Positions 1-64,000 of a stretch of 64,000 bases of DNA are shown piece by piece. Source of the DNA: Candidatus Limnocylindrales bacterium. Its GTDB lineage: Bacteria > Chloroflexota > Limnocylindria > Limnocylindrales > CSP1-4. The position numbers and the translations under genes were made by a program. A model generated the notes under the pieces. The model was not told the origin of the DNA and ran no database searches. It saw only the letters and a list, made by a program, of their open reading frames with translations. Location of the stretch: positions 29,864 to 93,863 of the forward strand of contig DASSHB010000031.1 in assembly GCA_035693125.1 (NCBI GenBank). Direction: 5' to 3'. Every line of letters starts with the position of its first letter. Within the stretch, counting starts at the first letter, position 1.

Positions 1-111
1 GGGCGGTGGAAATCGGGCCGCCGGAGGGGCCGGCGACCCGTCCAGCCGTCGCAAGGCCCGCGAGACGCACGCCGTGCGGCTGGGGCGTCGCCGCTCGACG
101 GGGACGAAGAA

Positions 112-137
112 GGCCGGACCCCAATCCGGGCCCGGCC
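112..137 (-). terminator. Candidate intrinsic terminator hairpin after the VOC gene
   Basis: Inverted repeat GGCCGG (112-117) / CCGGCC (132-137) with further internal pairing. On the - strand it is followed by TTCTTC and lies about 20 nt after the stop codon at 161-163. Confidence 0.35.
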
Positions 138-160
138 TCCGACCTTCGCGCGAGAAGGGA

Positions 161-499
161 CTACATGATCCCGATGACGTGCCCCTCCGGATCGGTGAAC
201 AGCGCGATCGTCGTCTCGGGCGCCACCTCGGTCAGCGGCATGATCACCTTCCCGCCGGCCGCCTCGGCCCGGGCCAGCGTGCCCTTGGGGTCGTCGGTGT
301 GGACGTAGAACGTCACGCCGCCAGGCCCGCCGTTCTGGGCGGCGCCGATCCCGCCGGTCAGGCCGTCGGCCTGGCGGTACATCCCGTATCCGCCGGGATT
401 GCTCGTGTCGAGACTCCAACCGAACACGTCCTGGAAGAACTGCTGGAGCTTCGCCCCGTCCTTGCCGGTGACCTCGACGTGGATGACCTGGGCTCCCAT
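161..499 (-). CDS. VOC (glyoxalase/bleomycin-resistance fold) family protein
   Basis: ORF 161..529. I prefer the internal ATG at 499 because GAGGAGG lies 5 nt upstream. The translation MGAQVIHVEVTGKDGAKLQQFFQDVFGW...FTDPEGHVIG is typical of single-domain VOC proteins. Confidence 0.8.
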   Translation of the reverse strand: MGAQVIHVEVTGKDGAKLQQFFQDVFGWSLDTSNPGGYGMYRQADGLTGGIGAAQNGGPGGVTFYVHTDDPKGTLARAEAAGGKVIMPLTEVAPETTIALFTDPEGHVIGIM

Positions 500-651
500 C
501 GGAACCTCCTCACGCTTGGGAGCGGCCACCTCGGTCGCCCCGTCAGCCAGACGACGAACGAGGGGGGCCCGAATCGACAGGCCCCCGCGAGGCGCGGCCG
601 ACCTCGGGGTACACTCGCCCTCCCGGTTCCAGGGACATCGATGGAGGTCTC

Positions 652-1092
652 GTGAAGTTCGCCGGCACGGTCGCGATCGCCGCTCCCCGGGAGCGGGTCT
701 GGGCCTTCGTCATCGATCCCAATCAGGTCGGCCAGTGCGGGCCGGGCGTCGAATCGATCGAGGTCGTCGACGACCGCCATTTCAAGGCGACGGCCAAGGT
801 CGGGATCGGCTTCATCAGCGCGCGCTTCGTCGTGAACATGGAGATGGCCGAGCAGGCGCCGCCCGATCGGGCCGTCATCAAGGCCCACGGCCAGGCGCCC
901 GGCAGCGCCGTCGACGCGACCGCGGAGATGACCCTGAGCGACGGCGCCGACGGCGGGACGACGATGGACTGGAGCGCCGACGTGGCGATCTCCGGCAGCC
1001 TCGCCTCGCTCGGGGCACGGTTGATCGAAGGGACGGCGAACAAGATGATCGGCCAGACGTTCGAGTGCATGAAGGCAAAGCTGGAGGCGTGA
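652..1092 (+). CDS. SRPBCC / CoxG-family protein
   Basis: GTG start with GGAGG a few nt upstream. APRERVWAFVIDPNQVGQCGPGVESIE...SGSLASLGARLIEGTANKMIGQTFECMKAKLE fits the CoxG (CO-dehydrogenase subunit G) pattern. A paralogue lies at 57917..58378. Confidence 0.8.
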   Translation: MKFAGTVAIAAPRERVWAFVIDPNQVGQCGPGVESIEVVDDRHFKATAKVGIGFISARFVVNMEMAEQAPPDRAVIKAHGQAPGSAVDATAEMTLSDGADGGTTMDWSADVAISGSLASLGARLIEGTANKMIGQTFECMKAKLEA

Positions 1093-1150
1093 CCCGCCGC
1101 TGCGGCACCGACGCCGGTCGGTCGCCGCACCCCGCCGGGGACTCGCCGCG

Positions 1151-3019
1151 ATGGTGACCCGGGTCCGCGTTCCTCCGCCGCCGGTCCGGAGCCGCCTGGG
1201 TGCCCTCGCCGATGCCGTCCCACACCTGGTCTGGGTGGCCACCGCCGACGGCATCATCCGCGACTACAACGGCCGGATCGCCGACTACGCCGACGCCCAC
1301 GCGCCGGACGAACGGGAAGGCTGGGCGTGGGAACGGCTCGTCCACCCCGATGACCTCGAGGCCGCGGCGACCGCCTGGCAGGAGGCGCTCGCCAGCGGCG
1401 AACCGTACGAGCACGAGCACCGCCTCCGGATGGCCGACGGGACGTACCGCTGGCACCTGAGCCGGGGCGTGCCGGCCCCGGACGAAGGGACGGGTGCGGT
1501 GAGCTGGTACGGCACCGCGACCGACATCGACAACGGGCGGAGCGCGGAGGACCAGCTGCGCCAGATCCAGAGCTCTCTCGCGCTCGCGATGCGGGCCGGC
1601 CGGATGGGCTGGTGGACCCGCGACCTGCGGACCGAGGTCGTGACGTGGAGTCCCGAGCTCGAGGAGCTGTTCGGCCTGCCGCGCGGCGGGTTCGAGGGCC
1701 GCGAGGCCGCGTTCCTCGAGCGCGTCCTGCCCGAGGACCAGGAGATGGTCTCGGCCGCCGTCACCGAGGCCATTGCGAACGGGACCGACTACGTAGCGGA
1801 GTTCCGCTTCCGGCACGCCGATGGCTCGGTCCGCTGGATGGACGGCCGCGGACGCGCGACGTACGACGACGATGGCCGGCCGGCGGTCCTGTACGGAATC
1901 GGGATCGACATCACGACCCGCAAGGAGGCGGAGGAGACGATCCGGGCCCGCGAGGAGCGGCTCCGACTGGCCGCCGAGGCCGGCGAGTTCGGGCTGTACG
2001 ACTACGACCTCGTCGGCGGCGGCCAGTACTGGTCACCCGACCTCCTGCGGATCCTGGGCGCGGACGAGGCGACCTCACCCGACCTGGCCGCGATCCACCC
2101 CGACGATCGCGACGAGGTCCTGGCTCGCTTCGGCGCGGCCCAATCACCCACGAGCGACGGGTCATTCGACTTCGAATACCGGATGGTCCGCCCCGACGGC
2201 CAGATCCGATGGGTCGCGACCCACGGCCGGACATACTTCTCCGCGCCGGAGCCGTCGCCGGAGCGGATCGCGGTCCGGTCGATCGGGATCGTCGAGGACA
2301 TCACCGAGCAGAAACGGGCCGATGAGCTGCGGGACGTGTTCGTGGGGATGCTCAGCCACGAGCTCCGGACGCCGGTCACCGCGATCTACGGGGGCAGCCA
2401 GGTCCTCCGCCGTGACCACGTCGACGAGGCGACCCGCCAGGAGATCATCGGCGACATCATCTCCGAGAGCGAGCGCCTGGAGCGGCTCGTCGAGAACCTG
2501 CTCGTCCTCGCTCGGGCCGAGCGTCAGGTGGACCTCGGCGGCCGCGAGCCCGTCCTCCTCCGGCCGTTGCTCAGCCGGGTGATCGCCGACAAGCGCCGGC
2601 GCTGGCCCGGATCGCGGATCGAGTTCGACGTCGAGCCGGGCCTGCCGCCGGTCACCGGCGACGAGTCGTCCGTCGAGCTCGTCCTGCGCAACCTGGTCTC
2701 CAATGCGCTCAAGTACGGCTCGCCGACTGGTCTGGTCGGGGTCACGGCCGAGCGTCGCGACGGTGCGGTCGCCGTTCGGGTCGTCGATGACGGGCCGGGA
2801 ATCGACGCCGACCAGATCGAGCGGCTGTTCGACCTCTTCTACCGGAGCGACGACGCGCGCCGGCGCGCCCAGGGCGCAGGCATCGGGTTGTTCGTCGTGC
2901 GCGCGCTCGTCGAGTCGACCGGCGGCCGGGTCTGGGCGGCCAACCGGCCGAGCGGTGGCGCCGAGTTCGGGTTCGAGCTGCCGGCCTGGTCCGAGGCCGA
3001 CGACCTCGGCGTCGACTAG
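1151..3019 (+). CDS. Multi-PAS sensor histidine kinase (orphan, no adjacent response regulator)
   Basis: Three PAS/PAC-like repeats (..YRWHLSRG.., ..VRWMDGRG.., ..IRWVATHG..). H-box MLSHELRTPVTAIYG. ATPase boxes RNLVSNALKY, DDGPGI and GAGIGLFVV. Confidence 0.9.
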   Translation: MVTRVRVPPPPVRSRLGALADAVPHLVWVATADGIIRDYNGRIADYADAHAPDEREGWAWERLVHPDDLEAAATAWQEALASGEPYEHEHRLRMADGTYRWHLSRGVPAPDEGTGAVSWYGTATDIDNGRSAEDQLRQIQSSLALAMRAGRMGWWTRDLRTEVVTWSPELEELFGLPRGGFEGREAAFLERVLPEDQEMVSAAVTEAIANGTDYVAEFRFRHADGSVRWMDGRGRATYDDDGRPAVLYGIGIDITTRKEAEETIRAREERLRLAAEAGEFGLYDYDLVGGGQYWSPDLLRILGADEATSPDLAAIHPDDRDEVLARFGAAQSPTSDGSFDFEYRMVRPDGQIRWVATHGRTYFSAPEPSPERIAVRSIGIVEDITEQKRADELRDVFVGMLSHELRTPVTAIYGGSQVLRRDHVDEATRQEIIGDIISESERLERLVENLLVLARAERQVDLGGREPVLLRPLLSRVIADKRRRWPGSRIEFDVEPGLPPVTGDESSVELVLRNLVSNALKYGSPTGLVGVTAERRDGAVAVRVVDDGPGIDADQIERLFDLFYRSDDARRRAQGAGIGLFVVRALVESTGGRVWAANRPSGGAEFGFELPAWSEADDLGVD

Positions 3020-3044
3020 CCCCGGCCGTCCCTCGTCGGCCGTC

Positions 3045-3683
3045 GTGGAACGCCTCCATCGGGTCGTGGGTCCGCTCGCGACCAACGTCCACCTCCTTGC
3101 CGATCCGCGGGGCCGCGAGGCGATCGCGATCGACACCGCGATTCCGTCCCTCGCCTGGATCCGCGACGAGCTGGCCGCCCGCGACTGGACCCTCAAGCTG
3201 ATCGTCTCCACCCATGGCCACTGGGATCACACCGGCGACAACGCATCGATCGCGGCCCACACCGGCGCCGACATCGCGGTCCATCCGCTGGATCGGGCGA
3301 TGCTCGAGACGCCCGAGCCGCTGTGGGCGCCGTTCGACATCCCGCCGTCGGTGCCGGCCGTCGAGCTGGCGGAGGGCGGCGAGATCCGGTTCGGCGCGAT
3401 CCGGCTGCGCGTGCTCCACACGCCCGGTCACACCCCCGGGTCCGTCTGCCTCCAGTCGGTGGACGACGGCCTGCTCTTCAGCGGCGACACCTTGTTCGCG
3501 GGCGGTTGGGGGCGAGTCGACCTGCCCGGTGGCTCGGCGGAGCAGATCGTCGACTCCCTGGCTCGGCTCGCCGACCTCGAGTCGCCCACCGCCGTCCTGC
3601 CCGGGCACGGGCCGGCGACGACGATCGGCCGGGAGCGGCCCTGGCTCGAGCTCGTCCGGGCGTCGGGCCGGCTGCCATTCTGA
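3045..3683 (+). CDS. MBL-fold metallo-hydrolase (hydroxyacylglutathione-hydrolase-like)
   Basis: In-frame GTG at 3045 just after the kinase stop. Motifs STHGHWDH (HxHxDH), HTPGHTPGS, SGDTLF and LPGHG. The upstream part of ORF 2703..3683 overlaps the kinase and is Arg/Ser/Pro junk. Confidence 0.85.
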   Translation: MERLHRVVGPLATNVHLLADPRGREAIAIDTAIPSLAWIRDELAARDWTLKLIVSTHGHWDHTGDNASIAAHTGADIAVHPLDRAMLETPEPLWAPFDIPPSVPAVELAEGGEIRFGAIRLRVLHTPGHTPGSVCLQSVDDGLLFSGDTLFAGGWGRVDLPGGSAEQIVDSLARLADLESPTAVLPGHGPATTIGRERPWLELVRASGRLPF

Positions 3684-3687
3684 GGCG

Positions 3688-4707
3688 TCAGCCGGCGGCG
3701 TCGTCCACGACGAGCGGCTTCCGGTAGGCGATCCCCGTCCGCGTTCGGTGGAATCCGAGCGCTTCGTAGAGCGCCACCGCACCGGTCGGGTTCTCGGCGT
3801 CGACCCCGAGGGCGGCCTCGGCGAGCCCTCGCTCGCGGAAGTCGCGCAGGGCTCGGACGATCAGCGCCGAGGCGAGGCCGCGCCGGCGCCATGGCCGGCG
3901 GACGCTGATGTGCTCGAGCCAGCCGCGCGACAGGCCGAGCGTTCGGTTCTCGTCGGGGTAGACGAAGGGCATCACCGAGCCGGCGACCTCGCCGCGATCC
4001 CACGCCACCTGCCACGTCCCCGGGTCGTTCTCGGGGATCGCGAACCAGCGCTCGTAGTCGCTTTCGAGCGGCTCGGACCGGCCCCAGTGGTCCTGGAAGG
4101 CCTCGACGTCCGCGTCCCAGATCCGGCGATGGTCGGCCGCGACGACGGGACGAACCTCGAGACCCGCCGGCAAGGGCGCATCCGGGATCGGGTCGGCGAG
4201 ATCGCGGACCATCGTGAACCCGTAGCGGATGATCTCGTAGCCCTCGCCCTCGTAGAGCGCGATCGCGCCGGCCTGGTCCGCATCGGGCCAGGAGGTGGTC
4301 ACCCGGGCACCGGTCCGGCCGTCGACGCGCGCCACCTCCGCCGAGCGGCGCTCCGTCCAGTGCAGGAGCGCCCGCCCGATGCCCTGCCGACGGACATCGG
4401 GTCGGACCCAGCCGTCGACGTGGTGGACGGCCATCCCGTCGCGGGTCCGGACATTCGTCTGGGCCGCCGCCACGAGCGCTCCGTCGATCTCGACGAGCAG
4501 GACATCGCGGCGCGGATCGAACTCGGCCAGATGCTCGAAGTCGACCCGGAGGGCCTCGGCGCCCAGGATGAACTCGACGCCATCCGCCTGGTTGGCGATC
4601 CCCATCAGCTCCGCCAGGGCCGGGTAATCCCGCCCAGGATCGAACGGCCGGGCGACGAGCCCGGGGATCGCTGGCGCGCTCGGGAGCAGGATCCGCTGGT
4701 CGATCAT
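3688..4707 (-). CDS. Double-GNAT N-acetyltransferase, mycothiol synthase (MshD)-like, copy 1
   Basis: Start is the ATG of MIDQRILL at 4707. There are two GNAT halves with RRQGIGRALL and RRRGLASALI acetyl-CoA loops, and the C-terminus is ..GVDAENPTGAVALYEALGF..AYRKPL. The longer ORF 3688..5661 is an artefactual extension. Confidence 0.8.
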   Translation of the reverse strand: MIDQRILLPSAPAIPGLVARPFDPGRDYPALAELMGIANQADGVEFILGAEALRVDFEHLAEFDPRRDVLLVEIDGALVAAAQTNVRTRDGMAVHHVDGWVRPDVRRQGIGRALLHWTERRSAEVARVDGRTGARVTTSWPDADQAGAIALYEGEGYEIIRYGFTMVRDLADPIPDAPLPAGLEVRPVVAADHRRIWDADVEAFQDHWGRSEPLESDYERWFAIPENDPGTWQVAWDRGEVAGSVMPFVYPDENRTLGLSRGWLEHISVRRPWRRRGLASALIVRALRDFRERGLAEAALGVDAENPTGAVALYEALGFHRTRTGIAYRKPLVVDDAAG

Positions 4708-5771
4708 CGGGGGTCCTCCGCTGGGCCGCCGGGCAGCGACGGCAGGGGCTTGCGATAGGCGGTGGCGCTCGAGACCTCGCGGAAGCCGCACGACTCGTAG
4801 AGCGAGAGCGCCTGATGGGGGTTGGTGAGGTCCACGCCGAGCGAGGCAGCCTCGAAGCCGCGGGCGCGGAGGACCTCGAGACTGCGGGCGATCAGCGCCC
4901 GGGCCAGTCCGCGGCGGCGCCACGGACGGCGCACGAACACCGAGTCGAGCCAGCCCTCCAGGCCGCCGTCGGGGACGTGATGGCTGACGTTCAGCACGCC
5001 GCCGGCGACCTCGTCGCCGTCGAAGGCGATGACCCACAGGTCGGGGTCGGTCTCGGGGTCCTCGACGAAGGCCGCGAACTGCTCGTCCGTCGCCTCGCTC
5101 CAGCCGAAGTGGTCGCGGAACGCCTCGGCGTCCGCGTCGAAGACCTGGCGCATCGCGGCCCGGTTGCGCGGCACCGGCCGGATCTCGAGGCCGGCCGGCA
5201 GGCCGTGCGGCTCGATCGCGTCGAGCGTGGGTCGGGTCATCGAGGCGAACCGCCGGAAGCGCTCGTAGCCGGCGTCGGCCAGCAGCGTCCGTCCGCCACG
5301 GTCGCCGTCGAACAGGAAGGTCGTCAGCCAGCGCCGGCGGTCCGCGGCCTCGCCGACGGCCGCGTGGGCGCGGGCGATCTCCAGGCGGCGCCGCTCGCTC
5401 CAGGCCAGGAGCACCGTGCCGATGCCGCGCCGGCGGGCGTCCGGATGGACGACGCCGACCGCCTCGTACCAGCGCTCGCCCTCGTTCGAGTCGTTCCATT
5501 CGACCCGGGAATAGCCCACGACCCGGCCGCCTCCCTCCGCGATGACGAGGTCGCGCTCGAGGTCCGATCGCTCGAGGTGGCGGTAATGGGTGGCGGTGCC
5601 CTCGTACGTGCCGCGGCCCAGCTCGCCGTCGGCCACGCGGGCCGCATCGGACGCCGCCCACATCGCCGGCAGGTCTGCATCGAGCCCGTGCCAGTGGCGC
5701 AGGTGGATCCCGGCCGGCACGGGGAGACCGCCCAGGTCGATCGGCTCGTTCGCCACCGGCTCGCTCGTCAT
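4704..5771 (-). CDS. Double-GNAT N-acetyltransferase, MshD-like, copy 2
   Basis: Start is the ATG of MTSEPVANEP at 5771. Motifs RRRGIGTVLL and RRRGLARALI, with C-terminus GVDLTNPHQALSLYESCGF..AYRKPL. Its stop overlaps the copy 1 start (ATGA at 4704-4707). Confidence 0.8.
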   Translation of the reverse strand: MTSEPVANEPIDLGGLPVPAGIHLRHWHGLDADLPAMWAASDAARVADGELGRGTYEGTATHYRHLERSDLERDLVIAEGGGRVVGYSRVEWNDSNEGERWYEAVGVVHPDARRRGIGTVLLAWSERRRLEIARAHAAVGEAADRRRWLTTFLFDGDRGGRTLLADAGYERFRRFASMTRPTLDAIEPHGLPAGLEIRPVPRNRAAMRQVFDADAEAFRDHFGWSEATDEQFAAFVEDPETDPDLWVIAFDGDEVAGGVLNVSHHVPDGGLEGWLDSVFVRRPWRRRGLARALIARSLEVLRARGFEAASLGVDLTNPHQALSLYESCGFREVSSATAYRKPLPSLPGGPAEDPR

Positions 5772-6874
5772 CGCCAGCCCTCGGCCCCGTACTTCGCGTC
5801 CATGTGGCCCCGGACCGACTTGTGGACCTGCTTCCATTTCCGGCGATCGGCGTTGCGGGCGAGCGCGTCGACGCGGCGTTCGTGATGGGCTGCCTCGCGG
5901 CGGAGCTTCAGCCAGCTCTCGTGCCGGTCGCCCTCGAGCGAGCCATCGGCCAGCGCCGCGGCGATCGCGCAGCCGGGCTCGCCGTGGTGACTGCAGTTCC
6001 CGAACCGGCAGCTCGTCGCCAGCTCGTCGACGTCGGCGAAGGTCCGCTCGAGGCCGTCCCCGTCCCAGAGCGCCAGCTCGCGCATCCCCGGCGTGTCGAG
6101 GACGAGGCCGCCACCGGGCAGGACGTGGAGCTGGCGGCGGGTCGTCGTGTGGCGGCCGCGCGCGTCGTCCTCGCGGATCTCCTGGGTCGCTGCGATCTCC
6201 TCGCCGGCCAGGCGGTTCAGGAGGGTCGACTTGCCGACGCCCGACGAGCCCACGAACGCTGCCGTCCGGCCCGGCCCGATCCGGCTGCGGACCTCGTCCA
6301 CGCCCCGGCCGTCGAACGAGCTCACGACGAGGACGGCGGCGCCGGCCGCCACCGATCCGACGCCGGCCACGCCCGCTTCGATGTCGGCCCCCAGGTCTGC
6401 CTTCGACAGGAGGACGACGGGCTCCGCGGCGCTCTCCCAGGCGGCCGCCACGTAGCGCTCGAGGCGGCGCAGGTTCAGATCGCCGTTCAGCGAGGCCACG
6501 ACGAAGACGACGTCGAGGTTCGCCCCGACGACCTGCGCCTCGGTCCGTCGGCCGGCCGCCTGGCGGACGAGCGCGGAACGCCGTGGCAGGACCGCGTGGA
6601 TCACGGTCTCGCCCACGATGCCGCCTTCGGTCGCCACCCAATCCCCGACGGCCGGGAAGGCCGCCGGGTCGTCCTCCGCATCGAAGCGGAGGCGGCCGCT
6701 GACCACCGCCCGCTGCTCGCCGCTCGGGCCGAGGACGACATACGACCCGCGATCTTCGGCGACGACGCGCGCCGCGGCTCGGCCGAGCGCCGCGTGCGGC
6801 TCGTGCGCCGCCGCGAACGCGTCGGTCCAGCCGAGGCGCTCCAGGCCGAAGGCGGAATCAGCGGTCTCGCTCAT
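5768..6874 (-). CDS. rsgA: Ribosome small-subunit-dependent GTPase A
   Basis: Start MSETADS at 6874. P-loop GSSGVGKSTLLN, DTPG, and the C-terminal zinc knuckle CRFGNCSHHGEPGCAI characteristic of RsgA/YjeQ. ATGA overlaps occur at both ends. Confidence 0.9.
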   Translation of the reverse strand: MSETADSAFGLERLGWTDAFAAAHEPHAALGRAAARVVAEDRGSYVVLGPSGEQRAVVSGRLRFDAEDDPAAFPAVGDWVATEGGIVGETVIHAVLPRRSALVRQAAGRRTEAQVVGANLDVVFVVASLNGDLNLRRLERYVAAAWESAAEPVVLLSKADLGADIEAGVAGVGSVAAGAAVLVVSSFDGRGVDEVRSRIGPGRTAAFVGSSGVGKSTLLNRLAGEEIAATQEIREDDARGRHTTTRRQLHVLPGGGLVLDTPGMRELALWDGDGLERTFADVDELATSCRFGNCSHHGEPGCAIAAALADGSLEGDRHESWLKLRREAAHHERRVDALARNADRRKWKQVHKSVRGHMDAKYGAEGWR

Positions 6875-7713
6875 CCGACCCGCTTCAGCTTCCCGGTCCG
6901 CTTGGCATAGCGCTCGGCCCTGCCGAACGCCCACAACCCGAACGGGATGAGGAACGCGCCCATCAGGAGCAGCGGCCAGACATCGCCGAGCAGCGCCGTC
7001 ACCGGCGCGCCGTCGATCAGGCCCTTGCGGACACCGTCCAGGACGTACGTCGCCGGCGAGAGCCGCGAAAGGACCTGCATCCAGCCCGGCAGGACGTTGA
7101 TCGAGTAGTACACGCCGCTCACGAGCAGCAGGCACGACTGGAGGACGAACGTCATCTGCGCCCCCCGCTCGACGTAGAGCAGCGGCAGGATCGCGGCGAT
7201 CATCCCGATCCCGACGAAGCTGAACGAGCCGAGGAGCATGAACGCCACGACGGTCAGCGGGTTCGCCCCGTGGACGTCGAGCTGCGGGAAGAACAGGACG
7301 AGCACGACGAGGATCGCGGTCGTGTGGACGAGCCCGTAGACCATCGCGTACAGGACCGATCCAAGCAGCTGCGACCAGCGCCGGATCGGCGCCATCATCG
7401 TGTACTCGAGCGTCCCTTCCCAGCGCTCCACGCTGATCGTCTCGGCGATCCAGCTGAAGACCACCGACAGGTAGTTCCAGAAGATCGCCCCGACCATCAG
7501 GAGGAGGATCAGGCGAGGGCTGCCCTGGTCGGCCCCGATCAGCGAGATGCTCAGGGCGCCCGCCACCGAATAGACCAGGAACGCGAGCTCCCAGCCCCAG
7601 TAGCGGCGCGTCAGGAAGAAGTTGCGCTCGATGAAGGCGTACGACGCCTTCAGCTCGTGACCGAGGGACAGCATCGGGGTGCTCCGGATGGGGGAGCGTG
7701 CCCGGTCGCTCAC
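6871..7713 (-). CDS. ABC-2 type transporter permease
   Basis: 280-aa ORF with about six hydrophobic segments (..LAFLVYSVAGALSISLIG.., ..LLLMVGAIFWNYL.., ..AILVVLVLFFP.., ..FMLLGSFSFVGIGMIAAILPLL..). Its GTG start overlaps the stop of the upstream small ORF (GTGA at 7710-7713). Confidence 0.85.
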   Translation of the reverse strand: MSDRARSPIRSTPMLSLGHELKASYAFIERNFFLTRRYWGWELAFLVYSVAGALSISLIGADQGSPRLILLLMVGAIFWNYLSVVFSWIAETISVERWEGTLEYTMMAPIRRWSQLLGSVLYAMVYGLVHTTAILVVLVLFFPQLDVHGANPLTVVAFMLLGSFSFVGIGMIAAILPLLYVERGAQMTFVLQSCLLLVSGVYYSINVLPGWMQVLSRLSPATYVLDGVRKGLIDGAPVTALLGDVWPLLLMGAFLIPFGLWAFGRAERYAKRTGKLKRVG

Positions 7714-7904
7714 CGCGACCGGGCCAGCTCGTAGGAACCCGGGTCACCCGCCAGGCGGGTGCCCAGACGGACGATCGACGTGCCGATCGCACGCCGGATC
7801 GAGGACCGCGTCGCTTGGAACCGGCGGGCGTCGTTCGCCCGACGAATGTCCTCCGCGCGCAGCGCCTGGATCAGCCACAGCTGATCGTTCTGAAAGCTCT
7901 GCAT
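7710..7904 (-). CDS. Small hypothetical protein (64 aa) between the ABC ATPase and the permease
   Basis: ATG at 7904 preceded by AGGAGGTGAG (strong SD). Product is MQSFQNDQLWLIQALRAEDIRRANDARRFQATRSSIRRAIGTSIVRLGTRLAGDPGSYELARSR. It is coupled to the permease by a 4-nt overlap, and I recognise no family. Confidence 0.55.
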   Translation of the reverse strand: MQSFQNDQLWLIQALRAEDIRRANDARRFQATRSSIRRAIGTSIVRLGTRLAGDPGSYELARSR

Positions 7905-7921
7905 CTCGTTCTCACCTCCTT

Positions 7922-8815
<894 letters not shown>

Positions 8816-8866
8816 AGGGGTGACTCCTACGTGTCGCGGTTGCCCGCTGGAACCCACGGAATCGAA

Positions 8867-8902
8867 CGAGCCGTGGACCTCGTCGGTTGGGTCCACGGCT
8901 CG
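8867..8902 (-). promoter_or_regulatory. Perfect 13-bp hairpin in the 5' leader of the ABC exporter operon
   Basis: CGAGCCGTGGACC (8867-8879) and GGTCCACGGCTCG (8890-8902) form a perfect inverted repeat with a 10-nt loop. On the - strand it is followed by TTCGATT. A third near-identical copy lies at 8944-8956. Confidence 0.5.
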
Positions 8903-8922
8903 GGGATGCCTCGCGAGGCATC

Positions 8923-8953
8923 AAAAAAGCCGGGGGCCCGTCTGGCCCACGGC
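8923..8953 (-). terminator. Intrinsic terminator-like hairpin plus T6 inside the exporter leader
   Basis: The - strand reads GCCGTGGGCC-AGACG-GGCCCCCGGC (10 bp with one mismatch) followed by TTTTTT. The A6 run at 8923-8928 on the + strand is conspicuous in this GC-rich DNA. Confidence 0.6.
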
Positions 8954-8989
8954 TCGTGGTTCGCTCGGTGGCGGGTTACCGCCTCAGGG

Positions 8990-9073
8990 CTAGCTCGAGA
9001 TGGGCACAGATCTCCCGCCATCGACGGCGCCGATGGGCGCGGTCGCGGGCCGGAAGAGCAGGTGGTTCATCAT
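8990..9073 (-). CDS. 27-codon sORF (leader peptide or small-peptide gene)
   Basis: ATGATG at 9073/9070 with GGAGGA 9 nt upstream. Product MMNHLLFRPATAPIGAVDGGRSVPISS, TAG stop at 8990-8992. It is below the ORF-track size cut-off and was found by hand translation. Confidence 0.4.
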   Translation of the reverse strand: MMNHLLFRPATAPIGAVDGGRSVPISS

Positions 9074-9128
9074 TCGGAGTCGTCCTCCGGGAGCCAGATG
9101 AGGGCGGGCGATCTGCACGCCGGCGCGC

Positions 9129-9158
9129 AGTCTACGCGTCGCGTCGCGAGGCCGTCAA
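9129..9158 (-). promoter_or_regulatory. Candidate sigma-70/SigA-type promoter for the sORF and exporter leader
   Basis: The - strand reads TTGACG (9158-9153), an 18-nt spacer, then TAGACT (9134-9129). It lies about 70 nt downstream of the GNAT stop and about 55 nt upstream of the sORF ATG. Confidence 0.5.
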
Positions 9159-9228
9159 CCGGGCGGAATGACGACCGCCGGGCCGCGACGAATGACGTAG
9201 GCGCGGCTCTGCGAGCGGTGCGAACGGG

Positions 9229-9852
9229 TCAGGCGTCTCGGCGAACGGTCACGCGGCGGACGGTCGACTGCGGCGAATCGACCGCCTGGACGACACGGAA
9301 CCCGGCCGCCTCGAACGTCGAGAGGAGGCCGGTGTAGCCGAGCGCCGCGGGGACCCGGGCGTTACCCGGATCCACGGGATACGCCTCGAGGGCGGGCGCG
9401 CCGTGATCGCGGGCGTAGGCCGAAGCCGCGTCGAGGAGCAACGTCGTCAGACCGCGGCCGCGGGCCGCCTTCGAGACGACGAAGCAGACGATCGACCAGA
9501 CCGGCGTGTCGTCGATGGGCGGCCGGACCTTGGAGTGGACCAGGCGCTGGTAGTCCGCTCGCGGCGCGACGCTGACCCAGCCAACGGGGCGGCCGTCCTC
9601 GTACGCAAGGAGCCCCGGGGCCGGGTCACGACCCTCGTTGACGAGGCGGTGGAGCCCGTCGCGGGCCTCGCCGGCGGTGCCGAACGACCAGTCCTTCGAG
9701 CGGAGTCGCCAGAACATGCACCAGCAGGTCTTCGGGTCGCCACCCTCGCCGAAGAGCGTCGCGACGTCGTCCCAGCGCGCGGCTGTCAACGGGACGATCT
9801 CGACGGCGGCGGCGTCGAGGGGCTCACGCGGTGGAGCGCTGCGGGCCGGCAT
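9229..9852 (-). CDS. GNAT family N-acetyltransferase (CWC-motif subgroup)
   Basis: 207-aa ORF with ..DPKTCWCMFWR.., PGLLAYEDGRPVGWVSV, DDTPVWSIVCFVVSKAARGRGL and GAPALEAYPVDP. It is a clear paralogue of 61583..62197. Confidence 0.85.
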   Translation of the reverse strand: MPARSAPPREPLDAAAVEIVPLTAARWDDVATLFGEGGDPKTCWCMFWRLRSKDWSFGTAGEARDGLHRLVNEGRDPAPGLLAYEDGRPVGWVSVAPRADYQRLVHSKVRPPIDDTPVWSIVCFVVSKAARGRGLTTLLLDAASAYARDHGAPALEAYPVDPGNARVPAALGYTGLLSTFEAAGFRVVQAVDSPQSTVRRVTVRRDA

Positions 9853-9890
9853 CGCGACGATCCTAACCGGGCCGGCGGTCCACTCCTGTC

Positions 9891-10805
9891 ATGATCGCGC
9901 CGATGAACGACCACCTTGCAGCGTTCCGGCGGATGGCGACGCCGGGCCGCCGATCGATCGTCGAGCTGATCGCCGGCGGCGAGCTCGATGCGGAGCTGGC
10001 CGCGCTCGTCTGGCTGCTCGTCGAGGCGCGCCTGCCGCTCGTCGTGGCCGGGCTGGCCCGGAACGTCGGGAAGACGACGCTCCTCGAAGCCATGCTCGAC
10101 TTCCTCCCGCCGACGGCCCGGCGCGTGGACCTCGCCGGCGCGGACGAAGACTTCGCGTGGCTCCCGGAGGCGACGGCCCTCGGCTGGTCGAGCGCGGCGC
10201 CGGTCCCGACTCCTCAGGAGCCGCTGCCGGTCACGCCTGCGACGGGCTATCTCGTCGCCGGCGAGCTGTCGGAGCACCTCCCGATCTACACCTGGGGCCG
10301 CGCCGCTCGCACGCTGGTCCGTGCCGCCTCGATCGGCTACGGAATCGCGGCGACGATCCACGCCGATCGGCTCGAGGATGTCCACGACGAGCTGCGCTCT
10401 GCGGCCGTCGGGCTGACCGACGACGAGCTGTCCTACCTCGGCCTGGTCCTCGTCCTGCGACCCGTTGGCATCGACGGCGGCCATCACGCCCGGCGGGTCG
10501 TCGCGGCGCACTACGCGCGCCCGGTGGGGCGCGACGAGCACGGTCACGTCCAGCGTCTGCCCCCGGCGGTTCTCGCCGTCCACGACGAGCACGCGGATCG
10601 GCTCGAGCATTTCGCCTGGGGGATCATGCCGGAGCTGGCCCTCCGGCTGGGACGCCGCTCAGGCGACCTCGAAGCGGAGCAGCGCCGCCGGGCGGCGGTC
10701 CTCGACGGCCTCGTCCGGTCCGGGACCGTGGACGTCGAGTCCGTCCGGGCGGCGATCCGCGAGGCGCGCGCTGTCGGTGAGCCGTCGGGAACGCGCCCGA
10801 ACTGA
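9891..10805 (+). CDS. Degenerate VirB11/CpaF-like (T2SS/T4SS ATPase family) P-loop protein, orphan
   Basis: LVVAGLARNVGKTTLLEAML is Walker-A-like but has non-canonical spacing. YLVAGELSEHL...AASIGYGIAATIHADRLEDV resembles the Walker B / His-box region of secretion ATPases. No other secretion genes are nearby, and the start could be the second ATG at 9903. Confidence 0.55.
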   Translation: MIAPMNDHLAAFRRMATPGRRSIVELIAGGELDAELAALVWLLVEARLPLVVAGLARNVGKTTLLEAMLDFLPPTARRVDLAGADEDFAWLPEATALGWSSAAPVPTPQEPLPVTPATGYLVAGELSEHLPIYTWGRAARTLVRAASIGYGIAATIHADRLEDVHDELRSAAVGLTDDELSYLGLVLVLRPVGIDGGHHARRVVAAHYARPVGRDEHGHVQRLPPAVLAVHDEHADRLEHFAWGIMPELALRLGRRSGDLEAEQRRRAAVLDGLVRSGTVDVESVRAAIREARAVGEPSGTRPN

Positions 10806-10852
10806 CGGGCTCGGTCGTGGCAGGGCGCCCGACCTGCCAAGATGACCGGACG

Positions 10853-13576
10853 ATGCGCCTTCCGACAGGCCCCTCCGTCACGTTCCTGTTCACCGACATC
10901 GAAGGGTCGACCCGCCTCGAGCGTGGCGTCGGCTCGACGAGGTGGGCGGGCCTCGTCGCGCGCCACGACCGGCTCGTCCGCGACGCCGTGGAGCGGGCCG
11001 GCGGCGTCGTGGTGAAGACCGAGGGCGACGCGTTCTTCGCGGCGTTCGCGGCGCCATCGGAGGCGATCCGCGCCGCCGTCCGTGCCCAGCGCGCGCTGGC
11101 GGCCGAACCGTGGGGCGACGCGGCCCCCCGCGTCCGGATGGGCCTCCACGTGGGCGAGGGCCGGCTGCGCGAGCGGGCGGGCCCGACCGAGCCGGAGGAC
11201 TACGTCGGGATCGACGTGAACTACGCCGCGAGGGTCGCCGCGACCGGCAACGGGGGCCAGATCGTGCTGTCCGACGGGCTGGCGGATGCGATCCGTTCCG
11301 TGCTGGGCCAGGGCGACGAGCTGGCCGGTGTGGAGCTCGTCGACGAGGGACTCCGGATCGTCAAGGACTTCGACGATCCGGCTCGGCTCCATCGGCTGGT
11401 CGTGGGCGGGGCCGCCGATGATCCGCGACCGCTGCGCACGATCGATCCGCCGTCGAACCTGCCGGGCGACGTGACGGCCCTCGTCGGTCGGGACCTGGAC
11501 ATCTCGCTCGCGCGAGAGGCGCTCCTGTCGTCGAGGGTCGTGACGCTGACCGGCCCCGGTGGCAGCGGCAAGACCCGCCTGGCCCTCGGCGTGGCCCGCT
11601 CGGTCGCCGACCGCTTTCCGCATGGGACCTGGTTCGTCGATCTCGCCTCGCTCCGTGATTCGCAGCTGATCGAGACCGCGGTCGCCTCCGCGCTGGGGGT
11701 CCGTGAGTCGTCCGAGTCCGCCGTCTCGGATGCCCTCCGAGGGATGCTCCGCGATCGGTCGATGCTGCTGGTGCTGGACAATCTCGAGCAGCTCCTGCCC
11801 GGGGCGGCCGAGGTCGTCTCCGGCCTGGTCCGGGCCGCGCCGGAGCTGCGGGTGCTGGGCACGAGTCGCGAGCTGCTCCGGATCGCCGGGGAGCGCGGCT
11901 ACCCCGTGCCGCCGCTGGACCCGACGGCGGGCGTCACCCTGTTCGAGGAGCGAGCGCGGGCCCATCGGCCGGATCTGGCCCTGACCGCCGAGGTGGAGGC
12001 GACGATCCGGGCGATCTGCGACCGGCTGGGCGGCCTGCCGCTCGCGATCGAGCTGGCCGCCGCCCGGATCCGGACGCTGACGCCGGCGATGATCCTCGAG
12101 CGGCTCGGGCGGAGCCTGGACCTGACCGCCAACGCGCGCGACCTGCCCGAACGCCAGCGCACGCTCCGCGGCGCGATCGACTGGAGCCACGACCTCCTGG
12201 ACGATCCCGAGCGGCGGCTCTTCCGGCGACTGGGCGTGTTCGCCGGCGGCTGGACGATCCCGATGGCGGAGGCCGTGGTCGATCCCGAGCACGACCTCGG
12301 GATCGACCTGGTCGACGGCCTCGAATCGCTCGCCGACAAGAGCCTGACCCGGATCGAGCCGCCGAGCGGTGAAGCGGTGGCGGCCTCGGCGGAGCCGGCG
12401 GCGGCGATCGAGGACGAGGTCCGCTTCAGCCTCCACCCGCTCCTCCGCGAGTACGCCCAGGAGCGACTGACGGAGAGCGGCGAGCTGAGCCTGATGGAGG
12501 CGCGCCATGCCGACGCCGTCAGCGCGCTGGCGGAGGCGCTCGGTCCGGGCATCACCGGGCCGAATGCCGTGGCGATCCTGCGTCGGCTGGACCGCGAGGC
12601 CTACAACCTGCGGGCGGCGATCGACTGGTCGATCGACAACGACGTCGCGGATGTGGGCCTGCGGCTGTCGGGCGCGATCTGGCGCTGGTACCACCAGCGG
12701 AACCACCTCCGCGAAGGGCGGGCGATCGTGGCCGAGCTCCTGGGCCGGACACCGCATGGCGACCCGCGCGTCCGGATCGCGGGGCTGGCCGCCCAGGGTG
12801 GCCTGGCCTACTGGATGTCCGACGTCGACGGGGCCGAGACCGCCTACGGCGAGCGGCTGGCGATCGCCGAGTCGATCGGGGATCCCGCGCTCCTCGCGGA
12901 CGCCCACTACGACTTCGGCTTCATCGGGATGCTCCGGAAGGACGGCGCCAGCCTGCGCCGGCACGAGGACGTGGCGATCCGGCTCTACGAGCAGATCGGC
13001 GACGCTGCCGGCACGATCCGCGCCCGGCAGGCGCTCGTGCTCGCCGTGTTCCTGGCCGGCGAGCTCGTGTCCGCCCGTGACCTCGAGGAGCAGAACCTCC
13101 TGGCGTTCCGACGCACCAGCTCATGGAACGAGATCGCGGACAGCCTGACGTTCCTCACGGCCGTCCACATGCGTCTGGACGAACGCGGGATCGCCTGGTC
13201 GCGGCTGGCCGAGGCGCTCCGGATGTTCGCGGATGCGACCAACGCGTCAGGCCTCGCCCGAAGCCTGGGCATCGCCTCGCTCCTGCTGTTCCGGTCGGAC
13301 GAGCCGGAGCTCGGGGCGCGGGTCGCGGGGGCGGCGTACGAGCTGGTTCGCGTCCACGGCGTGATGATGGCCCCGGTGGTGGTCCTCCATCTCCCCGACC
13401 CTCGGGTCGAGGCCGCGGAGCACCTCGGGGCCGCCCGAGCCGACGAGCTCCTGGCGGCCGGGGCTGCCACGCCGATCGACGACGTCGTCGCCGAGACGAT
13501 GGCGTTCGCGGTCGCGGCGTCTGCGGCCGTCGCGGCGGCGCCGGCCGGATCGTCGTCGTCCGGCGGCGGGGCCTGA
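10853..13576 (+). CDS. Class III adenylate/guanylate cyclase fused to a STAND (NB-ARC-like) ATPase and TPR-like repeats
   Basis: Start at MRLPTG. Cyclase motifs VTFLFTDIEGSTRL and VKTEGDAFFAAF. P-loop VTLTGPGGSGKTRLAL, Walker B LLVLDNLEQL, GLPLAIELAA, and a long helical-repeat C-terminus. Confidence 0.85.
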   Translation: MRLPTGPSVTFLFTDIEGSTRLERGVGSTRWAGLVARHDRLVRDAVERAGGVVVKTEGDAFFAAFAAPSEAIRAAVRAQRALAAEPWGDAAPRVRMGLHVGEGRLRERAGPTEPEDYVGIDVNYAARVAATGNGGQIVLSDGLADAIRSVLGQGDELAGVELVDEGLRIVKDFDDPARLHRLVVGGAADDPRPLRTIDPPSNLPGDVTALVGRDLDISLAREALLSSRVVTLTGPGGSGKTRLALGVARSVADRFPHGTWFVDLASLRDSQLIETAVASALGVRESSESAVSDALRGMLRDRSMLLVLDNLEQLLPGAAEVVSGLVRAAPELRVLGTSRELLRIAGERGYPVPPLDPTAGVTLFEERARAHRPDLALTAEVEATIRAICDRLGGLPLAIELAAARIRTLTPAMILERLGRSLDLTANARDLPERQRTLRGAIDWSHDLLDDPERRLFRRLGVFAGGWTIPMAEAVVDPEHDLGIDLVDGLESLADKSLTRIEPPSGEAVAASAEPAAAIEDEVRFSLHPLLREYAQERLTESGELSLMEARHADAVSALAEALGPGITGPNAVAILRRLDREAYNLRAAIDWSIDNDVADVGLRLSGAIWRWYHQRNHLREGRAIVAELLGRTPHGDPRVRIAGLAAQGGLAYWMSDVDGAETAYGERLAIAESIGDPALLADAHYDFGFIGMLRKDGASLRRHEDVAIRLYEQIGDAAGTIRARQALVLAVFLAGELVSARDLEEQNLLAFRRTSSWNEIADSLTFLTAVHMRLDERGIAWSRLAEALRMFADATNASGLARSLGIASLLLFRSDEPELGARVAGAAYELVRVHGVMMAPVVVLHLPDPRVEAAEHLGAARADELLAAGAATPIDDVVAETMAFAVAASAAVAAAPAGSSSSGGGA

Positions 13577-13583
13577 GCGCGGG

Positions 13584-14384
13584 ATGCTCCTCGGGATCGA
13601 CCACCTCGTCCTCGCGACCGAGGACCCCGATGCGGCCGCAGCCGAGCTCGAGCGCAAGCTCGGGCTGGCGGTGGGTGGCGGCGGCCGGCACGACGCCCTG
13701 GGGACCCTGAACCGGCTCGTCTGGCTCGGCGACGCCTACCTGGAGCTGATCGGCGTGTTCGACGCCGAGCTGGCGGCGCGAAGCTGGCTCGGGCGGCCGG
13801 TTCTCGACGCGCTGGCGTCGGGGACGGGGCTCGTGACCTGGGCGATCGCGGTCGACGATCTCGAGGAGGCGCTCCGCTGGGGACCCCCGGACGGGGGCCT
13901 CGACGGGCCGCTCGATGGTGAGCGGCGGCGGCCCGACGGGCGCGTGGTGCGCTGGCGGATGGCACGACCCCCGGAGCCGTCGCCCGTGGCGCCCTTCCTG
14001 ATCGAGCACGACCCGGCGGGCGCCGAGTGGACGGCGGAGGAACGAGCGACCCGGGCGGAGGAGCGCCACCCCGTCGGCGGCCGCGTTCGCCTCGTCGGCG
14101 TGGAGATCGCGACGCCGTCACCCGCCGTCGCGGCCGGCGGCTTGCGGCGGCTCCTCGCCGCGGCCGTGGAGCCGGCTGGTCGCGGCGCCGTCCGGGTCCG
14201 GCTCGGCGCCCACGAGGCACGGCTCGTCGTCGAGCGGCCGCGGGGTCCGGCGGGGATCGACCTCCTCGCCGATGTCCCGCTCCGGACCCGGGTGACCCGG
14301 ATCGGCGACTGCGACATCCGACTCCGCGGGCAGCCGGTGGAGGCCGTGCCGCCGCCGCCGGACGAGGACCTGCCCGGCGTTTGA
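13584..14384 (+). CDS. VOC family protein (Glyoxalase_3-like)
   Basis: MLLGIDHLVLATEDPDAAAAELERKLGL..GGRHDALGTLNRLVWLGDAYLELIGV is the typical N-terminus of the glyoxalase-like domain family. Confidence 0.75.
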   Translation: MLLGIDHLVLATEDPDAAAAELERKLGLAVGGGGRHDALGTLNRLVWLGDAYLELIGVFDAELAARSWLGRPVLDALASGTGLVTWAIAVDDLEEALRWGPPDGGLDGPLDGERRRPDGRVVRWRMARPPEPSPVAPFLIEHDPAGAEWTAEERATRAEERHPVGGRVRLVGVEIATPSPAVAAGGLRRLLAAAVEPAGRGAVRVRLGAHEARLVVERPRGPAGIDLLADVPLRTRVTRIGDCDIRLRGQPVEAVPPPPDEDLPGV

Positions 14385-14409
14385 CGCTGCAACGACCCAG
14401 TCGTACGCT
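14381..14409 (+). promoter_or_regulatory. Candidate promoter giving a leaderless transcript for the AAA+ gene
   Basis: TTGACG (14381-14386), a 17-nt spacer, TACGCT (14404-14409), then 8 nt to the GTG at 14418. No SD is present between them. Confidence 0.5.
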
Positions 14410-14417
14410 CGGCGCCC

Positions 14418-15863
14418 GTGGTTGCTTCGCCGTCCGATCCCGTCACCCGGCCGCAGACGCTCGGTGAGCTGCGCGCCACGGGCTGGACGAGCCGGACCGT
14501 CAAGGCGGAGCTGCGGACCAACCTCCTCGCCCGGCTGGCCGCGAACCGCCCGATCGTCAGCGGCATCGTGGGCTACGACGAGACGGTCCTGCCGGCGATC
14601 GAGAACGCGATCATCGCCGGCCAGGACCTCGTCCTCCTCGGCGAGCGCGGCCAGGCGAAGACCCGCCTCGCCCGGCTGCTCGTGGGCCTCCTCGACGAGG
14701 CACTGCCGGTCGTCCGTGGCGGCGAGCTGAACGACGACCCGCTCGCGCCGATCAGCCCGAGCGCCCGGGCGATCGTGGAGGAGCACGGCGACTCGACGCC
14801 GCTCGACTGGCTGCCCCGCGACCGCCGCTACGCCGAGAAGCTGGCCACGCCGGACATCACGATCGCCGACCTGATCGGCGAGGTCGACCCGATCCGCGTG
14901 GCGGAAGGCCGCTACCTGAGCGACGAGCTGACGCTCCACTACGGCCTGATCCCGCGAGCGAACCGCGGCATCTTCGCGATCAACGAGCTGCCCGATCTGG
15001 CCGAACGGATCCAGGTGGGGCTGCTGAACATCCTCGAAGAGCGCGACGTGCAGATCCGCGGCTTCACTGTCCGCCTCCCGCTCGACCTGTTCGTCGTCGC
15101 GAGCGCGAATCCCGAGGACTACACGTCTCGCGGCCGGATCATCACGCCGCTCAAGGACCGTCTGGGCTCGCAGGTCCGGACCCATTACCCGCGCACCCTC
15201 GATCACGAGCTCGAGATCGTGCGCCAGGAGAAGCAGCGCTTCGCCGGCGAGGAGGGCGAGCCGACGGTCGTCGTGCCCGCATTCGTCGAGGAGCTGCTCG
15301 CCGAGCTGACCCATCTCGCCCGCCGCTCCCCGGAGATCTCGCAGCGGAGCGGGGTGAGCGTCCGCGTCACTGTCGCGAACACCGAGGTCCTCGAGGCCGC
15401 GGCCCTGCGCCGGGCGGTCCGCCTCGGGGAGACCGTGGCCGCGCCGCGCGTCTCGGACCTCGGCGCCGTCATCGCCTCGACGGTCGGCAAGATCGAGCTC
15501 GAATCGGTGGGCGACGAGGCCCCCGAGGAGCGAATCGTCGAGCGGCTGATCACGAAGGCCCTGTTCGCGACGTTCGGGCGGCGGGTCGACGTCGACGACC
15601 TGGACGATGTCGTGCTGGCCTTCGAGGACGGCCTCGTCGTCGACACCGGAGAGCGCGTCCCATCGCGCGACTACGTGCGCTGGATGGCCGAGATCCCGGG
15701 GCTCCACGACGCGGTCCGCCGGCTCGGCACGTTCGACGTGACCGACGGGGCGGAGGAGCCGGCGGTCGTCGCCTCGGCCGTCGAGTTCCTCCTCGAAGGC
15801 CTCCACCTGTCGCGCCGAATCAACAAGGATCGCTCGGGAGCGGGCACGGTCTACCGGCGATGA
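14418..15863 (+). CDS. ChlI/MoxR-like AAA+ ATPase (Mg-chelatase subunit I family)
   Basis: Walker A LLGERGQAKT, Walker B GIFAINELPDL and ..LLNILEERDVQIRG... The arrangement with the downstream vWA protein mirrors ChlI/ChlD and MoxR/vWA pairs. Confidence 0.85.
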   Translation: MVASPSDPVTRPQTLGELRATGWTSRTVKAELRTNLLARLAANRPIVSGIVGYDETVLPAIENAIIAGQDLVLLGERGQAKTRLARLLVGLLDEALPVVRGGELNDDPLAPISPSARAIVEEHGDSTPLDWLPRDRRYAEKLATPDITIADLIGEVDPIRVAEGRYLSDELTLHYGLIPRANRGIFAINELPDLAERIQVGLLNILEERDVQIRGFTVRLPLDLFVVASANPEDYTSRGRIITPLKDRLGSQVRTHYPRTLDHELEIVRQEKQRFAGEEGEPTVVVPAFVEELLAELTHLARRSPEISQRSGVSVRVTVANTEVLEAAALRRAVRLGETVAAPRVSDLGAVIASTVGKIELESVGDEAPEERIVERLITKALFATFGRRVDVDDLDDVVLAFEDGLVVDTGERVPSRDYVRWMAEIPGLHDAVRRLGTFDVTDGAEEPAVVASAVEFLLEGLHLSRRINKDRSGAGTVYRR

Positions 15864-16032
15864 GCTCCGGGCCTGGAGGCGAGTCGCGCGTGACCTCCGC
15901 CCGCCGTCCCGCTTCGTGCATCGGCGGACACGCTCCGGCGGCCGGCGGGCCAGCGCGCCATGCACCAAGCAGCATCGCCGGCAGGACCTTCGCCGGCAGG
16001 ACGCTCGCCGGGCGGGCGTCCGAGACCGTCCG

Positions 16033-18201
16033 ATGACGGCGGGATACACCCCGGATCCGCGCGACCTGGCGGCGCCGGCTGCCGCCGAGGCCGGCCGCGA
16101 CGCCCTCCTGAGCCGCGCGGCCCGCTACGCCCGCTGGGACGGGACCCAGACGATCCCGGCCCTCGACGCGGACGAGATCCTGGACGCCCTCGCCGACGAC
16201 GTGATGGCCGAGGGCGACCTCTCGGAGGCGCTGCGCCGCCTGATGGAGCGCGGCTGGCGGACGAGCGATCCAACGCGGCGTGACCTGCCCGGGCTCGACG
16301 AGCTGCGCGAGCGGCTGCGCCGGCGGCGCGAGGAGCTCCAGGAGCGATACCAGCTCCGTGACGTCCTCGCCGACGTCCGCCAGGAGCTCGACGACATCGT
16401 CGCCCAGGAACGAGCCGGGATCGAGCGGCGCCTCGACGAGGCAGCCGCCGGCCCGCCGACGGGCGGCTCGCCGACGGGCGGCTCGCCGACGGGCGGCGCG
16501 GAGCCCGATGCGGCCGACGCGGCGCTCCGGAACATGCTCCGCGACGCGGCCGCCCGGCGGATCGACCAGCTCGACGCCCTGCCGCGCGACGTCGGCGGGC
16601 GGATCCGCCGCCTCGAGGAGTACGACTTCATGGAGCCGGCGGCTCGCGACCGGTTCAACGAGCTGACCGAGCGGCTCCGCAAGCAGACCCTCGACCGGTT
16701 CGTGGAAGGCCTGAGCGAGGCGATCCAGGGCACGACCCCCGAGGAGCTCCAGGCGAACCGGGACATGGTCCGCGACCTGAACTCGCTCCTCGAGGAGCGC
16801 CTGGAGGGGCGCGAGCCGGGCCAGGATCAGGTCGACGACTTCCTCGCCCAGCACGGCCGCTTCTTCCCGGGCGCCCGGACGCTCGACGACATCGTCGAGC
16901 AGCTCACCCAGCGGATGGCGGCGATGCAGTCGCTCCTCCGCTCGATGACCCCGCAGCAGCGGGCCGAGCTCCAGTCGATGATGGATGCGCTCCTCCGCGA
17001 CGATCGGCTGCGCTGGGACCTGGCGAGGCTCGCATCGAACCTGGACCAGCTGATGCCGGATGGGCTCGGCGAGGGCTACGACTTCAGCGGCGAGGAGTCG
17101 CTGGGCCTGGAGCCGGCCCTCGACCGGATCGGCCAGCTCCAGGCCCTCGATGCGCTCGAGGACGAGCTCGGCGCGATCGAGAGCCCCGGCGACCTGGCCG
17201 GCCTCGACCGCGACGGCGTGCGCGATCTCCTCGGCCCGGACGCCGCGCGCGATCTGGAGGCCCTCGATGAGCTCGCACGGCAGCTCGAAGCTGCCGGGTA
17301 CCTCACCCGCGATGGCGACCGCCTCGAGCTCACGCCGCGGGGCAGCCGGCGGATCGGCCAGAAGGTCCTCGACGACCTGTTCGCCCGGCTCTCGCGCGAC
17401 GCCTTCGGGGGCCACCGGATCGACCGCGCCGGCCGGGGAGGGGAGCGCGAGGAGACGACGAAGCCGTACGAGTTCGGCGATCCGTTCCATCTCGACATCC
17501 GGGGCACCATCGACAACGCCCTGCGTCGGCCCGAGAACGCGCCCGAGGCTCGATTGGGGCGCGGCGATCCCGGCGTCCGCCTCTCACCGCGCGACTTCGA
17601 GGTGTTCCGGACCGAGCAGCTGACCCGGACCTCGACCGTCCTGCTCGTCGACATGAGCCGCTCGATGCTCCTGCGCGGCTGCTTCCTGGCGGCGAAGAAG
17701 GTCGCCGTCGCGCTCGATACGCTGATCCGGACCCAGTTCCCTCACGACGACCTGACCGTCATCGGGTTCGCCTACTACGCCCGCGAGCTGCGGCCGGAGG
17801 CCCTGGCCGAGCTGACCTGGCACGGCTACGAGTACGGGACGAACCTCCAGCACGGCCTGATGCTCGCTCGACGGATCCTCGCCCGGCAGCGCGGCGCCAA
17901 CCGCCAGGTCGTCGTGATCACCGACGGCGAGCCCACGGCCCACTTCGAGAATGGCCAGGTCGAGTTCAGCTACCCGCCGACGCGGCGGACGATCACCGAA
18001 ACCCTCCGCGAGGTCCAGCGCTGCACCCGCGACGGGATCACGATCAACACATTCATGCTCGAGCGATCGCGCGCCCTGGCCGAGTTCGTGGCCCTCGTCA
18101 CCCGGTTGAACCGCGGCCGGGCCTTCTACGCGACGCCGGAGCGGCTCGGCGAATACGTGCTGGTGGATTTCGTCTCGGGCCGGACGCGCGCCGCGAGCTG
18201 A
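16033..18201 (+). CDS. vWA domain-containing protein (ChlD/COG4867-like partner of the AAA+ ATPase)
   Basis: Start at MTAGYTPD. C-terminal vWA domain with the MIDAS-like VLLVDMSRSM ... GTNLQHGL ... VVVITDGEPT. The N-terminal part is long and acidic/helical. Confidence 0.85.
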   Translation: MTAGYTPDPRDLAAPAAAEAGRDALLSRAARYARWDGTQTIPALDADEILDALADDVMAEGDLSEALRRLMERGWRTSDPTRRDLPGLDELRERLRRRREELQERYQLRDVLADVRQELDDIVAQERAGIERRLDEAAAGPPTGGSPTGGSPTGGAEPDAADAALRNMLRDAAARRIDQLDALPRDVGGRIRRLEEYDFMEPAARDRFNELTERLRKQTLDRFVEGLSEAIQGTTPEELQANRDMVRDLNSLLEERLEGREPGQDQVDDFLAQHGRFFPGARTLDDIVEQLTQRMAAMQSLLRSMTPQQRAELQSMMDALLRDDRLRWDLARLASNLDQLMPDGLGEGYDFSGEESLGLEPALDRIGQLQALDALEDELGAIESPGDLAGLDRDGVRDLLGPDAARDLEALDELARQLEAAGYLTRDGDRLELTPRGSRRIGQKVLDDLFARLSRDAFGGHRIDRAGRGGEREETTKPYEFGDPFHLDIRGTIDNALRRPENAPEARLGRGDPGVRLSPRDFEVFRTEQLTRTSTVLLVDMSRSMLLRGCFLAAKKVAVALDTLIRTQFPHDDLTVIGFAYYARELRPEALAELTWHGYEYGTNLQHGLMLARRILARQRGANRQVVVITDGEPTAHFENGQVEFSYPPTRRTITETLREVQRCTRDGITINTFMLERSRALAEFVALVTRLNRGRAFYATPERLGEYVLVDFVSGRTRAAS
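16456..16497 (+). repeat. 15-bp tandem repeat (2.8 copies) inside the vWA gene
   Basis: CCGACGGGCGGCTCG x2 plus the partial CCGACGGGCGGC, encoding PTGGS-PTGGS-PTGG. Confidence 0.85.
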
Positions 18202-18287
18202 TGGCGCGCAATCGCGTCAAGACGTGCGGTGCGCGCGACTATTCTTCGAAGGACTGACACCGGACGCCGTACAGAGAGGGAGTGCCC

Positions 18288-18776
18288 ATGTCGCCCTGGT
18301 TCCAGATCGTCCTGTTCCTGCACGTGTTCGGAGCGATCCTCGCCTTCGGGCCGACCTACGCCTATTCGATCATCGGGGCGATGGGCGGCAGGGAGCCGAT
18401 GCACGCGAACTTCGCCATCCGGGTCTCGGACCGGATCGGCACGACGCTCGTGTATCCGCTCGCGGTCGTCCAGGGGATCACCGGGCTCCTCTTGATCTGG
18501 CTCGGGAACATCGATCTGACCAAGTCGCTCTGGCTCGGGATCGCGATCGTCCTGTACGTGGGCGCGCTGGCATTCGCCTTCACCGGCCAGCGGAACGCGG
18601 TCCACCGGGTCATCGAGCTGTCGACGCCTCCGGCGGGTGGGCCGCCCCCCGGCGCGCCGGCCGGACCGCCGCCCGGGCTGCCGGAGGCGGTGAAGAAGGT
18701 CCAGCAGGGCGGGATGGCGCTCGGGCTGACGATCGCGGTGATTGTCTTCCTGATGGTGACGAAGCTCAGCTTCTGA
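18288..18776 (+). CDS. DUF2269-like integral membrane protein
   Basis: ATG at 18288 with GAGGGAG upstream. There are four hydrophobic segments (WFQIVLFLHVFGAILAFGP.., ..GITGLLLIWLG.., ..LGIAIVLYVGALAFAF.., ..LGLTIAVIVFLMV). Confidence 0.7.
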   Translation: MSPWFQIVLFLHVFGAILAFGPTYAYSIIGAMGGREPMHANFAIRVSDRIGTTLVYPLAVVQGITGLLLIWLGNIDLTKSLWLGIAIVLYVGALAFAFTGQRNAVHRVIELSTPPAGGPPPGAPAGPPPGLPEAVKKVQQGGMALGLTIAVIVFLMVTKLSF

Positions 18777-19034
18777 GCGCCCTCGGCGGCCCCTCCACGA
18801 GCAGCCGCTGCTCATTCCAGCGCGCGAAGGCGCTCTCGGCGGTCACGGCGAGCAGATTCGGCTCGTTCCGGCGCGTGAACGGCCCGATCCGGGCCCACCG
18901 TTGCCCGCCGCGTGAAGGAATGAGCACCGGCTGCTCATCCCGAGCGCTCGCGGGTCCGTGACGGGGCGCTCCGCGGGGCGCTCCACGGGGCACGCGGCTA
19001 CGATGGACCCAACCAGCAGGGAGCCCGCCATCCG

Positions 19035-20444
19035 ATGCCGCATGTCGCCGAACGCACCTCCGATCTGATCGGCCGCCTCGCCGGCGCCGCCCACCTCGAC
19101 GGGGAGCGGCTGGTCGTCGATGACGAGGCCGCCATCCGCGGCGACGTCATCCGCGACCTCGCCTGGACCGCGGCCTTCGCGACCGACGACGCGACGATCG
19201 CGGCCGCTCAATGGCTGGTCCGCGAAGCGGCCCGCGAGCTCGGCGCGCTCAGCGCGAGCATCCACGACCTGTACGTGGCCCGGTCTCGCGGTGAGGTCGC
19301 CGGGTTCACGGTCCCGGCGATCAACATCCGGGCCCAGACCTTCGACATGGCCCGGACGGTCTACGAGACTGCCGCCGCCGCCGACGTCGGGGCCGTGATC
19401 GTGGAGCTCGCCCGGAGCGAGCAGACCTACACGTTCCAGCGGCCCGCGGACTACGCGACCTCGGTCCTCGCGGGCGCGATCGCCGCGGGCTGGCGCGGCC
19501 CGGTCTTCATCCAGGGCGACCACTACCAGTTCAACGCGAAGAAGTACGCGACCGATCCGGAGGCGATGACCGAGGAGATCCGGCGGGCGTGTCGCCTCGC
19601 GATCGACGCCGGCTACCGGAACATCGACATCGACAGCTCGACCCTGGTCGACCTCTCGAAGCCCAACGTCGACGAGGAGCAGCGCCAGAACTACCTCCGG
19701 GCGGCCGAGCTCACGGCGCTCATCCGTTCGCTCGAGACCGATGGCGTGACCGTCAGCGTCGGCGGCGAGATCGGCGAGGTCGGCAAGGAGAACTCGAACG
19801 AGGCCGAGCTGGTCGCCTATCTCGACGGCTATCGCGCCGAGCTCGACCGGCTGGCGCCTGGTGCCACCGGGATCAGCAAGGTCAGCGTCCAGACGGGAAC
19901 TTCGCACGGCGGCGTGCCGTTGCCGGACGGCTCGGTCGCCGCGGTCAAGCTCGATTTCGAGGTGCTCCGCCGGCTCGGTGAGGTCGCCCGCTCGCGCGGA
20001 CTGGCGGGCGCGGTCCAGCACGGTGCCTCCACCCTGCCCGATGAACTGTTCCACCGCTTCCCCGCCGTCGAGACGGCCGAGATTCACCTCGCGACCGGCT
20101 TCCAGAACGCGCTCTATGAGCATCCGGCGTTCCCGGCCGAGCTCCACCGCGAGATCGAGGCGTGGTGCTTCGAGAACGCGCTCGACGAGCGCAAGCCCGA
20201 TCAGACCGACCAGCAGTTCGTCTACACCACGCGGAAGAAGGCGATCGGACCGTTCAAGCGGAAGCTCTGGGACCTGGCCACCAAGGACGAGATCCTCGCG
20301 GGCCAGCGGCGGAAGATCGCGTTCCTGTTCACCGAGCTCGGCGTGAACGGCTCGCGCGGGATGGTCGATCGCTACATCCGGCCGGTCGAGCAGCGGACCG
20401 CGGCCCCGGAGGGCATCCGCCAGGCCACGCGAGCGGCCGGCTGA
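19035..20444 (+). CDS. Class II fructose-bisphosphate aldolase family protein (long form)
   Basis: Motifs FTVPAINIR, PVFIQGDHYQ, NIDIDSS, VQTGTSHGG and AVQHGASTLP. These are metal-dependent class II aldolase signatures. Confidence 0.85.
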   Translation: MPHVAERTSDLIGRLAGAAHLDGERLVVDDEAAIRGDVIRDLAWTAAFATDDATIAAAQWLVREAARELGALSASIHDLYVARSRGEVAGFTVPAINIRAQTFDMARTVYETAAAADVGAVIVELARSEQTYTFQRPADYATSVLAGAIAAGWRGPVFIQGDHYQFNAKKYATDPEAMTEEIRRACRLAIDAGYRNIDIDSSTLVDLSKPNVDEEQRQNYLRAAELTALIRSLETDGVTVSVGGEIGEVGKENSNEAELVAYLDGYRAELDRLAPGATGISKVSVQTGTSHGGVPLPDGSVAAVKLDFEVLRRLGEVARSRGLAGAVQHGASTLPDELFHRFPAVETAEIHLATGFQNALYEHPAFPAELHREIEAWCFENALDERKPDQTDQQFVYTTRKKAIGPFKRKLWDLATKDEILAGQRRKIAFLFTELGVNGSRGMVDRYIRPVEQRTAAPEGIRQATRAAG

Positions 20445-21019
20445 CGGAGCGGCCGCCGAGCGACGGGCGCGAGGGCACGCCGCCCGGCGTCCGGATCCGG
20501 CCGGAGCGAGCGGCCGATGCCGCGGCGATCGACGCGCTCCACCTCGCGGCGTTCCGGGATCCGAAACTGCCGCCCCTCGTCGCATCGATCCGGTCCTCGC
20601 CAGGCTGGATCCCCGGGCTCGCACTCGTCGCCGACCGGCCCGCCGAGCCGGGTGCGCCGATCGTCGGCCACCTCATCGTGAGCGGAACGACCCTCGTCAC
20701 CGACCGCGGCGGGACGGTGCCGATCCTGATGCTGTCGCCGCTCGGCGTGGTGCCGGACGAGCAGAACCGCGGAATCGGGAAGGCCCTGAGCCGGGCGGCA
20801 CTGGCGCTCGCCGACGAGCGGGACGAGCCGCTGATGATCGTCCAGGGCCACCCCGACTACTACCCGCGCTTCGGGTTCGTCCGCGGCCGGACGATCGGCG
20901 TGCTCCCGCCCGAGCACCTCGGCGCGATCGACCGGGCCTGGATGGTTCGCCGCCGCCCCGGCGCGCCCGCGATCCGCGGCCGGGTCGTCTACCCGGAGGC
21001 GTTCATCGAGCTCGACTGA
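20441..21019 (+). CDS. GNAT family N-acetyltransferase (YhbS-like); start codon uncertain
   Basis: The conserved N-terminus ..VRIRPERAADAAAIDALHLAAF.. and NRGIGKAL lie in ORF frame 20162..21019. No ATG/GTG/TTG precedes them after the aldolase stop. CTG at 20441 overlaps that stop (CTGA), and ATC at 20495 is an alternative. Confidence 0.7.
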   Translation: MTERPPSDGREGTPPGVRIRPERAADAAAIDALHLAAFRDPKLPPLVASIRSSPGWIPGLALVADRPAEPGAPIVGHLIVSGTTLVTDRGGTVPILMLSPLGVVPDEQNRGIGKALSRAALALADERDEPLMIVQGHPDYYPRFGFVRGRTIGVLPPEHLGAIDRAWMVRRRPGAPAIRGRVVYPEAFIELD

Positions 21020-21044
21020 GCGCCGTTGCCCGCACCGCGGTGGC

Positions 21045-21671
21045 TCACGGGCAGATCCCGAGCAGGCGACAGAACAGGCCGGTGGGCGTCGGCGTCGGCG
21101 TCGGTGTCGGTGTCGGCGTCGGCGGCGGGGTGGGGACGGGCGTTGGCGTGGGCGTGGGTGGAGGCGTCGGCGGGGGGGTCGCAGCCGGTGTCGGGCGAGG
21201 CGTTGGCGCAGCGGTCGGTGCCGGGGTCGGCCGGATCGTGGGCGCAACGGTCGGCGCGCCGGACGCCGGGGTCGCGGGCGGAGTCACGGCAGGCGGGACG
21301 CCCGCGGCGGACGGCGCGTTCGGAGCCACCGCAGCCGCCGAGGCGGCGCTCGTCGCGCCCGGTGCGGTCGGACCGATCTCGAGGACACCGGAACCGCTCG
21401 GAGCTCCGGCCGCCACCGTGCTCACCGGCCCGAGGCTCGCCTCGGCCAGCAACGGATCCGACGCGAGGACGACCTGGCGTGGGGCCGGGTCGTAGGCGCC
21501 CGTCGACTGCGGTCCGGACAGCACGATGCCCAAGACGATCGCGAGGATCGCCCCGGGCACGAGCGCTACGAAGGCGCGAAGGCGAGTGCGTTCGTCCAAG
21601 CAGTCCTTCCTCGACGGGCGTTCGCCAGCGGCGGCTTGGCGGATGAACGCCGCGGTGTCCGGACGCACCAT
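21045..21671 (-). CDS. Single-pass membrane protein with a Pro/Thr/Ala-rich extracytoplasmic tail
   Basis: N-terminus MVRPDTAAFIRQ.. followed by the TM segment AFVALVPGAILAIVLGIVL, then a long PT/PA low-complexity region ending ..PTPTPTPTPTPTGLFCRLLGICP. Third-codon positions are G/C-rich, which is consistent with coding. Alternative frames give poly-Gly/Val junk. Confidence 0.5.
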   Translation of the reverse strand: MVRPDTAAFIRQAAAGERPSRKDCLDERTRLRAFVALVPGAILAIVLGIVLSGPQSTGAYDPAPRQVVLASDPLLAEASLGPVSTVAAGAPSGSGVLEIGPTAPGATSAASAAAVAPNAPSAAGVPPAVTPPATPASGAPTVAPTIRPTPAPTAAPTPRPTPAATPPPTPPPTPTPTPVPTPPPTPTPTPTPTPTPTGLFCRLLGICP

Positions 21672-21937
21672 GGGCGGCGCGCCCGACGGACGGTCGGATC
21701 GAGTGTGACGCCACTCCTGGGTCAGGTCGATGGCCGCGAGGCTCGCTGGCCTTGAGATTCCGTGTCAAGCCCATCCACCGCAACGCGCGAGACGGCGTTG
21801 ACATCGATCGGGCATCGGCGGATGCTCCCGCCACTCGCGATCGGCCGGAGGGACCGCTCGCGGATGTCCCCGCGTCCTCGCGTCCACTCCAGCGATCAGG
21901 CGCGCACGAGTTCGTGCGACGGTAGGAGGAGGAGATC

Positions 21938-23551
21938 GTGACGGGATCGGTCCAGGACCAGGCGGCGCGCGACGACGCGCATCTTCGCTCGTTAGGGATC
22001 AAGCCCGAGCTCAAGCGGACGCTCGGCTTCCTCTCGAACTTCGCCGTCGCGTTCAGTTACATCAGCGTGTCGACTGGCACGTTCACGAACCAGGCCGTGG
22101 CCTTCGGCGTCGGTGGTCCGGCGATCTTCTGGGCCTGGCCGCTCGTCATCCTGGGTCAGACCTTCGTCGCCCTGAACTTCGCCGAGCTCGCCAGCCACTT
22201 CCCGGTCGCCGGTTCGATCTACCAGTGGTCGAAGCGGCTCTCGAACAAGACCCTCGGCTGGTTCACAGGCTGGATCTATTTCTGGGCCGGAGTGATCACG
22301 GTGACCGCCGTCGCGGTGACCGTGCCGTTGGTCCTGTCGACGATCGTCGGCTTCAAGCTGTCGGATCCGTCGATCGTGCCCTTCCTGGACAATCAGTCGT
22401 TCCTCGGGCTCCTCACGCTGCTCACGACGACGCTCATCAACGTCGCCGGCGTCCGCCTCCTGGCGATCATCAACAACATCGGCGTCGCCGCCGAGATCCT
22501 AGGCATGGTCGTGTTCGCGTTGATCCTGCTGTTCTTCGCGAACCACCAGCCGCTGTCGATCCTGACCGATACCTCCTACACGAGCGACCTGGGCGGCGGT
22601 AACTACCTGCCCGTCTTCGCCGTCGGCGCGTTCATGGCGCTGTTCGTGGTCTACGGCTTCGACACGGCCGGAACCTTCGGCGAAGAGACGCTCGACGCCG
22701 GTCGCCAAGCGCCCCGCGGAATCCTGTCCGCGATCTGGCTGTCGGGCATCGTCGGCGCGATCTTCCTGATCGCCGTCACGCTGTCATTCCCCGATATGAA
22801 CGCCGCCGTCGCCAGCGGTCAGGCATTCGGCTTCCCGATCGCCGACACGATCAAGGGCAACCTGATATTCGCCTTCCCCGGTGGCTTCACGATGGGCGAC
22901 CTCTATCTGGTCGTGATCCTGATCGCGGTGTACGTCTGCACCCTGGCGATCCAGGGCGCGACGGTTCGGCTGATGTTCTCGATGGGCCGAGACCATCGCC
23001 TGCCGATGGGCGCCACCTGGGGTCACGTCCATCCCACCCTGAAGACGCCCGCCAATGCCGCCGTCGCGGTCGGCATCCTGGCCGCAATCCCGCTGTTCGT
23101 CACCGGCGCCGGCAGCGCGGCGATCCTCGCGATCGGGGCGACCGGGATGATCTATCTCGCCTACCTGATGTGCAACCTCGGCGTGCTCGCCGCACGGACC
23201 CGTGGCTGGCCGCACCAGGGGGCGTGGTTCAAGCTCGGGAGCTGGGGCACGATCATCAACATCGTGGCCATCGTCTACGGCGCCGTGATGGTCGTGAACA
23301 TCGGCCTCTGGACGTCAACCCTGTTCGGAGACTTCGGCAGCGACCTCCGCAACACGTGGTCGAACCCGTTCATCAACACGTTCCTGAAGGTTGGCGGCAA
23401 CCTGCTCGACGGGCTGCCGGCGATCCCGGTCTTCGAGGCCCTGGTCGGGGTCGTGGTGATCGTCGGGCTGGTCTACTACCTCGTCGCCCAACGAGGCCGT
23501 GAGGAGGCCGTCGCCGCCGATCTCGCAACGGGCGAGGCCGTGATCGGCTGA
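21938..23551 (+). CDS. APC-superfamily amino acid (or amine) permease
   Basis: 537 aa with about 12-14 hydrophobic segments. The N-terminal region ..SNFAVAFSYISVSTG.. and AELASHFPVAGSIYQW are typical of APC transporters. GGAGGAGGAG lies upstream of the GTG. Confidence 0.9.
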   Translation: MTGSVQDQAARDDAHLRSLGIKPELKRTLGFLSNFAVAFSYISVSTGTFTNQAVAFGVGGPAIFWAWPLVILGQTFVALNFAELASHFPVAGSIYQWSKRLSNKTLGWFTGWIYFWAGVITVTAVAVTVPLVLSTIVGFKLSDPSIVPFLDNQSFLGLLTLLTTTLINVAGVRLLAIINNIGVAAEILGMVVFALILLFFANHQPLSILTDTSYTSDLGGGNYLPVFAVGAFMALFVVYGFDTAGTFGEETLDAGRQAPRGILSAIWLSGIVGAIFLIAVTLSFPDMNAAVASGQAFGFPIADTIKGNLIFAFPGGFTMGDLYLVVILIAVYVCTLAIQGATVRLMFSMGRDHRLPMGATWGHVHPTLKTPANAAVAVGILAAIPLFVTGAGSAAILAIGATGMIYLAYLMCNLGVLAARTRGWPHQGAWFKLGSWGTIINIVAIVYGAVMVVNIGLWTSTLFGDFGSDLRNTWSNPFINTFLKVGGNLLDGLPAIPVFEALVGVVVIVGLVYYLVAQRGREEAVAADLATGEAVIG

Positions 23552-23625
23552 CCTGGGATCACGAGGCAGTCCTGGGCGGCGCGTCGTGACGGCGCGCCGC
23601 CTCCGCATGTCCGGCGAGGTTCGGC

Positions 23626-24570
23626 GTGGCGACTGAGACCGACGCGCCGCTCCACGGCGACCTCCGCGACGAGCTCGTCGGCGCGATGCAGCGCGTGCCG
23701 GAGCTGACCGGGGCCGAGCTCACCCTCACCGCCTTGAGCGGCGGCATCACGAACCGCAACTTCCTCGTCACGGTCGCCGGCCGTCCCGAGCGCTACGTGA
23801 TCCGCCTGGCCGGCAACGACACCCACCTGTTGGGAATCAGCCGCGAGGTCGAGCACGCGGCGACGGTCGCCGCGGCCGGGGTCGGCGTCGGGCCGGAGGT
23901 CACCGCATTCATCCGGCCCGAGGGCTACCTCGTCACGAGGTTCATCGACGGCTCCCCGGTGTCCGACGAGGCGATCCATCAGGCGGCCACACTCCAGCGC
24001 GTCGGGGAGTCGCTCCGGCGGATCCACGACGGCCCGGCGATCCCGGGCCTCTTCGTCCCGTTCCGGATCGTCGAGGCGTACCGTGCCCTCGCGGCAACGC
24101 GGGGCGTTCCGATCCCCGCCGAGTACGAGCTCGCGATGGCGCTCTCCCGCCGGATCGAGCTGGCGTTCCTGGCGAACCCGGTCCAGCTCCGGCCATGCCA
24201 CAACGACCTGCTGAATGCGAACTTCATCGACGACGGCCAGCGGATCCGGATCGTCGACTGGGAGTACGCCGGGATGGGCGACCCGTTCTTCGACCTGGGC
24301 AACTTCTCGATCAATCACGACCTCGCCCCGGACGAGGACGCCGAGGTCCTCCGAGCCTACGAGCGCGAGGTCCGCCCCGACCGGCTGGCGCGGCTGACCC
24401 TGATGCGGACCGTGTCGGACTTCCGCGAGGCGATGTGGGGCGTCCTCCAGCAGGGCGTCAGCACCCTCGACGTCGATTTCGTGACGTACGCGGGAGAGCA
24501 TTTCGAGCGGCTGCTCTCGCATGCGACCACGCCCGCGTTCGAGCGGGCCCTCCGCGAGGCCGCCGGCTGA
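23626..24570 (+). CDS. Choline/ethanolamine-kinase-like phosphotransferase (APH fold)
   Basis: LSGGITNRNFLV, the Brenner motif PCHNDLLNANFI, and the choline-kinase motif IVDWEYAGMGDPFFDLGN. Confidence 0.85.
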   Translation: MATETDAPLHGDLRDELVGAMQRVPELTGAELTLTALSGGITNRNFLVTVAGRPERYVIRLAGNDTHLLGISREVEHAATVAAAGVGVGPEVTAFIRPEGYLVTRFIDGSPVSDEAIHQAATLQRVGESLRRIHDGPAIPGLFVPFRIVEAYRALAATRGVPIPAEYELAMALSRRIELAFLANPVQLRPCHNDLLNANFIDDGQRIRIVDWEYAGMGDPFFDLGNFSINHDLAPDEDAEVLRAYEREVRPDRLARLTLMRTVSDFREAMWGVLQQGVSTLDVDFVTYAGEHFERLLSHATTPAFERALREAAG

Positions 24571-24618
24571 CGCTGGACCGTCCGCGGCAGCAGCCGCCCG
24601 CCCGGCTACCCTTCGGGC

Positions 24619-25647
24619 GTGGATCGTCCGTCTGCCGCTCGCTCGGCGGGCCTGCTCGTCGTGGCGTTCGTCGCGACCCTCGTGCTCCTCGCCGGCGGCC
24701 GGGCCTTGATCGGGCGAGGCGGCGCGGCCCCGCAACGATCGCCGGCTCTGTCCGGGCTCAGCCCATCGGCGATCGCCCCCGGGTCGATCCCGCCCAGCGT
24801 GGCGCCGGCCACCGTGCCTCCGGCCGTCGAACCGAACGCGTCCGACGCGCCGACGTTCGTCCTCCTCGGGGCCGGCGACATCGCCAACTGCTCCCTCGAC
24901 GGCGCGAAGCAGACGTCGGACCTCCTGCTCGGGCAGCCGGGCTGGATCTTCACCGCCGGGGACAACGCCTACGGCAACGGGAGCGCCGAGGACTACGCCT
25001 CGTGCTACGCGCCGACCTGGGGCCGCGTCCTCGGCCGGACGATCCTGCCCGCGGCCGGCAACCATGACTGGAACACGCCGAACGCGCAGGGCTATCGCGA
25101 CTACTTCGGGAGCCGGGCGGCCCCGCAGGGGACCACCTGGTACTCGACGACGATCGGGACCTGGCACATCGTCGTCCTGGATTCGGACTGCAACCGCGTC
25201 GGCGGGTGCGACCGTGACTCGGCGCAGGGCCGCTGGCTGGCCGCGGACTTGAAGGCCAGCGACGCCCGCTGCACCCTGGCGATCTGGCACCAGCCGCGGT
25301 TCAGCTCGGGGGTCCACGGGGACGATCCGCAAGTCGCTCCGTTCTGGGACCTGCTCTTCGAGCACGGGGCCGAGCTCGTGATCAACGGCCACGACCACGA
25401 CTACGAGCGGTTCGGGCCGCAGGACCCGTCCGGGAAGGCGGACTCGCCGGCCGGCATCCGGGAGCTGGTCGTGGGGACCGGCGGCGCCGACCTCCGCGGA
25501 TTCACCCACTCGACCCCGAACAGCGAGTTCCGGATGCAGGGGACGAACGGCGTCCTGCGCCTGACCCTCCACCAGGTCAACTACGACTGGGAGTTCCTGC
25601 CGACCGCGAGCGACATCGCGGAGTCCGGCAGCACGCCCTGCCACTGA
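24619..25647 (+). CDS. Secreted or membrane-anchored metallophosphoesterase
   Basis: N-terminal hydrophobic anchor, then the calcineurin-like motifs GAGDIA, TAGDNAY, AAGNHD and INGHDHDYERF. Confidence 0.85.
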   Translation: MDRPSAARSAGLLVVAFVATLVLLAGGRALIGRGGAAPQRSPALSGLSPSAIAPGSIPPSVAPATVPPAVEPNASDAPTFVLLGAGDIANCSLDGAKQTSDLLLGQPGWIFTAGDNAYGNGSAEDYASCYAPTWGRVLGRTILPAAGNHDWNTPNAQGYRDYFGSRAAPQGTTWYSTTIGTWHIVVLDSDCNRVGGCDRDSAQGRWLAADLKASDARCTLAIWHQPRFSSGVHGDDPQVAPFWDLLFEHGAELVINGHDHDYERFGPQDPSGKADSPAGIRELVVGTGGADLRGFTHSTPNSEFRMQGTNGVLRLTLHQVNYDWEFLPTASDIAESGSTPCH

Positions 25648-25710
25648 TCCGGTCGCCGCACGCCGTGACACGACCCCACGGCGGTCGGTCGGCCTCGATA
25701 CGCTGACGGC

Positions 25711-28173
25711 GTGGTGGAGCATGCCCGGGCGGTGATCATCGGCGGCGGCGTCGGCGGGACGTCGGTCGCCTACCACCTCGCCGAGCGCGGCTGGCGGGAC
25801 GTCGTCCTGGTCGACCGCGCGGAGCTGACGTCGGGATCGACATTCCACTCGGCCGGGCTGGTCGGCCAGCTCCGGAGCTCGGTGACCCTGACGACGATGA
25901 TGATGTCCGGGGCGTCGCTCTACCGCCGGCTGAAGGAGCTGACCGGGGTCGATCCGTCGTGGCACGAGGTGGGATCGCTCCGGCTCGCCTCCTCTCCGGC
26001 CCGCTTCGAGGAGCTCCAGCGCCAGGCGAGCTGGGCGAAGACCTTCGGGCTGCCGCTCGAGCTGATCAGCGCGCGCGAGGCACAGGATCGGTTCCCGCTG
26101 ATGTCGACCGAGGGCGTGCTCGGCGCGGTCTGGCTCCCGACCGACGGCTGGCTGGATCCCTCAGGACTCGCGATGGCCCTGGCGGCCGGCGCCCGCCAGA
26201 AGGGCGTCGCGATCCGGACGAACACCCGGGTCGTCGCCGTGGGCGTGGAGCGTGGCCGGGTGACGGGCGTGACGGTCGAGCTCCGGGACGGCTCGCGGGA
26301 GGAGATCCGCGCCGATGTCGTCGTCAACGCGGGCGGGATGTTCGCCCCGGAGATCGGCCGGCTGGCCGGCGTGACGATCCCGATCATCCCGATGGCCCAC
26401 CAGTACCTGTTCACCGAGCCGATGGACGGCGTCCATTCGGGCCTGCCGCAGCTCCGCGACCCGGACAACCTCGTCTACTTCCGGGAGGAGGTCGGCGGCC
26501 TGTGCATGGGCGGCTACGAGCGCGAGCCGGCGCCGTGGTCGCTGGACGGCGTGCCAGCCGATTTCAACGGGAAGCTGCTCGCCCCCGACTGGCCCCGCTT
26601 CGAGCCGATCATGGCCGGCGCGGTCCGGCGGGTCCCGTCGATCGAGGGCGCCGGGGTCTCACGGGTGATCAACGGCCCCGAGGGGTTCACGCCCGACAAC
26701 GAGTTCATCCTGGGCGAGTCGGACGTCCGCGGCTTCTTCGTCGCGGCCGGCTTCTCGGCGCACGGGATCGCGGGCGCCGGCGGCGTGGGCCGCCAGGCCG
26801 CGAGCTGGATCGTGGACGGCGAGCCCGAGCTCGACCTGTGGCACATGGACATCCGCCGCTTCGGCGGGGCGCACTGGCGCTCGCGCGAATGGACGCTCGC
26901 CCGGACGACCGAGGTGTACGCGACCTACTACGACATCCACTACCCGAACGAGGAGCGTCAGGCGGGCCGTCCGCTGCGCGTCTCGCCGACCTACGAGCGG
27001 CTTGCGGCGGCCGGAGCCGTCTTCGGCGAGAAGTCCGGCTGGGAACGGGTGAACTGGTTCGGCCCGAACGCCGACGACGCGCGGTTCGGCGGACGGCCCG
27101 CCCTCGAGGCCCTCCGGCCCCGCGGCTGGGCCGGCCAGCATTGGGATCCGGCCATCGCGGCGGAGTCGCTGGCGACCCGGCGTGATGCAGCCCTCTTCGA
27201 CGAGACGAGCTTTGCCAAGCTCGAGGTCGTCGGGCCGGGGGCCGCCGCGTTCCTCCAGACGATGGCCGCCAACGACATCGACGTCCCGGTCGGCCGGATC
27301 GTCTACTCCTCGCTCCTCAACCGGCGGGGCGGAATCGAGTGCGACCTGACGATCACCCGGATCGCGCCCGACCGGTTCTTCCTCGTCACGGGAACGGCCT
27401 TCGGGCAGCACGATCTCGCCTGGCTGCGGATCCACCTGCCCGACGACGGCTCGGTCCAGCTCAACGACCTGACGTCGGGGCGCGTCTGCTTCGGTCTGTG
27501 GGGCCCGCGAGCCCGAGAGGTCCTCGGGCCGCTCACGACGGACGACCTCTCCAGCGGCGCGTTCCCGTACCTGACCGGCCGGCCGATCACGGTCGGGCGC
27601 GTGCCGGTGCTCGCCCTGCGCGTGACGTACGTCGGCGAGCTGGGCTGGGAGCTCTATGCCCAGAGCGAGTTCGGGCCGGCGCTCTGGGACACGCTCGTCG
27701 AGGCGGGCCGGCCGCACGGCCTCACCCTGGCCGGCTACCGGGCGATCGACGCGCTCCGGCTCGAGAAGGGCTATCGGGTGTGGTCGAGCGACATCACACC
27801 GGACGAGACGCCGTTCGAGGCGGGCCTCGGGTTCGCCGTGGCCCTCGACAAGGGCGTCGACTTCATCGGGCGGGAGGCGCTCATCGCGGCGAAGGCGGCC
27901 GGACCCAGGAAGCGGCTGCGCTGCCTGGTCCTCGACGATCCCCGCTCGATCTGCCTGGGCAACGAGCCGGTCAGGATCGGCGGCGAGATCGTGGGCCGGG
28001 TCACGAGCGGCGGCTATGGCTACGCCGTGGAGCGGTCCATCGCCTATGCCTACCTGCCGCCGGACGCCCCGATCGGGACACGCGGCGAGATCGACGTCTT
28101 CGGCGAATGGATCGGGTTCGAGGCGGTCCGCGAGCCCTTGTGGGATCCAGCGAACGAGCGGATCCGGGCCTGA
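25711..28173 (+). CDS. FAD-dependent oxidoreductase fused to a GcvT aminomethyltransferase domain (dimethylglycine/sarcosine dehydrogenase-like)
   Basis: N-terminal dinucleotide-binding motif VIIGGGVGGTSVAYHLA, a DAO-type domain, and a C-terminal GcvT-like domain (..YRAIDALRLEKGYRVW.., ..TSGGYGYAVERSIAYAY..). TACGCT lies 6 nt upstream of the GTG, so the gene appears leaderless. Confidence 0.9.
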   Translation: MVEHARAVIIGGGVGGTSVAYHLAERGWRDVVLVDRAELTSGSTFHSAGLVGQLRSSVTLTTMMMSGASLYRRLKELTGVDPSWHEVGSLRLASSPARFEELQRQASWAKTFGLPLELISAREAQDRFPLMSTEGVLGAVWLPTDGWLDPSGLAMALAAGARQKGVAIRTNTRVVAVGVERGRVTGVTVELRDGSREEIRADVVVNAGGMFAPEIGRLAGVTIPIIPMAHQYLFTEPMDGVHSGLPQLRDPDNLVYFREEVGGLCMGGYEREPAPWSLDGVPADFNGKLLAPDWPRFEPIMAGAVRRVPSIEGAGVSRVINGPEGFTPDNEFILGESDVRGFFVAAGFSAHGIAGAGGVGRQAASWIVDGEPELDLWHMDIRRFGGAHWRSREWTLARTTEVYATYYDIHYPNEERQAGRPLRVSPTYERLAAAGAVFGEKSGWERVNWFGPNADDARFGGRPALEALRPRGWAGQHWDPAIAAESLATRRDAALFDETSFAKLEVVGPGAAAFLQTMAANDIDVPVGRIVYSSLLNRRGGIECDLTITRIAPDRFFLVTGTAFGQHDLAWLRIHLPDDGSVQLNDLTSGRVCFGLWGPRAREVLGPLTTDDLSSGAFPYLTGRPITVGRVPVLALRVTYVGELGWELYAQSEFGPALWDTLVEAGRPHGLTLAGYRAIDALRLEKGYRVWSSDITPDETPFEAGLGFAVALDKGVDFIGREALIAAKAAGPRKRLRCLVLDDPRSICLGNEPVRIGGEIVGRVTSGGYGYAVERSIAYAYLPPDAPIGTRGEIDVFGEWIGFEAVREPLWDPANERIRA

Positions 28174-29024
28174 TGGAGGACGTCCGCGCCGAGGGTGCCG
28201 CCTGGTCGGCGGGTCGCCGGCGGGCCGATCCGTCCGAGCTCGCCGACTGGCTGGCGTTCTGTCATGAGACCTGCGACGAGGCCGATCGGATCGCCCTGGA
28301 GGCGTTCCGGACCGAGCTGCTCGTGGAGCGCAAGTCCGACGGCTCGTTCGTCACGGCGGCCGATCGTGCGGTCGAACGCGTGATCCGCGACCGGATCGAG
28401 GCCCGCTATCCGGGGCACGGGCTGATCGGGGAGGAGTACGGCGAGTCGGAGGGCGCCGCCCGCGAGCGCTGGTACATCGACCCGATCGACGGCACCCACA
28501 ATTTCCTGCGGGGCCTGCCGGTGTTCGGGACGTTGCTCGCCGTGGAGCGCGACGGCGAGATCCAGGTGGGGATGATGAGCGCGCCGGCGCTCGGCCAGCG
28601 CTGGTACGCCTGGCGCGGCGGCGGGGCGTGGGTCGTGGGCGGACCCGCGAACCCGGCAACGCCGCGCCGGCTGCGCGTCTCGACGGTCGGGGAGCTGGAT
28701 CGGGCGCAGGTCCTCTTCCGCTCGATCCGCGACATGGAGGCCTCCCGGGTGGCGCCGGGCTTCGATCGCCTGATCCACCAGGCCTGGCGCGAGCGGGGGT
28801 TCGGCGACTTCTGGGGCTACACGCTGATCGCGGACGGCGTCGCCGAGGCGGTCCTCGAGCAGGACCTCCACCCATGGGACCTCGCGGCGCCGTGGATCAT
28901 CGTGGAGGAGGCGGGCGGGCGGATCACCGACTTCGACGGGCGGCGCAGCCTGGAGCGAGGGGAGGGGTTCGCGTCGAACGGTCTCCTCCACGACACGGTC
29001 GCGGCGATCCTGCGGGACGGTTGA
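28173..29024 (+). CDS. Inositol-monophosphatase family protein (HisN / histidinol-phosphatase-like)
   Basis: The ATG overlaps the upstream stop (TGATG). Motifs FVTAADRAVE, GEEYG, WYIDPIDGTHNF and HPWDLAAPWIIVEEAGG. Confidence 0.85.
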   Translation: MEDVRAEGAAWSAGRRRADPSELADWLAFCHETCDEADRIALEAFRTELLVERKSDGSFVTAADRAVERVIRDRIEARYPGHGLIGEEYGESEGAARERWYIDPIDGTHNFLRGLPVFGTLLAVERDGEIQVGMMSAPALGQRWYAWRGGGAWVVGGPANPATPRRLRVSTVGELDRAQVLFRSIRDMEASRVAPGFDRLIHQAWRERGFGDFWGYTLIADGVAEAVLEQDLHPWDLAAPWIIVEEAGGRITDFDGRRSLERGEGFASNGLLHDTVAAILRDG

Positions 29025-29122
29025 CCGGCGCAGCGACGGTGGCGATCGGCGGCCGCGGCTTCGGCCGTCGATGATCGGCAGGCCCTCGATCTCGTCGGGC
29101 GGGCGGCACGCCCCCGAGGCCT

Positions 29123-29146
29123 GAATCCGGGGCTTCGGCCGGATTC
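29123..29146 (+). terminator. Stem-loop with a cUUCGg-type loop after the IMPase gene
   Basis: GAATCCGG(G)GC-TTCG-GCCGGATTC. It sits immediately upstream of the TTGACA of the next promoter. There is no long U tract, only ATT. Confidence 0.45.
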
Positions 29147-29147
29147 A

Positions 29148-29184
29148 TTGACATGACGACAGACGTCTGACATCTTACGTCTTG
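29148..29184 (+). promoter_or_regulatory. Candidate promoter plus operator of the RLP cluster regulator (leaderless geometry)
   Basis: TTGACA (29148-29153), a 17-nt spacer containing the palindrome CAGACGTCTG, CATCTT, then 7 nt to the GTG at 29184. It contains AGACGTCT (29161-29168) and ATCTTACGTCTTG (29172-29184). Confidence 0.45.
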
Positions 29185-29939
29185 TGGTCACGAGCTCGCG
29201 CGTTCCGAAGGTCCGCACGCCGCGCTTCGTGGAGGTCCGCGGCGAGGTCCTGACCGACCTGACGTCGAGCTATCAGCCGGGAGACCGCTTGCCATCCGAG
29301 CCCGAGCTGGCCTCGGCCTACGGCGTGAGCCGGCCCACCATCCGGGACGTGCTGCGGAGCCTCGAGGGGGACGGCCTGGTCCGGCGCGTCCACGGCGTCG
29401 GGACGTTCGTGACGCAGATCCGGCCGCCGGTGTCCAGCCGGTTCGACCTGGATCTGGGCGTCACCGAGGCGGTCGCCGCCGCCCATCAGCGGCTGGGCGT
29501 CCAGCTCCTCCGCGCCTCCGTGGAGCCCGCGCCGCCCTCGATCGCCGAGCGCCTCGAGCTGGCCGGGTCCGCCGCCGTCCTCTGGGTGGAGCGGGTCATC
29601 CGGGTCAACGACATCCCGGCGGCGCACGCGATCGACGCGATCCCGACCGCGGTGGCCGGATCGGCGAGCTATGACGGCGGCTCGGTCTACCGCTTCCTCG
29701 AGGAATCGTGCGGCCTGGTGCTCGTCGGCGGCCAGGCCGACGTCACCGCGGTGAGCGCGGACCGCTCGCTGGCCCGGCTCCTCGGGACGGCGCCCGGCGC
29801 CCCGCTCCTCCGGATCGATCAGGTCGAGCGCTCGACGACGGATCGACCGGTCCTGTACTCCGCCGAGCACTACGTGCCGACCGTCCTGAACCTCAGCGTT
29901 CGCCGCGTCCGGCACGCCCGGCCCGGCGACGAGCGCTGA
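29184..29939 (+). CDS. GntR-family transcriptional regulator, HutC subfamily (UTRA effector domain)
   Basis: wHTH motif LPSEPELASAYGVSRPTIRDVLRSLEGDGLVRRVHGVGTFV followed by a UTRA-like C-terminal domain. Confidence 0.85.
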   Translation: MVTSSRVPKVRTPRFVEVRGEVLTDLTSSYQPGDRLPSEPELASAYGVSRPTIRDVLRSLEGDGLVRRVHGVGTFVTQIRPPVSSRFDLDLGVTEAVAAAHQRLGVQLLRASVEPAPPSIAERLELAGSAAVLWVERVIRVNDIPAAHAIDAIPTAVAGSASYDGGSVYRFLEESCGLVLVGGQADVTAVSADRSLARLLGTAPGAPLLRIDQVERSTTDRPVLYSAEHYVPTVLNLSVRRVRHARPGDER

Positions 29940-30056
29940 CCCAGCGGTCTCGATGGAGAAGGGAGGCCGGATGCGGGATTCCTAGACCCAACACGGAGGG
30001 TGGGGCGCGCGCCACGGGCCGCGCCGTCAGCGTCGGAAGGGGGAGGAGAGGTCCAC

Positions 30057-31559
30057 ATGTCCCTGTCCCGCGCGTCCGAAGCGGAGCACGATGACGACCG
30101 CGAGCTGCGGTCGTTCGGCTACGAACCGCAGCTGAACCGGTCGATGGGCCTGTTCAGCTCCCTGTCGATCTCGATCTCGTGCATGTGCATCACGGCCGGG
30201 ATCTTCACCGTCTACGCCTACTCGCTCGGCACGGTCGGGCCCGCGTTCATCTGGACGTGGCCGATCGTCGCCCTCGGCCAGATCATCGTCGCCTTGGTCC
30301 TCGCCGATCTGGCGGGACGGATGCCGTTGAGCGGCTATGCCTTCCAGTGGACGAGCCGGCTCGTGAACTCGCATTACGGCTGGTTCACCGGCTGGGCCGG
30401 GCTCATGGCGTTCACCCCCGGCTTCACCGGGTTGAACCTCGGCCTCTCACCGATCCTGCTCAACCGGCTCGGGATCGGGATCGACGCGACCTCGATCATG
30501 GTCACGACGATCTTGCTGACGCTCAGCCAGCTGTTGATCAACCTGGCCGGGGTCAGGATCGCGTCCCGCATCAACAACATCGCCGCGTACACGGCCGAGC
30601 TGGGCCTGTCGGTCGTCCTGACGGTCATCCTGCTCGTCGTCGGCTTCGTGACGAACCCCGTCCAGAGCGTCTCGTTCCTGACGACGTCGAGCGTGACCGA
30701 CGGCGGGTTCCTGACCGCGTTCCTCCTATCCGGCCTGCTCGGGATCTGGGTCCTCACCGGGTTCGAGGGTGCCGCGGACCTCGCCGAGGAGACGCAGGGC
30801 GCCCGACGCAACGTGCCCAAGGCGGTCGTCACCTCGCTGATCCTCGCCGTCGTGATCGGCTTCTTCATGCTGATCGCGCTGACGATCAACATCCGGAACC
30901 TCGGCGAGACGACGGGTGCCGCCGTCCCGATCGCCAATGTCCTGGAGGGCGCCCTCGGATCGACCGGCGCGATCATCTTCGAGGCGGTCGCGATGGTCGC
31001 CCTGTATGCCGGCGGCCTCGCCAACATGGCCGCGTCGTCGCGGCTCATCTTCTCGCTGTCGCGGGATCGGATGCTGCCGCGTTCGCAGGCGCTGGCCTCG
31101 GTGTCGCGGCGGACGGGCTCGCCCTCGGGCGCCCTCCTCCTTGCGGCTGGGCTCTCGATCGCCCTCGTCGTGATCGGCTCGACGATCGCCACCCAGGCGA
31201 TGTCACTGATCGTCGGCATGGCATCGGTCGGCTACTACGCGGTGTACGCCCTGACGATCCTCGGTGCGATCCTGGCCGCGCGGCGCGGCCTCCTGAAGGC
31301 TCGGAGCTCCTTCGATCTGGGTTCGTGGGCCGTGCCGATCCGCTGGATCGCGCTGATCTGGTCGCTGCTCGTGATCGCCGTCCTGACGATCCCGACCGCG
31401 AACCAGCAGACCGCGCTGATGGCGGGTGGGTTCTTCGTGATTGCGATCGTCTGGTACGTGGCGGTGCTTCGGGGCCGTCTCGTTCGAGGCCAGGCCGGGG
31501 TCCCCGACGCCGCCGGCGAGATGCCGGTGGCAGCCATCCCCGCCGAATCGACGATCTGA
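30057..31559 (+). CDS. APC-superfamily amino acid/amine permease
   Basis: ATG at 30057 behind GGGGGAGGAGAGG, with 12 or more hydrophobic segments. It is a paralogue of 21938..23551. Confidence 0.88.
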   Translation: MSLSRASEAEHDDDRELRSFGYEPQLNRSMGLFSSLSISISCMCITAGIFTVYAYSLGTVGPAFIWTWPIVALGQIIVALVLADLAGRMPLSGYAFQWTSRLVNSHYGWFTGWAGLMAFTPGFTGLNLGLSPILLNRLGIGIDATSIMVTTILLTLSQLLINLAGVRIASRINNIAAYTAELGLSVVLTVILLVVGFVTNPVQSVSFLTTSSVTDGGFLTAFLLSGLLGIWVLTGFEGAADLAEETQGARRNVPKAVVTSLILAVVIGFFMLIALTINIRNLGETTGAAVPIANVLEGALGSTGAIIFEAVAMVALYAGGLANMAASSRLIFSLSRDRMLPRSQALASVSRRTGSPSGALLLAAGLSIALVVIGSTIATQAMSLIVGMASVGYYAVYALTILGAILAARRGLLKARSSFDLGSWAVPIRWIALIWSLLVIAVLTIPTANQQTALMAGGFFVIAIVWYVAVLRGRLVRGQAGVPDAAGEMPVAAIPAESTI

Positions 31560-31653
31560 CCCCTTCGGCGGCGCGGGCCCTTTGTGGTCCGCGCCGCTCT
31601 CACCGCACCGATCCGGGTCCGCGTCCGCGGCCCGCCCCGCTCCGAGGAGACCG

Positions 31654-32832
31654 ATGAGCCCGACCGCGATCGAGGACTACCTGCGACCCGGCATCGCCTC
31701 GGCGTCGCCGTACGACGCCCGACACCACGACTTCGCCTGGCGCCACCGCGAGCTCGACCGGCTGATGTCGAACGAATGCCCGTTGCCGCCGTCCCCGACC
31801 GTGATCGCCGCCGCGACGGCCGCCCTCCAGATCGCGAACTTCTACCCGAACTCGGGCGAGGACCTCCGGGCCGCGGTTGCCCGCTTCAATGGTGTCGACG
31901 CCGCAAGCGTGATCCTCGGCAACGGCTCGACTGAGGTGCTCGATGTCGTGACCCGCGCGTTCGTCGGCCCGGGCGACGAGGTCGTGATCTCCGTCCCGAC
32001 GTACGCCTTCTTCGAGTCCCAGACACGGCTCTACGGCGGAGAGCCGCTGCTGATCCCGATGACGGACGACTTCCGGTTCGACGTGCCCGCGATCCTCGAC
32101 GCCGTCACCGGGCGGACGAAGGCGATCTTCCTGTGCAGCCCGAACAACCCGACGGGCAACAGCTGGACCGCGCAAGAGCTCGAGGCGGTCCTCGGGGCCG
32201 GCGTCCCGACGGTCGTCGATCAGGCCTACCTGGAGTGCGGCTGGGCGCCGTCGTTCGCCCCGCTCGTGGCGCGCCACCCGAACCTGATCGTGACCCGGAC
32301 GATGTCGAAGGCGTTCGGACTGGCGGCCCTCCGGCTCGGTTACGGGATCGCCGCGCCCACCCTCGTCGACGCCTTCCTCCGGCTGCGGATCCCGTTCAGC
32401 CTGAGCCTCGTGGCGCTCCGGGCCGGGCTCGCGGCGATGGACCACCCCGAAGAGCTCGAGGAGCGCCGCGCCTTCATCTCCACCGAGCGCGATCGGGTGT
32501 TCGCCGCCCTGGATCAGATGCCGGGGGTGCGACCGTTCCCGTCCGCGGGCAACTTCATCCTGATCGACGTCTCGGCGACCGGCCGGACGAGCGGCGAGAT
32601 CGTCGAGTTCGCCCGGCGCGAGAACATGCTCCTGCGGGCGATGACGGCACACCGCCTGAAGGACGCGTTCGTCCGGGTCACGATCGGCACCGTCGACCAG
32701 AACGATCGGTTCGTCGACGTCTTCACCCGGGCGATCGCGGGCGGCCCCCAGGTGCCTGCCCCGGCCGACACGGGCGGAGCGATGACCCGCCTCGTGGCTC
32801 GCGACCGTGCGGACGCACCGCTCGGCGCATGA
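31654..32832 (+). CDS. Class I/II (HisC-family) pyridoxal-phosphate aminotransferase
   Basis: ATG at 31654 behind GAGGAGA. Motifs NECPLPPSP, YPNSGEDLR, CSPNNPTG, and the PLP-lysine motif TRTMSKAFGLAALRLGY. It is histidinol-phosphate-aminotransferase-like. Confidence 0.85.
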   Translation: MSPTAIEDYLRPGIASASPYDARHHDFAWRHRELDRLMSNECPLPPSPTVIAAATAALQIANFYPNSGEDLRAAVARFNGVDAASVILGNGSTEVLDVVTRAFVGPGDEVVISVPTYAFFESQTRLYGGEPLLIPMTDDFRFDVPAILDAVTGRTKAIFLCSPNNPTGNSWTAQELEAVLGAGVPTVVDQAYLECGWAPSFAPLVARHPNLIVTRTMSKAFGLAALRLGYGIAAPTLVDAFLRLRIPFSLSLVALRAGLAAMDHPEELEERRAFISTERDRVFAALDQMPGVRPFPSAGNFILIDVSATGRTSGEIVEFARRENMLLRAMTAHRLKDAFVRVTIGTVDQNDRFVDVFTRAIAGGPQVPAPADTGGAMTRLVARDRADAPLGA

Positions 32833-34385
32833 CCGTTCTCGCCTGGGACATCGGGACGAGCGGTGTCAAGGCCGTGGTCGTCGATCGGTCGGGCCGCATC
32901 CTGGCCGCCGCCCGGCGGAGCTACGGCCTCGTCACGCGCGCGGACGGTTGGGTGGAGCAGGATCTCGACGCGATCGAGGCGGCGATCGGCGAGGCGACCC
33001 GCGAGCTGCTGACGGACCCGCTCTGCCGGGCTGGCGACGTCGAGGCGATCGGGCTGACCGCGCAGATGTTCGATCTCGCTGCGGTCGACGCCGACGGCCG
33101 CCAGACGATCCCGATGCTCAGCTGGCTCGACCAGCGGGCGGTCGGGGAAGCCGAGGCACTGGCCGCGGTCGTCGATCGCCGGCGACAGGCGCAGCTCTTC
33201 GGCTCGATCGTCACCGCGAAGGACGTGATCCCGAAGATCGCCTGGCTCCGCGACCAGCGGCCGGACGCCTGGCGACGGACGCGCTGGCTGCTCGACTGCA
33301 AGGAGGCCATCGTCCTCCGCCTCACCGGGCGGGCGGTGATCGATCCCGCCGGGGCGCTCGCGTTCCGCCTGGCCGATCCGCTCTCGGCATCGTGGTCCGC
33401 CGCTGCCTGCGCGGCCGCCGGGGTACCCCTCGAGCGCCTTCCGGCGATCGAGCCGGCGAGCACGGTCGCCGGAACCCTCCTGCCCGAGGTCGCGGCCCGG
33501 CTGGGCCTGGGTGCCGCGGTCCCCGTGGTGGTCGGGGCCGGGGATGTCCCCGCCAGCCAGCTCGGCGCAGGCGCGACGGATCCCGGCGACGCCCACGTCA
33601 GCCTGGGAACCGCGGTCTATTTCGGGATCACGGTCGACCGGCCCCTCGCCGACCCGGCGGGCCAGCTGGGCGTGATCGGCCACGCCGACCCGCGCCTGTT
33701 CATCCTGTGGCTGGAGGTGGCGACCGGCGGTGGCGCCCTGTCGTGGCTGCTCCGGGCGCTCGGCGACGGCGCGGAGCCCGACGCGGCCGCCCTGGCCGGG
33801 CTGGACCGGGAGGTGGCCGGGGTCGCCGCCGAGATGGACGATCTCGTCTTCGCCCCGTGGCTCAGTGGCGAACGCGTTCCGGTCTTCGACGACCGGATCC
33901 GGGGCGCCTTCGTCGGACTGGGGCTCCGTCATGGGCGCGGCCACCTCCTCCGAGCGCTGATGGAGGGCGTCGCCTACCAGATGCGCTGGGCCCTCGACTA
34001 CGGCGAGCGCTTCGGCCCGGCGGTCGGCGAGGTGCGCGGCGTCGGCGGTGGGTTCATCGGAACGAGCTGGACCCAGATCATCGCCGATGTGCTCGACCGG
34101 CCGATCCTGTCGATCCGCCATCCGCAGGACGCAGCCGCTGTCGGGGCGGCCGCCTGCGCCCTCGTCGCCATCGGGGCCCAGTCCGACCTGCGCTTCGTGC
34201 GCGAGATCGCCGAGGTCGAACGGACGCACCGGCCGGATCCTGCGAATCGCGCGCGTCTCGATGCGGGATACGCCCGCTTCCGGCAGCTGTACGAGGCCCT
34301 CGCCCCGCTGTTCTCGGGCGAGCCCGCCCGGGACACGCCGGCCGTGGCTGTTCCGCCGGCGCTCGAATCGGCGGCGGCGCCGTGA
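32829..34385 (+). CDS. FGGY-family carbohydrate kinase (xylulokinase-like)
   Basis: MTVLAWDIGTSGVKAVVVD, GAGDVPASQLGAGA and VGGGFIGTSWTQIIADVLDRPI. It has an ATGA overlap with the aminotransferase stop. Confidence 0.88.
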   Translation: MTVLAWDIGTSGVKAVVVDRSGRILAAARRSYGLVTRADGWVEQDLDAIEAAIGEATRELLTDPLCRAGDVEAIGLTAQMFDLAAVDADGRQTIPMLSWLDQRAVGEAEALAAVVDRRRQAQLFGSIVTAKDVIPKIAWLRDQRPDAWRRTRWLLDCKEAIVLRLTGRAVIDPAGALAFRLADPLSASWSAAACAAAGVPLERLPAIEPASTVAGTLLPEVAARLGLGAAVPVVVGAGDVPASQLGAGATDPGDAHVSLGTAVYFGITVDRPLADPAGQLGVIGHADPRLFILWLEVATGGGALSWLLRALGDGAEPDAAALAGLDREVAGVAAEMDDLVFAPWLSGERVPVFDDRIRGAFVGLGLRHGRGHLLRALMEGVAYQMRWALDYGERFGPAVGEVRGVGGGFIGTSWTQIIADVLDRPILSIRHPQDAAAVGAAACALVAIGAQSDLRFVREIAEVERTHRPDPANRARLDAGYARFRQLYEALAPLFSGEPARDTPAVAVPPALESAAAP

Positions 34386-35641
34386 CCGGGGCGTCCGCCG
34401 TCAGCCAGACGCTCCATGCGTCGCCACCGGGCGCGGAGCCGCGCGAGGACGTCGTGGTGACCTACCTGGCGGGCCTTCCGAGCGAGGAGTCCGCCGCGCG
34501 CACCGCGGCCGACGCGTTCGCGCTCGGGCAGAGCCTCGGAACGTGGAAGCCCGTGCCGGGCATCACCGACGCCATGCGCCGCGACCACGGCGCACGCGTC
34601 GTGGAGCTCCGCAGGACGGATCGCGACGAGGTGGTCGGCGGCGTCCGGACCGACGGGCGGTGGGTGCTGTCGGTCGCGTTCCCGGTGATCAATCTCGGGT
34701 CGTCCCTGGCGATGCTCCTGACGACGGCGATCGGGAACGACCCCTCCACGTCGATCGCGATGCGCGTCGTCGGAATCGACGTCCCCGCGCGGTACGTCGA
34801 GCTGTTCCCCGGCCCGCGCTTCGGCGTCGAGGGCTGGCGGCGGGTGACCGGCGTCGCGGCCCGGCCGCTGCTGCTGAACATGATCAAGCCGTGCACCGGG
34901 TTCCCGCCCGAGGTGGGCGCCGGGTTCGCGGCCGAGAGCGCTCGGGGCGAGGTGGACCTGATCAAGGACGACGAGCTCCTGGCCGACCCGTCGTTCTCGC
35001 GGGTCGCCGACCGGACGAGGGCGTACGTGGCCGCGATCGATGCGGTCGCCGCCGAGACCGGCCGCGCAACTCGCTACGTCGCGCACGTCACGACGACGCC
35101 AGCGCGTCTCGCCCCCACGGCGCGGGCCGCGGTCGATGCCGGAGCCGGTGCCGTGATGGTCACGCCGCTCACGCTCGGGCTCGATGCGCTCGCCGAGCTC
35201 GCGGCGACGGCCGGCGTGCCGATCCTCGCCCATGTCGCGGGGATCGAGATGTGGACCGGCGCCGCCGAGGGCGGGATCGGCCACGGGGCGCTCGCGCGCC
35301 TCCTCCGACTCGCCGGCGCGGACGCCGTCCTCACGAGCACGCCCCATGCGCCGCGGCCACTCTCGGATGCCGCCTACGCGGCGGTCGCCGCCGGGTTGCG
35401 CGACGAGGTCGCCGGGGGCCGCGTGCGCGCCGCGCTGCCGATGCCCGGCGGCGGGATCACGGCCGATCACGTCGCGCCGATCGTCGCAGCGCTCGGGACG
35501 GACGTGATCATCGCCGTCGGAGGGGCGATCCAGGGCCATCCCGACGGAGCGGCGGCGGGCGGCCGCGCCGTCCGTGCCGCGATCGACGCGGCCGTCGCGC
35601 GCCGGCCGGCGCTCGCGGGGACCGGGGAGGACCGAGCGTGA
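34382..35641 (+). CDS. RuBisCO large-subunit-like protein (form IV RLP)
   Basis: GTGA overlap with the kinase stop. Motifs LLLNMIKPCTG, VDLIKDDELL, PILAHVAG, LLRLAGADAV, LPMPGGGI and VGGAIQGHPDG align by eye with the RuBisCO IKPK, KDDE, HRAMH, SGGIH and GGGTLGHPWG regions. There is no small-subunit or PRK gene in the window. Confidence 0.85.
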   Translation: MTGASAVSQTLHASPPGAEPREDVVVTYLAGLPSEESAARTAADAFALGQSLGTWKPVPGITDAMRRDHGARVVELRRTDRDEVVGGVRTDGRWVLSVAFPVINLGSSLAMLLTTAIGNDPSTSIAMRVVGIDVPARYVELFPGPRFGVEGWRRVTGVAARPLLLNMIKPCTGFPPEVGAGFAAESARGEVDLIKDDELLADPSFSRVADRTRAYVAAIDAVAAETGRATRYVAHVTTTPARLAPTARAAVDAGAGAVMVTPLTLGLDALAELAATAGVPILAHVAGIEMWTGAAEGGIGHGALARLLRLAGADAVLTSTPHAPRPLSDAAYAAVAAGLRDEVAGGRVRAALPMPGGGITADHVAPIVAALGTDVIIAVGGAIQGHPDGAAAGGRAVRAAIDAAVARRPALAGTGEDRA

Positions 35642-36426
35642 CGCCGCCGCTCATCGGCACGAGCTGGAAGATGAACCTGACGCCGAGCGAGGCGGCCCGC
35701 TGGTTCGCGGTCGCGCGGCCGCTCCTCGAGCCGCTCGCCGCGACCCGCGACCTGTTCGTCCTGCCGCCGTTCCCGGCGATCTTCGTCGCACGTGATGCGC
35801 TGGCCGGCAGCGCGATCGGGTGGGGCGGGCAGGACCTCCACGCCGACGACGGTGGCGCCCACACCGGCGACGTGTCCGGGGCGATGCTGGCCGACCTCGG
35901 GTCCCGCTACGTCGAGATGGGCCACTCCGAGCGGCGACGCGACCACGGGGAGACCGACGCGGAGGTCGCGGGCAAGGTCCGCGCGGCGTTCCGCTGGAAC
36001 CTCACCCCGATCGTGTGCGTCGGCGAGCGGATCCAGGGTCCGCTCGCGCCGGCTTGGCGGATCGTCGAGGGCCAGCTCGCCGGCGCGTTCGACGGCCTCG
36101 TGCCCGCGGACCTCGACCGCGTCGTCGTCGCGTACGAGCCGGTCTGGGCGATCGGCGAGGGCTCGGTCGCCGCGGACCCGGACCACGTCGCCGGAATCCA
36201 CGACGCGATCGACGCCTGGCTCGCCGCGCGGGGCGCGACGGCCCGGCGCGTCCTGTACGGCGGCAGCGTCGACGAGACGACCGCGGCCGCCCTGCTCGCC
36301 GTCTCGCACGTCGCCGGGCTGTTCGTCGGCCGAGCGGCCCTCGATCCAAATCGGTTCTCCGCGATCGCCGCGACGCCGATCCCGGCCACTCGCACCGGGT
36401 CCACGGTCACCGAGAGGAGCGCCTGA
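35638..36426 (+). CDS. Triosephosphate-isomerase-family protein (TpiA2/EryH-like)
   Basis: GTGA overlap with the RLP stop and GGAGGA upstream. Motifs GTSWKMN, EMGHSERR, AYEPVWAIGEG and LYGGSV. Confidence 0.85.
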   Translation: MTPPLIGTSWKMNLTPSEAARWFAVARPLLEPLAATRDLFVLPPFPAIFVARDALAGSAIGWGGQDLHADDGGAHTGDVSGAMLADLGSRYVEMGHSERRRDHGETDAEVAGKVRAAFRWNLTPIVCVGERIQGPLAPAWRIVEGQLAGAFDGLVPADLDRVVVAYEPVWAIGEGSVAADPDHVAGIHDAIDAWLAARGATARRVLYGGSVDETTAAALLAVSHVAGLFVGRAALDPNRFSAIAATPIPATRTGSTVTERSA

Positions 36427-36927
36427 ATGCCCACCGACACCCCGATCCTGCTCGGCGCCGACGACGCCGGCCTCGGCCTGCTCGAGATCATCGCCGACGA
36501 CCTGCGGACGCTCGGCCGGGCGGTCGAGACCTACCGCCCCGATGATCCGCTCCCGGACGACGCGACGACGCCGGCCGACGAGGTCGACTACCCCGACGTC
36601 GCCGAACGCGTCGCGAACGCGATCCGGAGCGGTCGATCGGACCGCGGGATCCTGATCTGCGGAACGGGGATCGGGATGGCGATCGCCGCCAACAAGGTGC
36701 CCGGCGTCCGGGCCGCCCAGGCCCACGACGTCTATTCCGCCGAGCGCGCGCGCAAGAGCAACGATGCCCAGATCCTCACCCTGGGCGCACGGGTCATCGG
36801 CCCCGAATCCGCCAAGACGGTCGTCCATGCCTGGCTCGAGTCCGAGTTCGCCGGCGGCGCGTCGACGCGGAAGGTCGCGAAGCTCGAGCGGTTGGACGAG
36901 CGGCGCTCGGCGGCGGAGCCGCGATAG
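36427..36927 (+). CDS. rpiB: RpiB/LacA/LacB-family sugar-phosphate isomerase (EryI-like context)
   Basis: The ATG directly follows the upstream TGA. Catalytic-Cys motif ILICGTGIGMAIAANK, plus SNDAQILTLGARVIG and WLESEFAGG. Confidence 0.8.
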   Translation: MPTDTPILLGADDAGLGLLEIIADDLRTLGRAVETYRPDDPLPDDATTPADEVDYPDVAERVANAIRSGRSDRGILICGTGIGMAIAANKVPGVRAAQAHDVYSAERARKSNDAQILTLGARVIGPESAKTVVHAWLESEFAGGASTRKVAKLERLDERRSAAEPR

Positions 36928-36933
36928 GCGGCG

Positions 36934-37725
36934 CTACGCGGACTCCGCGGACCGGGGCGCGGGTGGCCGGTCCCAGAGCGGTTCGGTCGTCTGCGGCGGC
37001 CAGACCTCGGGACCGCAGATGAACGCCCGAGGGCGCGGAGCCGGCACCTGGGAGTCGAGGAGCGCGACGACGACCGGCCGGATGTCGTCGAACGTCGACC
37101 ACTCGAGATACGGCCAGCCGCGGTCGGCGCAGATCGCGGCCAGGTGGTCCTTGGCGAAGACGAGGTCGGCGTGAGCGGCCGCGTACAGGTCGCTGAACCC
37201 GTCGCCGACGAACACGGTGTAGTCGCCGGCCGCCTGGTGGACGAGGATTCGCTGGCGTTTGCAGGTGCCGCACACGCGGCAGGCCGGGTGTCCGTCCGGG
37301 AAGTCGATCGCGACGCGTCCGGGCGGGAACGTCGTCCGCGCCGCGAACACCGGGAGGTCTCCGAGACCCAGCCGCGCCAGGGACGGCCCGACGAAGAAGC
37401 CGAACCCGTCGCTGACGACTTCGACGACCGCGCCCCGGCCGCGGAGCTCGTCGACGAAGGGGCGGAACGCCGGGTCGAGGTCCTCGCCCTCGGTCATCGT
37501 CGCGATCCGCTCCGTGGCGCCGTGGAGCAGCGCCGCCTGGCGGGTGAGGAGGGTCCGCGAGCCGATCGCTCCCTCGAGATATGCGGCTTCGAGCGGCGCC
37601 CAGGCGTCGAGGTCGGCGTAGCGCCGCATGACCTCGTCGGAGAGGTCCAGGCGAGCGATCGTCCCGTCGAAGTCGACGAGCACGACCAGCCTGGCCGCCC
37701 GGTCGACCGCCCCCGGACCGGTCAC
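36934..37725 (-). CDS. HAD-IB phosphatase, MtnX-like (2-hydroxy-3-keto-5-methylthiopentenyl-1-phosphate phosphatase family)
   Basis: VLVDFDGTI, VVSDGFGFF, the Cys cluster HPACRVCGTCK, and FVGDGFSDLYAAAHADLVFAKD. This layout is shared with Bacillus MtnX as I recall it. Confidence 0.7.
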   Translation of the reverse strand: MTGPGAVDRAARLVVLVDFDGTIARLDLSDEVMRRYADLDAWAPLEAAYLEGAIGSRTLLTRQAALLHGATERIATMTEGEDLDPAFRPFVDELRGRGAVVEVVSDGFGFFVGPSLARLGLGDLPVFAARTTFPPGRVAIDFPDGHPACRVCGTCKRQRILVHQAAGDYTVFVGDGFSDLYAAAHADLVFAKDHLAAICADRGWPYLEWSTFDDIRPVVVALLDSQVPAPRPRAFICGPEVWPPQTTEPLWDRPPAPRSAESA

Positions 37726-38534
37726 GAGCGGGGCGATGCCGGCGCGGCGCCCGCGGGCTGGCTTCGGCCCAGCCCTTCGAGCAGGAGCGGGACGTCGTCA
37801 CCGATGATCCCGTCGCAGCCCAGCTGCACGCTGCGCCGGATCGACTCGAGCGTATCGATCGGCCACGACCAGACCGCGGTTCCGGCGTCGTGGAGCGCCG
37901 CGACCACCTCCGGCGTCAGGTCCTCCCAGCGGTGCTGGAGGACGGCCGCGTCGAGGGCGACGGCCTGGCCGGTGGCGATCGAGGGATCCGAGCGGCCGGC
38001 CTCGGGCAGGCGCTCCGGCGCGAACAACGGGCTCCCCACCTCGGCCCGCGCCGCGGCGAGCGCCGCGTGGTCGAACGACGAGATGAACACCTGGTCGAGA
38101 AGGTCGCGATCGCGGAGGAGCCGGGCGACGGCGACGGCGGTGGCGGGTGCGTCCTCGGCGCTGCCTTTGATCTCGACGCACAGCAGCAGGCCCGCGCCGA
38201 CGATCAGCTCGATCGTGTCCTCGAGTGACGGGATCCGGGAGCCACGGAACCGCTCACCCCGCCAGCTGCCCGCATCCAGCGTCCGGACGCGATCCCAGTC
38301 GAGCTCCGCGATCGGCCCATGGCCGTCCGTCGTCCGGTCGACCGTCAGGTCGTGGAGCATGGCCAGCCGCCCGTCGCGGGTTCGCTGGACGTCCGTCTCG
38401 ATGCCCTCCGCGCCGAGCCGGATCGCCTCCTCGTAGGCCTCGAGCGTCTGCTCCGGGAAGGTGGCGCGCTGGCCGCGGTGAGCGATCGCGAGGGGCGTCG
38501 CCCGCCGAAACGGGTTGTCGACGCGACGGCTCAT
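37722..38534 (-). CDS. Glycerophosphodiester phosphodiesterase (GDPD) family protein
   Basis: Start MSRRVDNP at 38534. Motifs LAIAHRG, PEQTLEAYEEAIRLGAEGIETDVQRTRDG and HDLTVDRTT. NTGA overlaps occur at both ends. Confidence 0.85.
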   Translation of the reverse strand: MSRRVDNPFRRATPLAIAHRGQRATFPEQTLEAYEEAIRLGAEGIETDVQRTRDGRLAMLHDLTVDRTTDGHGPIAELDWDRVRTLDAGSWRGERFRGSRIPSLEDTIELIVGAGLLLCVEIKGSAEDAPATAVAVARLLRDRDLLDQVFISSFDHAALAAARAEVGSPLFAPERLPEAGRSDPSIATGQAVALDAAVLQHRWEDLTPEVVAALHDAGTAVWSWPIDTLESIRRSVQLGCDGIIGDDVPLLLEGLGRSQPAGAAPASPRS

Positions 38535-39637
38535 CCCGGGGCGTCGGCGGGCGCCGCGGGATCGGAGCCGAAGGGGATCAGCCGTCCCCCGCCCGGCTCG
38601 AAGCCGAGCGTGACCGGATCGTCGAGGTCGAGCCGGACCTCGGCGGTCGCCTCGCCCGGAACGTCGGCGAGGAGCAGCTCGTCCCCGACCCGGATCGTGA
38701 ACCGGGTCACGGCGCCCAGGAACGTCCGCTCGGCGATGCGCCCCGGCCAGCCGCCGGGATCGGCGCCGTCGGCGGCCGGGCTCACCCGGATCCGCTCGGG
38801 CCGGACGACCATGACGGCGCTGCTGCCGGCCGCGAACCGGCTGTCGGGGGCGACGCGAACCGTCCGGCCCTGCCACTCGACCTGGGATCCATCGCCGCCC
38901 GTGACCCGGACCGGCAGCCGGTTCGAGGTGCCCACGAACCGGGCGACGTACTCGTTCGCGGGGGCCGTGTAGATCTCCTCCGGCGTCCCGAGCTGCTCGA
39001 CCCGGCCGTCGCGCATCACCGCGACCCGGTCGGAGATCGAGAGGGCCTCCTCCTGGTCGTGGGTGATGTACATCGTGGCGATGCCGAGGCTCCGCTGGAT
39101 CCGCCGGATCTCGAGCCGGAGCGTCAGCCGGACGGCGGCGTCGAGCGCCGACAGCGGCTCGTCGAGGAGGAGGACCGGCGGCTCGATCGCGAGGGCGCGC
39201 GCGAGGGCCACCCGCTGCTGCTGGCCGCCGGACAGCTGATGGGGATAGCGGCCGGCGGCGTCGCCGATCTGGATGAGCTCCACGAGCTCGGCCACCTTGC
39301 GCTTGACGTCCGCCCGGGAGCGCTTGCGAACCGCGAGGCCGTAGCCGATGTTCTCGGCCGCGGTCATGTTCGGGAAGAGCGCGTACGACTGGAACACGAC
39401 GCCCATGCCCCGCTGGTTGGCGGGCTCGTGGGTCACGTCGCGGCCTTCGAGGAAGATCCGGCCGCGGTCGGCGGCCACGAGGCCGGCCACCATCCGCAGC
39501 GTCGTCGTCTTGCCGCAGCCGCTCGGGCCCACGAGGGATACGAGCTCGCCGCGGTCGATCACCAGATCAAGGCTGTCGACGGCGACGACACGACCGAACG
39601 TCTTGCGCAGCTGCTGGAGCTCGAGCTGGGTCACCAT
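38531..39637 (-). CDS. ABC importer ATP-binding protein (PotA/MalK-like)
   Basis: Walker A GPSGCGKTT, signature LSGGQQQR, Walker B LLLDEPLSALD, and a C-terminal TOBE-like regulatory domain. Confidence 0.9.
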   Translation of the reverse strand: MVTQLELQQLRKTFGRVVAVDSLDLVIDRGELVSLVGPSGCGKTTTLRMVAGLVAADRGRIFLEGRDVTHEPANQRGMGVVFQSYALFPNMTAAENIGYGLAVRKRSRADVKRKVAELVELIQIGDAAGRYPHQLSGGQQQRVALARALAIEPPVLLLDEPLSALDAAVRLTLRLEIRRIQRSLGIATMYITHDQEEALSISDRVAVMRDGRVEQLGTPEEIYTAPANEYVARFVGTSNRLPVRVTGGDGSQVEWQGRTVRVAPDSRFAAGSSAVMVVRPERIRVSPAADGADPGGWPGRIAERTFLGAVTRFTIRVGDELLLADVPGEATAEVRLDLDDPVTLGFEPGGGRLIPFGSDPAAPADAPG

Positions 39638-39706
39638 CGCGTCCCCTCTGGTCGGCGGCGGATTGGCCTGCGCTGGCTTGACATGGAGTGTAGCGTGGTC
39701 GAGGTC

Positions 39707-39740
39707 AGACGTTATACCTCATACGTCTTCCCGTCTAGAC
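39707..39740. promoter_or_regulatory. Candidate HutC-type operator cluster in a divergent intergenic region
   Basis: AGACGT (39707-39712), a 10-nt spacer, ACGTCT within CTCATACGTCTTC (39718-39730), and the perfect palindrome GTCTAGAC (39733-39740). The last is the core of DasR-like HutC operators. Confidence 0.45.
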
Positions 39741-39767
39741 CGCGTTTGGCAGAGGGACCAGCCGACC

Positions 39768-40556
39768 GTGACGTTGATCGGCCAGGCGAAGCTCGCCTCC
39801 AGGGTGCGCGAAGAGGTCCGCGACCGGATCCGCGACGGCCGGTTCTCGGACGGCGTCCAGCTGCCCCCCGAGGTCGAGCTCGCGACGTCCCTCGGCGTCA
39901 GCCGGACGACGGTCCGCGAGGCGCTCCTCCAGCTGGAGCAGGAAGGCCTGCTCATCCGGCGCCACGGCCACGGGACGTTCGTCCGCTCCGCGGCCCGCCT
40001 GCGCGGCAGCCTCAACGCGAACCTGAGCGCCACGGAGGTGATCCGCGGCCACGGGATGGAGCCCGGGACGAGCCACGCCCGGATCGAGGAGGTCGCGCTC
40101 GATGACGACGCCGCCGCGAGCCTCGGGCTGGCCCCGGGCGCAGCGGCGGTCCGCCTCGAACGGGTCCGGACGGCCGACGGGCGGCCGGTGATCTTCACGG
40201 TGGACGTCATCCCCGCCAGCCTCTTCCGGTCGAGCGGCGTCCCGCTCCAGAGCCTCCTCGATTCCGGCCTGTCGCTGTATCGCCTGTATGCCGATCGCCT
40301 CGGCCGGTCGATCACGGACGGTCAGGCGTCGATCCGGCTCACTCGCGCGGACGCCCTGGTGGCCGACCGCCTCGGGATCCCCGCCGGGAGCCCGATCCTG
40401 CGCCTCGAACAGGTCGACGCGACGGCGGAGGGCGAGCCCGTCCTCTTCTCGGTGGAGTCGTACGTCGCCGACACGTTCGAGTTCAGCGTCCATCGTCGAG
40501 GGCCGGCTCTCGAGGCCCTCCCGACTCGGGCCCGGCCGGCCCGACCGAGCGGATGA
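39768..40556 (+). CDS. GntR-family transcriptional regulator, HutC subfamily
   Basis: GTG at 39768 with GAGGGA about 10 nt upstream. LPPEVELATSLGVSRTTVREALLQLEQEGLLIRRHGHGTFV plus a UTRA-like domain. Confidence 0.85.
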   Translation: MTLIGQAKLASRVREEVRDRIRDGRFSDGVQLPPEVELATSLGVSRTTVREALLQLEQEGLLIRRHGHGTFVRSAARLRGSLNANLSATEVIRGHGMEPGTSHARIEEVALDDDAAASLGLAPGAAAVRLERVRTADGRPVIFTVDVIPASLFRSSGVPLQSLLDSGLSLYRLYADRLGRSITDGQASIRLTRADALVADRLGIPAGSPILRLEQVDATAEGEPVLFSVESYVADTFEFSVHRRGPALEALPTRARPARPSG

Positions 40557-40689
40557 GGCGCCGTGCCCGACGCGGACCGTGAACGGGTCGCCGCGGCCCG
40601 GAACCCCATCTGACCGGTCGCGGGCCGGAGGGCCCTCGACCACCAACCGACCATCGCGCAACCGGGATCGAATCTGTGGAGGAGGACGA

Positions 40690-41826
40690 ATGCATCGACG
40701 ACGCTCAGCGATCGGCTCGATCGGGCTGACCTTGATCCTCGTGGCCGCCTGCGGCAGCACGGCTTCGCCGTCGCCGTCGAGCAGCGGCGCCGGCGCGAGT
40801 GCCGGAACGGGATCGAGCGGCCCGGACGCCTCGGCCGTCATCGCGGACCTCGTGACGAAGGCGAAGGCCGAAGGCGCGCTGAACAGCTACGGCATGCCGC
40901 CCGACTGGACGAACTTCGGCGCGATCTGGGACAAGTTCCTGCCGACCTACGGCCTGACCCACACCGACACCGACATGTCGAGCGCGGAGGAGATCCAGAA
41001 GTTCGACGCCGAGAAGAACAACCCGGTCTCCGACCAGGGCGACATCGGGATCCAGTTCGGCCCGGTCGCCGTGTCGTCCGGCACGGTCCAGCCGTACAAG
41101 CCGACCCGCTGGGACCTGATCCCCGACTACGCCAAGGACCCCGACGGCAACTGGATGTGCTGGTACACCGGCACGATCTCCTTCGCCGTGAACACGGCGC
41201 TCGTGCCGAACGTGCCCAAGAGCTGGGCCGATCTGCTCAAGCCCGAGTACAAGGGCACCGTCGCGATCAGCGACCCGCGGAACGCCGCACAGGGCTCGAT
41301 GACGGTCCTCGCCGCGGCCCTGGCCAACGGCGGCTCCGAGACGAACATCGACCCGGGCCTGAAGTACTTCGATGACCTCAACAAGGCCGGCAACCTGACG
41401 TCGGTCGCCCCGAGCAAGGCCAACATCGAGAAGGGCGAGGCGAAGATCTCGATCCTGTGGGACTACAACGCCCTGCCGGTTCGCGACGACCTCGCCGCGG
41501 CCAGCCCGGCGGTGCCGATCGAGGTCGTGATCCCGAGCGACGGGACGACCCAGGCCCCCTACTGCCACATCATCAACAAGTACGCCGCGCATCCCAACGC
41601 GGCCAAGCTGTTCCGGGAGTACATCCTGACCGACGAGGCGCAGGTGCTCCAGGCGCAGAAGTACGCCCGACCGTTGGTCAAGGGCGTCCAGATCCCCGCC
41701 GACCTGGCCTCGAAGTTCCCGGCCGAGTCGCAGTACGCTGCGGTCAAGCCGATCCAGGACTGGAAGGCCGCGGCCGACGCGATCGCCCGGCTGGCGACCG
41801 AGTGGACCATCGAGGTCGGAGCCTGA
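40690..41826 (+). CDS. ABC transporter substrate-binding lipoprotein (PotD / family-1 SBP-like)
   Basis: ATG behind GGAGGAGGA. Signal peptide with a lipobox (LILVAACGS), then a Ser/Gly linker and a periplasmic binding fold. Confidence 0.85.
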   Translation: MHRRRSAIGSIGLTLILVAACGSTASPSPSSSGAGASAGTGSSGPDASAVIADLVTKAKAEGALNSYGMPPDWTNFGAIWDKFLPTYGLTHTDTDMSSAEEIQKFDAEKNNPVSDQGDIGIQFGPVAVSSGTVQPYKPTRWDLIPDYAKDPDGNWMCWYTGTISFAVNTALVPNVPKSWADLLKPEYKGTVAISDPRNAAQGSMTVLAAALANGGSETNIDPGLKYFDDLNKAGNLTSVAPSKANIEKGEAKISILWDYNALPVRDDLAAASPAVPIEVVIPSDGTTQAPYCHIINKYAAHPNAAKLFREYILTDEAQVLQAQKYARPLVKGVQIPADLASKFPAESQYAAVKPIQDWKAAADAIARLATEWTIEVGA

Positions 41827-41936
41827 CGTCGTCCTCCTCCTCAAGCGGGATCCGCGTCCCCGCCGCCCATCGGGCGGCGGGGACGTCCCGCACCGAGGAC
41901 GAGGCCGGACGCCAACAGCTGAGGTGAGCCGCTGAC

Positions 41937-42791
41937 ATGTCGGGTCGGACGTGGAGCCGGGTGGGGCTCATTCTCGCCTTCGCCCCATTCCTGATCTTCT
42001 GCGCGATGTTCGAGCTGATCCCGACGGGCGCCCTGCTGCTCGGCAGCGTGGGTGGCGTCGAGCGCCACAGCCTCGAATGGATCGCGAAGGTCTTCACGAA
42101 CGCGACGTTCCAGCGCTCCATCCTGAACTCGCTCCTGCTGGCGGTCACCAGCTCGCTCCTCGGAGCGATCCTCGGGACGGCCGTCGGCTACGCGGTCACG
42201 CGAACCCGGCATGACCGGATCCGGCGGGCGCTCGTGGCCCTCGCCTCGCTCAGCTCGAATGCAGGCGGGATCTCGCTGGGCTTCGCGTTCATCACGATCC
42301 TGGGCTCGGCCGGGATGATCACGATCCTGCTCCGCCAGTTCGGGATCGACCTGATGTCGTTCTTCTCGATCTACTCCGTGATCGGGCTGATCGTCGTGTA
42401 CCTGTACTTCCAGGTGCCGCTGATGATCGTCCTGATGCTGCCGGCGTTCACCGCCCTGAAGGCGGACTGGGCGGAGGCCTCGGCCTCCCTCGGTGGCACC
42501 GGCCGCGACTTCTGGCGGCGGGTGGGGGTTCCCGTGCTGATGCCGTCGATCGTGGCCGGGACGGTCCTCCTCTTCGTGAGCTCGATGGGTGCCTACGCCA
42601 CCGCCCAGGCGCTGATCGGCAGCCGGATCAACCTGATGACGATCCAGATCTCGATCCTCCGCCGCGGCGAGATCCTGTACCAGCCCGCCCAGGCCGACGC
42701 CATGGCGACCGTCCTGCTCCTGATGGTCGCGCTGTCCGTCCTGGCCTACCACCTCATCCAGCGGCGCGCCCAGCGGTGGATCAAGGCATGA
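41937..42791 (+). CDS. ABC transporter permease (PotB-like)
   Basis: 284 aa with six hydrophobic segments, and an EAA-like loop around ..WAEASASLGGTGRDFWRRVGVPVL.. Confidence 0.85.
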   Translation: MSGRTWSRVGLILAFAPFLIFCAMFELIPTGALLLGSVGGVERHSLEWIAKVFTNATFQRSILNSLLLAVTSSLLGAILGTAVGYAVTRTRHDRIRRALVALASLSSNAGGISLGFAFITILGSAGMITILLRQFGIDLMSFFSIYSVIGLIVVYLYFQVPLMIVLMLPAFTALKADWAEASASLGGTGRDFWRRVGVPVLMPSIVAGTVLLFVSSMGAYATAQALIGSRINLMTIQISILRRGEILYQPAQADAMATVLLLMVALSVLAYHLIQRRAQRWIKA

Positions 42792-43654
42792 GCCTCCTGA
42801 GCGACGCGCCGGCCGTCATCGTCAACCAGCCGGACGAGGCCCAGCCGACCAAGGGCAGCCGGGAGCTCGGCTTCTCGTTCCTGTTCATCGTCTTCACGGT
42901 CTACATGCTCATCCCGCTGGTCGGGGTGTTCCTCTTCTCGATCGCGACGACGTGGTTCGACACGGTCCTGCCGGTCGGCTACACGTTCGACCACGTGATC
43001 GAGACGGTCACCGATCCGCTCTTCATCCCGACCACCGGCCGGTCCCTGATCGCCGCCCTGGCAACGATCATCGTGAGCGTCGTCCTGATGACCCCGGTGA
43101 TGTTCCTGATCCACGTCGCCGCGCCGCGCTTGCGCCCGGTCGTCGAGTTCCTGTCGCTCCTGCCCTTCGCGCTGCCGACGATCGTCCTCGCCCTGTCCCT
43201 GATCCGGACGTACTCGGCGCCGCCGATCGTCCTCTCGGGCACGCCGACGCTCCTGATCCTGAGCTACGTGGTGACCGGCCTGCCGTTCATGTACCGGGCG
43301 CTCGACAACAGTCTCCGGGCGATCGACACGACGACCCTCAACGAGGCCTCCGCGACGCTCGGTGCGTCGCGCTGGACGACCCTCCGCCGGGTGATCCTGC
43401 CGAACATCCGGACCGGGCTCGCGGCGGGCGCGCTGCTCGTGTTCTCGGTCTCCTTCGGCGAGTTCACCCTCTCGTCGTTCATCGTCGGCGACGCCTGGAA
43501 GACCTCCGGCGTCTGGACGGTGGCGATCTGGGACGACCAGCCGCACAAGACGACGGTGATGGTCGTCATCGGCTTCGCGATCAGCTGGATCATCTCGCTG
43601 ATCATCCTGTTCGCCTTCTCGAAGCGGGCGACGGTCGAGGTCGGCCAGCGCTGA
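42788..43654 (+). CDS. ABC transporter permease (PotC-like)
   Basis: The ATG at 42788 overlaps the upstream stop (ATGA). EAA-like loop ..LNEASATLGASRWTTLRRVILPN.. Confidence 0.85.
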   Translation: MSLLSDAPAVIVNQPDEAQPTKGSRELGFSFLFIVFTVYMLIPLVGVFLFSIATTWFDTVLPVGYTFDHVIETVTDPLFIPTTGRSLIAALATIIVSVVLMTPVMFLIHVAAPRLRPVVEFLSLLPFALPTIVLALSLIRTYSAPPIVLSGTPTLLILSYVVTGLPFMYRALDNSLRAIDTTTLNEASATLGASRWTTLRRVILPNIRTGLAAGALLVFSVSFGEFTLSSFIVGDAWKTSGVWTVAIWDDQPHKTTVMVVIGFAISWIISLIILFAFSKRATVEVGQR

Positions 43655-43695
43655 GGGCTGCCGGAGGGACGACGCGATCGCGCGAGATCGTTCCT

Positions 43696-43708
43696 ATCAT
43701 GCGTCTGA
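43696..43708 (+). promoter_or_regulatory. Recurrent 13-mer motif, copy upstream of the third GntR gene
   Basis: ATCATGCGTCTGA overlaps a TATCAT -10-like hexamer (43695-43700). It matches 12/13 with the copy at 55504-55516. Confidence 0.4.
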
Positions 43709-43736
43709 TGCCCAGCTCGTCGCCCACCTGCCGGCC

Positions 43737-44483
43737 GTGACGATGCATCCCGGCCGCGGCCGGCCGCTCCTGGCCGACGTCGTCCGCAGCGAGCTGAAGC
43801 GCCTGATCCTGGGTGGCGAGTTCGCGGTGGGCTCCAAGCTGCCCAACGAGGACCGGCTGTGCGAGCGCTTCGGCGTGAGCCGGGTCACGATCCGGGAGGC
43901 CGTCCGCGGCCTGATCGAGGACGGCCTGGTCGTCCGCCGTCATGGCTCCGGCACGTACGTGACGCGCCGACCGCTGATCCGGAACTCCCTCGACGTGAAC
44001 TACAGCTACACCGAGCACTTCCAGGCGTCCGGATTCCGGCCGGGCCGCAAGCTGGTGGGGCTGCGCACGGTGCCGGCCAACCACGAGGACGCCGCGGCGC
44101 TGGGCATCGAGCCCGGCACGCCCGTTCGCGAGGTCCGTCGCGTCCGGACGGCGGACAGCCGGCCGGCGATCTACTCGATCGATCGGATCCCGGTGGCGCT
44201 GCTCGCGGCCGGTGTCGACCGCTCGGAGTACGGCGGCTCGCTCTACCGGATCCTGACCGATGCCGGCCATCCGATCTCCCATGCCGAAGCCGTCCTCCGG
44301 CCGGCGGTCGCGAGCGCCGAGCTGGCCCGCGTCCTCGATGTCTCCCCCGGGACGCCGGTCCAGGAGCTGCACCAGGTGGACTTCGACCAGGACGGCCGCG
44401 CGGTGATGGTCTCCGACGAGTGGCACGTGACGTCGATCATCGAGCTGCGGGTGTATCGCCGGGGGCCCGGCCCGGTCGCCTGA
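43737..44483 (+). CDS. GntR-family transcriptional regulator, HutC subfamily
   Basis: LPNEDRLCERFGVSRVTIREAVRGLIEDGLVVRRHGSGTYV plus a UTRA-like domain. Confidence 0.85.
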   Translation: MTMHPGRGRPLLADVVRSELKRLILGGEFAVGSKLPNEDRLCERFGVSRVTIREAVRGLIEDGLVVRRHGSGTYVTRRPLIRNSLDVNYSYTEHFQASGFRPGRKLVGLRTVPANHEDAAALGIEPGTPVREVRRVRTADSRPAIYSIDRIPVALLAAGVDRSEYGGSLYRILTDAGHPISHAEAVLRPAVASAELARVLDVSPGTPVQELHQVDFDQDGRAVMVSDEWHVTSIIELRVYRRGPGPVA

Positions 44484-44559
44484 CCGCGACCCCCGCGGCC
44501 CAGGCCTTGACGCGGCCGCGCGATCGCCGCGCGGCGTCCCGGATCATGTAGGATAAGTC

Positions 44560-44572
44560 ATCATACGACTCT
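44560..44572 (+). promoter_or_regulatory. Recurrent 13-mer motif, copy upstream of the second FGGY kinase
   Basis: ATCATACGACTCT lies just downstream of a TAGGAT -10-like hexamer (44549-44554), in an unusually AT-rich patch. Confidence 0.4.
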
Positions 44573-44591
44573 GTCCGTCGGAGGGATCGCC

Positions 44592-46094
44592 ATCTACGTC
44601 ATCGGCTGCGACGTCGGAACCCAGTCGACGAAGGCGATCGTCCTCGACGACCGGGGCGCGATCGCCGGCCGTGGCGCCCGCTCGTATCCGGTGTCGCACC
44701 CGCGACCCGGCTGGGCCGAGCAGGACCCCGAAGCCTGGCTGACGGCCGCTGCCGGGGCCATCGCGGACGCGATCGCCGACGCGGGACAACCCGGTGCGCG
44801 GTGCGCCGCGATCGGCTTTGCCGCGCAGCTCGACGGGATCGTGGCGGTCGACGCCGCGAACCGGCCCCTCGGACCCGCGCCCATCTGGATGGATCGCCGC
44901 GCGACCGCGGAGGTGGCCGCGGCCGCGGACCGGATCGGCCCGGACCGGATCCGCGCGATCAGCGGCGCCAACGCCGATCCCTCCCACGGCGCGCCGAAGA
45001 TCGCCTGGCTTCGCGAGCACCTCGACGCGACACCGGACGGCTACCTGCTGCCGGCCGCCTGGATCGTCGCTCGACTCACCGGGCGGCGGGTCGTCGACCC
45101 GGCGAACGCGTCGTGTCTCCTGCTGCTCGACGTGGAACGCGGCGGCTGGTCCGCCGAGGCCCTCGCGGCGTTCGGGGTCGATGAGCGGACCCTCGGCGAC
45201 CTGCGGCCCGCGACCGACGTTGCCGGACCGTTGCTCGGCGAGGTGGCACGCGCGTGGGGCGTCGCGGAGTGTCCGGTCGTGGTCGGGACGGGCGACGAGC
45301 ACGCCGCGTGCGTCGCGGCCGGGATCCTCCGGCCGGGGATCATCGGCGACATCGCCGGCACGGCCGAGCCCGTCGCCGCCGCGGCCGATCGGCCCGTTCG
45401 CGATCCGGCCGGCCTGGTCGAGACCCATGCCCATGTCCCGAGCGGGTCGTGGCTCGTGGAGCATCCGGGGTTCGTCTCGGCGGGCAGCGTGCGCTGGCTG
45501 GCCGAGGACCTGCTGGGCGTGGCCCAGCCGGAGATCGGACGGCTCGCCGCGGACGCTCCCGCCGGCGCGGGCGGCGTCGGGTTCCTGCCGGCCCTCGGCG
45601 GTGCGATGACCCCGCGCTGGGAGCCGTCCGTCCTCGGTGCGTTCAGCGGGCTCGCGGCCGGCCACGATCGGCGGCATCTCGCCCGGGCCGTCCTCGAGGG
45701 CTGCTCGTACGCGGTCCGCGACGTCGTCGAGCGGCTGGCCGAGCTGGGATTGGCCGGCGACACGATCCGGGTCGTCGGCGGCGGGGCTCGCGACGACACC
45801 TGGCTCCGGATCAAGGCGGACGTCACGGGCCGCCGAATCGAGCGGCTCGCCGAACCGGAGGCGACGGCCCTCGGGGCGGCCCTGATCGCCGCGGTGGGCG
45901 TCGGCTGGTTCGCCGATCTCGATGCCGCAAGCGCCGCCACGCTGCGACTCGCACCGGAGGTCATCGAGCCCGACGCGGCCCAGCGGGCGCGCTACGAGGA
46001 CGGCTGGGCCGCGCATCGCGAGCGATTCGACGTCCTGGCCGCGGCCGGTCGCGATTCGACGCAACTCGCCGCCCTCGGCGGCCGACCGGCATGA
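44592..46094 (+). CDS. FGGY-family carbohydrate kinase; probable non-canonical ATC start
   Basis: The ORF track starts at GTG 44691, but the conserved FGGY N-terminus IYVIGCDVGTQSTKAIVLDD is encoded in-frame upstream. GGAGGG (44579-44584) lies 7 nt before ATC 44592. Later motifs are VVGTGDEHAACVAAG and VVGGGARDDTWLRIKADVTGRRI. Confidence 0.8.
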   Translation: MYVIGCDVGTQSTKAIVLDDRGAIAGRGARSYPVSHPRPGWAEQDPEAWLTAAAGAIADAIADAGQPGARCAAIGFAAQLDGIVAVDAANRPLGPAPIWMDRRATAEVAAAADRIGPDRIRAISGANADPSHGAPKIAWLREHLDATPDGYLLPAAWIVARLTGRRVVDPANASCLLLLDVERGGWSAEALAAFGVDERTLGDLRPATDVAGPLLGEVARAWGVAECPVVVGTGDEHAACVAAGILRPGIIGDIAGTAEPVAAAADRPVRDPAGLVETHAHVPSGSWLVEHPGFVSAGSVRWLAEDLLGVAQPEIGRLAADAPAGAGGVGFLPALGGAMTPRWEPSVLGAFSGLAAGHDRRHLARAVLEGCSYAVRDVVERLAELGLAGDTIRVVGGGARDDTWLRIKADVTGRRIERLAEPEATALGAALIAAVGVGWFADLDAASAATLRLAPEVIEPDAAQRARYEDGWAAHRERFDVLAAAGRDSTQLAALGGRPA

Positions 46095-47548
46095 CGGCGC
46101 GCCGCCATCTCGACCCGACCGATCTCGCCGCGGTTCGGGCCGCGGTCGGACTCGACGTCGCGGGCTCGAGGCTGCACGACGTGGGTCTCGAGCGCATCGT
46201 GATCGCCCGCGATGCGCTCGATTCCCTGCCCGAGCTCGTCCGAACGGCTCTGGCCGCGGCCGGCCGCCTCCCGGGGGCGGAGACGCCGTCCGTGGCCGTC
46301 GTCGTCGACGGCCACCCGATGGATCGCGGCGGCGCCGATCTCCGCGCCCTCGTCGTCGACCGGCTCGAAGGCGTCGCGGACGTTCGGATGGTCGTGCTGG
46401 GGACGGCGGACCGCGAGCTGCACGCCGAGGCATCGACGATCGCGGCCGCGGTCGAGGCCGCACGGGGTGCGGCCTGCCTCGTCGCGCTCGGCTCCGGAAC
46501 GATCTGTGACATCGTCAAGGAGGCGAGCCGCGAGCTGGGCGTCGCCGACATCGCGGTCCAGACCGCCAACTCCGTCAACGCCTTCTCGGACGACATGGCG
46601 GTCCTGCTCATCCGCGGCGTCAAGCGGACGGTCCCGTCGCGCTGGCCGACGGCCCTGCTCGTCGACCTGACCACGATCGCCGACGCGCCCGCCCGGCTGA
46701 ACCGCGCCGGGGTGGGGGAGCTCGCCGCGATGTTCACCGCGCCCGCCGACTGGCGCCTGGCCGCGGCGTTCGGGATGGATCCGACCTGGGACCCGCGCGT
46801 CGTCCGGCTGTTCACCGATGGCGGCGACGCCCTGCTCGAGGCGGCATCGGCGGCGACCTCGCCGGAGCCCGACGATCATCGACCGCTCGTCGAGCTGATG
46901 ACCCTGAGCGGGCTCGCCCTCGGCATTGCCGGCAAAACCTCGCCGATCTCGGGGACCGAGCACACGGTCAGCCACCTGCTGGACATGGTCGCGGCGCGCG
47001 AGCACACGCCGACGGGCCTCCACGGCGCGCAGGTCGGGGTGGCCGCGCTCGCCGTGTCCGTGGCCTGGCAACGCGTCCTGACCGCGATCGACCCGGTCGG
47101 GCTCGTGGAGCGGCCCACGCCGTCACACGAGCGGATGCTCGCGCGCACCGAGGACGCCTTCGGGGATCTCGATCCGAGTGGGGCGATGGCCGAGGAATGC
47201 TGGGCCCAGTACCGGCTGAAGCTCGAACGCTGGGAGGCTCAACGCCCGAACCTGCCGGCGATCGTCAGCGGCTGGGCGGCGTTGCGCGACGACCTGGGCG
47301 AGTTCCTGGGATCGCCGCAGCGCGTGGCGTCCGTGCTCTCCGCGGCCGGCGCGCCGGCGCGGTTCGATGAGCTGGACCCGGCCGTCAGCCGCGAGGACGC
47401 CGCCTGGGCGCTGTACAACGGCCACCTGATCCGCGATCGGTTCACCCTCGCCGATCTGGCCTGGTTCGCGGGGACGTGGACGCCCGATCTCGTCCGAGCC
47501 TCCATCGACGAAGCCGCCGCGATCGCGGCGGCGGCAGGAGGAGCGTGA
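46091..47548 (+). CDS. Iron-containing alcohol dehydrogenase family, sn-glycerol-1-phosphate dehydrogenase (AraM/EgsA)-like
   Basis: ATGA overlap with the kinase stop. Motifs LVALGSGTICDIVK, ..RAGVGEL.., and the metal-His motifs GTEHTVSHLLD and GLHGAQVGV. Confidence 0.75.
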   Translation: MTARRHLDPTDLAAVRAAVGLDVAGSRLHDVGLERIVIARDALDSLPELVRTALAAAGRLPGAETPSVAVVVDGHPMDRGGADLRALVVDRLEGVADVRMVVLGTADRELHAEASTIAAAVEAARGAACLVALGSGTICDIVKEASRELGVADIAVQTANSVNAFSDDMAVLLIRGVKRTVPSRWPTALLVDLTTIADAPARLNRAGVGELAAMFTAPADWRLAAAFGMDPTWDPRVVRLFTDGGDALLEAASAATSPEPDDHRPLVELMTLSGLALGIAGKTSPISGTEHTVSHLLDMVAAREHTPTGLHGAQVGVAALAVSVAWQRVLTAIDPVGLVERPTPSHERMLARTEDAFGDLDPSGAMAEECWAQYRLKLERWEAQRPNLPAIVSGWAALRDDLGEFLGSPQRVASVLSAAGAPARFDELDPAVSREDAAWALYNGHLIRDRFTLADLAWFAGTWTPDLVRASIDEAAAIAAAAGGA

Positions 47549-48381
47549 CGACGGCGACGGGCGGCGGGCGCGCCGTCCGACCGGCCGAGCGACGCTACCC
47601 GGGCTACGTCCTGGACCTGGACGGGACCGTCTATCTCGGCGGCTCGCCCCTGCCCGGCGCGGTCGACGCGATCGGCCGGCTGCGCGCGCTCGGCAGCCGC
47701 TTCGTGTTCCTCTCGAACAACCCACTCTGGGCACCGGCGGCCTACGCCGAGAAGCTGCGCGCGATGGGGATCCCGGTCGAGGACCGCGAAGTCGTGTCCT
47801 CGATCGACGCGCTCCTGGCCTATCTCGGCGACCGACCGCCGGAACGGATCCTGGCGATCTGCGAGCCGCTCCTGACCGAGCTGCTCGGCGAGGCCGGATA
47901 CGCCCTGACGGACGATCCGCGGGCGGCGGATGCGGTCGTCCTGTCGTGGGACCGCGGCTTCACCTACGACAAGCTCCATGCCGCGTATGTCGCGCTCCGC
48001 AACGGGGCCCGGCTCATCGCCACGAACCCCGACCCGTACTGCCCGACGCCCGAGGGCGGCCTGCCCGACTGCGGCGCGCTCCTCGCCGCGGTCGAGGTGG
48101 CCAGTGGCGTCCGGGCCGAGGCGGTCGTCGGCAAGCCGTCGGTCCACATCGCCCGAGCGGCCCTGTCGCGCCTGGGCGTTCCCGCCGGCGACGCCCTGAT
48201 GGTCGGCGACCGGGTCCTGACCGACGTGGGTCTCGCCCGCGCGGCCGGGATGACCGCGGCGCTCGTCCTGACCGGCGCGACCGCGCTGGGCGACGTGCCA
48301 CCGCCGCCCCACGGCCCCGATCTCGTCCTGGAAGGCCTCGGCCAGCTCATTCCGCCATCGATCGAGGGGAGCCCATCGTGA
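47545..48381 (+). CDS. HAD-IIA family hydrolase (NagD-like sugar-phosphate phosphatase)
   Basis: GTGA overlap. Motifs YVLDLDGTVY, FLSNN, GKPS and MVGDRVLTDV. Confidence 0.85.
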   Translation: MTTATGGGRAVRPAERRYPGYVLDLDGTVYLGGSPLPGAVDAIGRLRALGSRFVFLSNNPLWAPAAYAEKLRAMGIPVEDREVVSSIDALLAYLGDRPPERILAICEPLLTELLGEAGYALTDDPRAADAVVLSWDRGFTYDKLHAAYVALRNGARLIATNPDPYCPTPEGGLPDCGALLAAVEVASGVRAEAVVGKPSVHIARAALSRLGVPAGDALMVGDRVLTDVGLARAAGMTAALVLTGATALGDVPPPPHGPDLVLEGLGQLIPPSIEGSPS

Positions 48382-49049
48382 TCGAGTTCGTGTTCATGCT
48401 CACCCACAGCGACCGGACGGTCCCGAACGCCCGGGCCGTGTACGACGAGATCCGCGAGGCGGACCTGCGCTACGTCGGGTTCAAGGACATCGGCCTCCCG
48501 ATCGCGGAGCTCAAGGCCCTCTCGGCGGCGATCCGGGCCGACGGTCGCGAGGTGATGCTCGAGGTCGTGTCCGAGGCGAAGGACGACGAGCTGCGCTCGA
48601 TCCGGGCCGCGCTCGAGATCGGGGTCGACTGGCTGCTGGGCGGAACCCATCCCGAGGACGCGCTCCGGATCCTCGACGGCACCGACGGGATCCGGTACTG
48701 CCCGTTCCCCGGCCGGGTGATCGGTCACCCGAGCCTCCTGCGCGGGACGATCGACGAGATCGCGAGCGACGCCGACCGGCTCACCTCGATGCCGGGCGTC
48801 CACGGCCTGGACCTGCTCGCCTACCGCTATGACGGCGACGTCGAAGCGTTGACCGCGGCCGTCCGCGAGCGGGCCCACGGCCCCGTCATCGCCGCCGGCA
48901 GCGTCGATTCGCTCGAGCGGATCGCGGCCCTCGAGCGGATCGGCGTCTGGGGCTTCACGATCGGTGGGGCGATCTTCGACGGGAAGTTCGCGGGCGCGCC
49001 GTCCGTCGCCGCCCAGATCGCGACCGTGCTGGCCGCGACCGGCCGCTAA
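48378..49049 (+). CDS. Putative phosphate-binding (beta/alpha)8-barrel protein, GlpP/NanE-like, function unknown
   Basis: GTGA overlap. Alternating strand/helix pattern with a C-terminal ..PVIAAGSVDSLERIAALERIGVWGFTIGGAIFDGKF, reminiscent of G3P-antiterminator / ManNAc-6-P-epimerase-type barrels. The family assignment is tentative. Confidence 0.55.
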   Translation: MIEFVFMLTHSDRTVPNARAVYDEIREADLRYVGFKDIGLPIAELKALSAAIRADGREVMLEVVSEAKDDELRSIRAALEIGVDWLLGGTHPEDALRILDGTDGIRYCPFPGRVIGHPSLLRGTIDEIASDADRLTSMPGVHGLDLLAYRYDGDVEALTAAVRERAHGPVIAAGSVDSLERIAALERIGVWGFTIGGAIFDGKFAGAPSVAAQIATVLAATGR

Positions 49050-50134
49050 GCCGGCCCGGCGTCCGGGCCCACCGGCCGGACGCGCTCGAACCGACCGGTT
49101 CGGGCCGAGCGGTAGAGAGCCAGCACGGTCGCAAGCGCGACGTCCACGTCGGCCAGGCCCGGGCTCGGCGGCCGCCCGACGCGGATCGCTCCGACGAATG
49201 CCCGGATCGTCGCGACGAACGGGTCGACCGGTTCGGGCTCGAGCTCCAGCCAGCCCGCCGGCCGGGCGTCGCCCGTCGCCGCCCGGTGGTAGTGGCGCAG
49301 CTGCGGCCGAGCCGCGTACGGGTCGCCGAGCCGGACCGACCCGTCGGTGCCGTCGAGCTCGATCGTCTCCTCCTCGACGGCGCCGGGGGCATGGGCCGCG
49401 GCCACGAGGCTGCCGAGGACGCCGTCGCGGTACTCGAGCGTCGCGCTCGCGACGTCCTCGACCTCGACGCCGGGGATGCCGTAGCTGGTGAGGCCGGCGA
49501 CGCGGAGGGGCTCGAGGCCCGTGATCGCGCGAACGAGGTCCAGCTGGTGGATCGCGTTCATCAGGGCGACGCCGCCACCGGCCCGGGCCAGGCTCGCCCG
49601 CCACGGATCACGGACCGCGCCAGTCGGCCCGGCCGACCAGTAGTCCGCGGGCTTGTCGATCAGCGTCCGGATCCGGACCGAGCGCAGCCGGCCGAGGCTG
49701 CCCGTCCGGACCAGGGCCGTCGCCGCCGCGACCGTCGAGACCTGCCGGAGCTCGAAGACGACGCCAACCGATCGCCCGGCGGCGGCCGCCGCATCGCGGA
49801 TCGCGCGGATCCCGCGGGCCGTCGTCGCACCGGGTTTCTCGACGAGGACGTGATGGTCCGCCCGGAGGGCCGCGACCGCCGTCGGCGCGAGCCGATCGTG
49901 GGGCAGCGCGATCGCGACGACGTCGACGGCCGGATCGCGCAGGAGCGCGGCGAGCGACGAGCGGGTCTCGCAGCCGTGGCGCGCGGCGACGGCCGCGGCC
50001 CGGACCGGGTCGCGATCGTGGACCGCGACGAGCCGAGCCGCCGGCACCCCGGCGATCCCGCGAGCGAGATCGGCCGCGGCCCCACCGCAGCCCACGAGCG
50101 CGAAGCCGAGCGGCGCCTCGGCCGGGCGCCTCAC
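49046..50134 (-). CDS. Gfo/Idh/MocA family oxidoreductase
   Basis: N-terminal Rossmann motif FALVGCGGAAADLARG, plus VVAIALPHDRLAPTAVAALRADHHVLVEKP (the EKP motif). Confidence 0.85.
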   Translation of the reverse strand: MRRPAEAPLGFALVGCGGAAADLARGIAGVPAARLVAVHDRDPVRAAAVAARHGCETRSSLAALLRDPAVDVVAIALPHDRLAPTAVAALRADHHVLVEKPGATTARGIRAIRDAAAAAGRSVGVVFELRQVSTVAAATALVRTGSLGRLRSVRIRTLIDKPADYWSAGPTGAVRDPWRASLARAGGGVALMNAIHQLDLVRAITGLEPLRVAGLTSYGIPGVEVEDVASATLEYRDGVLGSLVAAAHAPGAVEEETIELDGTDGSVRLGDPYAARPQLRHYHRAATGDARPAGWLELEPEPVDPFVATIRAFVGAIRVGRPPSPGLADVDVALATVLALYRSARTGRFERVRPVGPDAGPA

Positions 50135-51066
50135 GGGACCGATCGCCGGACGAGATCGCCGAACGCCGGATCCTCGGCGTCCGCCCGGCCCAGCCCGAAC
50201 CGATCGCCCGGCAGGCGTGGCGAAGCGTGGAACGCCGCCGCGAACCCGGCCCGCTCGAGGGCGCCGGCCGAGCCGCCGCCCGATGCGCCGTACGGATAGG
50301 CGAACGCCCAGGGCCCCGGCTCCGGCGCGAGGAACGCGGCACTGGCCGCGATCTCGGCGGCCACCCGGTCCGCCGGCTCATGGTCGAACCAGAGGTGGCG
50401 GCGTCCATGTCCGCCGATCGTGTGACCGGCCGCACGCATCGTCGCGACGTCCGCCGGTGCGAGGTGGAGGGAATCGGCAACGTCGCCGGTCGGCCCCACG
50501 CGTTCCTCGACGAGCTCCTGGAGGATCGGCTCGACGACCCCGAGCAGATCGCGCTGGAGCGGCCGCTTCAGGATGTCGAGGGGTTCGGTGCCCGCCCTGC
50601 GCTCGCGCTCCTGGAGGGCCTCGAAGCGGGCCGCATCCGGGGCCGGCAGCCGGTCAAGCACGGCGTCGCGCAGACCGTCCGGGCCGAGGGGCGCGAGCAG
50701 GACATGGAGGGCATGCCCGACCGTCAGCGGCTCACCCGGCTCGCGGGCCATCGCGAAGAACACGCCGCGCCAGCCACGGGCGTCGAGACGCGGCGCCACG
50801 GACCGGGCGTGGTCGGCGAGGCCGTCGTCGAAGGTGAGGAGCGCCGCGCCCGCGGGGAGCGGCGGCCCGCCGGTCAGGGCCGCGGCGACGGATGGCCAGT
50901 CCACCACGGCCCGCTCACGGTCCAGCCGGTCGAGCTGCGCATCGAATGTCGCGAGGTCGAGGCCCGGGCTGCCGACACGCGGGGCTTGGGCGGGATCGCG
51001 GACGTAGTGCCACATCACGGTCAGGAGGCCGTCGAGTGGATGGCGGTGCGGCTCGGTCGTGGTCAT
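50131..51066 (-). CDS. Polysaccharide deacetylase (CE4-like) family protein
   Basis: Start MTTTEPHR at 51066. Motifs LLTFDDGLADH, ..GVFFAM.. and TIGGHGRRH. Confidence 0.75.
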   Translation of the reverse strand: MTTTEPHRHPLDGLLTVMWHYVRDPAQAPRVGSPGLDLATFDAQLDRLDRERAVVDWPSVAAALTGGPPLPAGAALLTFDDGLADHARSVAPRLDARGWRGVFFAMAREPGEPLTVGHALHVLLAPLGPDGLRDAVLDRLPAPDAARFEALQERERRAGTEPLDILKRPLQRDLLGVVEPILQELVEERVGPTGDVADSLHLAPADVATMRAAGHTIGGHGRRHLWFDHEPADRVAAEIAASAAFLAPEPGPWAFAYPYGASGGGSAGALERAGFAAAFHASPRLPGDRFGLGRADAEDPAFGDLVRRSVP

Positions 51067-53372
51067 CGGCGCTCGAACCGAATCGTGACGAGGCGCGCGC
51101 CGAGCCGCCGGGCCTGGCTGCGGATGAATGCGTCCGGCGCGACGCCGGCGGACCGCAGCGGGATGCGCTCGCCGAAGGGGCCGCCGCCCTCGCGGACCCG
51201 GACGCGATCGAGCCCCGCTCCCGCCCATGCCGGATCGATCGCGATGCCGCCGGCCACGGTCGCCTCGACGCCGGCGCCCACCCGGGAGATCGCGACGATC
51301 CCGGGCCGGGTGAGACGCAGGACGCCCTCGATCGCGACGATCCGCTCGCCCCCGAACGCCGAGCCGTCGTCGGCCGCCAGCACGACTCGGATCCCGGTCC
51401 CCACGACCCCACGGCCGCCGACGACGGCCCGAGACGGCGGGCGCTCGGAGACATCGACCATCGCGCTGAGGGCGCCGAAGCCGGCTCCGACATGAAGGCG
51501 GGCTCCCGCTCCTCCGTCGACCTCGATCGCGAGCGACCGAAGGGCCGCCGCGGCATCGGCCGCGCCGCCGCGATCCGGTGCCAGCGCGGTCACGACGGCC
51601 GAGGCGAGGAGTCGCCGGCGGTCCGATGGGCGGCCCTCCTGGGCCCACGGGTGGACCGAGCGATCGTGGACGAGGTTCATCCGGCCGCGGCCCGCGGCCG
51701 ACGAGCCGACCTCATCGAAGCCGTGGAGGGCGCGGATCGCCACCACCCGGCCGTCGCCGGCGACGCGGACGACCTGGCCGGCCTCGTCGAGCACCGTCGC
51801 GGGCTCGTCGGGGCCGTCCATCCCGAGGGCCGGCCCGCCGTCGCGCAGCCGAACCTCGGCTCCGGGCCGGACGGCATGGATCCGGACCTCGAGCGGACCG
51901 AGCAGGACGACGACCGTCCGGACGCCCGTCCGCCGCGGCGTCGGCAGGTCGTAACGGCTCACGATCCAGCCCGGACCGGCGCTCCCGGCGCGCGACTCAT
52001 TGCGATGGGCGAACCGCTGGATCGTGCCGTCGGTCGCCTCGATCGTCGTCAACGCGTCGTCGGAGCCGGCGCTCGCGCCAGGCTCGACCGGCACGTCGAA
52101 CGGGAACGCGGAGCGGTAGGCGAGCTTTCCATACGTGGCCGCGTAGTCGTGCTCCGCGATGTCGGCCGGGTGGCCGGTCCGGGCGTTGTGGAGCGTCGTC
52201 CCGGCGGTCGTTCGCGCCGCCAGGAGGCCCGCCGCCGCTGCGGCGACGAGCGGGGGAGCGGTCGTCGCGTCGCCTGCCGGCACGGCTGCGGCCCAGAACG
52301 CGTCGGTCGCCGGCAGCGCGAGCGACACGAACGCATGGGCAGCCCAGGCCGAGGCGCCGGCCGAGACGTAGCCCTCGACGACCTCCGGCCGCTCGCCCGC
52401 GACGCCGACCCGGAACCAGTCGGTCGCCGGGTCGAGGGCATCCTCGGCCAGCCCGTGCCGGCCGATCCGCCCGACGATCAGCCGGGCGGCCCCGGGCGGG
52501 AGCGGATCGATCCCGAGCAGGGCGGCTTGGGCGAACGGTGCGGCAATCGCGAATCGGTAGCCGAGGGATCGACCGAAGCGCGGGAAGCCGCCGTCCTCGG
52601 CGACGAGGCTGGCGGCGAAGCGGAGCCAAGCGCGGGCGCGCCGCCGGATGTCGGCCGCGAGGCGCGGACGCCGAGCCCCGTCGAGTGCGGCCCACCACAG
52701 GAGGTGCCAGTGGATCGCCCATCCGCTGTAGAGATCGAGGGCGTGGCCGGCGCCATCGCTCGTCCAGCCGTCACCGACCGTGTGCTCGACCATCCAGTCC
52801 AGGGCGCGGTCGACGGCTGCCACGTCGATGGGGCGACCGGCCGCTCGCCGGACGAGGGCGGGAACGACGGGGAACAGCACCCAGTTGTCCGGCCAGAGGT
52901 CCTTGCCGTCGACACCCGCCAGCCAGTCGAGGCAGCGCTCGAGGGCCTTCGGATCCAGGGCCTCCAGGGCGGCTCGGAGTCGGTCGCCACCCAGCCACAG
53001 CGCCGTTGCGATCTCGGCCGCCTCGACGATCCGCTGGTCGCGATCGCGGATCGGACCCCACCAGGCCGGCCCGGACGGATCGGTCGCATCGCGCAGCCCG
53101 CGGGCAAGCAACCGGGCCACGTCGTGCTCCCGGCCCGCCCACCGGATCGCCCCCGGGTTGGACGGCTCGCGGAGCCACGCGCCCCACGCGACGCTCATTC
53201 GGGCGAAGCCTTCGATCGCCGGCACCGGGTCGTCCGCCGGCGCACCCGGCAGGGCGGCCCTTGCCGGCGAGCCGCCGTCCGGGATCGAGCGGACGAAGCC
53301 GTCGGTGAGGCGGGCGAGGAGCGCCACCCAGTCGGACCGCGACCCGCCGAAGGACACCGGGGGCGTGCTCAC
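51063..53372 (-). CDS. DUF2264 domain-containing protein (putative glycan-processing enzyme)
   Basis: GTG at 53372 (VSTPPVSF) overlaps the upstream stop. The N-terminal region ..WVALLARL..IEGFARMSVAWGAWL.. resembles DUF2264, and there is a long C-terminal beta-rich extension. Confidence 0.65.
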   Translation of the reverse strand: MSTPPVSFGGSRSDWVALLARLTDGFVRSIPDGGSPARAALPGAPADDPVPAIEGFARMSVAWGAWLREPSNPGAIRWAGREHDVARLLARGLRDATDPSGPAWWGPIRDRDQRIVEAAEIATALWLGGDRLRAALEALDPKALERCLDWLAGVDGKDLWPDNWVLFPVVPALVRRAAGRPIDVAAVDRALDWMVEHTVGDGWTSDGAGHALDLYSGWAIHWHLLWWAALDGARRPRLAADIRRRARAWLRFAASLVAEDGGFPRFGRSLGYRFAIAAPFAQAALLGIDPLPPGAARLIVGRIGRHGLAEDALDPATDWFRVGVAGERPEVVEGYVSAGASAWAAHAFVSLALPATDAFWAAAVPAGDATTAPPLVAAAAAGLLAARTTAGTTLHNARTGHPADIAEHDYAATYGKLAYRSAFPFDVPVEPGASAGSDDALTTIEATDGTIQRFAHRNESRAGSAGPGWIVSRYDLPTPRRTGVRTVVVLLGPLEVRIHAVRPGAEVRLRDGGPALGMDGPDEPATVLDEAGQVVRVAGDGRVVAIRALHGFDEVGSSAAGRGRMNLVHDRSVHPWAQEGRPSDRRRLLASAVVTALAPDRGGAADAAAALRSLAIEVDGGAGARLHVGAGFGALSAMVDVSERPPSRAVVGGRGVVGTGIRVVLAADDGSAFGGERIVAIEGVLRLTRPGIVAISRVGAGVEATVAGGIAIDPAWAGAGLDRVRVREGGGPFGERIPLRSAGVAPDAFIRSQARRLGARLVTIRFERR

Positions 53373-54634
53373 GAGCCGTCCAGCGCCACGCGGTAGACCG
53401 CTCGAACGCCGGTCTTGTCGCTCGTGAACAGGATCGAACGGCCATTCGGGCTGACGATCGGATGAGGGTGGTCGTCCTGGCTCGACCAGCTGCTGCCATG
53501 GGCCACGATCGGGACCGCGACGGCCCGCCTCGTGAGCCAGTCCACCTCGAGCCGTGTGATCCATCGACCGCCGTCGTCCTCGGCCGGAGCGTCGGCGCCA
53601 TCGATGCGCGTCGGACGCCACGGCTCGCGGCCGCGAACGTGTTCGTCCGGCGCCGGAGCGCCATCACCGCCCGGATCGGCGATTCCGTCGGTGACGAACG
53701 TCCGGAGGTCGCGGGCGGCCAGGTGTCCGTATCGAACGGGTCCCGGGGGCAGCGAGACCTCGGTGACGAGTCCGTCGGCGAGCATGATCCGGCCCACGAA
53801 CGCCCGGCCGCCCCCAGCCGGCCCGCGTGACACGCCGTGGTAGACGACGGCGCCACCGTCGCGCGTGAACGTCTCGTGCTCGACCTCGTCGGCCGCGTGG
53901 ATCGGGGCGTCCGTCCAGGCGTGCTCCGGCCGGCGCAGCGGACGGACGCCGCGCTGGTCCCGGAGCCACATCCGGCGGAGCCCCGAGTCCTCGGCCCACT
54001 CGTGGTTGAACAGGATCGTCGACGGCTCGCCCGGTCGGAACTGGACGTGGGTGACCCAGCCGCCCGGGACCTCGACCTCGTCGACGATGCCCCCAACCGT
54101 CGTGTCGACGACGAGGATCCGGCTGACGAGGCCCAGGCGCCGGACCGTCGCATCGATCGCGTGGAGATCGGCGAATGCGGTCGCATCCACGATCGGCACG
54201 CCGTAGCGCTCGCCATCGGACGACAGCGCCCCGTAGCCCGTTACGACGCCCGGCGGCAGCTCCGCCAGCCGGTCGGCCCGGCCGTCGAGGCCGACGCGCT
54301 CGATCGACCGGCCGTGGACGAGCACGATCCGCTGCGCCACCGGGCTGAAGGCGACGCTGCCGGGCGCGATCCCGCGCTCCGGATGGCCCCCGAACGTGAC
54401 GTAGGCCCGGGCCACGCCATCGACGTTCCTCGTGAGCGGCCGAGCGTCGCCGGAGGCCAGCTCCACGGCGAAGACCTGGAGCGACGCGTCCGGGTCATAG
54501 GGTCCGCGGGCGGGCCGGTCGCGGTCGCCGAGGACGACGAGGCAGGCGCCGTCGGCGCTGAGCGAGGGTCCCGTGAAGTACAGATGCTGGGCGTTCCACG
54601 GGCCGTGAGTCAGTCGCTCCAGCGTGGCGGTCAT
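53369..54634 (-). CDS. Oligogalacturonate-lyase-like (PL22) / TolB-like beta-propeller protein
   Basis: Start MTATLERL at 54634. ..HLYFTGPSLSADGACLVVLGDRD...LQVFAVELASGDARPLT.. and the C-terminal ..HPHPIVSPNGRSILFTSDKTG.. are typical of this propeller family. Confidence 0.6.
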   Translation of the reverse strand: MTATLERLTHGPWNAQHLYFTGPSLSADGACLVVLGDRDRPARGPYDPDASLQVFAVELASGDARPLTRNVDGVARAYVTFGGHPERGIAPGSVAFSPVAQRIVLVHGRSIERVGLDGRADRLAELPPGVVTGYGALSSDGERYGVPIVDATAFADLHAIDATVRRLGLVSRILVVDTTVGGIVDEVEVPGGWVTHVQFRPGEPSTILFNHEWAEDSGLRRMWLRDQRGVRPLRRPEHAWTDAPIHAADEVEHETFTRDGGAVVYHGVSRGPAGGGRAFVGRIMLADGLVTEVSLPPGPVRYGHLAARDLRTFVTDGIADPGGDGAPAPDEHVRGREPWRPTRIDGADAPAEDDGGRWITRLEVDWLTRRAVAVPIVAHGSSWSSQDDHPHPIVSPNGRSILFTSDKTGVRAVYRVALDGS

Positions 54635-55497
54635 GGCGGCGACCCGCCGCGTTCGACCGCCTGGGTCACGTGCTCGCGGAGCCAGGCCTGGGCTGGCGGC
54701 AGGGCCACCGCCGCGGGCTCGAGCTCGTCGTGCCAGGCCCGCTCCCATTCGAGGCTGATCGGCGGAAGGTCGACCCCGTCGGCAGCGACCGCGCGGACGA
54801 GGCCCGCCAACGCGGCGTCGATGGGCACGTCGCCCGCCCCCAGGTCTCCGAGACGCCACGTGCCGTCGCGACCGGTCCCGTCCTTGACCTGGACCCAGGC
54901 GATCCGACCGCGGTAGGCAGCGAGCCCGGTGTCGGGCGCCTCGCCGACGGACCACGCGTTGCCGATGTCCCAGACCACGCCGAGGCGGGCGTCCGGCAGG
55001 GCATCGAGGATCGGCCGGATCGACTCGGCGTGGACGTGCTCGTCATGCGGCTCGATCGCCACGACGACGCCGCTGGCCCGGACGCGCTGGAGGAGATCGT
55101 CGAGGGCCTCGATGGCGCGTCGTTCGAGGACCGCCGGCGATCCGTCGTCGTCCCGCTCGCCGAGGAAGACGCGGATCGCCGGCGCTCCCAGATCCGCGGC
55201 CAGCTCGGCGTGGGCGACGGCATCGGCGACCGACGCCCGGACCACCGCCGGATCACCGCTGACGAGGTTCGTGTACGTCGTCACGGCGATGGAATCCAGC
55301 CCGGCGCTCGCCATCGCCGCCCGGACCGTCCGACGTCGCTCCGCGGTCCAGTCGACGCTGACCGTCCCCTCCGGGCCGCCGCGCCATTCCACGCCGTCCC
55401 AGCCGCCGGCAGCCGCCCGCTCGATGACCGTCGTCGCGGCCCACTCGGGGCAGGCGAGGGTGCTGAACGCCAGACGCGGACGGCTCGTCCCGCTCAC
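54631..55497 (-). CDS. Sugar-phosphate isomerase/epimerase (xylose-isomerase-like TIM barrel; EryC/LerI-like family)
   Basis: GTG at 55497 (VSGTSRPRLAFSTLACPEW). Motifs ..GWDGVEWRG.., ..IRVFLG.., VVVAIEPHDEH, VVWDIGNAW and ..ISLEWE.. Confidence 0.8.
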   Translation of the reverse strand: MSGTSRPRLAFSTLACPEWAATTVIERAAAGGWDGVEWRGGPEGTVSVDWTAERRRTVRAAMASAGLDSIAVTTYTNLVSGDPAVVRASVADAVAHAELAADLGAPAIRVFLGERDDDGSPAVLERRAIEALDDLLQRVRASGVVVAIEPHDEHVHAESIRPILDALPDARLGVVWDIGNAWSVGEAPDTGLAAYRGRIAWVQVKDGTGRDGTWRLGDLGAGDVPIDAALAGLVRAVAADGVDLPPISLEWERAWHDELEPAAVALPPAQAWLREHVTQAVERGGSPP

Positions 55498-55533
55498 CTT
55501 GACATCATACGTCTGACCACTTACGGTCGGGCC
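55498..55533. promoter_or_regulatory. 36-bp divergent control region with overlapping, apparently leaderless promoters and the 13-mer motif
   Basis: + strand: TTGACA (55499-55504), 17 nt, TACGGT (55522-55527), 6 nt, GTG 55534. - strand: TATGAT (55510-55505), 6 nt (55504-55499), then GTG whose first base is 55497. ATCATACGTCTGA (55504-55516) sits in the middle. Confidence 0.5.
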
Positions 55534-57882
55534 GTGGTCGAGGGCGGCGCGCGGGACGTCGAGCGGGTCGAGGCCGTCGTGATCGGCGGCGGCGTCGTGG
55601 GCTGCGCGGTCCTCCTGGAGCTGGCGCTGCGCGGCGTCGAGGCGCTCCTCGTCGAGGCCGAGAATGACCTCGGCGAGGGCACCAGCAAGGCCAACAGCGC
55701 GATCCTCCACACCGGTTTCGACGCGAAGCCCGGAACGATCGAGGCTCGCCTGCTGCGGCGGTCCGCCGAGCGCTGGCCGGGGCTACTCGAGGACCTCGGC
55801 GTTCCGTCGTTGGCCTGTGGTGCCCTGATGCTGGCGCGCAGCGCCGCCGAGGCGACCGGCCTCGCCGAGGTCGCCGCCCTTGCGCGTGCCCACGGAGTCC
55901 GGGTGGAGCTGGTCGACGGTCCGTGGCTGCGGGATGCTGCCCCGTACGTGACCCCGGCCGCGGTCGGCGCCCTGCACATCCCCGACGAGGGGATCGTCGA
56001 CCCGTTCTGGCTCACGCGGGCGTATGCAGAGGCAGCGATCGGGCTGGGGGCCCGCGTTCGGACGCGGGCCCGGGTGACCGGCCTCGCCGTCGACGCGGAC
56101 GCGGTCAGGCTGGCCCTGGCCGACGGCGCGACGATCGTGGCCGGCCACGCGTTCGATGCCGCCGGGCTCCGGGCCGACGAGGTCGCGGCGCTGGCCGGCG
56201 ACACGAGCATCTCGATCACGCCGCGCAAGGGCGAGTTCCTCGTCAGCGAGCGGACCGCGGGCGTCGATCGGATCGTCCTGCCGATCCCGGGCCCGCTCGG
56301 CAAGGGCATGCTCGTGACGCCGATCGTCTTCGGCGGCGTGCTGCTGGGTCCGACGGCGGTCGACGGGACGGACAAGACCGATCGCTCGACGAGCGCCGCC
56401 GGTCGGGCGCAGATCCTCGAGAGCTGCCGGGCGCTCGTCCCCGCCGTCGACGAGATGATCCCGATCCGGAGCTTCGCGGGGCTCCGGCCGGTCTCGAGCA
56501 CGGGCGACTACGTCATCCGCCCCTCGGCCGCGGGCGACCGGCTGACCCTGGTCGCCGGCATCCGCTCGACCGGGATCAGCGCCTCGCCCGGCATCGCCGA
56601 GGCCGCCGTGGACGTGGCCGCCGGGCCGCGCCGCTGGGGCGTCCGCCGGCCGGGGATCCGGCCGTCGGCGGCGGCCCCGGACCTGGCGGCCCAGACCGGC
56701 GCGATCGTCTGTCCGTGCCGCTCGATCGGCGAGGCGGAGGTCGCGGCGGCGCTCGCGAGCCCGACGTCCGTCGCGACGACGGACGCGCTGAAGCGTCGCT
56801 GCGGGGTGGGCTTCGGCGACTGCCAAGGCAACCAGTGCGGGGTCGATGCGATCGGCCGGATCGCGGCCGCGCGCGGGCTCCGACCGGAAGCCGTGGAGAA
56901 GGGAGCCGTCGGCTCCTGGCTCGTGGCCGCGGAGGGCTCGGATGTCGCGCTCGCCGCGCTGGACGGCATCGCGCCCGCCCCTCCGGCCCATCCGCTCCCC
57001 GTTGCCGACCGCACGGACTGGTCGGTTGACGTCCTGATCATCGGCGGCGGCATGAGCGGGATCGGCGCCGCGCTGGCGTTGGCGGACGGCGGCCGAACGG
57101 TGGCGGTCGTCGACCGCCGGTCGTCCCCCGGCGGCGCGCTGCGTACCATCGACCCCGATGCGTGGACCGCCGCCGAGCGCTCAGCGGTCGACCGCTTCGC
57201 GGCCGCGGCGCGAGACGGCCGCATCGGGTGGATCGCGAGCTCGACGGTGGTGGCCCTCGATCGAGACGACGGCCAGTGGCGCGCGGAGATCGCGTCGGCC
57301 CGCGCGGTCTCGACCGCGATCGCCCGCGACGTGGTCCTCGCGAGCGGCGGGTACGTCATGCCGCGCGAGCACTCGGTCGTCGACGGGCCCCGGCCGAGCG
57401 GCGTGATGACGGCCGATTTCGTGGCCGATGCGCTCGATCGCGGCTGGCGGCCGGCTCGTCGGGCGGTCGTCGTGGGCAGCGGGCGGCTGGCGATCGGGGT
57501 CAGACGGCGGCTGGAGGCTGCCGGGATCGACGCCGAGCTCGTCGGCGCCGACCCGGCCGGTGGCTCGGCCGTCAGCGCCATCCGCGGCCAGCCGCGTCTC
57601 GAGGCGGTCGCGATCGACGCCGAGTGGCGGCCAGCGGACGGCCTCGTCCTCGCAGACCGGCTCCAGCCGGCGACGTTCCTGCTGCGCGGCCTGGCGCTCG
57701 GCGACGAACGGCCCGGCATCCCGGCGCCGGTCGACGCCACCGGCGCCCTGGCACTGCCCGGACTGTGGGCCGCCGGGACCTGCGTCACCCCGGACATCGA
57801 TCACACGACGTCGCTCGCGGCCGGGACGGCGATCGCCGGCCACGTCCTCGCCGCGACCGGCGCGCAGCCGGCCCGCGCGTGA
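55534..57882 (+). CDS. Fused GlpA-like FAD-dependent glycerol-3-phosphate-type dehydrogenase + BFD-like [2Fe-2S] domain + second FAD/NAD(P) oxidoreductase domain
   Basis: VVIGGGVVGCAVLLELALRG; BFD-like Cys pattern CPCRSIGEAEV...RRCGVGFGDCQGNQC; second Rossmann VLIIGGGMSGIGAALALADGG and VVVGSGRLAIG; C-terminal GLWAAGTC. Confidence 0.85.
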   Translation: MVEGGARDVERVEAVVIGGGVVGCAVLLELALRGVEALLVEAENDLGEGTSKANSAILHTGFDAKPGTIEARLLRRSAERWPGLLEDLGVPSLACGALMLARSAAEATGLAEVAALARAHGVRVELVDGPWLRDAAPYVTPAAVGALHIPDEGIVDPFWLTRAYAEAAIGLGARVRTRARVTGLAVDADAVRLALADGATIVAGHAFDAAGLRADEVAALAGDTSISITPRKGEFLVSERTAGVDRIVLPIPGPLGKGMLVTPIVFGGVLLGPTAVDGTDKTDRSTSAAGRAQILESCRALVPAVDEMIPIRSFAGLRPVSSTGDYVIRPSAAGDRLTLVAGIRSTGISASPGIAEAAVDVAAGPRRWGVRRPGIRPSAAAPDLAAQTGAIVCPCRSIGEAEVAAALASPTSVATTDALKRRCGVGFGDCQGNQCGVDAIGRIAAARGLRPEAVEKGAVGSWLVAAEGSDVALAALDGIAPAPPAHPLPVADRTDWSVDVLIIGGGMSGIGAALALADGGRTVAVVDRRSSPGGALRTIDPDAWTAAERSAVDRFAAAARDGRIGWIASSTVVALDRDDGQWRAEIASARAVSTAIARDVVLASGGYVMPREHSVVDGPRPSGVMTADFVADALDRGWRPARRAVVVGSGRLAIGVRRRLEAAGIDAELVGADPAGGSAVSAIRGQPRLEAVAIDAEWRPADGLVLADRLQPATFLLRGLALGDERPGIPAPVDATGALALPGLWAAGTCVTPDIDHTTSLAAGTAIAGHVLAATGAQPARA

Positions 57883-57916
57883 GCCACCTGGCGGACGCAC
57901 TGGCGCTCGCCGCCGG

Positions 57917-58378
57917 ATGAGCGTCCTCGCCGACGAGACCGTCGTCGTCCGCGCCCCCCGATCGCGGATCTGGGACGTCTTCGGCGACGCCGGCCTGCTG
58001 GCCCGGGTCCTTCCCGGATGCGAGACGCTGAGCGCGACCGCGGACGGCGCGTTTCGCGGGGTCCTGGCGACGCGCCTCCAGTTCCTCACGCTCCGCGCGG
58101 ACGTGACGGCGACGATCGCCGATCCACGCCCCCCCGAGGCGCTGCGCCTGGAGCTCGACGGGAAGCCGCGCGGGCTCGCTGGCGCGTTCCGAGCGGTGAT
58201 CCCGATCGAGCTGGCCGAGGCCGACGGGGGCACCCGCATCCACTACACGGTCGAGCTGACGACGAGCGGCCGCCTCGCGACCTTCGGCGCGCCGATCCTG
58301 CGCGATTCGTTCCGAAAGCAGGTTGCGGCGCTGATCGCCAACCTCGAGCGGGTGCTCGGCGAGCCGGATCTCGCGTGA
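57917..58378 (+). CDS. SRPBCC / CoxG-family protein
   Basis: MSVLADETVVVRAPRSRIWDVFGDAGLLARVLPGCETL... It is a paralogue of 652..1092, and its stop overlaps the glpK-like start (GTGA). Confidence 0.8.
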   Translation: MSVLADETVVVRAPRSRIWDVFGDAGLLARVLPGCETLSATADGAFRGVLATRLQFLTLRADVTATIADPRPPEALRLELDGKPRGLAGAFRAVIPIELAEADGGTRIHYTVELTTSGRLATFGAPILRDSFRKQVAALIANLERVLGEPDLA

Positions 58379-59952
58379 GGGCGGACCTGGTTCTGGCGAT
58401 CGACGAGGGGACGAGCTCGGCCCGGGCGATCGTCTACGACCCGACCTGGCAGCCGATCGCGACCGCTTCGCGGCGGCTCCGCACGGACCATCCGCAGGCG
58501 GGTTGGGCGGAGCAGGACCCGGATGCGATCGTCAGCGCGGTCGTCGAGGTGGTCGGCGAGGCGCTGGACGCCGTCGGGGGGCCGGAGCGGATCGCCGCCG
58601 CGGGGCTCGCCAACCAGGGGGAGACGGTGGTCGCGTGGGATCGCCACTCCGGCGCCGCCCTGGCGCCCGCGATCCTGTGGTCGTGCCGCCGGAGCCAGCC
58701 GATCGTCGAGCGGGTGGCGACGGCCGGGCACGGACCGCGGATCCGGCAGCTGACCGGCCTGCCGCTGGATCCGTACTTCTCGGCGTCGAAGCTGCGCTGG
58801 TTGCTCGAGACGGTGCCTGCGGTGCGTCGTGCCGCGACCGACGGCCGCCTGGCATTCGGGACGGTCGATGCCTGGCTCACCGCGCGGCTCGGCGCGGGCG
58901 CGGACGTCGCCGCCGGCGCCAGCCCGGCCGCGGGCGCGGCCGCGGCCGCGCGGACCGACCCGTCGACGGCGTCCCGGACCCAGCTCATGGGGCTGGCGAG
59001 CCTCGCCTGGGACGACGAGCTCCTCGGGATCTGGGACCTCGACCGCCGGACCCTGCCCGCGATCGTCCCGACCGTCGGGGACCTCGGGAGCCTCCACCAC
59101 CCATCGTGGGGCGCTGCGCTGCCGTTGCGGGCGATGGTCTGCGACCAGCAGGCGGCACTGGCGGGACAGGCCGGCCAGCGGCCCGGCGCCATCAAGGCGA
59201 CCTTCGGGACCGGCGTCTTCGTCCTGGCGAACGCGGGATCCAGCGTGCCCCAACCGTCCGACGGGATCCTCGCGACCGTCGCCTGGACCGACGCTGCCGG
59301 CCGCCCGACCTACGCCCTCGACGGCGGCGTCTTCAGCGCCGGCTCGCTCCTCGACTGGCTGCATGCCGACCTCGGGATCGTCGATCCGCCGAACGACCTG
59401 GATCGCTTGGCCGGCGAGGTCCCGGATTCGGGCGGCGTCCGGCTCCTGCCAGCCCTCGCGGGGCTCGGCGCGCCCTGGTGGGATCCGGCCGCACGGGTGA
59501 CGCTGACCGGCCTGTCCGCGGCGACCCGTCGGTCGCACCTCGCCCGCGCGGCCCTCGATGCCATCGCCCAGCGGACCGCCGACATCATCGACGCGATGGC
59601 GCCGCTCGCCGGGACCGTCCGGGCCATCGGGGCGGGCGGTGCAGGGCCCCTCCGCGTCGACGGCGGGCTGGCCGCGAGCGATCGGCTCGTCCAGCGCCTC
59701 GCCGACCTGATCAACGGGCGCGTCGAGGTGGCGGCAGACGGCGAGTCCACCGCTCTGGGTACGGCGATCCTCGCCGCGATCGGCGCCGGCCGGATGGACG
59801 ATCAGGAGGCGGCCCGCATTCCTGGCACCCGCCGCACCGTCGAGCCGGCGCTCGCTGAGCCGGAGCGGCGCGCCGAGCGCGATGCCTGGCGCGACTTCGT
59901 CGAGCGCGCCATCGCGCTCTCCCACCCCGCGCCCGGATCCACCCACGATTGA
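58375..59952 (+). CDS. glpK: Glycerol kinase (FGGY family)
   Basis: LAIDEGTSSARAIVYD, GWAEQDP, LANQGETVVAWDRHSG, LDPYFSASKLRWLL, FGTGVF and ALDGGVFSAGSLLDWL match GlpK signatures. An Ala-rich insertion (..GADVAAGASPAAGAAAAART..) is unusual. Confidence 0.75.
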   Translation: MRADLVLAIDEGTSSARAIVYDPTWQPIATASRRLRTDHPQAGWAEQDPDAIVSAVVEVVGEALDAVGGPERIAAAGLANQGETVVAWDRHSGAALAPAILWSCRRSQPIVERVATAGHGPRIRQLTGLPLDPYFSASKLRWLLETVPAVRRAATDGRLAFGTVDAWLTARLGAGADVAAGASPAAGAAAAARTDPSTASRTQLMGLASLAWDDELLGIWDLDRRTLPAIVPTVGDLGSLHHPSWGAALPLRAMVCDQQAALAGQAGQRPGAIKATFGTGVFVLANAGSSVPQPSDGILATVAWTDAAGRPTYALDGGVFSAGSLLDWLHADLGIVDPPNDLDRLAGEVPDSGGVRLLPALAGLGAPWWDPAARVTLTGLSAATRRSHLARAALDAIAQRTADIIDAMAPLAGTVRAIGAGGAGPLRVDGGLAASDRLVQRLADLINGRVEVAADGESTALGTAILAAIGAGRMDDQEAARIPGTRRTVEPALAEPERRAERDAWRDFVERAIALSHPAPGSTHD

Positions 59953-59979
59953 GCTATCGAACGGAGGAGGAGTTCTGTC

Positions 59980-60768
59980 ATGCCCCGCAACCGCTGGATC
60001 GGCCGCGCCCGGCCGCTGATCATCGCCCACCGCGGCCATTCCATCGAGGTCCCCGAGAACACGCTCGAGGCGTATCGCCGGGCGGTCGAGCTGGGGGTCG
60101 AGATGATCGAGTGCGACGTGAACCGGACCCGGGACGGCGAACTCGTGATGATCCACGACTGGACGCTCGATCGGACGACGAACGGGTCCGGGCGCGTCGA
60201 GGAGCTGACGCTGGCCGAGGTCCGGGCCCTCGACGCCGGATCGCGCTTCGACCCGTCCTTCGCCGGCATCCGGGTCCCGACGACGGCCGAAGCCCTCGAC
60301 TTCGCCCGCGAGGCCGGCGTCCTGATGTGCTTCGAGGTCAAGGGCGAGACGCCGGCCCACTTCCGGCGCGTGGCCGAGGAGCTCGTGGATCTCTTCGTCG
60401 CCAAGGACGCGCTCGGCTGGGCGTTCATGTCGAGCTACGACCACGAAGCGCTGGCGGCGGCCAAGGCGAAGGTGTCCGAGCTGATGCTCGCGCCGGAGCG
60501 CCTGCCCGATGACGTCCCGGCCGTCCTTCCCGAGGCGATCCGCCAGGCCGAGGCGCTGGGAGCCGAGGCGCTCCAGAACCACTGGCGGTACGTCACGAGC
60601 GAGCTCGTCGACGGGCTCCACGAGCGCGAGATCGCGATCTGGACGTGGCCGACGACCGAGGACGAGGGGATCATCCGGAGCCTCGACGCGGGCGTCGACG
60701 GGGTGATGGGCGACGACGTGGCGGCGATGGTTCGGCTCGTCGGCGAACGCTTCGGTCCTCCGGCCTAG
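59980..60768 (+). CDS. Glycerophosphodiester phosphodiesterase (GDPD) family protein
   Basis: LIIAHRGHS, PENTLEAYRRAVELGVEMIECDVNRTRDG and HDWTLDRTT. It is a paralogue of 37722..38534. Confidence 0.85.
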   Translation: MPRNRWIGRARPLIIAHRGHSIEVPENTLEAYRRAVELGVEMIECDVNRTRDGELVMIHDWTLDRTTNGSGRVEELTLAEVRALDAGSRFDPSFAGIRVPTTAEALDFAREAGVLMCFEVKGETPAHFRRVAEELVDLFVAKDALGWAFMSSYDHEALAAAKAKVSELMLAPERLPDDVPAVLPEAIRQAEALGAEALQNHWRYVTSELVDGLHEREIAIWTWPTTEDEGIIRSLDAGVDGVMGDDVAAMVRLVGERFGPPA

Positions 60769-60887
60769 GGCGGCGCCTCGGACCAATCGACATCCCGCGG
60801 ACGGCGGGCGGGCCGACGATCAGGCGGTCGCCCCAGGCGAGGACGGCGACGGCGGCGAGGGTGGACATCGCTCGGCCGGGCTGACGC

Positions 60888-60911
60888 CACCGCCGGCGGC
60901 CGCCGGCGGTG
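60888..60911. terminator. Perfect 24-nt GC palindrome between convergent genes
   Basis: CACCGCCGGCGG|CCGCCGGCGGTG forms a 10-bp stem with a 4-nt loop on either strand. It ends 3 nt before the aldolase stop codon at 60915 and has no U tract. Confidence 0.4.
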
Positions 60912-60914
60912 CGC

Positions 60915-61586
60915 TCATCCGGAGCTCGATCGTCCGGTCTGGCGCGGGAACCGGGCCATTTGATCACGGACGCGGTCGAGCTCGGCGGCATCGAGGATCG
61001 CCGCGGTCCCGATCGCCGCGGCCCGCCACGCGAGCATCGCCAGCTCCTCCACGCGCTCGGCGCGCGCGAACGCGGTCGCCAGGTCCGGGCCGACCGCGAT
61101 CGCGCCGTGCGAGGCGAGCAGGACCGCGTGGTCGGGGCCCAGCGCGCCGATCACGTTCGTCCCGAGCTCGGCCGTCCCGAACGTCGCGTACTCGGCGATC
61201 TCGATCCGATCGCCGCCTGGCTCGACGAGGGTCGCGAGGACGTAGTGGACGGCCGGGATCGGCTGGCGCACGAGCGAGAACGTCGTTGCGTACGGGGAGT
61301 GCGTGTGAACGATCGCGCCGACATCGGGCCGCGCGGCGTAGACGGCGAGGTGCAGCGGCAGCTCGGAGGTGGGCCGCCGGCCCCCCTCGAGGACCGCGCC
61401 GGAGGCGTCGACGATCACGACGTCGGCCTCGGTCAGCTCGTCGTAATCGAGGTTCGCCGGGGTGACGGCGATCCGGCCGCCATGCCCGCGAGCGGACACA
61501 TTGCCCGACGTTCCGACGGCGAGGCCTCGGGATCGCAGCAGCCGGGCCGCCCGGACGACATCGCCCCGGACCGCGCCGGCGATCAC
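60915..61586 (-). CDS. Class II aldolase/adducin family protein (fuculose-phosphate-aldolase / MtnB-like fold)
   Basis: GTG at 61586 overlaps the GNAT stop. Motifs GTSGNVSAR, SELPLHLAVY, IVHTHSPYAT and LLASHGAIAVG. Confidence 0.85.
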   Translation of the reverse strand: MIAGAVRGDVVRAARLLRSRGLAVGTSGNVSARGHGGRIAVTPANLDYDELTEADVVIVDASGAVLEGGRRPTSELPLHLAVYAARPDVGAIVHTHSPYATTFSLVRQPIPAVHYVLATLVEPGGDRIEIAEYATFGTAELGTNVIGALGPDHAVLLASHGAIAVGPDLATAFARAERVEELAMLAWRAAAIGTAAILDAAELDRVRDQMARFPRQTGRSSSG

Positions 61587-62197
61587 GGTTCCGCCTTCGC
61601 GCCGAAGTCCAGGCGCATCAGCCAGCGCGTGCGCCCGTCGCTGTGAGCGGCCGTCGGCAGCACCCTGCGGAAGCCCGCCCGCTCGAACATCGGGGTCACG
61701 CCGACGTACCCGAAGCTGACGTCGACGCGACCGCCTTCCGGGTCGATCGGGTAGGCCTCGACGCCCGGCGCGCCGGCCCGCCGCGCGTAGTCGACGACGC
61801 CGTCGAGGAGCGCGGCCGCGACGCCGCGCCGCCGGAACCCGACCCGGACCTTGAAGCAGAGGATCGCCCAGACCGGCTCGTCGTCGATCCGTGGGATCGT
61901 CCGCGAGCGCTCGAGCCGCGGCAACAACGGCCGTGGCCCGAAGCCGCACCAGCCGGCCACCTCGCCGTCGACGTACGCGAGCAGTCCTGGCGGCGGCTCC
62001 TCGGCCAGCTGTTCCTGAAGGGCCGCCCGCCGGGCCCCCGGCGGGGTGTTCCGCCCGGCGCCGACCCGGCCGCGTGGTGCCTGGCACCAGCAGCCCACGT
62101 CCGTGTCGCCCATGACCGTGACGACGTCCGCCCAGCGATCCGGCGTCGCCGGCACGACGACGATCCCGCCGCTGCTCACGGCAGGAGCCGATCCCAC
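61583..62197 (-). CDS. GNAT family N-acetyltransferase (CWC-motif subgroup)
   Basis: ..VGCWCQAPRG.., PGLLAYVDGEVAGWCGF, DDEPVWAILCFKVRVGFRRRGV and GAPGVEAYPIDP. It is a paralogue of 9229..9852. Its start overlaps the upstream ORF by 22 nt, so a later start is possible. Confidence 0.8.
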   Translation of the reverse strand: MGSAPAVSSGGIVVVPATPDRWADVVTVMGDTDVGCWCQAPRGRVGAGRNTPPGARRAALQEQLAEEPPPGLLAYVDGEVAGWCGFGPRPLLPRLERSRTIPRIDDEPVWAILCFKVRVGFRRRGVAAALLDGVVDYARRAGAPGVEAYPIDPEGGRVDVSFGYVGVTPMFERAGFRRVLPTAAHSDGRTRWLMRLDFGAKAEP

Positions 62198-62604
62198 AGC
62201 CCCAGCAGCTCGCCCCGGATGTCCGCGTCGAGCCGATCGCCGAGGACGAGCGCGGAGACGGCTTCATCGAGCGAGCGCAGGATCGCCAGGCGCTCCTCCG
62301 GGTTCGCAACGGGACCGGTGCCGGCGAAGCCCGCGATCGTCGGGCGGAAGGCGGCATCCGCGTACGCACGCAGGACGTACGCGCGGACGGCCGCCCGCGC
62401 CGCGTCGAGGGGTTCCTCCAACCCGAGCTCGCGGGTGGTCAGCGCCGCCGTCTCGACCGCGCGCCGGTGCCGGGGTTGGCGCCGCCGGGCCATGTACAGC
62501 GGCAGGTCGTCGAGGTGGACCCGCTCGAGGGCCCTGGCGAACGCATCCAGTCGCAGGCGGGCGTCTGACGGCAGGTGCCCCAGCGCGTCCCCCGGGTCGC
62601 TCAC
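62176..62604 (-). CDS. Hypothetical protein (helical, 142 aa)
   Basis: The GTG overlaps the aminotransferase stop (GTGA at 62601-62604). The composition is protein-like, and I recognise no family. Confidence 0.5.
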   Translation of the reverse strand: MSDPGDALGHLPSDARLRLDAFARALERVHLDDLPLYMARRRQPRHRRAVETAALTTRELGLEEPLDAARAAVRAYVLRAYADAAFRPTIAGFAGTGPVANPEERLAILRSLDEAVSALVLGDRLDADIRGELLGLWDRLLP

Positions 62605-63941
62605 GCGCCGGCGGCGGCCAGGCTCTCGTCGAGCGTCCGAAGCGCCAGCTCGACCTCGTCGGCCGTCGTGACGAGCGGCGGGATGATCCGGACGACGTTC
62701 ACGTAGGTCCCGGCCGTGAGGACGATCAGCTTCCGCTTCAGGGCCTCGGCCTGGACGCGTTTCGTGACATCGGCGTCCGGGACGCGCCCGTCACCCTCCG
62801 CCGGCTTGACGAACTCGAGGGCCAGCATCAGCCCCAACCCGCGGACGTCCCCGATGGACGGGTACTTCGGGGCGAGCGCCCGCAACCCTGCCAGGAACTG
62901 AGCGCCGCGCTCGCGCGCATTCGCGACCAGCCCCTCGTCCTCGATGACGTCGAGGGTCGCGTTCGCCGCCGCGCACGCCACGACGTTGCCGCCGTACGTG
63001 CCGCCATGGCTTCCGGGCGGCATCGCCTCGAGGATCTCGCGCCGGGCCACGATCCCGCTGAGGGGCAATCCGCTCGCGATCCCCTTGGCCATGACAAGGA
63101 TGTCGGGCTCCACGTCCCAGTGCTGAACCGCGAACAGCTCGCCCGTCCGCCCGAAGCCGGTCTGGACCTCGTCGGCGACCAGGAGGATCCCGTGCCGGCG
63201 GGTGATCTCGCGGAGGCGGGGCAGGAAGCCGGGCGGCGGCACCAGGTAGCCGCCCTCGCCGAGGACCGGCTCCACGATGATCGCCGCGACGTGCTCGGGG
63301 TAGACGTACTGGTGGAACGTCAGGTCGAGCTGGGCCTCCCAATCGCAGACGCACGCCTCGATCGGATGGGCGCCGCCGGGCCAGCGATAGCAGTACGGAT
63401 AGGCCGTGTGGTAGACGCTGCCGGGCAAGGGCTCGAAATGGCCCCGATAGACGTCCTTCGCCGTCGTGAGGGCCATCGTCTGGCCGGTCCGCCCGTGGTA
63501 GCCGTAGCGGAAGCCGAGGATCACCGGCCGGCCCGTCGCGATCCGGGCGAGCTTGACCGACGCCTCGACCGCCTCGGCGCCGCTGTTCGACAGGAACGCG
63601 GCCCACTCCCCGCCGTCGCGCGGCGCGGGCAGGACCGTCCGCAGTCGCTCGTATAGCCGGAGCCCGGGCTCGTGGTAGGGGATGTTCTGCTGGGCGTGGA
63701 GGATCTTCGCCGCCTGGGCCTGGACGGCGGCCACGACCCGCGGATGGGCGTGCCCGGTGTTCGTCACGCCGATTCCCGAGGAATAGTCGAGGTAGCGTTC
63801 GCCGTCCGTCGTGATCAGCCACGAGCCCTCACCGCGGTCGACGACGAGATTCGTGATCCGGCTCCAGACCGGCGGGATGACCGACCGGTCGGGGAGGGGA
63901 CCGCTTCCGGCGGCGGTCGGCGCGGGGGCGGTGTCGACCAC
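62601..63941 (-). CDS. Class III (aspartate aminotransferase family) PLP aminotransferase, 4-aminobutyrate aminotransferase-like
   Basis: SGIGVTNTGHAHPRVV, SNSGAEAVE, LLVADEVQTGFGRTG and DILVMAKGIASGLP (the PLP lysine). Confidence 0.88.
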   Translation of the reverse strand: MVDTAPAPTAAGSGPLPDRSVIPPVWSRITNLVVDRGEGSWLITTDGERYLDYSSGIGVTNTGHAHPRVVAAVQAQAAKILHAQQNIPYHEPGLRLYERLRTVLPAPRDGGEWAAFLSNSGAEAVEASVKLARIATGRPVILGFRYGYHGRTGQTMALTTAKDVYRGHFEPLPGSVYHTAYPYCYRWPGGAHPIEACVCDWEAQLDLTFHQYVYPEHVAAIIVEPVLGEGGYLVPPPGFLPRLREITRRHGILLVADEVQTGFGRTGELFAVQHWDVEPDILVMAKGIASGLPLSGIVARREILEAMPPGSHGGTYGGNVVACAAANATLDVIEDEGLVANARERGAQFLAGLRALAPKYPSIGDVRGLGLMLALEFVKPAEGDGRVPDADVTKRVQAEALKRKLIVLTAGTYVNVVRIIPPLVTTADEVELALRTLDESLAAAGA

Positions 63942-64000
63942 GGGACTCCTTCGGGTGCGTGTCAGCGGATGCGGGCGGCGCGTCCGGATCGGAGGGTGGT

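Follow-up and report, generated by a model that had tools for sequence, protein, structure and literature searches.

The locus and its features

The window analysed here, a 64 kb stretch of DNA with a GC content of 72.8%, comes from a Candidatus Limnocylindria bacterium (Chloroflexota). On its minus strand lies an operon encoding an ABC ATPase, a small ORF and an ABC-2 permease, preceded by a leader that contains a promoter, a short ORF (sORF) and a series of hairpins. All of the features listed in a preliminary description of this DNA were found where it had placed them. Together with those added by the present analysis, they are:

9129-9158, minus strand: promoter, with a -35 element TTGACG (9158-9153), an 18-nt spacer and a -10 element TAGACT (9134-9129)
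9103-9121, minus strand: hairpin at the 5′ end of the leader RNA
9083-9088, minus strand: Shine-Dalgarno (SD) sequence of the sORF, GGAGGA, 9 nt ahead of the ATG at 9073
8990-9073, minus strand: leader sORF, 27 codons and TAG, product MMNHLLFRPATAPIGAVDGGRSVPISS
9027-9040, minus strand: small hairpin within the sORF, GCGCC-CAUC-GGCGC
8996-9012, minus strand: putative antiterminator 5′ strand, GAUCUG(U)GCCCAUCUCG, sORF codons 21-26 (AGA UCU GUG CCC AUC UCG)
8970-8983, minus strand: hairpin C, GGCGG-UAAC-CCGCC, 7 nt past the stop codon and enclosed by the antiterminator helix
8940-8956, minus strand: putative antiterminator 3′ strand, CGAG(CC)GUGGGCCAGAC, the whole T1 5′ arm and the loop
8923-8955, minus strand: predicted intrinsic terminator T1, an 11-bp G+C stem with one U x C mismatch, then U6
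8905-8922, minus strand: hairpin P, a perfect 18-nt palindrome directly after the U tract
8855-8902, minus strand: hairpin H2 (8902-8867) and a U-enriched tail, the arms resembling those of T1
8813-8828, minus strand: SD AGGAG (8828-8824) and GTG start (8815-8813) of the ABC ATPase, 8 nt apart
6871-8815, minus strand: regulated operon
8815-7922, minus strand: ABC ATPase (Pfam ABC_tran)
7925 or 7904 to 7710, minus strand: small ORF of 64-71 aa between ATPase and permease
7713-6871, minus strand: ABC-2 permease (Pfam ABC2_membrane)

The best NCBIfam matches of the transporter genes are DrrA for the ATPase (215 bits against a curated cut-off of 312) and DrrB for the permease (52 bits against 223), both below the cut-off. 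The permease lies downstream of the ATPase in 76 loci, the start region of the ATPase (GTGACCGC) is conserved, and the neighbours of the operon are GNAT acetyltransferases and ABC genes only. The promoter at 9158-9129 is the sole sigma-70-like match within 3 kb, where 0.1 would be expected, and the pattern TTGAC[AG]-N18-TA[GC]ACT recurs at this position in 75 of 76 loci, with a predicted transcription start at about 9122. No promoter-like site was found in the 10.9 kb that separate T1 from the ABC start in 76 loci. As far as can be read from sequence, the exporter is a DrrAB-like ABC-2 system with no promoter of its own. The hairpin at the 5′ end of the leader RNA is seen both in the minimum free energy (MFE) fold and in the alignment of leaders (A1, columns 20-27 x 33-39), where 80% of cells are paired and five of six pairs show changes on both sides.

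Conservation of the leader

The same leader lies upstream of all 79 orthologous ABC ATPase loci for which upstream DNA was available, and every one of them contains both T1 and an invariant block near the end of the sORF, which we call block A. About 75 further metagenome elements carry the same leader, bringing the total to about 150 from uncultured soil Chloroflexota. Leader DNA identity to relatives is 70-87%, at loci where the protein identity of the ABC ATPase itself is just 70-89%. Both this identity and the T6 tract described below speak against a chance arrangement. The comparative alignment that the preliminary description had recommended bears out its expectation of conservation, with promoter, SD, ATG, frame, stop position and terminator all kept in relatives. 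Searching metagenomes from the side of the motif gave 86 matches with an ABC ATPase directly downstream; those with no ABC ATPase lacked the terminator and are attributable to chance, the exceptions being L103, L148, L116 and the frameshifted L170. The leader core also occurs in many soil metatranscriptome libraries, as assembled contigs that have no transcript ends and may include carried-over DNA; among these assembled Logan contigs, subject to the same possible carry-over, are some with the leader alone and some with the leader joined to the ABC ORF.

Known RNA families did not account for the leader. A search of Rfam 15, another check that had been put forward, matched no family at gathering score either in the window or on the leader in 16 relatives, and a search for tRNA and tmRNA genes found none. 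The family Xoo2 scored below threshold (29 bits against a cut-off of 45), spanning hairpin C and the terminator only, and was set aside as a generic hairpin followed by a terminator.

The leader reading frame

An SD of the type GGAGG, GGAG or GAGG followed by ATG is present in 143 of 155 distinct elements, the first ATG past it being in frame in 136 of these 143. The length from ATG to block A varies between 17 and 25 codons and changes by whole codons, while the stop lies exactly three codons past block A in 139 of 151 elements (TAG 114, TGA 22, TAA 3) and 31-38 nt from T1 in 137 of those 139. The variable N-terminal codons show a clear three-base periodicity, with a GC3 of 0.85-0.96 compared to a GC2 of 0.2-0.5. 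The 27-codon sORF originally proposed here thus keeps its frame, its fixed stop position and its periodicity across elements, and appears to be a real, translated reading frame.

The end of the sORF is under constraint of another kind. Codons 21-26 show no synonymous variation, with a GC3 of 0.04 at AGA and TCT, and the core codons GGG AGA TCT GTG CCC are essentially without synonymous variants; AGA and UCU are rare codons in a genome with a GC3 of about 0.9. Most of the conserved residues coincide with nucleotides that are paired in the RNA, and the core codons would owe their fixed nucleotide sequence to pairing with the terminator arm, as described below. The sole hint of selection on the peptide is a switch of Ser codon at position +6 (TCG 65, AGC 5). 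The peptide contains no run of a single amino acid and no recognisable arrest motif, a Pfam search with it gave no match, and we know of no lasso, lanthipeptide or arrest-peptide motif that fits it. For the small hairpin within the sORF, alignment A1 (columns 138-142 x 147-151) has 81% of cells paired and both-side changes in three of five pairs.

These results bear on the suggestion, made as one of two readings in the preliminary description, that the leader is a small-peptide gene in its own right, complete with promoter and terminator, whose product the exporter handles. In its general form, this reading takes the product to be the 27-aa peptide or a small RNA, either exported by the ABC-2 system or with a role elsewhere; constitutive leakage through T1 would then be the only source of exporter expression. 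The unit does possess a full set of promoter, SD and ORF with a strong terminator, its core is found in many soil metatranscriptome assemblies, and attenuator RNAs, once liberated, can have trans activity, rnTrpL being one (PMC6614838). However, the best-conserved codons are those that do not change synonymously and that covary with the terminator loop, which neither a peptide nor a plain terminator would need. In addition, a promoter for the exporter is absent in 76 loci, the element was not found away from the exporter operon (the motif-search exceptions named above apart), and neither maturation enzymes for a modified peptide beside the sORF nor a Pfam match of the peptide was found. We consider an independent gene to be highly unlikely.

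The predicted terminator and its competitor

T1 is predicted to be an intrinsic terminator, its 5′ arm running from 8955 to 8944, its 3′ arm from 8938 to 8928 and its T6 tract from 8928 to 8923. It is present at all 79 loci, with 97.5% of cells paired in the alignment of relatives. The T6 tract had been called conspicuous in such GC-rich DNA, and is in fact the only run of at least five T on either strand of the whole window.

The true competitor of T1 appears to be an upstream strand inside the end of the sORF, made up of the last six sense codons but one. RNAalifold on the whole alignment recovered T1 alone, and the antiterminator pairing of 9012-8996 with the T1 arm had to be specified explicitly. 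When this is done, the 16 pairs of 9012-8996 x 8956-8940 have 92.4% of cells paired and seven pairs with changes on both sides, compared to 31-46% of cells for slid controls. Every locus is predicted to form the duplex, compensatory changes falling into the classes GAUCUG:CAGAUC, GAUCCG:CGGAUC, GGUG:CACC and GGUCUG:CGGACC; the T1 loop sequence covaries with block A, and cognate strands pair better than non-cognate ones in 2000 of 2000 permutations. Hairpin C, which the antiterminator helix encloses, has 93% of cells paired and both-side changes in five of six pairs (A1 columns 197-202 x 207-212).

In folds of the window sequence, the antiterminator is part of the MFE structure of nascent RNA ending at 8939, whereas the full leader folds with T1 at -92.8 kcal/mol, compared to -84.7 kcal/mol when the antiterminator is forced. 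With a ribosome footprint masked at the stop codon, T1 stays intact. Across loci, the nascent MFE structure has at least six antiterminator pairs in only 40 of 76, as judged by a crude truncation.

A different switch had been drawn in the preliminary description, whose mutually exclusive hairpins would make the 3′ arm of H2 (8879-8867), paired to the T1 5′ arm (8956-8944), the antiterminator. In the window, complementarity between the two strands is 93% across 14 nt, and the mean duplex energy across loci is about -20 kcal/mol. There is, however, no covariation and no cognate advantage (1325 of 2000 permutations were as good), and the H2 arms are better partners for one another (-23 kcal/mol, none of 2000 permutations as good). 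Moreover, the H2 3′ arm is transcribed about 50 nt past the U tract, which is too late to block termination at T1. This pairing is extremely improbable as the switch. The comparison of leaders gave a covarying antiterminator against T1, which the preliminary description had been unable to resolve.

The T1/antiterminator switch could instead respond to a ligand or an RNA-binding protein, as in riboswitches or protein antitermination, with translation of the sORF being incidental. Block A, both T1 arms and the hairpin C stem are indeed very highly conserved in nucleotide sequence, and the GAGCCG motif with which both T1 and H2 open could be a protein site. However, the region enclosed by the antiterminator has variable linkers and a variable hairpin loop, with no conserved junction core, and no Rfam family matched in the window or the 16 relatives. 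The SD, ATG, frame, stop position and GC3 periodicity are also conserved, none of which would be needed by an aptamer that is not translated. A ligand or protein as the determinant is thus unlikely.

We also looked for a strand that might sequester the antiterminator (segment 1:2 in the classical nomenclature), and none of the candidates tested was convincing. The 16-nt complement of the 5′ hairpin (9115-9100) with 9022-9007 reaches -29.9 kcal/mol in the window, but 300 of 2000 permutations were as good across loci. A second, UCUUCCG:CGGGAGA (9057-9051 x 9017-9011), shows little covariation, with 75% of cells paired, and shares just 2 nt with the antiterminator. A hairpin that would sequester the SD (GGAG:CUCC) was likewise rejected, with 72% of cells paired and no conservation in distant clades.

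A probable ribosome-dependent attenuator

The conserved parts of the leader (promoter, reading frame and terminator), the antiterminator pairing seen by covariation and the absence of another promoter argue that a ribosome-dependent leader-peptide transcription attenuator probably controls the DrrAB-like ABC-2 exporter operon. The alternative reading in the preliminary description, a leader-peptide or RNA-switch attenuator gating the exporter, is thus supported in its general form, and its mutually exclusive hairpins are not. We infer the direction of the switch, as well as the coupling of transcription and translation in the host; to our knowledge such coupling is unstudied in Chloroflexota.

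In the proposed mechanism, the one promoter (9158-9129) would give a leader of about 300 nt encoding the translated sORF, whose stop is placed 9 nt past block A and about 35 nt ahead of T1. In the OFF state, a ribosome following close behind RNA polymerase would reach the stop and cover the antiterminator strand, so that T1 would fold and transcription would end after about 200 nt, leaving a short leader RNA. In the ON state, the ribosome would be delayed or stalled in the first 15 or so codons, or not loaded at all, leaving the antiterminator strand to pair with the T1 5′ arm as it emerges; T1 would be blocked, and polymerase would go on to transcribe the genes for the ATPase, small ORF and permease. 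As there is no convincing anti-antiterminator, the model predicts read-through in the absence of translation, unlike trp or bmrB. The physiological input may, rather tentatively, be slowed translation, for instance by ribosome-targeting antibiotics in soil.

Relation to known leaders

In the enterobacterial leaders trpL, hisL, pheL and leuL, a ribosome at the leader stop masks segment 2 and allows the 3:4 terminator to form, while an upstream stall allows the 2:3 antiterminator. The leader described here would follow the same masking logic, with a stop codon just past the antiterminator strand. It differs in having neither tandem codons for one amino acid nor a supported 1:2 anti-antiterminator, and in that the genes downstream encode an exporter rather than a biosynthetic pathway.

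Another relative in mechanism is the bmrB leader of the Bacillus subtilis multidrug ABC exporter bmrCD, which acts by ribosome-mediated transcriptional attenuation, and for which induction by antibiotics was demonstrated and loss of translation raises termination (PMC4191407). Both leaders have one promoter, a short translated ORF with rare codons and an intrinsic terminator before ABC exporter genes, and in both a less stable antiterminator would form when translation slows, here by prediction. There is no sequence relationship between them. The terminator of bmrB lies inside a coding region of 162 bp, while the present sORF ends about 35 nt ahead of T1; bmrCD is a fused half-transporter pair and not an ABC-2 (DrrAB-like) system; and folding predicts the opposite effect of losing translation.

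In leaders of the msrDL/ermCL/vmlR type (e.g. PMC10314930), a ribosome stalled by the drug acts directly, either preventing the terminator or freeing an SD. These also have a short ORF before a resistance-type ATPase gene, and the position of the ribosome near the end of the ORF decides the fate of the terminator. Here, by contrast, a ribosome at the stop codon would be about 35 nt away from T1 and should, by prediction, promote termination, the peptide has no known arrest motif, and the downstream product is a membrane exporter as opposed to an ABC-F factor or methylase. Drug-inducible control of the exporter may be proposed by analogy with drug-inducible resistance operons. The leader is an undescribed example of a well-known type of control, and involves no new regulatory principle.

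Candidatus Limnocylindria are abundant but uncultured in soils and freshwater, and we know of nothing published on their gene regulation. The leader provides about 150 natural variants of one attenuator with clear compensatory changes, and would be direct evidence, at the level of sequence, for ribosome-coupled transcription attenuation in this class of Chloroflexota. The family, which has no entry in Rfam, is ready for a covariance model and annotation. It also marks the downstream DrrAB-like exporter as conditionally expressed, probably in response to stress or antibiotics, and conserved across the class.

Hairpins between the terminator and the exporter

Hairpins P and H2 are also conserved parts of the leader. 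In relatives, the region of hairpin P varies in sequence and length and still folds (median z -2.65, z < -2 in 67% of loci); its base helix GAUGCC..GGCAUC becomes GAUGUC..GACAUC in L074, for example. H2, a perfect 13-bp stem in the window (8902-8890 x 8879-8867), is found in 147 of 157 distinct elements, with C-G in 114, U-G in 22 and U-A in 7 at position 7 of the outer stem. Its median dG is -30.7 kcal/mol with a z of -4.6, and its tail is 38% U compared to 15% for the leader overall. H2 may thus be a second, weak terminator. Since it is very stable and would form in the read-through RNA, the attenuator model would be incomplete if H2 terminates efficiently. The sequence CGAGCCGTGGRCC has three exact copies, all of them in the leader and nowhere else in the 64 kb.

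A more speculative possibility, in which we place little confidence, is a two-stage relay. The T1 3′ arm, once freed by the antiterminator, would pair with the H2 5′ arm, with P at the tip of the helix, disarming the back-up terminator only in transcripts that have passed T1. Such a relay would account for the maintenance of near-copy arms in T1 and H2 across about 150 genomes. With the antiterminator forced, the pairing (segment 4 x segment 5) is thermodynamically favoured in 68 of 76 loci, though H2, more stable by about 12 kcal/mol, could displace the relay helix; cognate strands pair slightly better than permuted ones (4 of 2000 permutations). Finally, the conserved C-terminus of the leader peptide, GRS[VA]PxS[SR]-stop, could be a nascent peptide that pauses termination and so times the switch.

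Parts of the leader

Direct reading of the window sequence recovers, at 9158-8813 on the - strand, all the features listed in the preliminary description of the leader, the region of about 300 nt before the ABC ATPase start codon.

Features of the leader and its neighbouring genes, as read from the window sequence
Ends 9229, - strand: GNAT acetyltransferase, upstream of the leader
9158-9129, - strand: promoter TTGACG-18-TAGACT, the sole sigma-70-like site in 3 kb compared to 0.1 expected
9 nt 5' of ATG 9073, - strand: SD GGAGGA
From ATG 9073 to the stop TAG at 8992-8990, - strand: sORF of 27 codons
8983-8970, - strand: 5-bp hairpin (hairpin C)
8955-8923, - strand: intrinsic terminator (T1), a G+C-rich stem with one U x C mismatch, then T6 at 8928-8923
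8922-8905, - strand: perfect 18-nt palindrome (P)
8902-8867, - strand: perfect 13-bp hairpin (H2)
8 nt 5' of GTG 8815, - strand: SD AGGAG of the ABC ATPase
8815-7922, - strand: ABC ATPase, downstream of the leader
7713-6871, - strand: ABC-2 permease, downstream of the leader

The G+C content of the window is 72.8%. The T6 of T1 is the sole run of at least five T in its 64 kb, both strands counted, and canonical U-rich intrinsic terminators thus appear to be almost unused by the host for ordinary genes. The 13-mer CGAGCCGTGGRCC has three exact copies in the window, all inside the leader.

Distribution and conservation

A search with the ATPase over one genome per species yielded 80 loci, whose proteins are 70-89% identical to the query; for nearly all of them the source is Candidatus Limnocylindria or Limnocylindrales (class-level Chloroflexota). 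The leader is kept as one unit. By blastn the 415-nt intergenic region matches essentially all relatives at 70-87% identity, the aligned part starting at the -10 box and ending with the T tract. An invariant block near the sORF end (block A, GGGAGATCTGYGCCC), followed by the terminator, is found at all 79 loci having upstream DNA, and the promoter, as TTGAC[AG]-N18-TA[GC]ACT, stands at the same position in 75 of 76. The same promoter criteria find no site in the 10.9 kb between the terminators and the ABC start codons, and transcription of the exporter genes must therefore come from the leader promoter, by read-through.

Scanning metagenome contigs with a degenerate motif pattern gave 120 stretches, 86 with the ATPase directly downstream and 13 of insufficient length to decide; about 17, which lack a terminator or a stop codon, match by chance, and the other four are real elements in which the ATPase is frameshifted (L170) or missing downstream (L103 and L148), or the contig stops 10 nt past the match (L116). 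Both L103 (9216-9420) and L148 have a recognisable block A and a T1-like hairpin, with neither the +3 stop codon nor H2; they may represent a version of the element that has diverged or decayed, or be chimeras of the assembly. Two bins labelled Methylomirabilota and Zixiibacteriota (L011 and L030) carry the locus with ATPases 78-80% identical to the query, probably because the contigs were mis-binned.

Some two dozen metatranscriptome assemblies from soil, sediment and ice contain 9-13% of the sampled leader-plus-ATPase query words, and contigs of the four runs examined span the conserved core (8883-9022). Since the core is joined to the ABC ORF in two cases (X25 record 1 and X29 record 7), these fit co-transcription, though they are assembled contigs without transcript ends, in which DNA carry-over is possible.

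The sORF as a reading frame

An SD followed by an ATG is present in 143 of 155 distinct elements, and in 136 of the 143 this ATG shares the frame of block A and the stop codon, compared to about 48 expected by chance. Its distance to block A ranges from 17 to 25 codons among distinct elements and differs by whole codons, and thus the frame survives insertions and deletions. In 139 of 151 distinct elements the stop is placed exactly three codons past block A (TAG in 114, TGA in 22, TAA in 3). Variable N-terminal codons have a GC3 of 0.85-0.96 and a GC2 of 0.2-0.5, which we read as the periodicity that translation leaves in a high-G+C genome, and we take the sORF to be a genuine reading frame. 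At the codons GGG AGA TCT GTG CCC there is essentially zero synonymous change, with a GC3 of 0.04 at AGA and TCT, the mark of a constraint that acts on the RNA and not on the protein. Nucleotides that pair also encode the conserved residues (R, AP.G, GRS[VA]P.S), and the sORF contains no run of a single amino acid.

An antiterminator that competes with T1

The segment made up of block A and the two codons after it (9012-8996), GAUCUG(U)GCCCAUCUCG, can base-pair with CGAG(CC)GUGGGCCAGAC (8956-8940), the entire T1 5' arm and loop, and the resulting antiterminator duplex is predicted at every locus. The T1 loop covaries with block A across loci; a plain terminator has no reason to conserve its loop sequence. 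GAUCUG:CAGAUC is the majority class of block A and loop, and GAUCCG:CGGAUC, two classes with G-U (GAUCUG:CGGAUC and GAUUUG:CAGAUC), GGUG:CACC in one clade with a different loop, and GGUCUG:CGGACC in metagenomes are also present. Over the 16 pairs, 92.4% of cells are paired in the leader alignment A1 (79 sequences), with changes on both sides at seven pairs, and pairing falls to 31-46% when one strand is slid by 1-3 columns. Cognate strands pair better than non-cognate ones in 2000 of 2000 permutations, tests that ignore phylogeny and whose counts are not probabilities.

The preliminary description had proposed a different switch, in which the H2 3' arm (segment 6) pairs with the T1 5' arm (segment 3). 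The repeat behind it is real, a likeness of the H2 arms to the T1 arms, but the pairing has no covariation (1325/2000 permutations) and would form too late to affect T1. Together with the slid columns, this negative control argues that the antiterminator signal is not a by-product of relatedness.

For nascent RNA of the window up to 8939 the MFE structure includes the antiterminator helix, and the complete leader prefers T1 (-92.8 kcal/mol compared to -84.7 with the antiterminator forced), so that T1 is the final state in thermodynamic terms and the antiterminator traps the RNA kinetically, as in known attenuators. T1 is still intact when a ribosome footprint is masked at the stop codon. All leader results derive from sequence comparison and thermodynamic folding. 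Compensatory changes support a 5'-terminal hairpin, a small intra-sORF hairpin and hairpin C, located just 3' of the stop codon, between the two strands of the antiterminator.

A 16-nt pairing of 9100-9115 with 9007-9022 (88% complementary, -29.9 kcal/mol) joins the 5' hairpin to the beginning of the antiterminator strand. The window shares it with its nearest relatives; covariation across the family does not support it.

Hairpins downstream of T1

P keeps its hairpin structure across loci but not its sequence or length (median z -2.65); its base helix GAUGCC/GGCAUC, for instance, becomes GAUGUC/GACAUC in locus L074. The 13-bp hairpin of the window is a short version of H2, which is universal and very stable, being found in 147 of 157 elements with a median dG of -30.7 kcal/mol. 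The outer stem of H2 reads GAGCCGYG/CRCGGCUC, where the variable pair is C-G, U-G or U-A, and the tail 3' of it is enriched in U (38% compared to 15% for the leader overall). With the antiterminator imposed, folding favours a helix between the T1 3' arm and the H2 5' arm at 68 of 76 loci, and this helix has a small cognate advantage (4/2000 permutations), which suggests, as a possibility, not a finding, a relay that disarms H2 solely in transcripts that passed T1 legitimately. H2 is, however, more stable than this helix and could displace it.

A model for control of the exporter

The antiterminator strand sits in the last sORF codons, with the stop fixed 9 nt past block A, and the distance from stop codon to T1 arm is 31-38 nt in 137 of 139 elements. 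From this arrangement and the folding we infer ribosome-dependent attenuation. A ribosome at or near the stop would cover 9012-8996 and be unable to reach T1, so that T1 forms and transcription ends. Were the ribosome absent, or delayed or stalled in roughly the first 15 codons, the antiterminator strand would be available to bind the T1 5' arm while the 3' arm has yet to be transcribed, and the polymerase would read through.

This is the logic of segments 2, 3 and 4 (antiterminator 5' strand, T1 5' arm and T1 3' arm) found in classical attenuators and in bmrB-bmrCD of B. subtilis. In the latter, a weaker antiterminator is favoured when lincomycin, chloramphenicol or erythromycin slows translation, and the decision is tuned by rare codons (PMC4191407). 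By analogy, the most economical guess for the sensed input is general translation slowing, for example by ribosome-targeting soil antibiotics, which would fit a DrrAB-like exporter. All three structural features of leader-peptide transcription attenuators that can be checked in silico are present, and membership of the leader, by mechanism, in this group is well supported by the comparisons. Neither the window nor 16 diverse relatives gave an Rfam match to the leader, and full-text searches gave no earlier description, with no mention of Limnocylindria in the ten best-ranked papers of one of them. The leader is widespread in an uncultured class, and its principle of control is already known.

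The operon and its neighbours

The transporter proteins score best with DrrA and DrrB, both under curated cut-offs, and are therefore taken to form a generic DrrAB-like ABC-2 exporter. The gap between ATPase and permease is occupied by an ORF of 64-71 residues (MKGGENE-MQSFQNDQLWLIQALRAEDIRRANDARRFQ...ARSR; 7710-7925, - strand), whose first ATG overlaps the ATPase stop (ATGA), whose stop overlaps the permease GTG (GTGA), and which has a second ATG at 7904 with a strong GGAGG. Six close relatives align end to end across the gap at 74-85% DNA identity, and distant relatives at its ends only. The ORF has no Pfam match, and is probably a third, unannotated exporter subunit or partner.

On the 3' side of the permease lie an RsgA-type GTPase-domain ORF (5768-6870, - strand) and a long ORF with two GNAT domains (3688-5661, - strand). 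A match to the latter lies 3' of the exporter and in its orientation in 59 relatives, and 41 relatives have the upstream GNAT in synteny. Just 5' of the -35 box (9159-9197, - strand), lie two copies of the direct repeat CGTCATTC(C/G), separated by 24 nt, and the copy adjoining the box (..GTCGTCATYCG..) is kept in many relatives. It could be a transcription-factor site giving extra control at the promoter level or, alternatively, the conserved end of an upstream ORF whose stop codon is the TGA within TTGACG.

Follow-up and report, generated by a model that had tools for sequence, protein, structure and literature searches.

The gene context of a RuBisCO-like protein (RLP) in a soil member of the Chloroflexota points to a new RuBisCO-like reaction and probably to a new route of amino-sugar-alcohol breakdown. 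The gene lies in a tightly coupled operon and, judging from its sequence, the protein belongs to a distinct, uncharacterised and widely distributed clade that is neither MtnW nor OiaX. It quite possibly forms part of a GntR-controlled catabolic operon of seven genes that would convert an imported amine-bearing polyol, or a close relative of one, to erythrose-4-phosphate. As the core of this scheme, which we favour tentatively and short of calling it probable, the RLP would enolise a 2-keto-1-phosphate, probably as a tetrulose-phosphate racemase or epimerase.

A tightly coupled operon conserved across genomes

Within the window (the whole 64-kb stretch of DNA analysed), seven co-directional forward-strand open reading frames run without internal stops and with a third-position G+C of 0.90-0.95. 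They encode a GntR/HutC-type regulator with a UTRA effector domain (29184..29939; Pfam GntR and UTRA), an APC-superfamily permease predicted to carry an amino acid, amine or amino alcohol (30057..31559; AA_permease_2, E = 2e-45), a HisC-family PLP aminotransferase (31654..32832; Aminotran_1_2, E = 2e-53), an XylB-like FGGY carbohydrate kinase (32829..34385; FGGY_N and FGGY_C), the form IV RLP of 419 aa (34382..35641; RuBisCO_large, E = 3e-31), a TIM-family isomerase of the LerI/EryH type (35638..36426; TIM, E = 1e-63) and a non-canonical RpiB-family isomerase (36427..36927; LacAB_rpiB, E = 8e-46). The same seven start and stop coordinates were returned by an independent GC3-based gene caller. 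Gaps of 117 nt and 94 nt separate the permease gene from the GntR and HisC-like genes, respectively; the HisC-like/FGGY (ATGA), FGGY/RLP (GTGA) and RLP/TIM (GTGA) junctions each overlap by 4 nt, and TIM and RpiB abut with a gap of 0 nt (TGAATG). An earlier note on this DNA had described seven co-directional genes with overlapping junctions among the last five, and our coordinates match it exactly. The RLP start is a GTG at 34382, the sole in-frame start that matches the N-terminal length of close homologues. The operon is real and its last five genes are translationally coupled.

A candidate promoter/operator, TTGACAT-GACGACAGACGTCTGACATCTTACGTCTT (29148..29183, forward strand), abuts the GTG start of the regulator gene, and the transcript would have little or no leader. 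CGTCTGACATCTTA forms a phylogenetic footprint, being invariant in five orthologous loci with flanking sequences that cannot be aligned, and ACGTCTGA occurs three times in the 64 kb, in all three cases between genes (P = 4.5e-4). The regulator itself scores under all NCBIfam equivalog cut-offs, and its position is conserved across loci. The permease gene is preceded by a Shine-Dalgarno-like GGGGGAGGAGAGG and followed, just 3' of its stop, by a G+C-rich hairpin on the forward strand with 12-bp arms, a 6-nt loop and no T-run (31568..31597).

Two phosphatase genes flank the operon. Directly upstream of the regulator is a HisN-like member of the IMPase family (28173..29024, forward strand; Inositol_P, E = 7e-49), which scores 248.6 bits against the NCBIfam HisN histidinol-phosphatase model (cut-off 275) and whose start in the window overlaps the stop of a DMGDH-like gene by 1 nt; 10 of the 12 group-A loci (the window's group) have it ahead of the GntR gene, as do L081 and L082. 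On the other side, a convergent MtnX-like HAD-IB phosphatase gene (36934..37725, minus strand; Pfam HAD) closes a minus-strand ABC-ATPase/GDPD/HAD unit and occupies the identical position in L001, L002, L003, L005 and L082; its product passes the HAD-IB subfamily model and reaches 88.7 bits against MtnX (cut-off 292). Farther away, at 54631-57882, the earlier note had placed EryB-like and EryC-like genes and concluded that an Ery-type parts list was split between two loci, a claim that reduces to resemblance at the family level. The DAO-Pyr_redox_2 fusion there has no GlpD C-terminal domain and most closely resembles type-2 glycerol-3-P oxidase; its gene is followed by genes for a GlpK-like kinase and a GDPD. 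The AP_endonuc_2 protein, 19 kb from the RLP operon, matched no curated family. Co-regulation of the two loci is possible because they have an operator-like motif in common.

The neighbourhoods of the fetched loci show that the FGGY-RLP-TIM-RpiB synteny whose recurrence the earlier note had raised is not confined to the source genome. The whole cluster recurs in L001, L002, L003 and L005, and without the permease in L007, L008, L010, L011, L012 and L082; L006 and L083 have the same gene order but are truncated after the RLP, and L081 carries a similar cluster in which the gene calls for GntR and FGGY are disrupted. This Chloroflexota synteny holds down to 53% RLP identity. The permease, found in the window and the four complete clusters, is missing from the subgroup at 53-60% identity, in which a threonine-aldolase-family gene lies upstream. 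On the window's branch of the RLP tree, TIM-like and/or RpiB-like genes adjoin the RLP in 42 of 56 loci, both being present in 38; on the sister branch they do so in 0 of 24, and another aminotransferase class recurs next to FGGY-RLP. The linkage of RLP, LerI-like and RpiB-like genes spans phyla, occurring in Chloroflexota, Actinomycetota and Clostridia.

The RuBisCO-like protein and its partner enzymes

The earlier note's suspicion that the RLP falls outside the characterised MtnW and OiaX families is borne out by scores and by phylogeny. Against two MtnW models it reaches 229 bits (cut-off 409) and 194 bits (cut-off 513.6), and against OiaX 164 bits (cut-off 700), with sampled clade members attaining at most 222 bits; furthermore, the clade, comprising the window's protein and 80 relatives, forms a separate branch in the tree. 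Its signature is Asn123/Lys175/Cys177/Lys201/Asp203/Glu204/His294, together with the P1-site glycines Gly379-381 and Gly403-404, and is common to nearly all 81 members, L012 departing at two positions. In particular, 80 of the 81 members have Asn, and L012 has Ala, at the position of the MtnW base Lys98, which the four solved MtnW-type proteins all retain. We found no publication on this clade in the literature. Group-A RLPs sit on a long branch and differ at two places in the active-site periphery: the Arg295 position is Val, Thr or Ser rather than the Tyr of groups B-D, and the His383 position is Thr or Arg rather than His. Because of these differences and the long branch, the substrate of group A may not be that of groups B-D.

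The TIM-like protein shares IGTSWKMN, VE(L/M)GHSERR, IGE and GLF(V/I)GR(A/S)A with a solved L-erythrulose-1-P isomerase (PDB 11ef), whereas canonical TIMs have AGNWKM, V(V/I)GHSERR, IGTG and GGLVGGAS at these places. Its score against the TIM equivalog is 227.7 bits (cut-off 293), and all RLP-linked TIM-like proteins contain the GxFxGR loop 8. On these motifs it is of the LerI type and not an ordinary triosephosphate isomerase. The substrate of LerI/EryH is L-erythrulose-1-phosphate, also known as D-3-tetrulose-4-phosphate. The RpiB-like protein passes the RpiB subfamily model (162.5 bits, cut-off 135), and its top NCBIfam match is DerI (163.9 bits, cut-off 240). It has GADDAG and GGAS where canonical RpiB (3he8) has GSDHGG and GGRH, and both canonical motifs are absent from all RLP-linked RpiB-like proteins; we propose that it is a D-erythrulose-4-P/D-erythrose-4-P isomerase of the DerI/EryI type. 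The assignment of both genes to Ery/Ler/Der-type rather than housekeeping enzymes, already made in the earlier note, is thus strengthened. That note had also named an "EryC/LerI-type TIM-barrel" as the enzyme normally in the RLP's place, which does not hold since LerI is itself the TIM-family enzyme (PDB 11ef).

The earlier note left the aminotransferase, the permease and the HisN-like phosphatase without a role, but all three are conserved and integral to the module. For the HisC-like gene, the two homologues whose surroundings were examined (71% and 66% identity, three places) again adjoin the RLP-TIM-RpiB module, and in L082/L083 an intact FGGY kinase gene lies between the homologue and that module. 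The HisC-like protein retains the PLP lysine and two C-terminal arginines and has SNECP and GSTE where an aligned plant HisC has NENP and GADE; TIGR01141 is the only curated cut-off that it passes (287.5 bits, cut-off 276.55). We propose a specialised paralogue that converts a 2-amino-alkyl phosphate, or an amino-polyol, to its 2-keto counterpart and back. The FGGY kinase scores 286.8 bits against XylB (cut-off 380).

Proposed pathway and rival explanations

We infer the catabolic direction, the substrate, the order of kinase and aminotransferase and the RLP reaction as follows. The permease would import the compound, and the kinase and the HisC-like aminotransferase, whichever acts first, would yield a short 2-keto-1-phosphate, most likely erythrulose-1-phosphate (3-tetrulose-4-phosphate). 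The RLP, as a racemase, epimerase or isomerase dependent on Mg2+ and a carbamate, would bind its ketone and phosphate through the conserved Mg2+/carbamylated-lysine centre and the P1 phosphate site, remove the C3 proton to give a 2,3-enediolate, as in the first partial reaction of RuBisCO, and reprotonate it to the stereoisomer accepted by the next enzyme, which is EryC's role in Brucella. The LerI-type enzyme would then shift the carbonyl to give D-erythrulose-4-P, and the RpiB-family enzyme would deliver D-erythrose-4-P to the pentose-phosphate pathway. That the RLP feeds erythrulose-1-P into the last two steps is suggested by the LerI-type motifs. Each context group has its own phosphorylation device, be it FGGY, a complete PTS or a UPF0261 kinase, which fits a shared phosphorylated intermediate. 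Several points weigh against the scheme: the HisC-like protein passes the broad HisC model and the phosphatase next to the operon is HisN-like, and the pair could be the genome's real histidine enzymes; a phosphatase active on amino-alkyl phosphates would work against the kinase if the route were purely catabolic; and the window does encode one AP_endonuc_2 protein, of the EryC type.

Alternatively, the RLP could be an OiaX-like decarboxylase or another C-C-cleaving enzyme that acts on a beta-keto-acid phosphate with five carbons, possibly in a branched chain, and releases L-erythrulose-1-phosphate. On this reading the window's operon would take up a polyhydroxy amino acid through the permease, convert it to the keto acid with the HisC-like enzyme and phosphorylate that product with the FGGY kinase. 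Amino acids are the most frequent cargo of APC permeases, gluconokinase belongs to the FGGY kinases, one of the RLP's NCBIfam matches is OiaX, and the OiaX route reportedly (Carter et al. 2018) has the same back end, RLP then TIM-like then RpiB-like. The threonine-aldolase-family gene of the 53-60% subgroup also fits, as do group-D loci, which resemble acid-sugar routes and encode a metallo-beta-lactamase-fold protein (possibly a lactonase), a UPF0261 kinase, a class-II aldolase/decarboxylase-family protein, RLP, TIM and RpiB. We nevertheless consider this explanation unlikely, given OiaX scores far under the cut-off, an operon devoid of a DUF1537 kinase, a PdxA-like oxidoisomerase and a sugar-acid-forming dehydrogenase, and the pairing of the actinomycete RLP with a polyol-phosphate-type dehydrogenase, whose product is a keto-phosphate and not a keto acid. 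In addition, an alpha-amino acid is transaminated to an alpha-keto acid, and reaching the beta-keto acid would take one more isomerisation step. Still less likely, in our judgement, is a biosynthetic direction, in which the RpiB-like enzyme, the LerI-like enzyme and the RLP would turn erythrose-4-P into tetrulose-1-phosphate, to be aminated by the HisC-like and dephosphorylated by the HisN-like enzyme, the resulting free amino-tetritol acting, for example, as an osmolyte or lipid head group, with the kinase serving salvage and the permease export or re-uptake. The isomerase steps are all reversible, and the HisC-like and HisN-like genes, both conserved in the cluster, together parallel the final reactions of histidinol synthesis in which the phosphate is handled. 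However, it is the kinase gene that lies within the coupled block, overlapping both neighbours, whereas the HisN-like phosphatase gene lies outside it, upstream of the regulator, and in the window has its translational coupling with another gene. Catabolic operons typically have HutC-type GntR regulators and uptake permeases, the flanks (GDPD genes, ABC importer, DMGDH-like demethylase) are catabolic or scavenging, and in other phyla the RLP/TIM/RpiB trio stands beside PTS and ABC importers.

Automatic annotation makes the RLP a DK-MTP-1-P-type enolase (MtnW) of methionine salvage or of a parallel route, for example for 5-deoxy-sugars. MtnW models and structures are indeed its best-scoring characterised relatives, the convergent phosphatase is MtnX-like and class-II aldolase (MtnB-family) genes adjoin the RLP in other groups; yet the RLP falls under both MtnW cut-offs, and the missing catalytic Lys98 suggests no enolase activity. 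Moreover, MtnK, MtnA, MtnB and MtnD were not found in the annotated 21.9-60.8 kb of the window, and the MtnW pathway has no role for the linked TIM-like and RpiB-like enzymes, which makes this annotation very improbable. We give equally little credence to an incidental grouping of housekeeping HisC, TIM and RpiB genes (histidine synthesis, glycolysis, pentose-phosphate pathway) with an unrelated kinase and RLP. The HisC-like protein does pass the broad TIGR01141 cut-off, and the overall score places the TIM-like protein nearest Thermus triosephosphate isomerase. Against this stand the four-nucleotide overlaps, the synteny within Chloroflexota, the trio kept across phyla, the LerI-specific motifs and sub-cut-off score of the TIM-like protein and the non-canonical RpiB motifs.

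Comparison with known pathways

Our case for a tetrulose-phosphate racemase or epimerase follows a "missing enzyme" argument from actinomycete loci rather than from the window itself. In the Brucella pathway, the tetrulose-4-P racemase EryC is required to connect EryB with EryH (PMC11508834). Eleven actinomycete loci combine the RLP (11/11) with a GlpD/EryB-type dehydrogenase (11/11), an FGGY kinase (10/11), TIM (9/11) and RpiB (8/11); they have EryA-like, EryB-like and the two isomerase genes, with an RLP present and an EryC-type gene not found in the fetched loci. A search extending about 9 kb from each RLP in the 80 fetched loci, with ORF clustering and the AP_endonuc_2 protein encoded in the window as its only probes, turned up no AP_endonuc_2 (EryC-type) gene. 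The idea, put forward in the earlier note, that the RLP takes over the enediolate step of EryC thereby gains independent support.

The claim that no known RLP function has this gene context was too strong: the front end and the RLP clade do differ, but the back end appears to be shared with the OiaX decarboxylase route, which, reportedly in work of Carter et al. in 2018, ends in L-erythrulose-1-P followed by a TIM-like and then an RpiB-like isomerase. We know of no natural 2-amino-tetritol substrate. HisC chemistry, which takes histidinol-P to imidazole-acetol-P, gives the motif CH2OP-C(=O)-R, and the C1-C3 part of erythrulose-1-phosphate is identical to that of ribulose-1,5-bisphosphate. RuBisCO itself misprotonates its enediolate at C3 to form xylulose-1,5-bisphosphate, so C3 epimerisation of a 2-keto-1-phosphate lies within the known chemistry of the superfamily.

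Family membership of the RuBisCO-like protein

The seven co-directional genes between 29184 and 36927 that the earlier note had delimited were recovered unchanged. Each frame is open, with a third-position G+C of 0.90–0.95, and a purpose-written gene caller based on codon-position G+C gave the identical seven coordinate pairs. Long spurious ORFs are otherwise common in the window because its G+C content is 67–77% (2-kb windows). Pfam assigns the products, in order, to GntR+UTRA, APC permease, class I/II aminotransferase, FGGY kinase, RuBisCO large chain, triosephosphate isomerase (TIM), and RpiB/LacAB. The regulator and permease genes are separated by 117 nt and the permease and aminotransferase genes by 94 nt, and the last five genes are joined by ATGA (-4), GTGA (-4), GTGA (-4), and TGAATG (0) junctions. 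Directly after the permease stop lies a hairpin with 12-bp G+C-rich arms (31568–31597), with a partly complementary second copy at 31629–31640 and no T-run; it is possibly an attenuator, or a processing site that separates the permease gene from the aminotransferase gene.

The RuBisCO-like protein (RLP; 419 aa, 34382–35641) begins at a GTG, the sole in-frame start that matches the N-terminal length of close homologs. It belongs to the RuBisCO large-subunit superfamily (Pfam RuBisCO_large, E = 3e-31, residues 151–407), and 82 solved RuBisCO or RLP sequences match it at E < 1e-10. The carbamylatable Lys201 and the Mg2+ ligands Asp203 and Glu204 are present, in that DLIKDDE of the RLP aligns with VKDDE of MtnW, and the K, D, and E columns of this motif are invariant in all 81 sequences of the clade formed by the window RLP and 80 relatives. 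Residues of carboxylation are lost (Lys177 to Cys, Arg295 to Val, Ser379 to Gly), which places the protein in form IV; it falls far under the cut-offs of the form II and form III RuBisCO models, and neither a PRK nor a RuBisCO small-subunit gene occurs in the annotated part of the window (21.9–60.8 kb). In alignment with solved MtnW-type proteins, the RLP retains the KDDE motif, the glycines that bind the P1 phosphate, and the equivalents of Lys175 and His294. A signature of Asn, Lys, Cys, Lys-Asp-Glu, and His is found in nearly all 81 sequences, the exception being L012, a relative in which Asn123 is replaced by Ala and Gly380 by Asn.

A homolog search returned 769 proteins at E < 1e-20, a cut-off that also admits other RLP and RuBisCO clades. 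The nearest relatives of the RLP (73–95% identity) come from soil metagenomes and from genomes labeled Candidatus Limnocylindrales or Chloroflexota, as do those of the aminotransferase. The clade itself is large, spans several phyla, and includes proteins of the cultured strains Pseudonocardia charpentierae, Cnuibacter, Enterocloster lavalensis, Diplocloster, and Clostridium lamae; its members occur in Chloroflexota, Actinomycetota, and Clostridia of gut and environmental origin, and Bathyarchaeia and Anaerolineae harbor a sister branch. In a neighbor-joining tree, which is approximate, rooted on the single sequence 4nas, and furnished with MtnW-type outgroups only, the clade occupies its own branch apart from the MtnW group. 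The placement outside known functional groups that the earlier note had envisaged is borne out with respect to MtnW by scores, residues, and this tree, and with respect to the apionate-pathway decarboxylase OiaX by scores under the cut-off. No model in NCBIfam (release June-2026) claims the clade.

Scores and residues alike separate these proteins from RLPs of known function. The window RLP reaches 229.3 bits against a cut-off of 409 for the MtnW model NF007095, and 194.1 against 513.6 for TIGR03332. The catalytic general base of the enolase is reportedly Lys98 (Geobacillus numbering; Asn123 in RuBisCO), and a Lys is present there in all four solved MtnW-type proteins (2oek, 2zvi, 3fk4, and 4nas); in the clade the position is Asn in 80 of 81 members and Ala in L012. 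No methionine-salvage gene (MtnK, MtnA, MtnB, MtnX, or MtnD) lies in the operon, and the sole candidate nearby is an opposite-strand HAD-IB phosphatase (36934–37725) that is weakly MtnX-like (88.7 bits against 292). The current annotation of the clade as "2,3-diketo-5-methylthiopentyl-1-phosphate enolase" is a mis-annotation. OiaX identity is likewise rejected (NF042437, 164.3 bits against 700), as is an OiaX role for the distant loci that combine an RLP with TIM-like and RpiB-like genes, ten RLPs sampled across the clade all scoring at most 222 bits against 700; the same ten also fall under the MtnW cut-offs. In the apionate route a DUF1537 kinase (OiaK) and an RLP decarboxylase (OiaX) are reportedly followed by L-erythrulose-1-phosphate and D-erythrulose-4-phosphate isomerases. 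One OiaX-type feature is present here, namely TIM-family and RpiB-family genes directly after the RLP, the former of the L-erythrulose-1-phosphate isomerase (LerI) type; the operon kinase is of the FGGY family, and none of the annotated window genes encodes a DUF1537 kinase or a PdxA-like protein. To the Rhodospirillum rubrum type of 5-methylthioribulose-1-phosphate isomerase (DeepYkr) there is no close sequence relationship: 3qfw, which we take to be the R. rubrum RLP, matches at 105 bits, against 157–197 bits for the MtnW-type structures.

Conserved gene contexts and a common back end

The FGGY–RLP–TIM–RpiB synteny on which the earlier note based its proposal of a novel pathway is not confined to this window. 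When the 80 genomic loci of the relatives were searched with the seven window proteins and all their ORFs were clustered, it recurred, and five context types could be distinguished. Group A comprises Limnocylindrales-type Chloroflexota, the window included, with genes for an IMPase-family phosphatase, GntR, (APC permease), HisC-like aminotransferase, FGGY kinase, RLP, TIM, and RpiB. Group B consists of 11 actinomycetotal loci with a sugar ABC importer and a DeoR regulator, in which the RLP and a GlpD-type FAD dehydrogenase are universal (11/11 each) and the FGGY kinase (10/11), TIM (9/11), and RpiB (8/11) frequent; four of them also carry a dihydroxyacetone-kinase-family gene. Group C, from Clostridia, encodes a complete PTS of the GAT type (Enzyme I, HPr, IIA, IIB, IIC), DeoR, a class-II aldolase-family protein, RpiB, TIM, and the RLP. 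Group D, from Clostridia and Chloroflexota, has an ABC importer, a metallo-beta-lactamase-fold protein, UPF0261, a class-II aldolase-family gene, and the RLP, often together with TIM and RpiB. Group E, from Bathyarchaeia, Anaerolineae, and Dehalococcoidia, pairs FGGY–RLP with a class-III aminotransferase and/or a saccharopine-dehydrogenase-like gene, and its fetched flanks contain neither TIM nor RpiB.

The tree separates groups A–D, on one branch, from group E and a small number of UPF0261-linked sequences, on another. Of the 56 loci on the A–D branch, 42 have TIM-like and/or RpiB-like genes in their fetched flanks (38 have both); of the 24 on the E branch, none has either. The neighbors in group E are heterogeneous (MFS, amidohydrolase, Q_salvage, radical SAM), and the sister branch probably represents yet another undescribed RLP function. 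Its taxa are Bathyarchaeia, Hadarchaeales, Baldrarchaeota, Anaerolineae, and Dehalococcoidia (loci L024, L042–L047, L052–L053, L056–L057, L059, L062, L067, L069–L071, L077, and L079–L080); both aminotransferase classes are found in L057, and a Q_salvage-domain gene lies upstream in L053. Within the A–D branch, the group-A RLPs differ from those of groups B–D at two positions of the pocket periphery, so the group-A substrate may not be identical to theirs.

Two further observations concern the variety of these loci. UPF0261 (Tm-1-like) adjoins the RLP in 21 loci, often with metallo-beta-lactamase-fold and class-II aldolase-family genes (L021–L022, L025–L026, L028, L031–L032, L034, L036, L040, L049, L051, L054–L055, L060, L063–L066, L072, and L078). 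This family was recently shown to be a kinase family (PMC12624787), with the kinase MarK as its one characterized member, and at these loci it seems to take the place of the FGGY kinase. A subgroup at 53–60% identity (L006–L011 and L082) has no APC permease. Upstream of IMPase its members carry additional FGGY kinases (one or two) and short-chain dehydrogenases (likewise one or two), joined in L010 by a gene of the threonine aldolase family (Beta_elim_lyase) and in L082 by a PfkB kinase and an ABC importer of the ribose type. Different front ends apparently feed the same RLP core even inside one bacterial class.

The two isomerases of this core are specialized. The TIM-like gene (35638–36426; Pfam TIM, E = 1e-63) encodes the WKMN, GHSERR, and YEPVWAIG motifs that hold the catalytic Lys, His, and Glu. 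By overall score its product is slightly nearer to Thermus triosephosphate isomerase than to LerI, a TIM-family L-erythrulose-1-phosphate isomerase represented in the PDB by 11ef, 11eg, and 13gn. In a comparison of one LerI reference sequence (11ef) with four canonical TIMs, the window protein shares IGTSWKMN, VE(L/M)GHSERR, IGE, and GLF(V/I)GR(A/S)A with LerI, whereas the canonical enzymes have AGNWKM, V(V/I)GHSERR, IGTG, and GGLVGGAS. The first of these motifs replaces the catalytic Asn of TIM and the last changes the phosphate-gripping loop 8; the RLP-linked TIM-like proteins of groups A–D all have the GxFxGR form of loop 8 and all lack the canonical N-terminal motif. The RpiB-like gene (36427–36927) passes the general RpiB subfamily model (162.5 bits against 135), and its best NCBIfam match is DerI, NF051858, at 163.9 bits and under the cut-off of 240. 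It has GADDAG and GGAS in place of GSDHGG and GGRH of the canonical RpiB 3he8, the one reference used for this comparison, and the RLP-linked RpiB-like proteins all lack the SDH and GGRH motifs of 3he8. The LerI motifs of the TIM-like proteins and the noncanonical, DerI-like RpiB point to a predicted back end that runs from erythrulose-1-phosphate through erythrulose-4-phosphate to erythrose-4-phosphate. In Mycobacterium smegmatis the same steps are reportedly catalyzed by LerI and DerI. In Brucella they are catalyzed by EryH and EryI (PMC11508834).

The Limnocylindrales front end and its surroundings

The HisC-like aminotransferase (31654–32832) narrowly passes the broad model TIGR01141 (287.5 bits against 276.55) and falls short of five HisC models of narrower scope. 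The PLP lysine is retained, as are the two C-terminal arginines; compared with one canonical HisC (plant 8bj4), the protein has SNECP for NENP and GSTE for GADE, a motif whose Asp binds imidazole in HisC. Its best 120 homologs (64–89% identity) are all auto-annotated as HisC. For two of them (71% and 66% identity), in three places, the IMPase–(GntR)–HisC–FGGY–RLP–TIM–RpiB arrangement appears again, and one of the two also keeps the convergent HAD/GDPD/ABC genes and the downstream GntR–SBP genes. One locus, L081, has ORFs without a Pfam match at the GntR and FGGY positions, and its FGGY gene is split; it is apparently a frameshifted long-read assembly. Because homologs recur in the same arrangement at all examined places, the HisC-like gene is an integral member of the module. 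A canonical HisC identity is disfavored by the deviating SNECP and GSTE motifs (relative to 8bj4) and by context, which is FGGY–RLP at every homolog examined and nowhere a his operon.

HisC interconverts R-CH(NH2)-CH2OP and R-C(=O)-CH2OP, and APC permeases include amino-alcohol carriers; an ethanolamine permease model is among the weak NCBIfam matches of the operon permease. The IMPase-family neighbor (28173–29024, plus strand) is HisN-like (249 bits against a cut-off of 275), and class-III aminotransferases recur beside FGGY–RLP in group E. On the strength of HisC chemistry, the HisN-like neighbor, the APC permease, and these aminotransferases, we propose that an imported 2-amino-polyol would be converted to a keto-phosphate by the kinase and the transaminase.

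An upstream co-directional cluster (21938–28173) encodes a second APC permease, a choline/ethanolamine-kinase-family protein (GntI-like, 297 bits against 357), a metallophosphoesterase, and a dimethylglycine/sarcosine-dehydrogenase-like protein (820 aa, DAO+FAO_M+GCV_T) whose stop overlaps the start of the HisN-like gene; the cluster looks like one for catabolism of an N-methylated amino alcohol. Downstream, a minus-strand unit of ABC ATPase, GDPD, and MtnX-like HAD genes is followed by genes for a GntR regulator, a PotD-type binding protein, and two permeases. Another putative polyol-phosphate module occupies 43737–49049; it opens with a third GntR gene and then encodes a second FGGY kinase (XylB-like), a glycerol-1-phosphate-dehydrogenase-like protein (Fe-ADH_2, 485 aa), a NagD-type HAD phosphatase, and a 223-aa protein without a Pfam family. 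A minus-strand group at 50131–54634, for a polysaccharide-deacetylase-domain protein, a 769-aa DUF2264 protein, and a 421-aa protein that is weakly oligogalacturonate-lyase-like, appears unrelated to the RLP finding.

The earlier note had also held that an Ery-type parts list is split between the operon and a second locus at 54631–57882. A role of this locus as the missing half of an Ery pathway is unsupported, and it looks instead like a glycerol/glycerophosphodiester cluster. The protein at 55534–57882 is a 782-aa DAO + Pyr_redox_2 fusion without the GlpD C-terminal domain (DAO_C), with a type-2 glycerol-3-phosphate oxidase as its best match; a 153-aa ORF, a GlpK-like kinase (471 bits against 590), and a GDPD follow it (55534–60768). 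The AP_endonuc_2 protein at 54631–55497 has no curated family match. A Brucella-type Ery system is rejected for the operon in that it encodes neither EryB nor EryC, the distal fusion lacks DAO_C, and the distal AP_endonuc_2 protein matches no curated family. The distal locus may nonetheless be linked to the RLP operon: the two share an operator-like motif, and homologs of the fusion occur near the RLP in two Clostridia loci, immediately after it in Caproicibacter (L046, 10298–13004, as two genes, DAO+Fer2_BFD and Pyr_redox_2) and about 6.6 kb away in L020.

The putative operator was recognized upstream of the operon GntR gene, where the block TTGACAT...ACGTCTGACATCTTACG hardly varies among five loci with flanks that cannot be aligned. 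A near-identical arrangement precedes the DAO-fusion gene at 55.5 kb, and both remaining GntR genes have related cores upstream. The sequence ACGTCTGA occurs three times in the window, each time intergenic (P = 4.5e-4). The operator-like core (A)CGTCTGA is found before the RLP operon (29148–29183), between the divergent ABC/GDPD/HAD and second GntR genes (39677–39740), upstream of the third GntR and second FGGY genes (43695–43712), and between the divergent AP_endonuc_2 and DAO-fusion genes (55499–55533), with TTGACAT upstream at the first, second, and fourth; the 39.7-kb site also holds GTCTAGAC, which resembles a DasR box. Because an exact 17-nt operator search in the other loci matched in L003 only, and the degenerate 11-mer alone was not above chance, the case for an operator rests on the alignment footprint and the intergenic enrichment. 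The distribution of sites suggests one regulon, for the scavenging of phospho-head-group or amino-alcohol compounds, served by three paralogous HutC-type regulators. Scans with promoter and terminator consensus motifs did not exceed shuffled sequence, with zero promoter-like sites and a single terminator-like one, and Rfam searches found no riboswitch or known RNA in the whole window at gathering scores or in 28.9–31.8 kb at E up to 1.

Proposed reaction of the clade and its relation to known systems

In Brucella, EryA phosphorylates erythritol, EryB oxidizes the product to L-3-tetrulose-4-phosphate, and EryC racemizes this to D-3-tetrulose-4-phosphate, the substrate of EryH (PMC11508834). The last compound is, by our own working-out of the nomenclature, L-erythrulose-1-phosphate. 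The group-B actinomycete loci have counterparts of EryA, EryB, EryH, EryI, the regulator, and the importer, and L013 is a compact example that contains no unassigned enzyme gene. Neither ORF clustering nor tblastn with the window AP_endonuc_2 protein found an AP_endonuc_2 (EryC-type) gene within about 9 kb of the RLP in the actinomycete loci. Erythrulose-1-phosphate is identical to C1–C3 of ribulose-1,5-bisphosphate; RuBisCO catalysis starts with removal of the C3 proton, and reprotonation of the enediolate on the wrong face yields xylulose-1,5-bisphosphate. The loci without a detected EryC gene, this identity, and the C3 chemistry of RuBisCO together argue for the RLP as the stereo-adjusting, enolizing enzyme. 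On the most economical reading, the clade would enolize a tetrulose-1-phosphate-type substrate and hand the LerI-type enzyme the stereoisomer it requires. The clade-specific Cys at the Lys177 position, also present in the MtnW-type protein 4nas, is a candidate for the second acid/base. A side reaction of RuBisCO, enolization of a 2-keto-1-phosphate with reprotonation at C3, would thus have been made physiological in an RLP family. The model fits the other context groups, in which the phosphorylation device and front end vary around an unchanged RLP/LerI/DerI core. From a ketose, a PTS would make the ketose-1-phosphate directly; the polyol-phosphate dehydrogenase predicted for the PTS-type loci was in general not found, an FAD dehydrogenase being nearby only in L046 and L020, and a 575-aa unlabeled family of these loci proved to be PTS Enzyme I rather than a dehydrogenase.

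We therefore put forward, tentatively and as a possibility short of even odds, that the clade consists of ketose-1-phosphate (tetrulose-phosphate) racemases or epimerases that replace EryC nonorthologously, and that in Limnocylindrales-type Chloroflexota HisC and HisN paralogs extend it to a route from an amino-polyol to erythrose-4-phosphate. That the RLP is instead an OiaX-like decarboxylase of a C5 keto-acid phosphate would agree with the shared back end and with group D, whose loci resemble acid-sugar routes; the dehydrogenase context of group B and the very low OiaX scores are a poor match for it, and we hold it to be unlikely. The module could also run in the biosynthetic direction, with the HisC-like and HisN-like enzymes making an amino-tetritol, but a kinase coupled this tightly, surroundings of the uptake type, and a HutC-type regulator would then go unexplained, which makes this direction more improbable still. 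An MtnW-type enolase, with its base absent and its gene context contrary, is hardly credible, and the LerI motifs, overlapping genes, and conserved synteny make it just as hard to believe that the operon is an incidental run of housekeeping genes.

The clade is a new subfamily in the well-known RuBisCO-like superfamily, and probably one with a new reaction and pathway. The known RLP reactions are those of an enolase, a 1,3-isomerase, a decarboxylase, a transcarboxylase/hydrolase, and an oxygenase, and a 2023 review lists proton abstraction, isomerization, decarboxylation, and oxygenation as the only RLP functions (PMC10176493). Our literature search found no paper on this clade and none connecting RLPs with FGGY kinases, with the catabolism of erythritol or erythrulose, or with racemase or epimerase chemistry. 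Each known RLP reaction has informed ideas on the origin of RuBisCO chemistry; here the gene context predicts a substrate and product that bracket erythrulose-1-phosphate, and the next enzyme has a solved homolog. If the racemase/epimerase proposal is true, the RuBisCO superfamily would gain a reaction class, and a step now unaccounted for in the tetritol-type loci of bacteria other than Proteobacteria would be supplied. HisC/HisN-type chemistry would then also have a new use, in the catabolism of amino-polyols by Chloroflexota that are abundant in soil and freshwater, and a widespread annotation error would be corrected.

Among characterized RLPs, MtnW/YkrW of Geobacillus kaustophilus (PDB 2oek) is the closest (197 bits), sharing the KDDE carbamate/Mg2+ motif, the Lys175 and His294 equivalents, the P1 glycines, and an expected substrate with a phosphate adjacent to a carbonyl. 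The window RLP differs from it in the Asn for Lys98, the Cys at the Lys177 position, Gly-Gly-Gly for Ser379-Ala-Gly, and the lack of a methionine-salvage context. The apionate decarboxylase route reportedly also has its RLP directly upstream of TIM-family and RpiB-family isomerases and the same expected hand-over metabolite, L-erythrulose-1-phosphate. It differs in that the window operon has an FGGY rather than a DUF1537 kinase, contains an aminotransferase, and lacks apiose/apionate dehydrogenase, lactonase, and oxidoisomerase genes. Histidine biosynthesis provides the closest paralogs of the aminotransferase and neighboring phosphatase (HisC and HisN), and the R-CH(NH2)-CH2OP/R-C(=O)-CH2OP motif of HisC is that of the RLP and LerI substrates; unlike HisC, the window enzyme is embedded in a sugar-phosphate operon. 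Tetritol catabolism in M. smegmatis (LerK, LerI, DerK, DerI) has a LerI-type isomerase with identical signature motifs, the window matches it further in a DerI-like RpiB-family isomerase and an FGGY-type kinase, and a related Pseudonocardia locus has a dihydroxyacetone-kinase-family gene like DerK. That pathway reportedly needs no racemase and contains neither an RLP nor an aminotransferase, unlike the window operon.

The Brucella-type Ery pathway resembles the window operon in an FGGY kinase at the front, TIM-family and RpiB-family isomerases leading to erythrose-4-phosphate at the back, and a keto-phosphate intermediate that needs stereochemical adjustment by enolization; the related actinomycete loci also keep the EryB-type dehydrogenase, DeoR, and sugar ABC importer (PMC11508834). 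The window operon departs from it in having neither an EryB-type dehydrogenase nor EryC (AP_endonuc_2), with an RLP in mid-pathway, and in its GntR/HutC-type regulator and its front end of APC permease and HisC-like aminotransferase, so that its substrate is probably an amine rather than erythritol.

Follow-up and report, generated by a model that had tools for sequence, protein, structure and literature searches.

A HisC-family aminotransferase paralogue joined to kinase and RuBisCO-like protein genes in a Limnocylindrales bacterium: a possible role in amino-alditol catabolism

Described systems closest to the locus

Erythritol catabolism in Brucella and Rhizobium relies on the EryA kinase, the EryB dehydrogenase, the EryC epimerase, the TIM-like EryH and the RpiB-like EryI (PMC11508834, PMC10733421). 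Erythrose-4-phosphate is the end product both there and in the mycobacterial tetritol route (LerK, LerI, DerI). A different chemistry is that of HisC, which interconverts a 2-amino-1-phosphate and a 2-keto-1-phosphate; in the Mtb enzyme HspAT the phosphate of histidinol phosphate is held by Arg337, Arg346, Asn176 (the Asn of PNNPTG) and Tyr25 (PMC4703992). For PLP-dependent transamination of a sugar 2-keto-1-phosphate there is a precedent in Campylobacter jejuni Cj1437, which converts DHAP to (S)-serinol-P (PMC11800397). A third set of relatives is the MtnW/MtnX/MtnE methionine salvage pathway of Bacillus, in which MtnW is a RuBisCO-like protein (RLP).

The window analysed here is a 64,000-nucleotide stretch of a Candidatus Limnocylindrales genome. 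It carries a single gene string, GntR regulator-permease-aminotransferase (AT)-kinase-RLP-TIM paralogue-RpiB paralogue, in which successive genes from AT through RpiB overlap or abut (ATGA, ATGA and GTGA-type junctions). The features discussed below are:

28173..29024, + strand: IMPase/HisN-like phosphatase, core neighbour (Pfam Inositol_P, E 7e-49)
29148..29176, + strand: promoter-like TTGACA-17 nt-CATCTT with an overlapping palindrome (read from the sequence)
29184..29939, + strand: GntR/HutC-type regulator with GntR helix-turn-helix and UTRA domains, first gene of the operon (Pfam GntR 1.5e-18, UTRA 1e-25)
30057..31559, + strand: APC-superfamily permease, 500 aa, accessory uptake gene (Pfam AA_permease_2, E 2.8e-45)
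31567..31598, + strand: 13-bp G+C-rich hairpin without a T-run, just 3' of the permease stop (fold of 31550-31660)
31654..32832, + strand: HisC-family AT paralogue (class I/II, subfamily I-beta), 392 aa, PLP lysine Lys219 (Pfam, NCBIfam, alignments, tree)
32829..34385, + strand: FGGY-family kinase, XylB-like below the cut-off (Pfam FGGY_N 1e-42, FGGY_C 8.5e-26)
34382..35641, + strand: RuBisCO-like protein (form IV) (Pfam RuBisCO_large 3.1e-31)
35638..36426, + strand: triosephosphate-isomerase paralogue in an EryH/LerI-like position (Pfam TIM 1.3e-63)
36427..36927, + strand: RpiB/LacAB-family isomerase paralogue in an EryI/DerI-like position (Pfam LacAB_rpiB 7.5e-46)

GC3 frame analysis and Pfam searches confirmed that the positions given in the original prediction correspond to real genes, among them the APC permease, the HisC-family aminotransferase with its PLP motif, and the IMPase. 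The AT stop and the kinase start do overlap as claimed, with TGA 32830-32832 sharing an ATGA with ATG 32829-32831. No published account of such an operon was found in the literature on RLPs with erythrulose, apiose, FGGY, aminotransferase or EryC.

The operon resembles the erythritol loci in that it combines a kinase with TIM and RpiB paralogues, and its expected end product would be the same erythrose-4-phosphate. It differs in that neither a GlpD-like EryB dehydrogenase nor an EryC epimerase was found in it by Pfam; AT stands in the place of EryB and the RLP in that of EryC, the regulator is of the GntR/HutC type, and the operon encodes either an APC permease for uptake or no uptake system. 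Related RLPs of Actinomycetota (43-47% identical) have as neighbours a sugar ABC transporter, a GlpD-like dehydrogenase, DeoR, TIM, RpiB and FGGY genes; these loci match EryA/B/D/H/I, the RLP taking the position of EryC, and their GlpD-like dehydrogenase occupies the logical place of AT.

Downstream of AT, the kinase, the RLP and the RpiB paralogue fell below the cut-offs of their best models. The kinase, whose best PDB match is E. coli xylulokinase (2itm), scored 286.8 bits on the XylB model (cut-off 380). The RLP has its nearest structures among MtnW-type proteins and reached 229 bits on the MtnW model (cut-off 409) and 164 bits on the OiaX model (cut-off 700), and alignment to 2oek places an Asn at the position of the catalytic Lys98; a search of the genome, which is 79% complete, revealed no other RLP. 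The top NCBIfam match of the RpiB paralogue was the D-erythrulose-4-P isomerase model (163.9 bits, cut-off 240). A second RpiB gene lies on contig C92, and a second TIM gene is present elsewhere in the cluster-bearing relatives.

The aminotransferase and its relatives

The AT gene starts at an ATG preceded by GAGGAG, and its product showed the class I/II aminotransferase fold (Aminotran_1_2, E 2.5e-53). It shares fold and PLP motif with the HisC/HspAT enzymes (Mtb Rv1600, 4R8D; E. coli, 1FG3; plant HISN6, 8BJ1), the plant enzyme being ~40% identical. The PLP lysine, K219, lies within TRTMSKAFGLAALR, which fits the S-K-x-x-G-L-A-x-L-R motif, and the motif reported originally, TRTMSKAFGLAALRLGY, corresponds to residues 214-230. 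On the NCBIfam hisC equivalog model TIGR01141, AT scored 286.7 bits, above the cut-off of 276.55 (287.6 bits in the genome-wide search). As in HisC, the residues that hold the phosphate are kept: the lid Tyr (Y20, equated by sequence alignment alone), N165, R328 and R341. They do not prove a phosphorylated substrate, because the same Arg pair binds a carboxylate in the aromatic aminotransferases of the HisC subfamily (PMC4703992).

The side-chain pocket is different. Throughout the clade that includes the window AT (clade A), mapping onto the Mtb enzyme by alignment and the published residues (PMC4703992) puts Thr93 at Asn103, Phe119 at Met129 and Phe120 at the next Tyr, i.e., Thr for the Asn/Asp of HisC and Phe-Phe for Met-Tyr; Asn→Cys42 and Glu→Gln190 are further changes of the clade. 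In the same alignment the bona fide HisCs, a label based on motifs, tree position and the hisB-linked copy of this genome, have D/N and M/V/L-Y at those pocket positions, the genome's own HisC included. The hydrophilic imidazole pocket of the HisC type was not found in the aligned clade-A sequences.

AT is also not the his-operon copy. On contig C25 of the same genome, hisB/IGPD is directly preceded by a second HisC homologue, 33% identical to AT, and the window AT is other than this housekeeping hisC. In the tree, clade A is a clade of its own (support 100/99), and its sister comprises the ATs of loci with a class-II aldolase, AT and HAD phosphatase (14/14). Clade A and this sister group (95/93) with the AT of an archaeal AT-FGGY-RLP locus and with an AT flanked by PTS genes, and the bona fide HisCs lie outside. 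The nearest relatives of AT are all in sugar-phosphate contexts, be it aldolase-AT-phosphatase, PTS or FGGY-RLP. Public records all name AT a histidinol-phosphate aminotransferase, an automatic name that is probably wrong.

In all 17 complete loci with a clade-A AT the gene is immediately upstream of an FGGY kinase gene. In a sample of 150 further genomes from this order, AT was present in only four, in three of them next to an RLP gene; the distribution of the operon is patchy and accessory. One genome (G550) carries a variant string, GntR-AT-FGGY-HAD phosphatase-Dak1/Dak2 kinase-RpiB. Here a phosphatase and a DAK-family kinase take the place of RLP and TIM, which suggests that RLP+TIM can be exchanged for removal of a phosphate followed by its re-addition, and such an exchange is what conversion of a ketose 1-phosphate to a 4-phosphate needs.

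A possible amino-alditol route and its alternatives

We propose, tentatively, that a catabolic operon under GntR repression has recruited AT, a HisC-family paralogue, and would convert an amino-alditol to erythrose-4-phosphate; all chemical steps are deduced from gene content and homology. Within this proposal, the most likely reaction of AT would start from a phosphorylated amino-sugar-alcohol and yield a keto-sugar phosphate. A small 2-amino-2-deoxy-alditol, most likely the four-carbon 2-aminobutane-1,3,4-triol ("amino-tetritol"), would enter through the APC permease where it is present, or else perhaps through an adjacent ABC importer. The FGGY kinase would phosphorylate the primary hydroxyl beside the amino carbon, and AT would then carry out the HisC-like conversion of R-CH(NH2)-CH2-OP to R-CO-CH2-OP, in this case erythrulose-1-phosphate, in effect substituting for the EryB dehydrogenase of erythritol catabolism. 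The RLP, probably an EryC-like 3-epimerase, together with the TIM and RpiB paralogues, would shift the carbonyl to give erythrose-4-phosphate, which would pass to the pentose-phosphate pathway. Cj1437 differs from the role proposed here in being biosynthetic (capsule decoration) and in having a C3 substrate.

The amino-alditol route is favoured because AT belongs to a non-housekeeping clade, its relatives are in sugar-phosphate contexts, the Actinomycetota loci are of the erythritol type, and RLP+TIM are replaced in G550. The original prediction of a pathway from AT to the RLP gained partial support, by comparison, from a distinct AT paralogue that is tied to kinase and RLP genes and retains the phosphate anchor with an altered side-chain pocket, and a 2-keto-1-phosphate as the product handed to the RLP would fit the sister contexts, the erythritol-type loci and the phosphatase+DAK-kinase variant. 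Against the proposed route weigh the score of AT above the hisC equivalog cut-off, the absence of the permease from most loci, and the identity of only 29-35% between the kinase and the FGGY kinases of erythritol-like and archaeal loci. To our knowledge no FGGY kinase acts on an amino-alcohol, and we know of no natural 2-amino-tetritol.

The order of the first two steps could be reversed, although we consider this unlikely: AT would deaminate a free amino-alditol or amino sugar to a free ketose, e.g., erythrulose, and the XylB-like kinase would phosphorylate it as LerK and XylB do, ahead of RLP, TIM and RpiB. The kinase is indeed closest to xylulokinases, which use free ketoses, the AT gene precedes the kinase gene, and LerK-type erythrulose kinases feed LerI/DerI (PMC10733421, PMC13753588). 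Nevertheless, AT fully keeps the anion anchor of the HisC subfamily (Arg pair, Asn and lid Tyr; PMC4703992), and in the sister clades AT follows a phosphorylating or phosphate-bearing step (aldolase-AT-phosphatase, PTS-AT). Furthermore, the G550 phosphatase comes after kinase and AT, which is sensible only if these two together deliver a product with its phosphate at the "wrong" end.

That the substrate is an amino acid is improbable. AT would then act on a polyhydroxy α-amino acid, such as 4-hydroxythreonine or a 2-amino-2-deoxy-aldonate, that the APC permease brings in. The kinase would phosphorylate the resulting 2-oxo acid, which the RLP would isomerize and decarboxylate as OiaC/OiaX do, yielding a triose or tetrulose phosphate, with TIM and RpiB finishing the conversion. 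The carboxylate-binding ability of the Arg pair (PMC4703992) and the common transport of amino acids by APC permeases are in keeping with this, as are the existence of RLPs that decarboxylate 3-oxo-isoapionate-4-P (model NF042437; PMC13753588) and a gene set OiaC-LerK-EryH-EryI on record (PMC13753588). However, the RLP falls far below the OiaX cut-off and is nearer to MtnW-type RLPs, its closest relatives are found with GlpD-like polyol-phosphate dehydrogenases and without acid-sugar genes, the phosphatase+DAK variant of G550 misfits an acid intermediate, and the permease is optional.

A biosynthetic direction, in which AT would aminate a keto-1-phosphate derived from erythrose-4-P or a ketose phosphate and the HisN-like IMPase would dephosphorylate the product, is very unlikely. 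A HisN-like phosphatase gene does adjoin every locus, and the aldolase-AT-HAD loci of the sister clade look biosynthetic; still, a built-in kinase, in some loci with a permease, under a HutC-type repressor is a catabolic layout, and the operon is patchy and accessory. The IMPase, which the original prediction had noted just upstream of the cluster, is a single-copy core gene (orthologues single-copy in 55/60 family genomes) coupled to an upstream DMGDH-like gene; this gene always precedes it in five family genomes that have no GntR match within 1.5 kb. Its membership in the pathway is thus unsupported. It scored 248.6 bits on the HisN model, under the cut-off of 275, and is probably a histidinol-phosphatase; the cluster-bearing genomes have no other close HisN-like gene.

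It is equally hard to credit that AT merely lies beside sugar genes as an ordinary and redundant aminotransferase for histidinol phosphate or aromatic amino acids, or that it is the MtnE-like last step of a methionine-salvage variant: the TIGR01141 score, the names in public records, and MtnW and MtnX as the best models of the RLP and of a convergent HAD phosphatase speak for it, but AT holds its place before the kinase in every complete locus, is rare in the order, has clade-specific pocket changes and branches apart from the bona fide HisCs. The salvage version was rejected since Lys98 of MtnW is Asn in the RLP, the MtnD/ARD family was not found in the genome (79% complete), and the MtnA-like gene is unlinked, on another contig. 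The locus also differs from the Bacillus pathway in that both the RLP and the HAD score under their cut-offs, MtnB and MtnK are missing from the operon, and the TIM and RpiB paralogues would have no salvage role.

The broader view, about which we are doubtful, is that soil and freshwater Limnocylindrales catabolize unrecognized natural 2-amino-2-deoxy-tetritols, with the HisC paralogue replacing a polyol-phosphate dehydrogenase and the RLP acting as a ketose-1-phosphate 3-epimerase, and that other Chloroflexota may make amino-alditols through the aldolase-AT-phosphatase triad. If true, an abundant soil lineage would really feed on small amino-alditols from its environment, the catabolic route would be one not yet described, and the HisC family would gain a new substrate class. 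The RLP reaction would be of a type unreported for RLPs and would give a first physiological handle on an RLP clade. The natural swaps, of dehydrogenase for aminotransferase and of RLP+TIM for phosphatase+DAK kinase, make the proposal directly testable.

The permease, the regulator and the operator

The permease ATG at 30057 is preceded by the ribosome-binding site GGAGGAGAGG, and the AA_permease_2 domain covers residues 50-472 of the longer ORF translation (30000-31559). No NCBIfam model of a substrate-defined subfamily was reached, the best being far under their cut-offs: 193.7 bits (cut-off 740) for the urea-carboxylase-associated permease TIGR03428, 166.1 bits (cut-off 598) for the amino acid/choline-type TIGR00907 (2.A.3.4), and 58.5 bits (cut-off 382) for the ethanolamine permease. 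Orthologues 81-89% identical occur in four loci (L006, L007, L008 and L010), and the permease is also present in L144 and L151. It was found in 7/17 complete loci; in the other 10 GntR joins AT directly. The permease is therefore an accessory insertion, not the integral part of the pathway that was first supposed.

A gap of 94 nt separates the permease from AT. The hairpin in it may be an RNA stabilizer or a partial terminator; the consensus scan called no terminator-like site there, and the whole folded segment 31550-31660 gave a z-score of -1.34, which is not significant.

GntR is upstream of AT in all related loci, and in NCBIfam searches it reached no equivalog at cut-off. The operon has a single conserved putative promoter/operator, ahead of GntR. 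A scan for consensus promoters and terminators gave nothing useful and left the 29148-29176 site unflagged. No GTCTAGAC-type operator was matched near the operon; the conserved palindrome there is AGACGTCTGACATCT (29161-29175), the sole copy in the window and probably the GntR operator. A leaderless mRNA is suggested by the GntR start codon, which lies 7 nt past the -10-like hexamer. The block GTCTGACATCTTA with the start codon 7 nt on is kept in L006, L007, L008, L010 and L144, and a related palindrome is present in L017.

Gene order and putative transcription of the operon

The window belongs to contig C31 of a metagenome-assembled genome (MAG) of 2.67 Mb that is 79% complete. Its G+C is 70-76%, and its closest public records are Candidatus Limnocylindrales/Chloroflexota MAGs. 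Genes were called from third-position G+C and Pfam/NCBIfam matches, and the following nine are co-directional:

25711-28173, +, DMGDH-like gene
28173-29024, +, IMPase/HisN-like gene
29184-29939, +, GntR-UTRA regulator
30057-31559, +, APC permease
31654-32832, +, HisC-family aminotransferase (AT)
32829-34385, +, FGGY kinase
34382-35641, +, RuBisCO-like protein (RLP)
35638-36426, +, TIM
36427-36927, +, RpiB

The permease and the AT were confirmed as genes upstream of the kinase and RLP genes: the ATG at 30057 lies behind a strong ribosome-binding site, and that at 31654 behind GAGGAG. The PLP motif quoted for the AT is present at residues 214-230, and the AT stop overlaps the kinase start as ATGA at 32829-32832. 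The 94-nt spacer between permease and AT contains a 13-bp G+C hairpin without a T-run. MtnX-like HAD, GDPD and ABC ATPase genes lie on the opposite strand and converge on the operon.

Read from the sequence, the region 5' of the GntR gene contains TTGACA, 17 nt and CATCTT. The palindrome AGACGTCTGACATCT (29161-29175), present in a single copy within the 64 kb, overlaps this promoter-like sequence, and the GTG start of the GntR gene lies 7 nt past the -10-like hexamer. The block GTCTGACATCTTA, with an equally spaced start codon, is kept in five related loci, and a related palindrome was observed in locus L017. These features suggest a leaderless, autoregulated operon transcript that begins at GntR. 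With this conserved site ahead of GntR, and no comparable promoter/operator site in front of either the AT or the permease, the simplest reading would be that the permease, AT and RLP genes are expressed together.

The aminotransferase and its relatives

The original prediction was that the permease, the AT and the nearby HisN-like IMPase point to an amino-polyol (phosphate) substrate that is passed to the RLP. The route proposed here would convert a 2-amino-alditol, via its 1-phosphate and a ketose-1-phosphate (erythrulose-1-P), to erythrose-4-P. What the sequences show directly are the gene identities and overlaps, their conservation, distribution and contexts, and the residue patterns; from these we infer each reaction, the kinase-then-AT order, the direction of the route and a chain length of C4. 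All public copies of the AT are automatically named histidinol-phosphate aminotransferase, and the hisC model scores it at 287.6 bits, above the other HisC homologue of the genome (224.5 bits). This homologue maps on contig C25 directly upstream of hisB (IGPD), and the two proteins share 33% identity. We conclude that the window AT is not the housekeeping hisC.

In Mtb HspAT, the imidazole and amine are bound by Tyr25 (lid), Asn103 and Tyr127, the pocket is lined by Met129 and Tyr261*, and the phosphate is held by Arg337, Arg346 and Asn176; the aromatic paralogue has Val86, Phe110, Leu112 and Phe246*, and the equivalent Arg anchors a carboxylate (PMC4703992). Residues of the window AT were mapped with a HMMER alignment to 4R2N and a 42-sequence alignment. 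The lid Tyr (Y20), N165, R328, R341 and Tyr117 are unchanged in the window AT and all its closest relatives (clade A). In clade A, the Asn103/Val86 position is occupied by Thr93 and the Met129 position by Phe119, and Phe120 replaces a Tyr shared by all other aligned sequences; Cys42 (NENP to NECP) and Gln190 (DEAY to DQAY) are further changes. At the first three positions, the bona fide HisCs of the alignment, the genome's own among them, have Asp/Asn and Met/Val/Leu-Tyr. Retention of the anchor residues together with the changes in the pocket would mean that the anionic anchor is kept and the side-chain pocket remodelled. This pattern fits a phospho-substrate other than histidinol-P, and is also compatible with a carboxylate.

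In a maximum-likelihood tree, clade A was monophyletic (support 100/99), and its sister group (90/91) was clade B (100/100), whose 14 members are without exception part of a class-II aldolase-AT-HAD phosphatase triad. This triad has the appearance of a biosynthetic path that leads from a DHAP-derived ketose-1-P to a 2-amino-alditol, and could be a natural source of the operon's proposed substrate. The triad loci (L108-L121, e.g. L112:556-3433) come from two Chloroflexota families; the aldolase is of the class-II FBP type, the AT carries 'GNGSSE', and a NUDIX gene is often next. Clades A and B group (95/93), separately from the HisCs of the phylum (99/92), with the ATs of the archaeal locus L062, found within a class-III AT-AT-FGGY-RLP string, and of another Chloroflexota genome (L135:2-3058), which carries 'GNGSME' and lies between PTS EIIA (EIIA_2) and EIIC-GAT genes. 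Hence, neighbouring enzymes that produce or handle sugar phosphates are common to every lineage of this group.

RLPs are also repeatedly linked to amine-handling enzymes in Anaerolineae and several archaeal lineages, where a class-III aminotransferase (L047, L058, L061, L074, L075, L084) or a saccharopine-dehydrogenase-like gene (Sacchrp_dh; L050, L052, L064, L072, L076, L085) precedes the FGGY-RLP pair. No TIM or RpiB gene was found near those loci.

Downstream enzymes and their replacement in one genome

The nearest structures to the RLP are MtnW enolases; a methionine-salvage reading fails because the catalytic Lys98 aligns to Asn and MtnD was not found in the genome (79% complete). Since a second TIM gene is present in cluster-bearing relatives, and a second RpiB in the genome itself, the operon copies are paralogues. 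Neighbour clustering covered 80 RLP loci. Actinomycetota RLPs (43-47% identical; e.g. L018, L024, L034, L049, L078, L079) lie with a sugar ABC transporter, a GlpD-like flavoprotein scoring below the GlpD cut-off, DeoR, TIM and RpiB paralogues and an FGGY kinase. The erythritol layout comprises EryA kinase, EryB dehydrogenase, EryC epimerase, EryH and EryI (PMC11508834), the last three also being named D-Eu1P 3-epimerase, LerI and DerI (PMC10733421). The Actinomycetota loci match this layout with the RLP in the place of EryC, an arrangement for which no publication was found, and the window AT logically takes the position of EryB. It would deaminate the C-NH2 next to CH2OP, instead of the oxidation by EryB of the C-OH next to CH2OP.

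The strongest single clue to the product of the kinase and the AT comes from the Limnocylindrales genome G550, where the string is FGGY2-IMPase-GntR-AT-FGGY-HAD-IA sugar phosphatase-single-chain Dak1/Dak2 kinase-RpiB, with no RLP and no TIM. The phosphatase and Dak genes (L146, G550:C15:2375000-2392000, 8796-11667) lie between the FGGY kinase and RpiB, and their ORFs overlap those of their neighbours. Dephosphorylation followed by rephosphorylation amounts to what an epimerase and a LerI-type isomerase accomplish together, the conversion of ketose-1-P to ketose-4-P. DerK is a member of the DAK family. Formation of D-erythrulose-4-P by DerK is documented (PMC13753588). From this replacement we infer that the joint product of the FGGY kinase and the AT would be a small ketose that carries its phosphate beside the carbonyl.

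Distribution of the operon, the permease and the IMPase

The locus set combined RLP relatives mapped with the window proteins, contigs reached via AT homologues and a genome search. Clade-A ATs (63-89% identical) were found in 17 complete loci, the window included, and in each of these the FGGY kinase is the next gene downstream of the AT. The operon is accessory and patchy in the order: the AT was present in 4 of 150 sampled genomes, from four genera, and adjoined by the RLP in three of these.

The APC permease, proposed as a part of the pathway, is a real gene ahead of the AT but optional, present in only 7 of the 17 loci (window, L006, L007, L008, L010, L144, L151). Because GntR and the AT start abut or overlap in the other ten (e.g. 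L149, L150), the permease looks like an insertion. Its top models, all sub-threshold, were urea-carboxylase-associated and 2.A.3.4 (amino acid/choline), with ethanolamine permease weaker; at most, they would be consistent with transport of a small amine or amino-alcohol. Since a sugar ABC transporter, SDRs and a second FGGY kinase are encoded upstream in loci without the permease, the RLP-TIM-RpiB core may serve both polyol and amino-polyol entry.

The IMPase no longer counts as evidence for the pathway. It is the best HisN-like gene of the genome, its orthologues are single-copy in 55 of 60 family genomes, and five cluster-bearing genomes have no other close HisN-like gene. In five family genomes (L138-L142) the DMGDH-like gene precedes it, with no GntR match within 1.5 kb on either side. 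We take it to be a core gene, probably the histidinol-phosphatase, beside which accessory modules were inserted. The DMGDH-like and IMPase genes form a conserved coupled pair (25711-29024 in the window, overlapping at TGATG); accessory modules vary on the two sides of the IMPase: some genomes have a polyol module upstream, and the RLP operon lies on the downstream side.

Genes for a PotABCD-like ABC importer always point towards the RLP operon (window 36934-43654, L144, L151, L013, L015), accompanied by GDPD and an MtnX-like HAD in some genomes and by a class-III aminotransferase in others; this importer may be the uptake route where the permease is absent. The cluster of L011 (DATNFQ010000100.1), labelled 'Patescibacteria group bacterium', is nearly identical to those of the Limnocylindrales MAGs L012 and L013, and this record is probably mis-binned or mislabelled.
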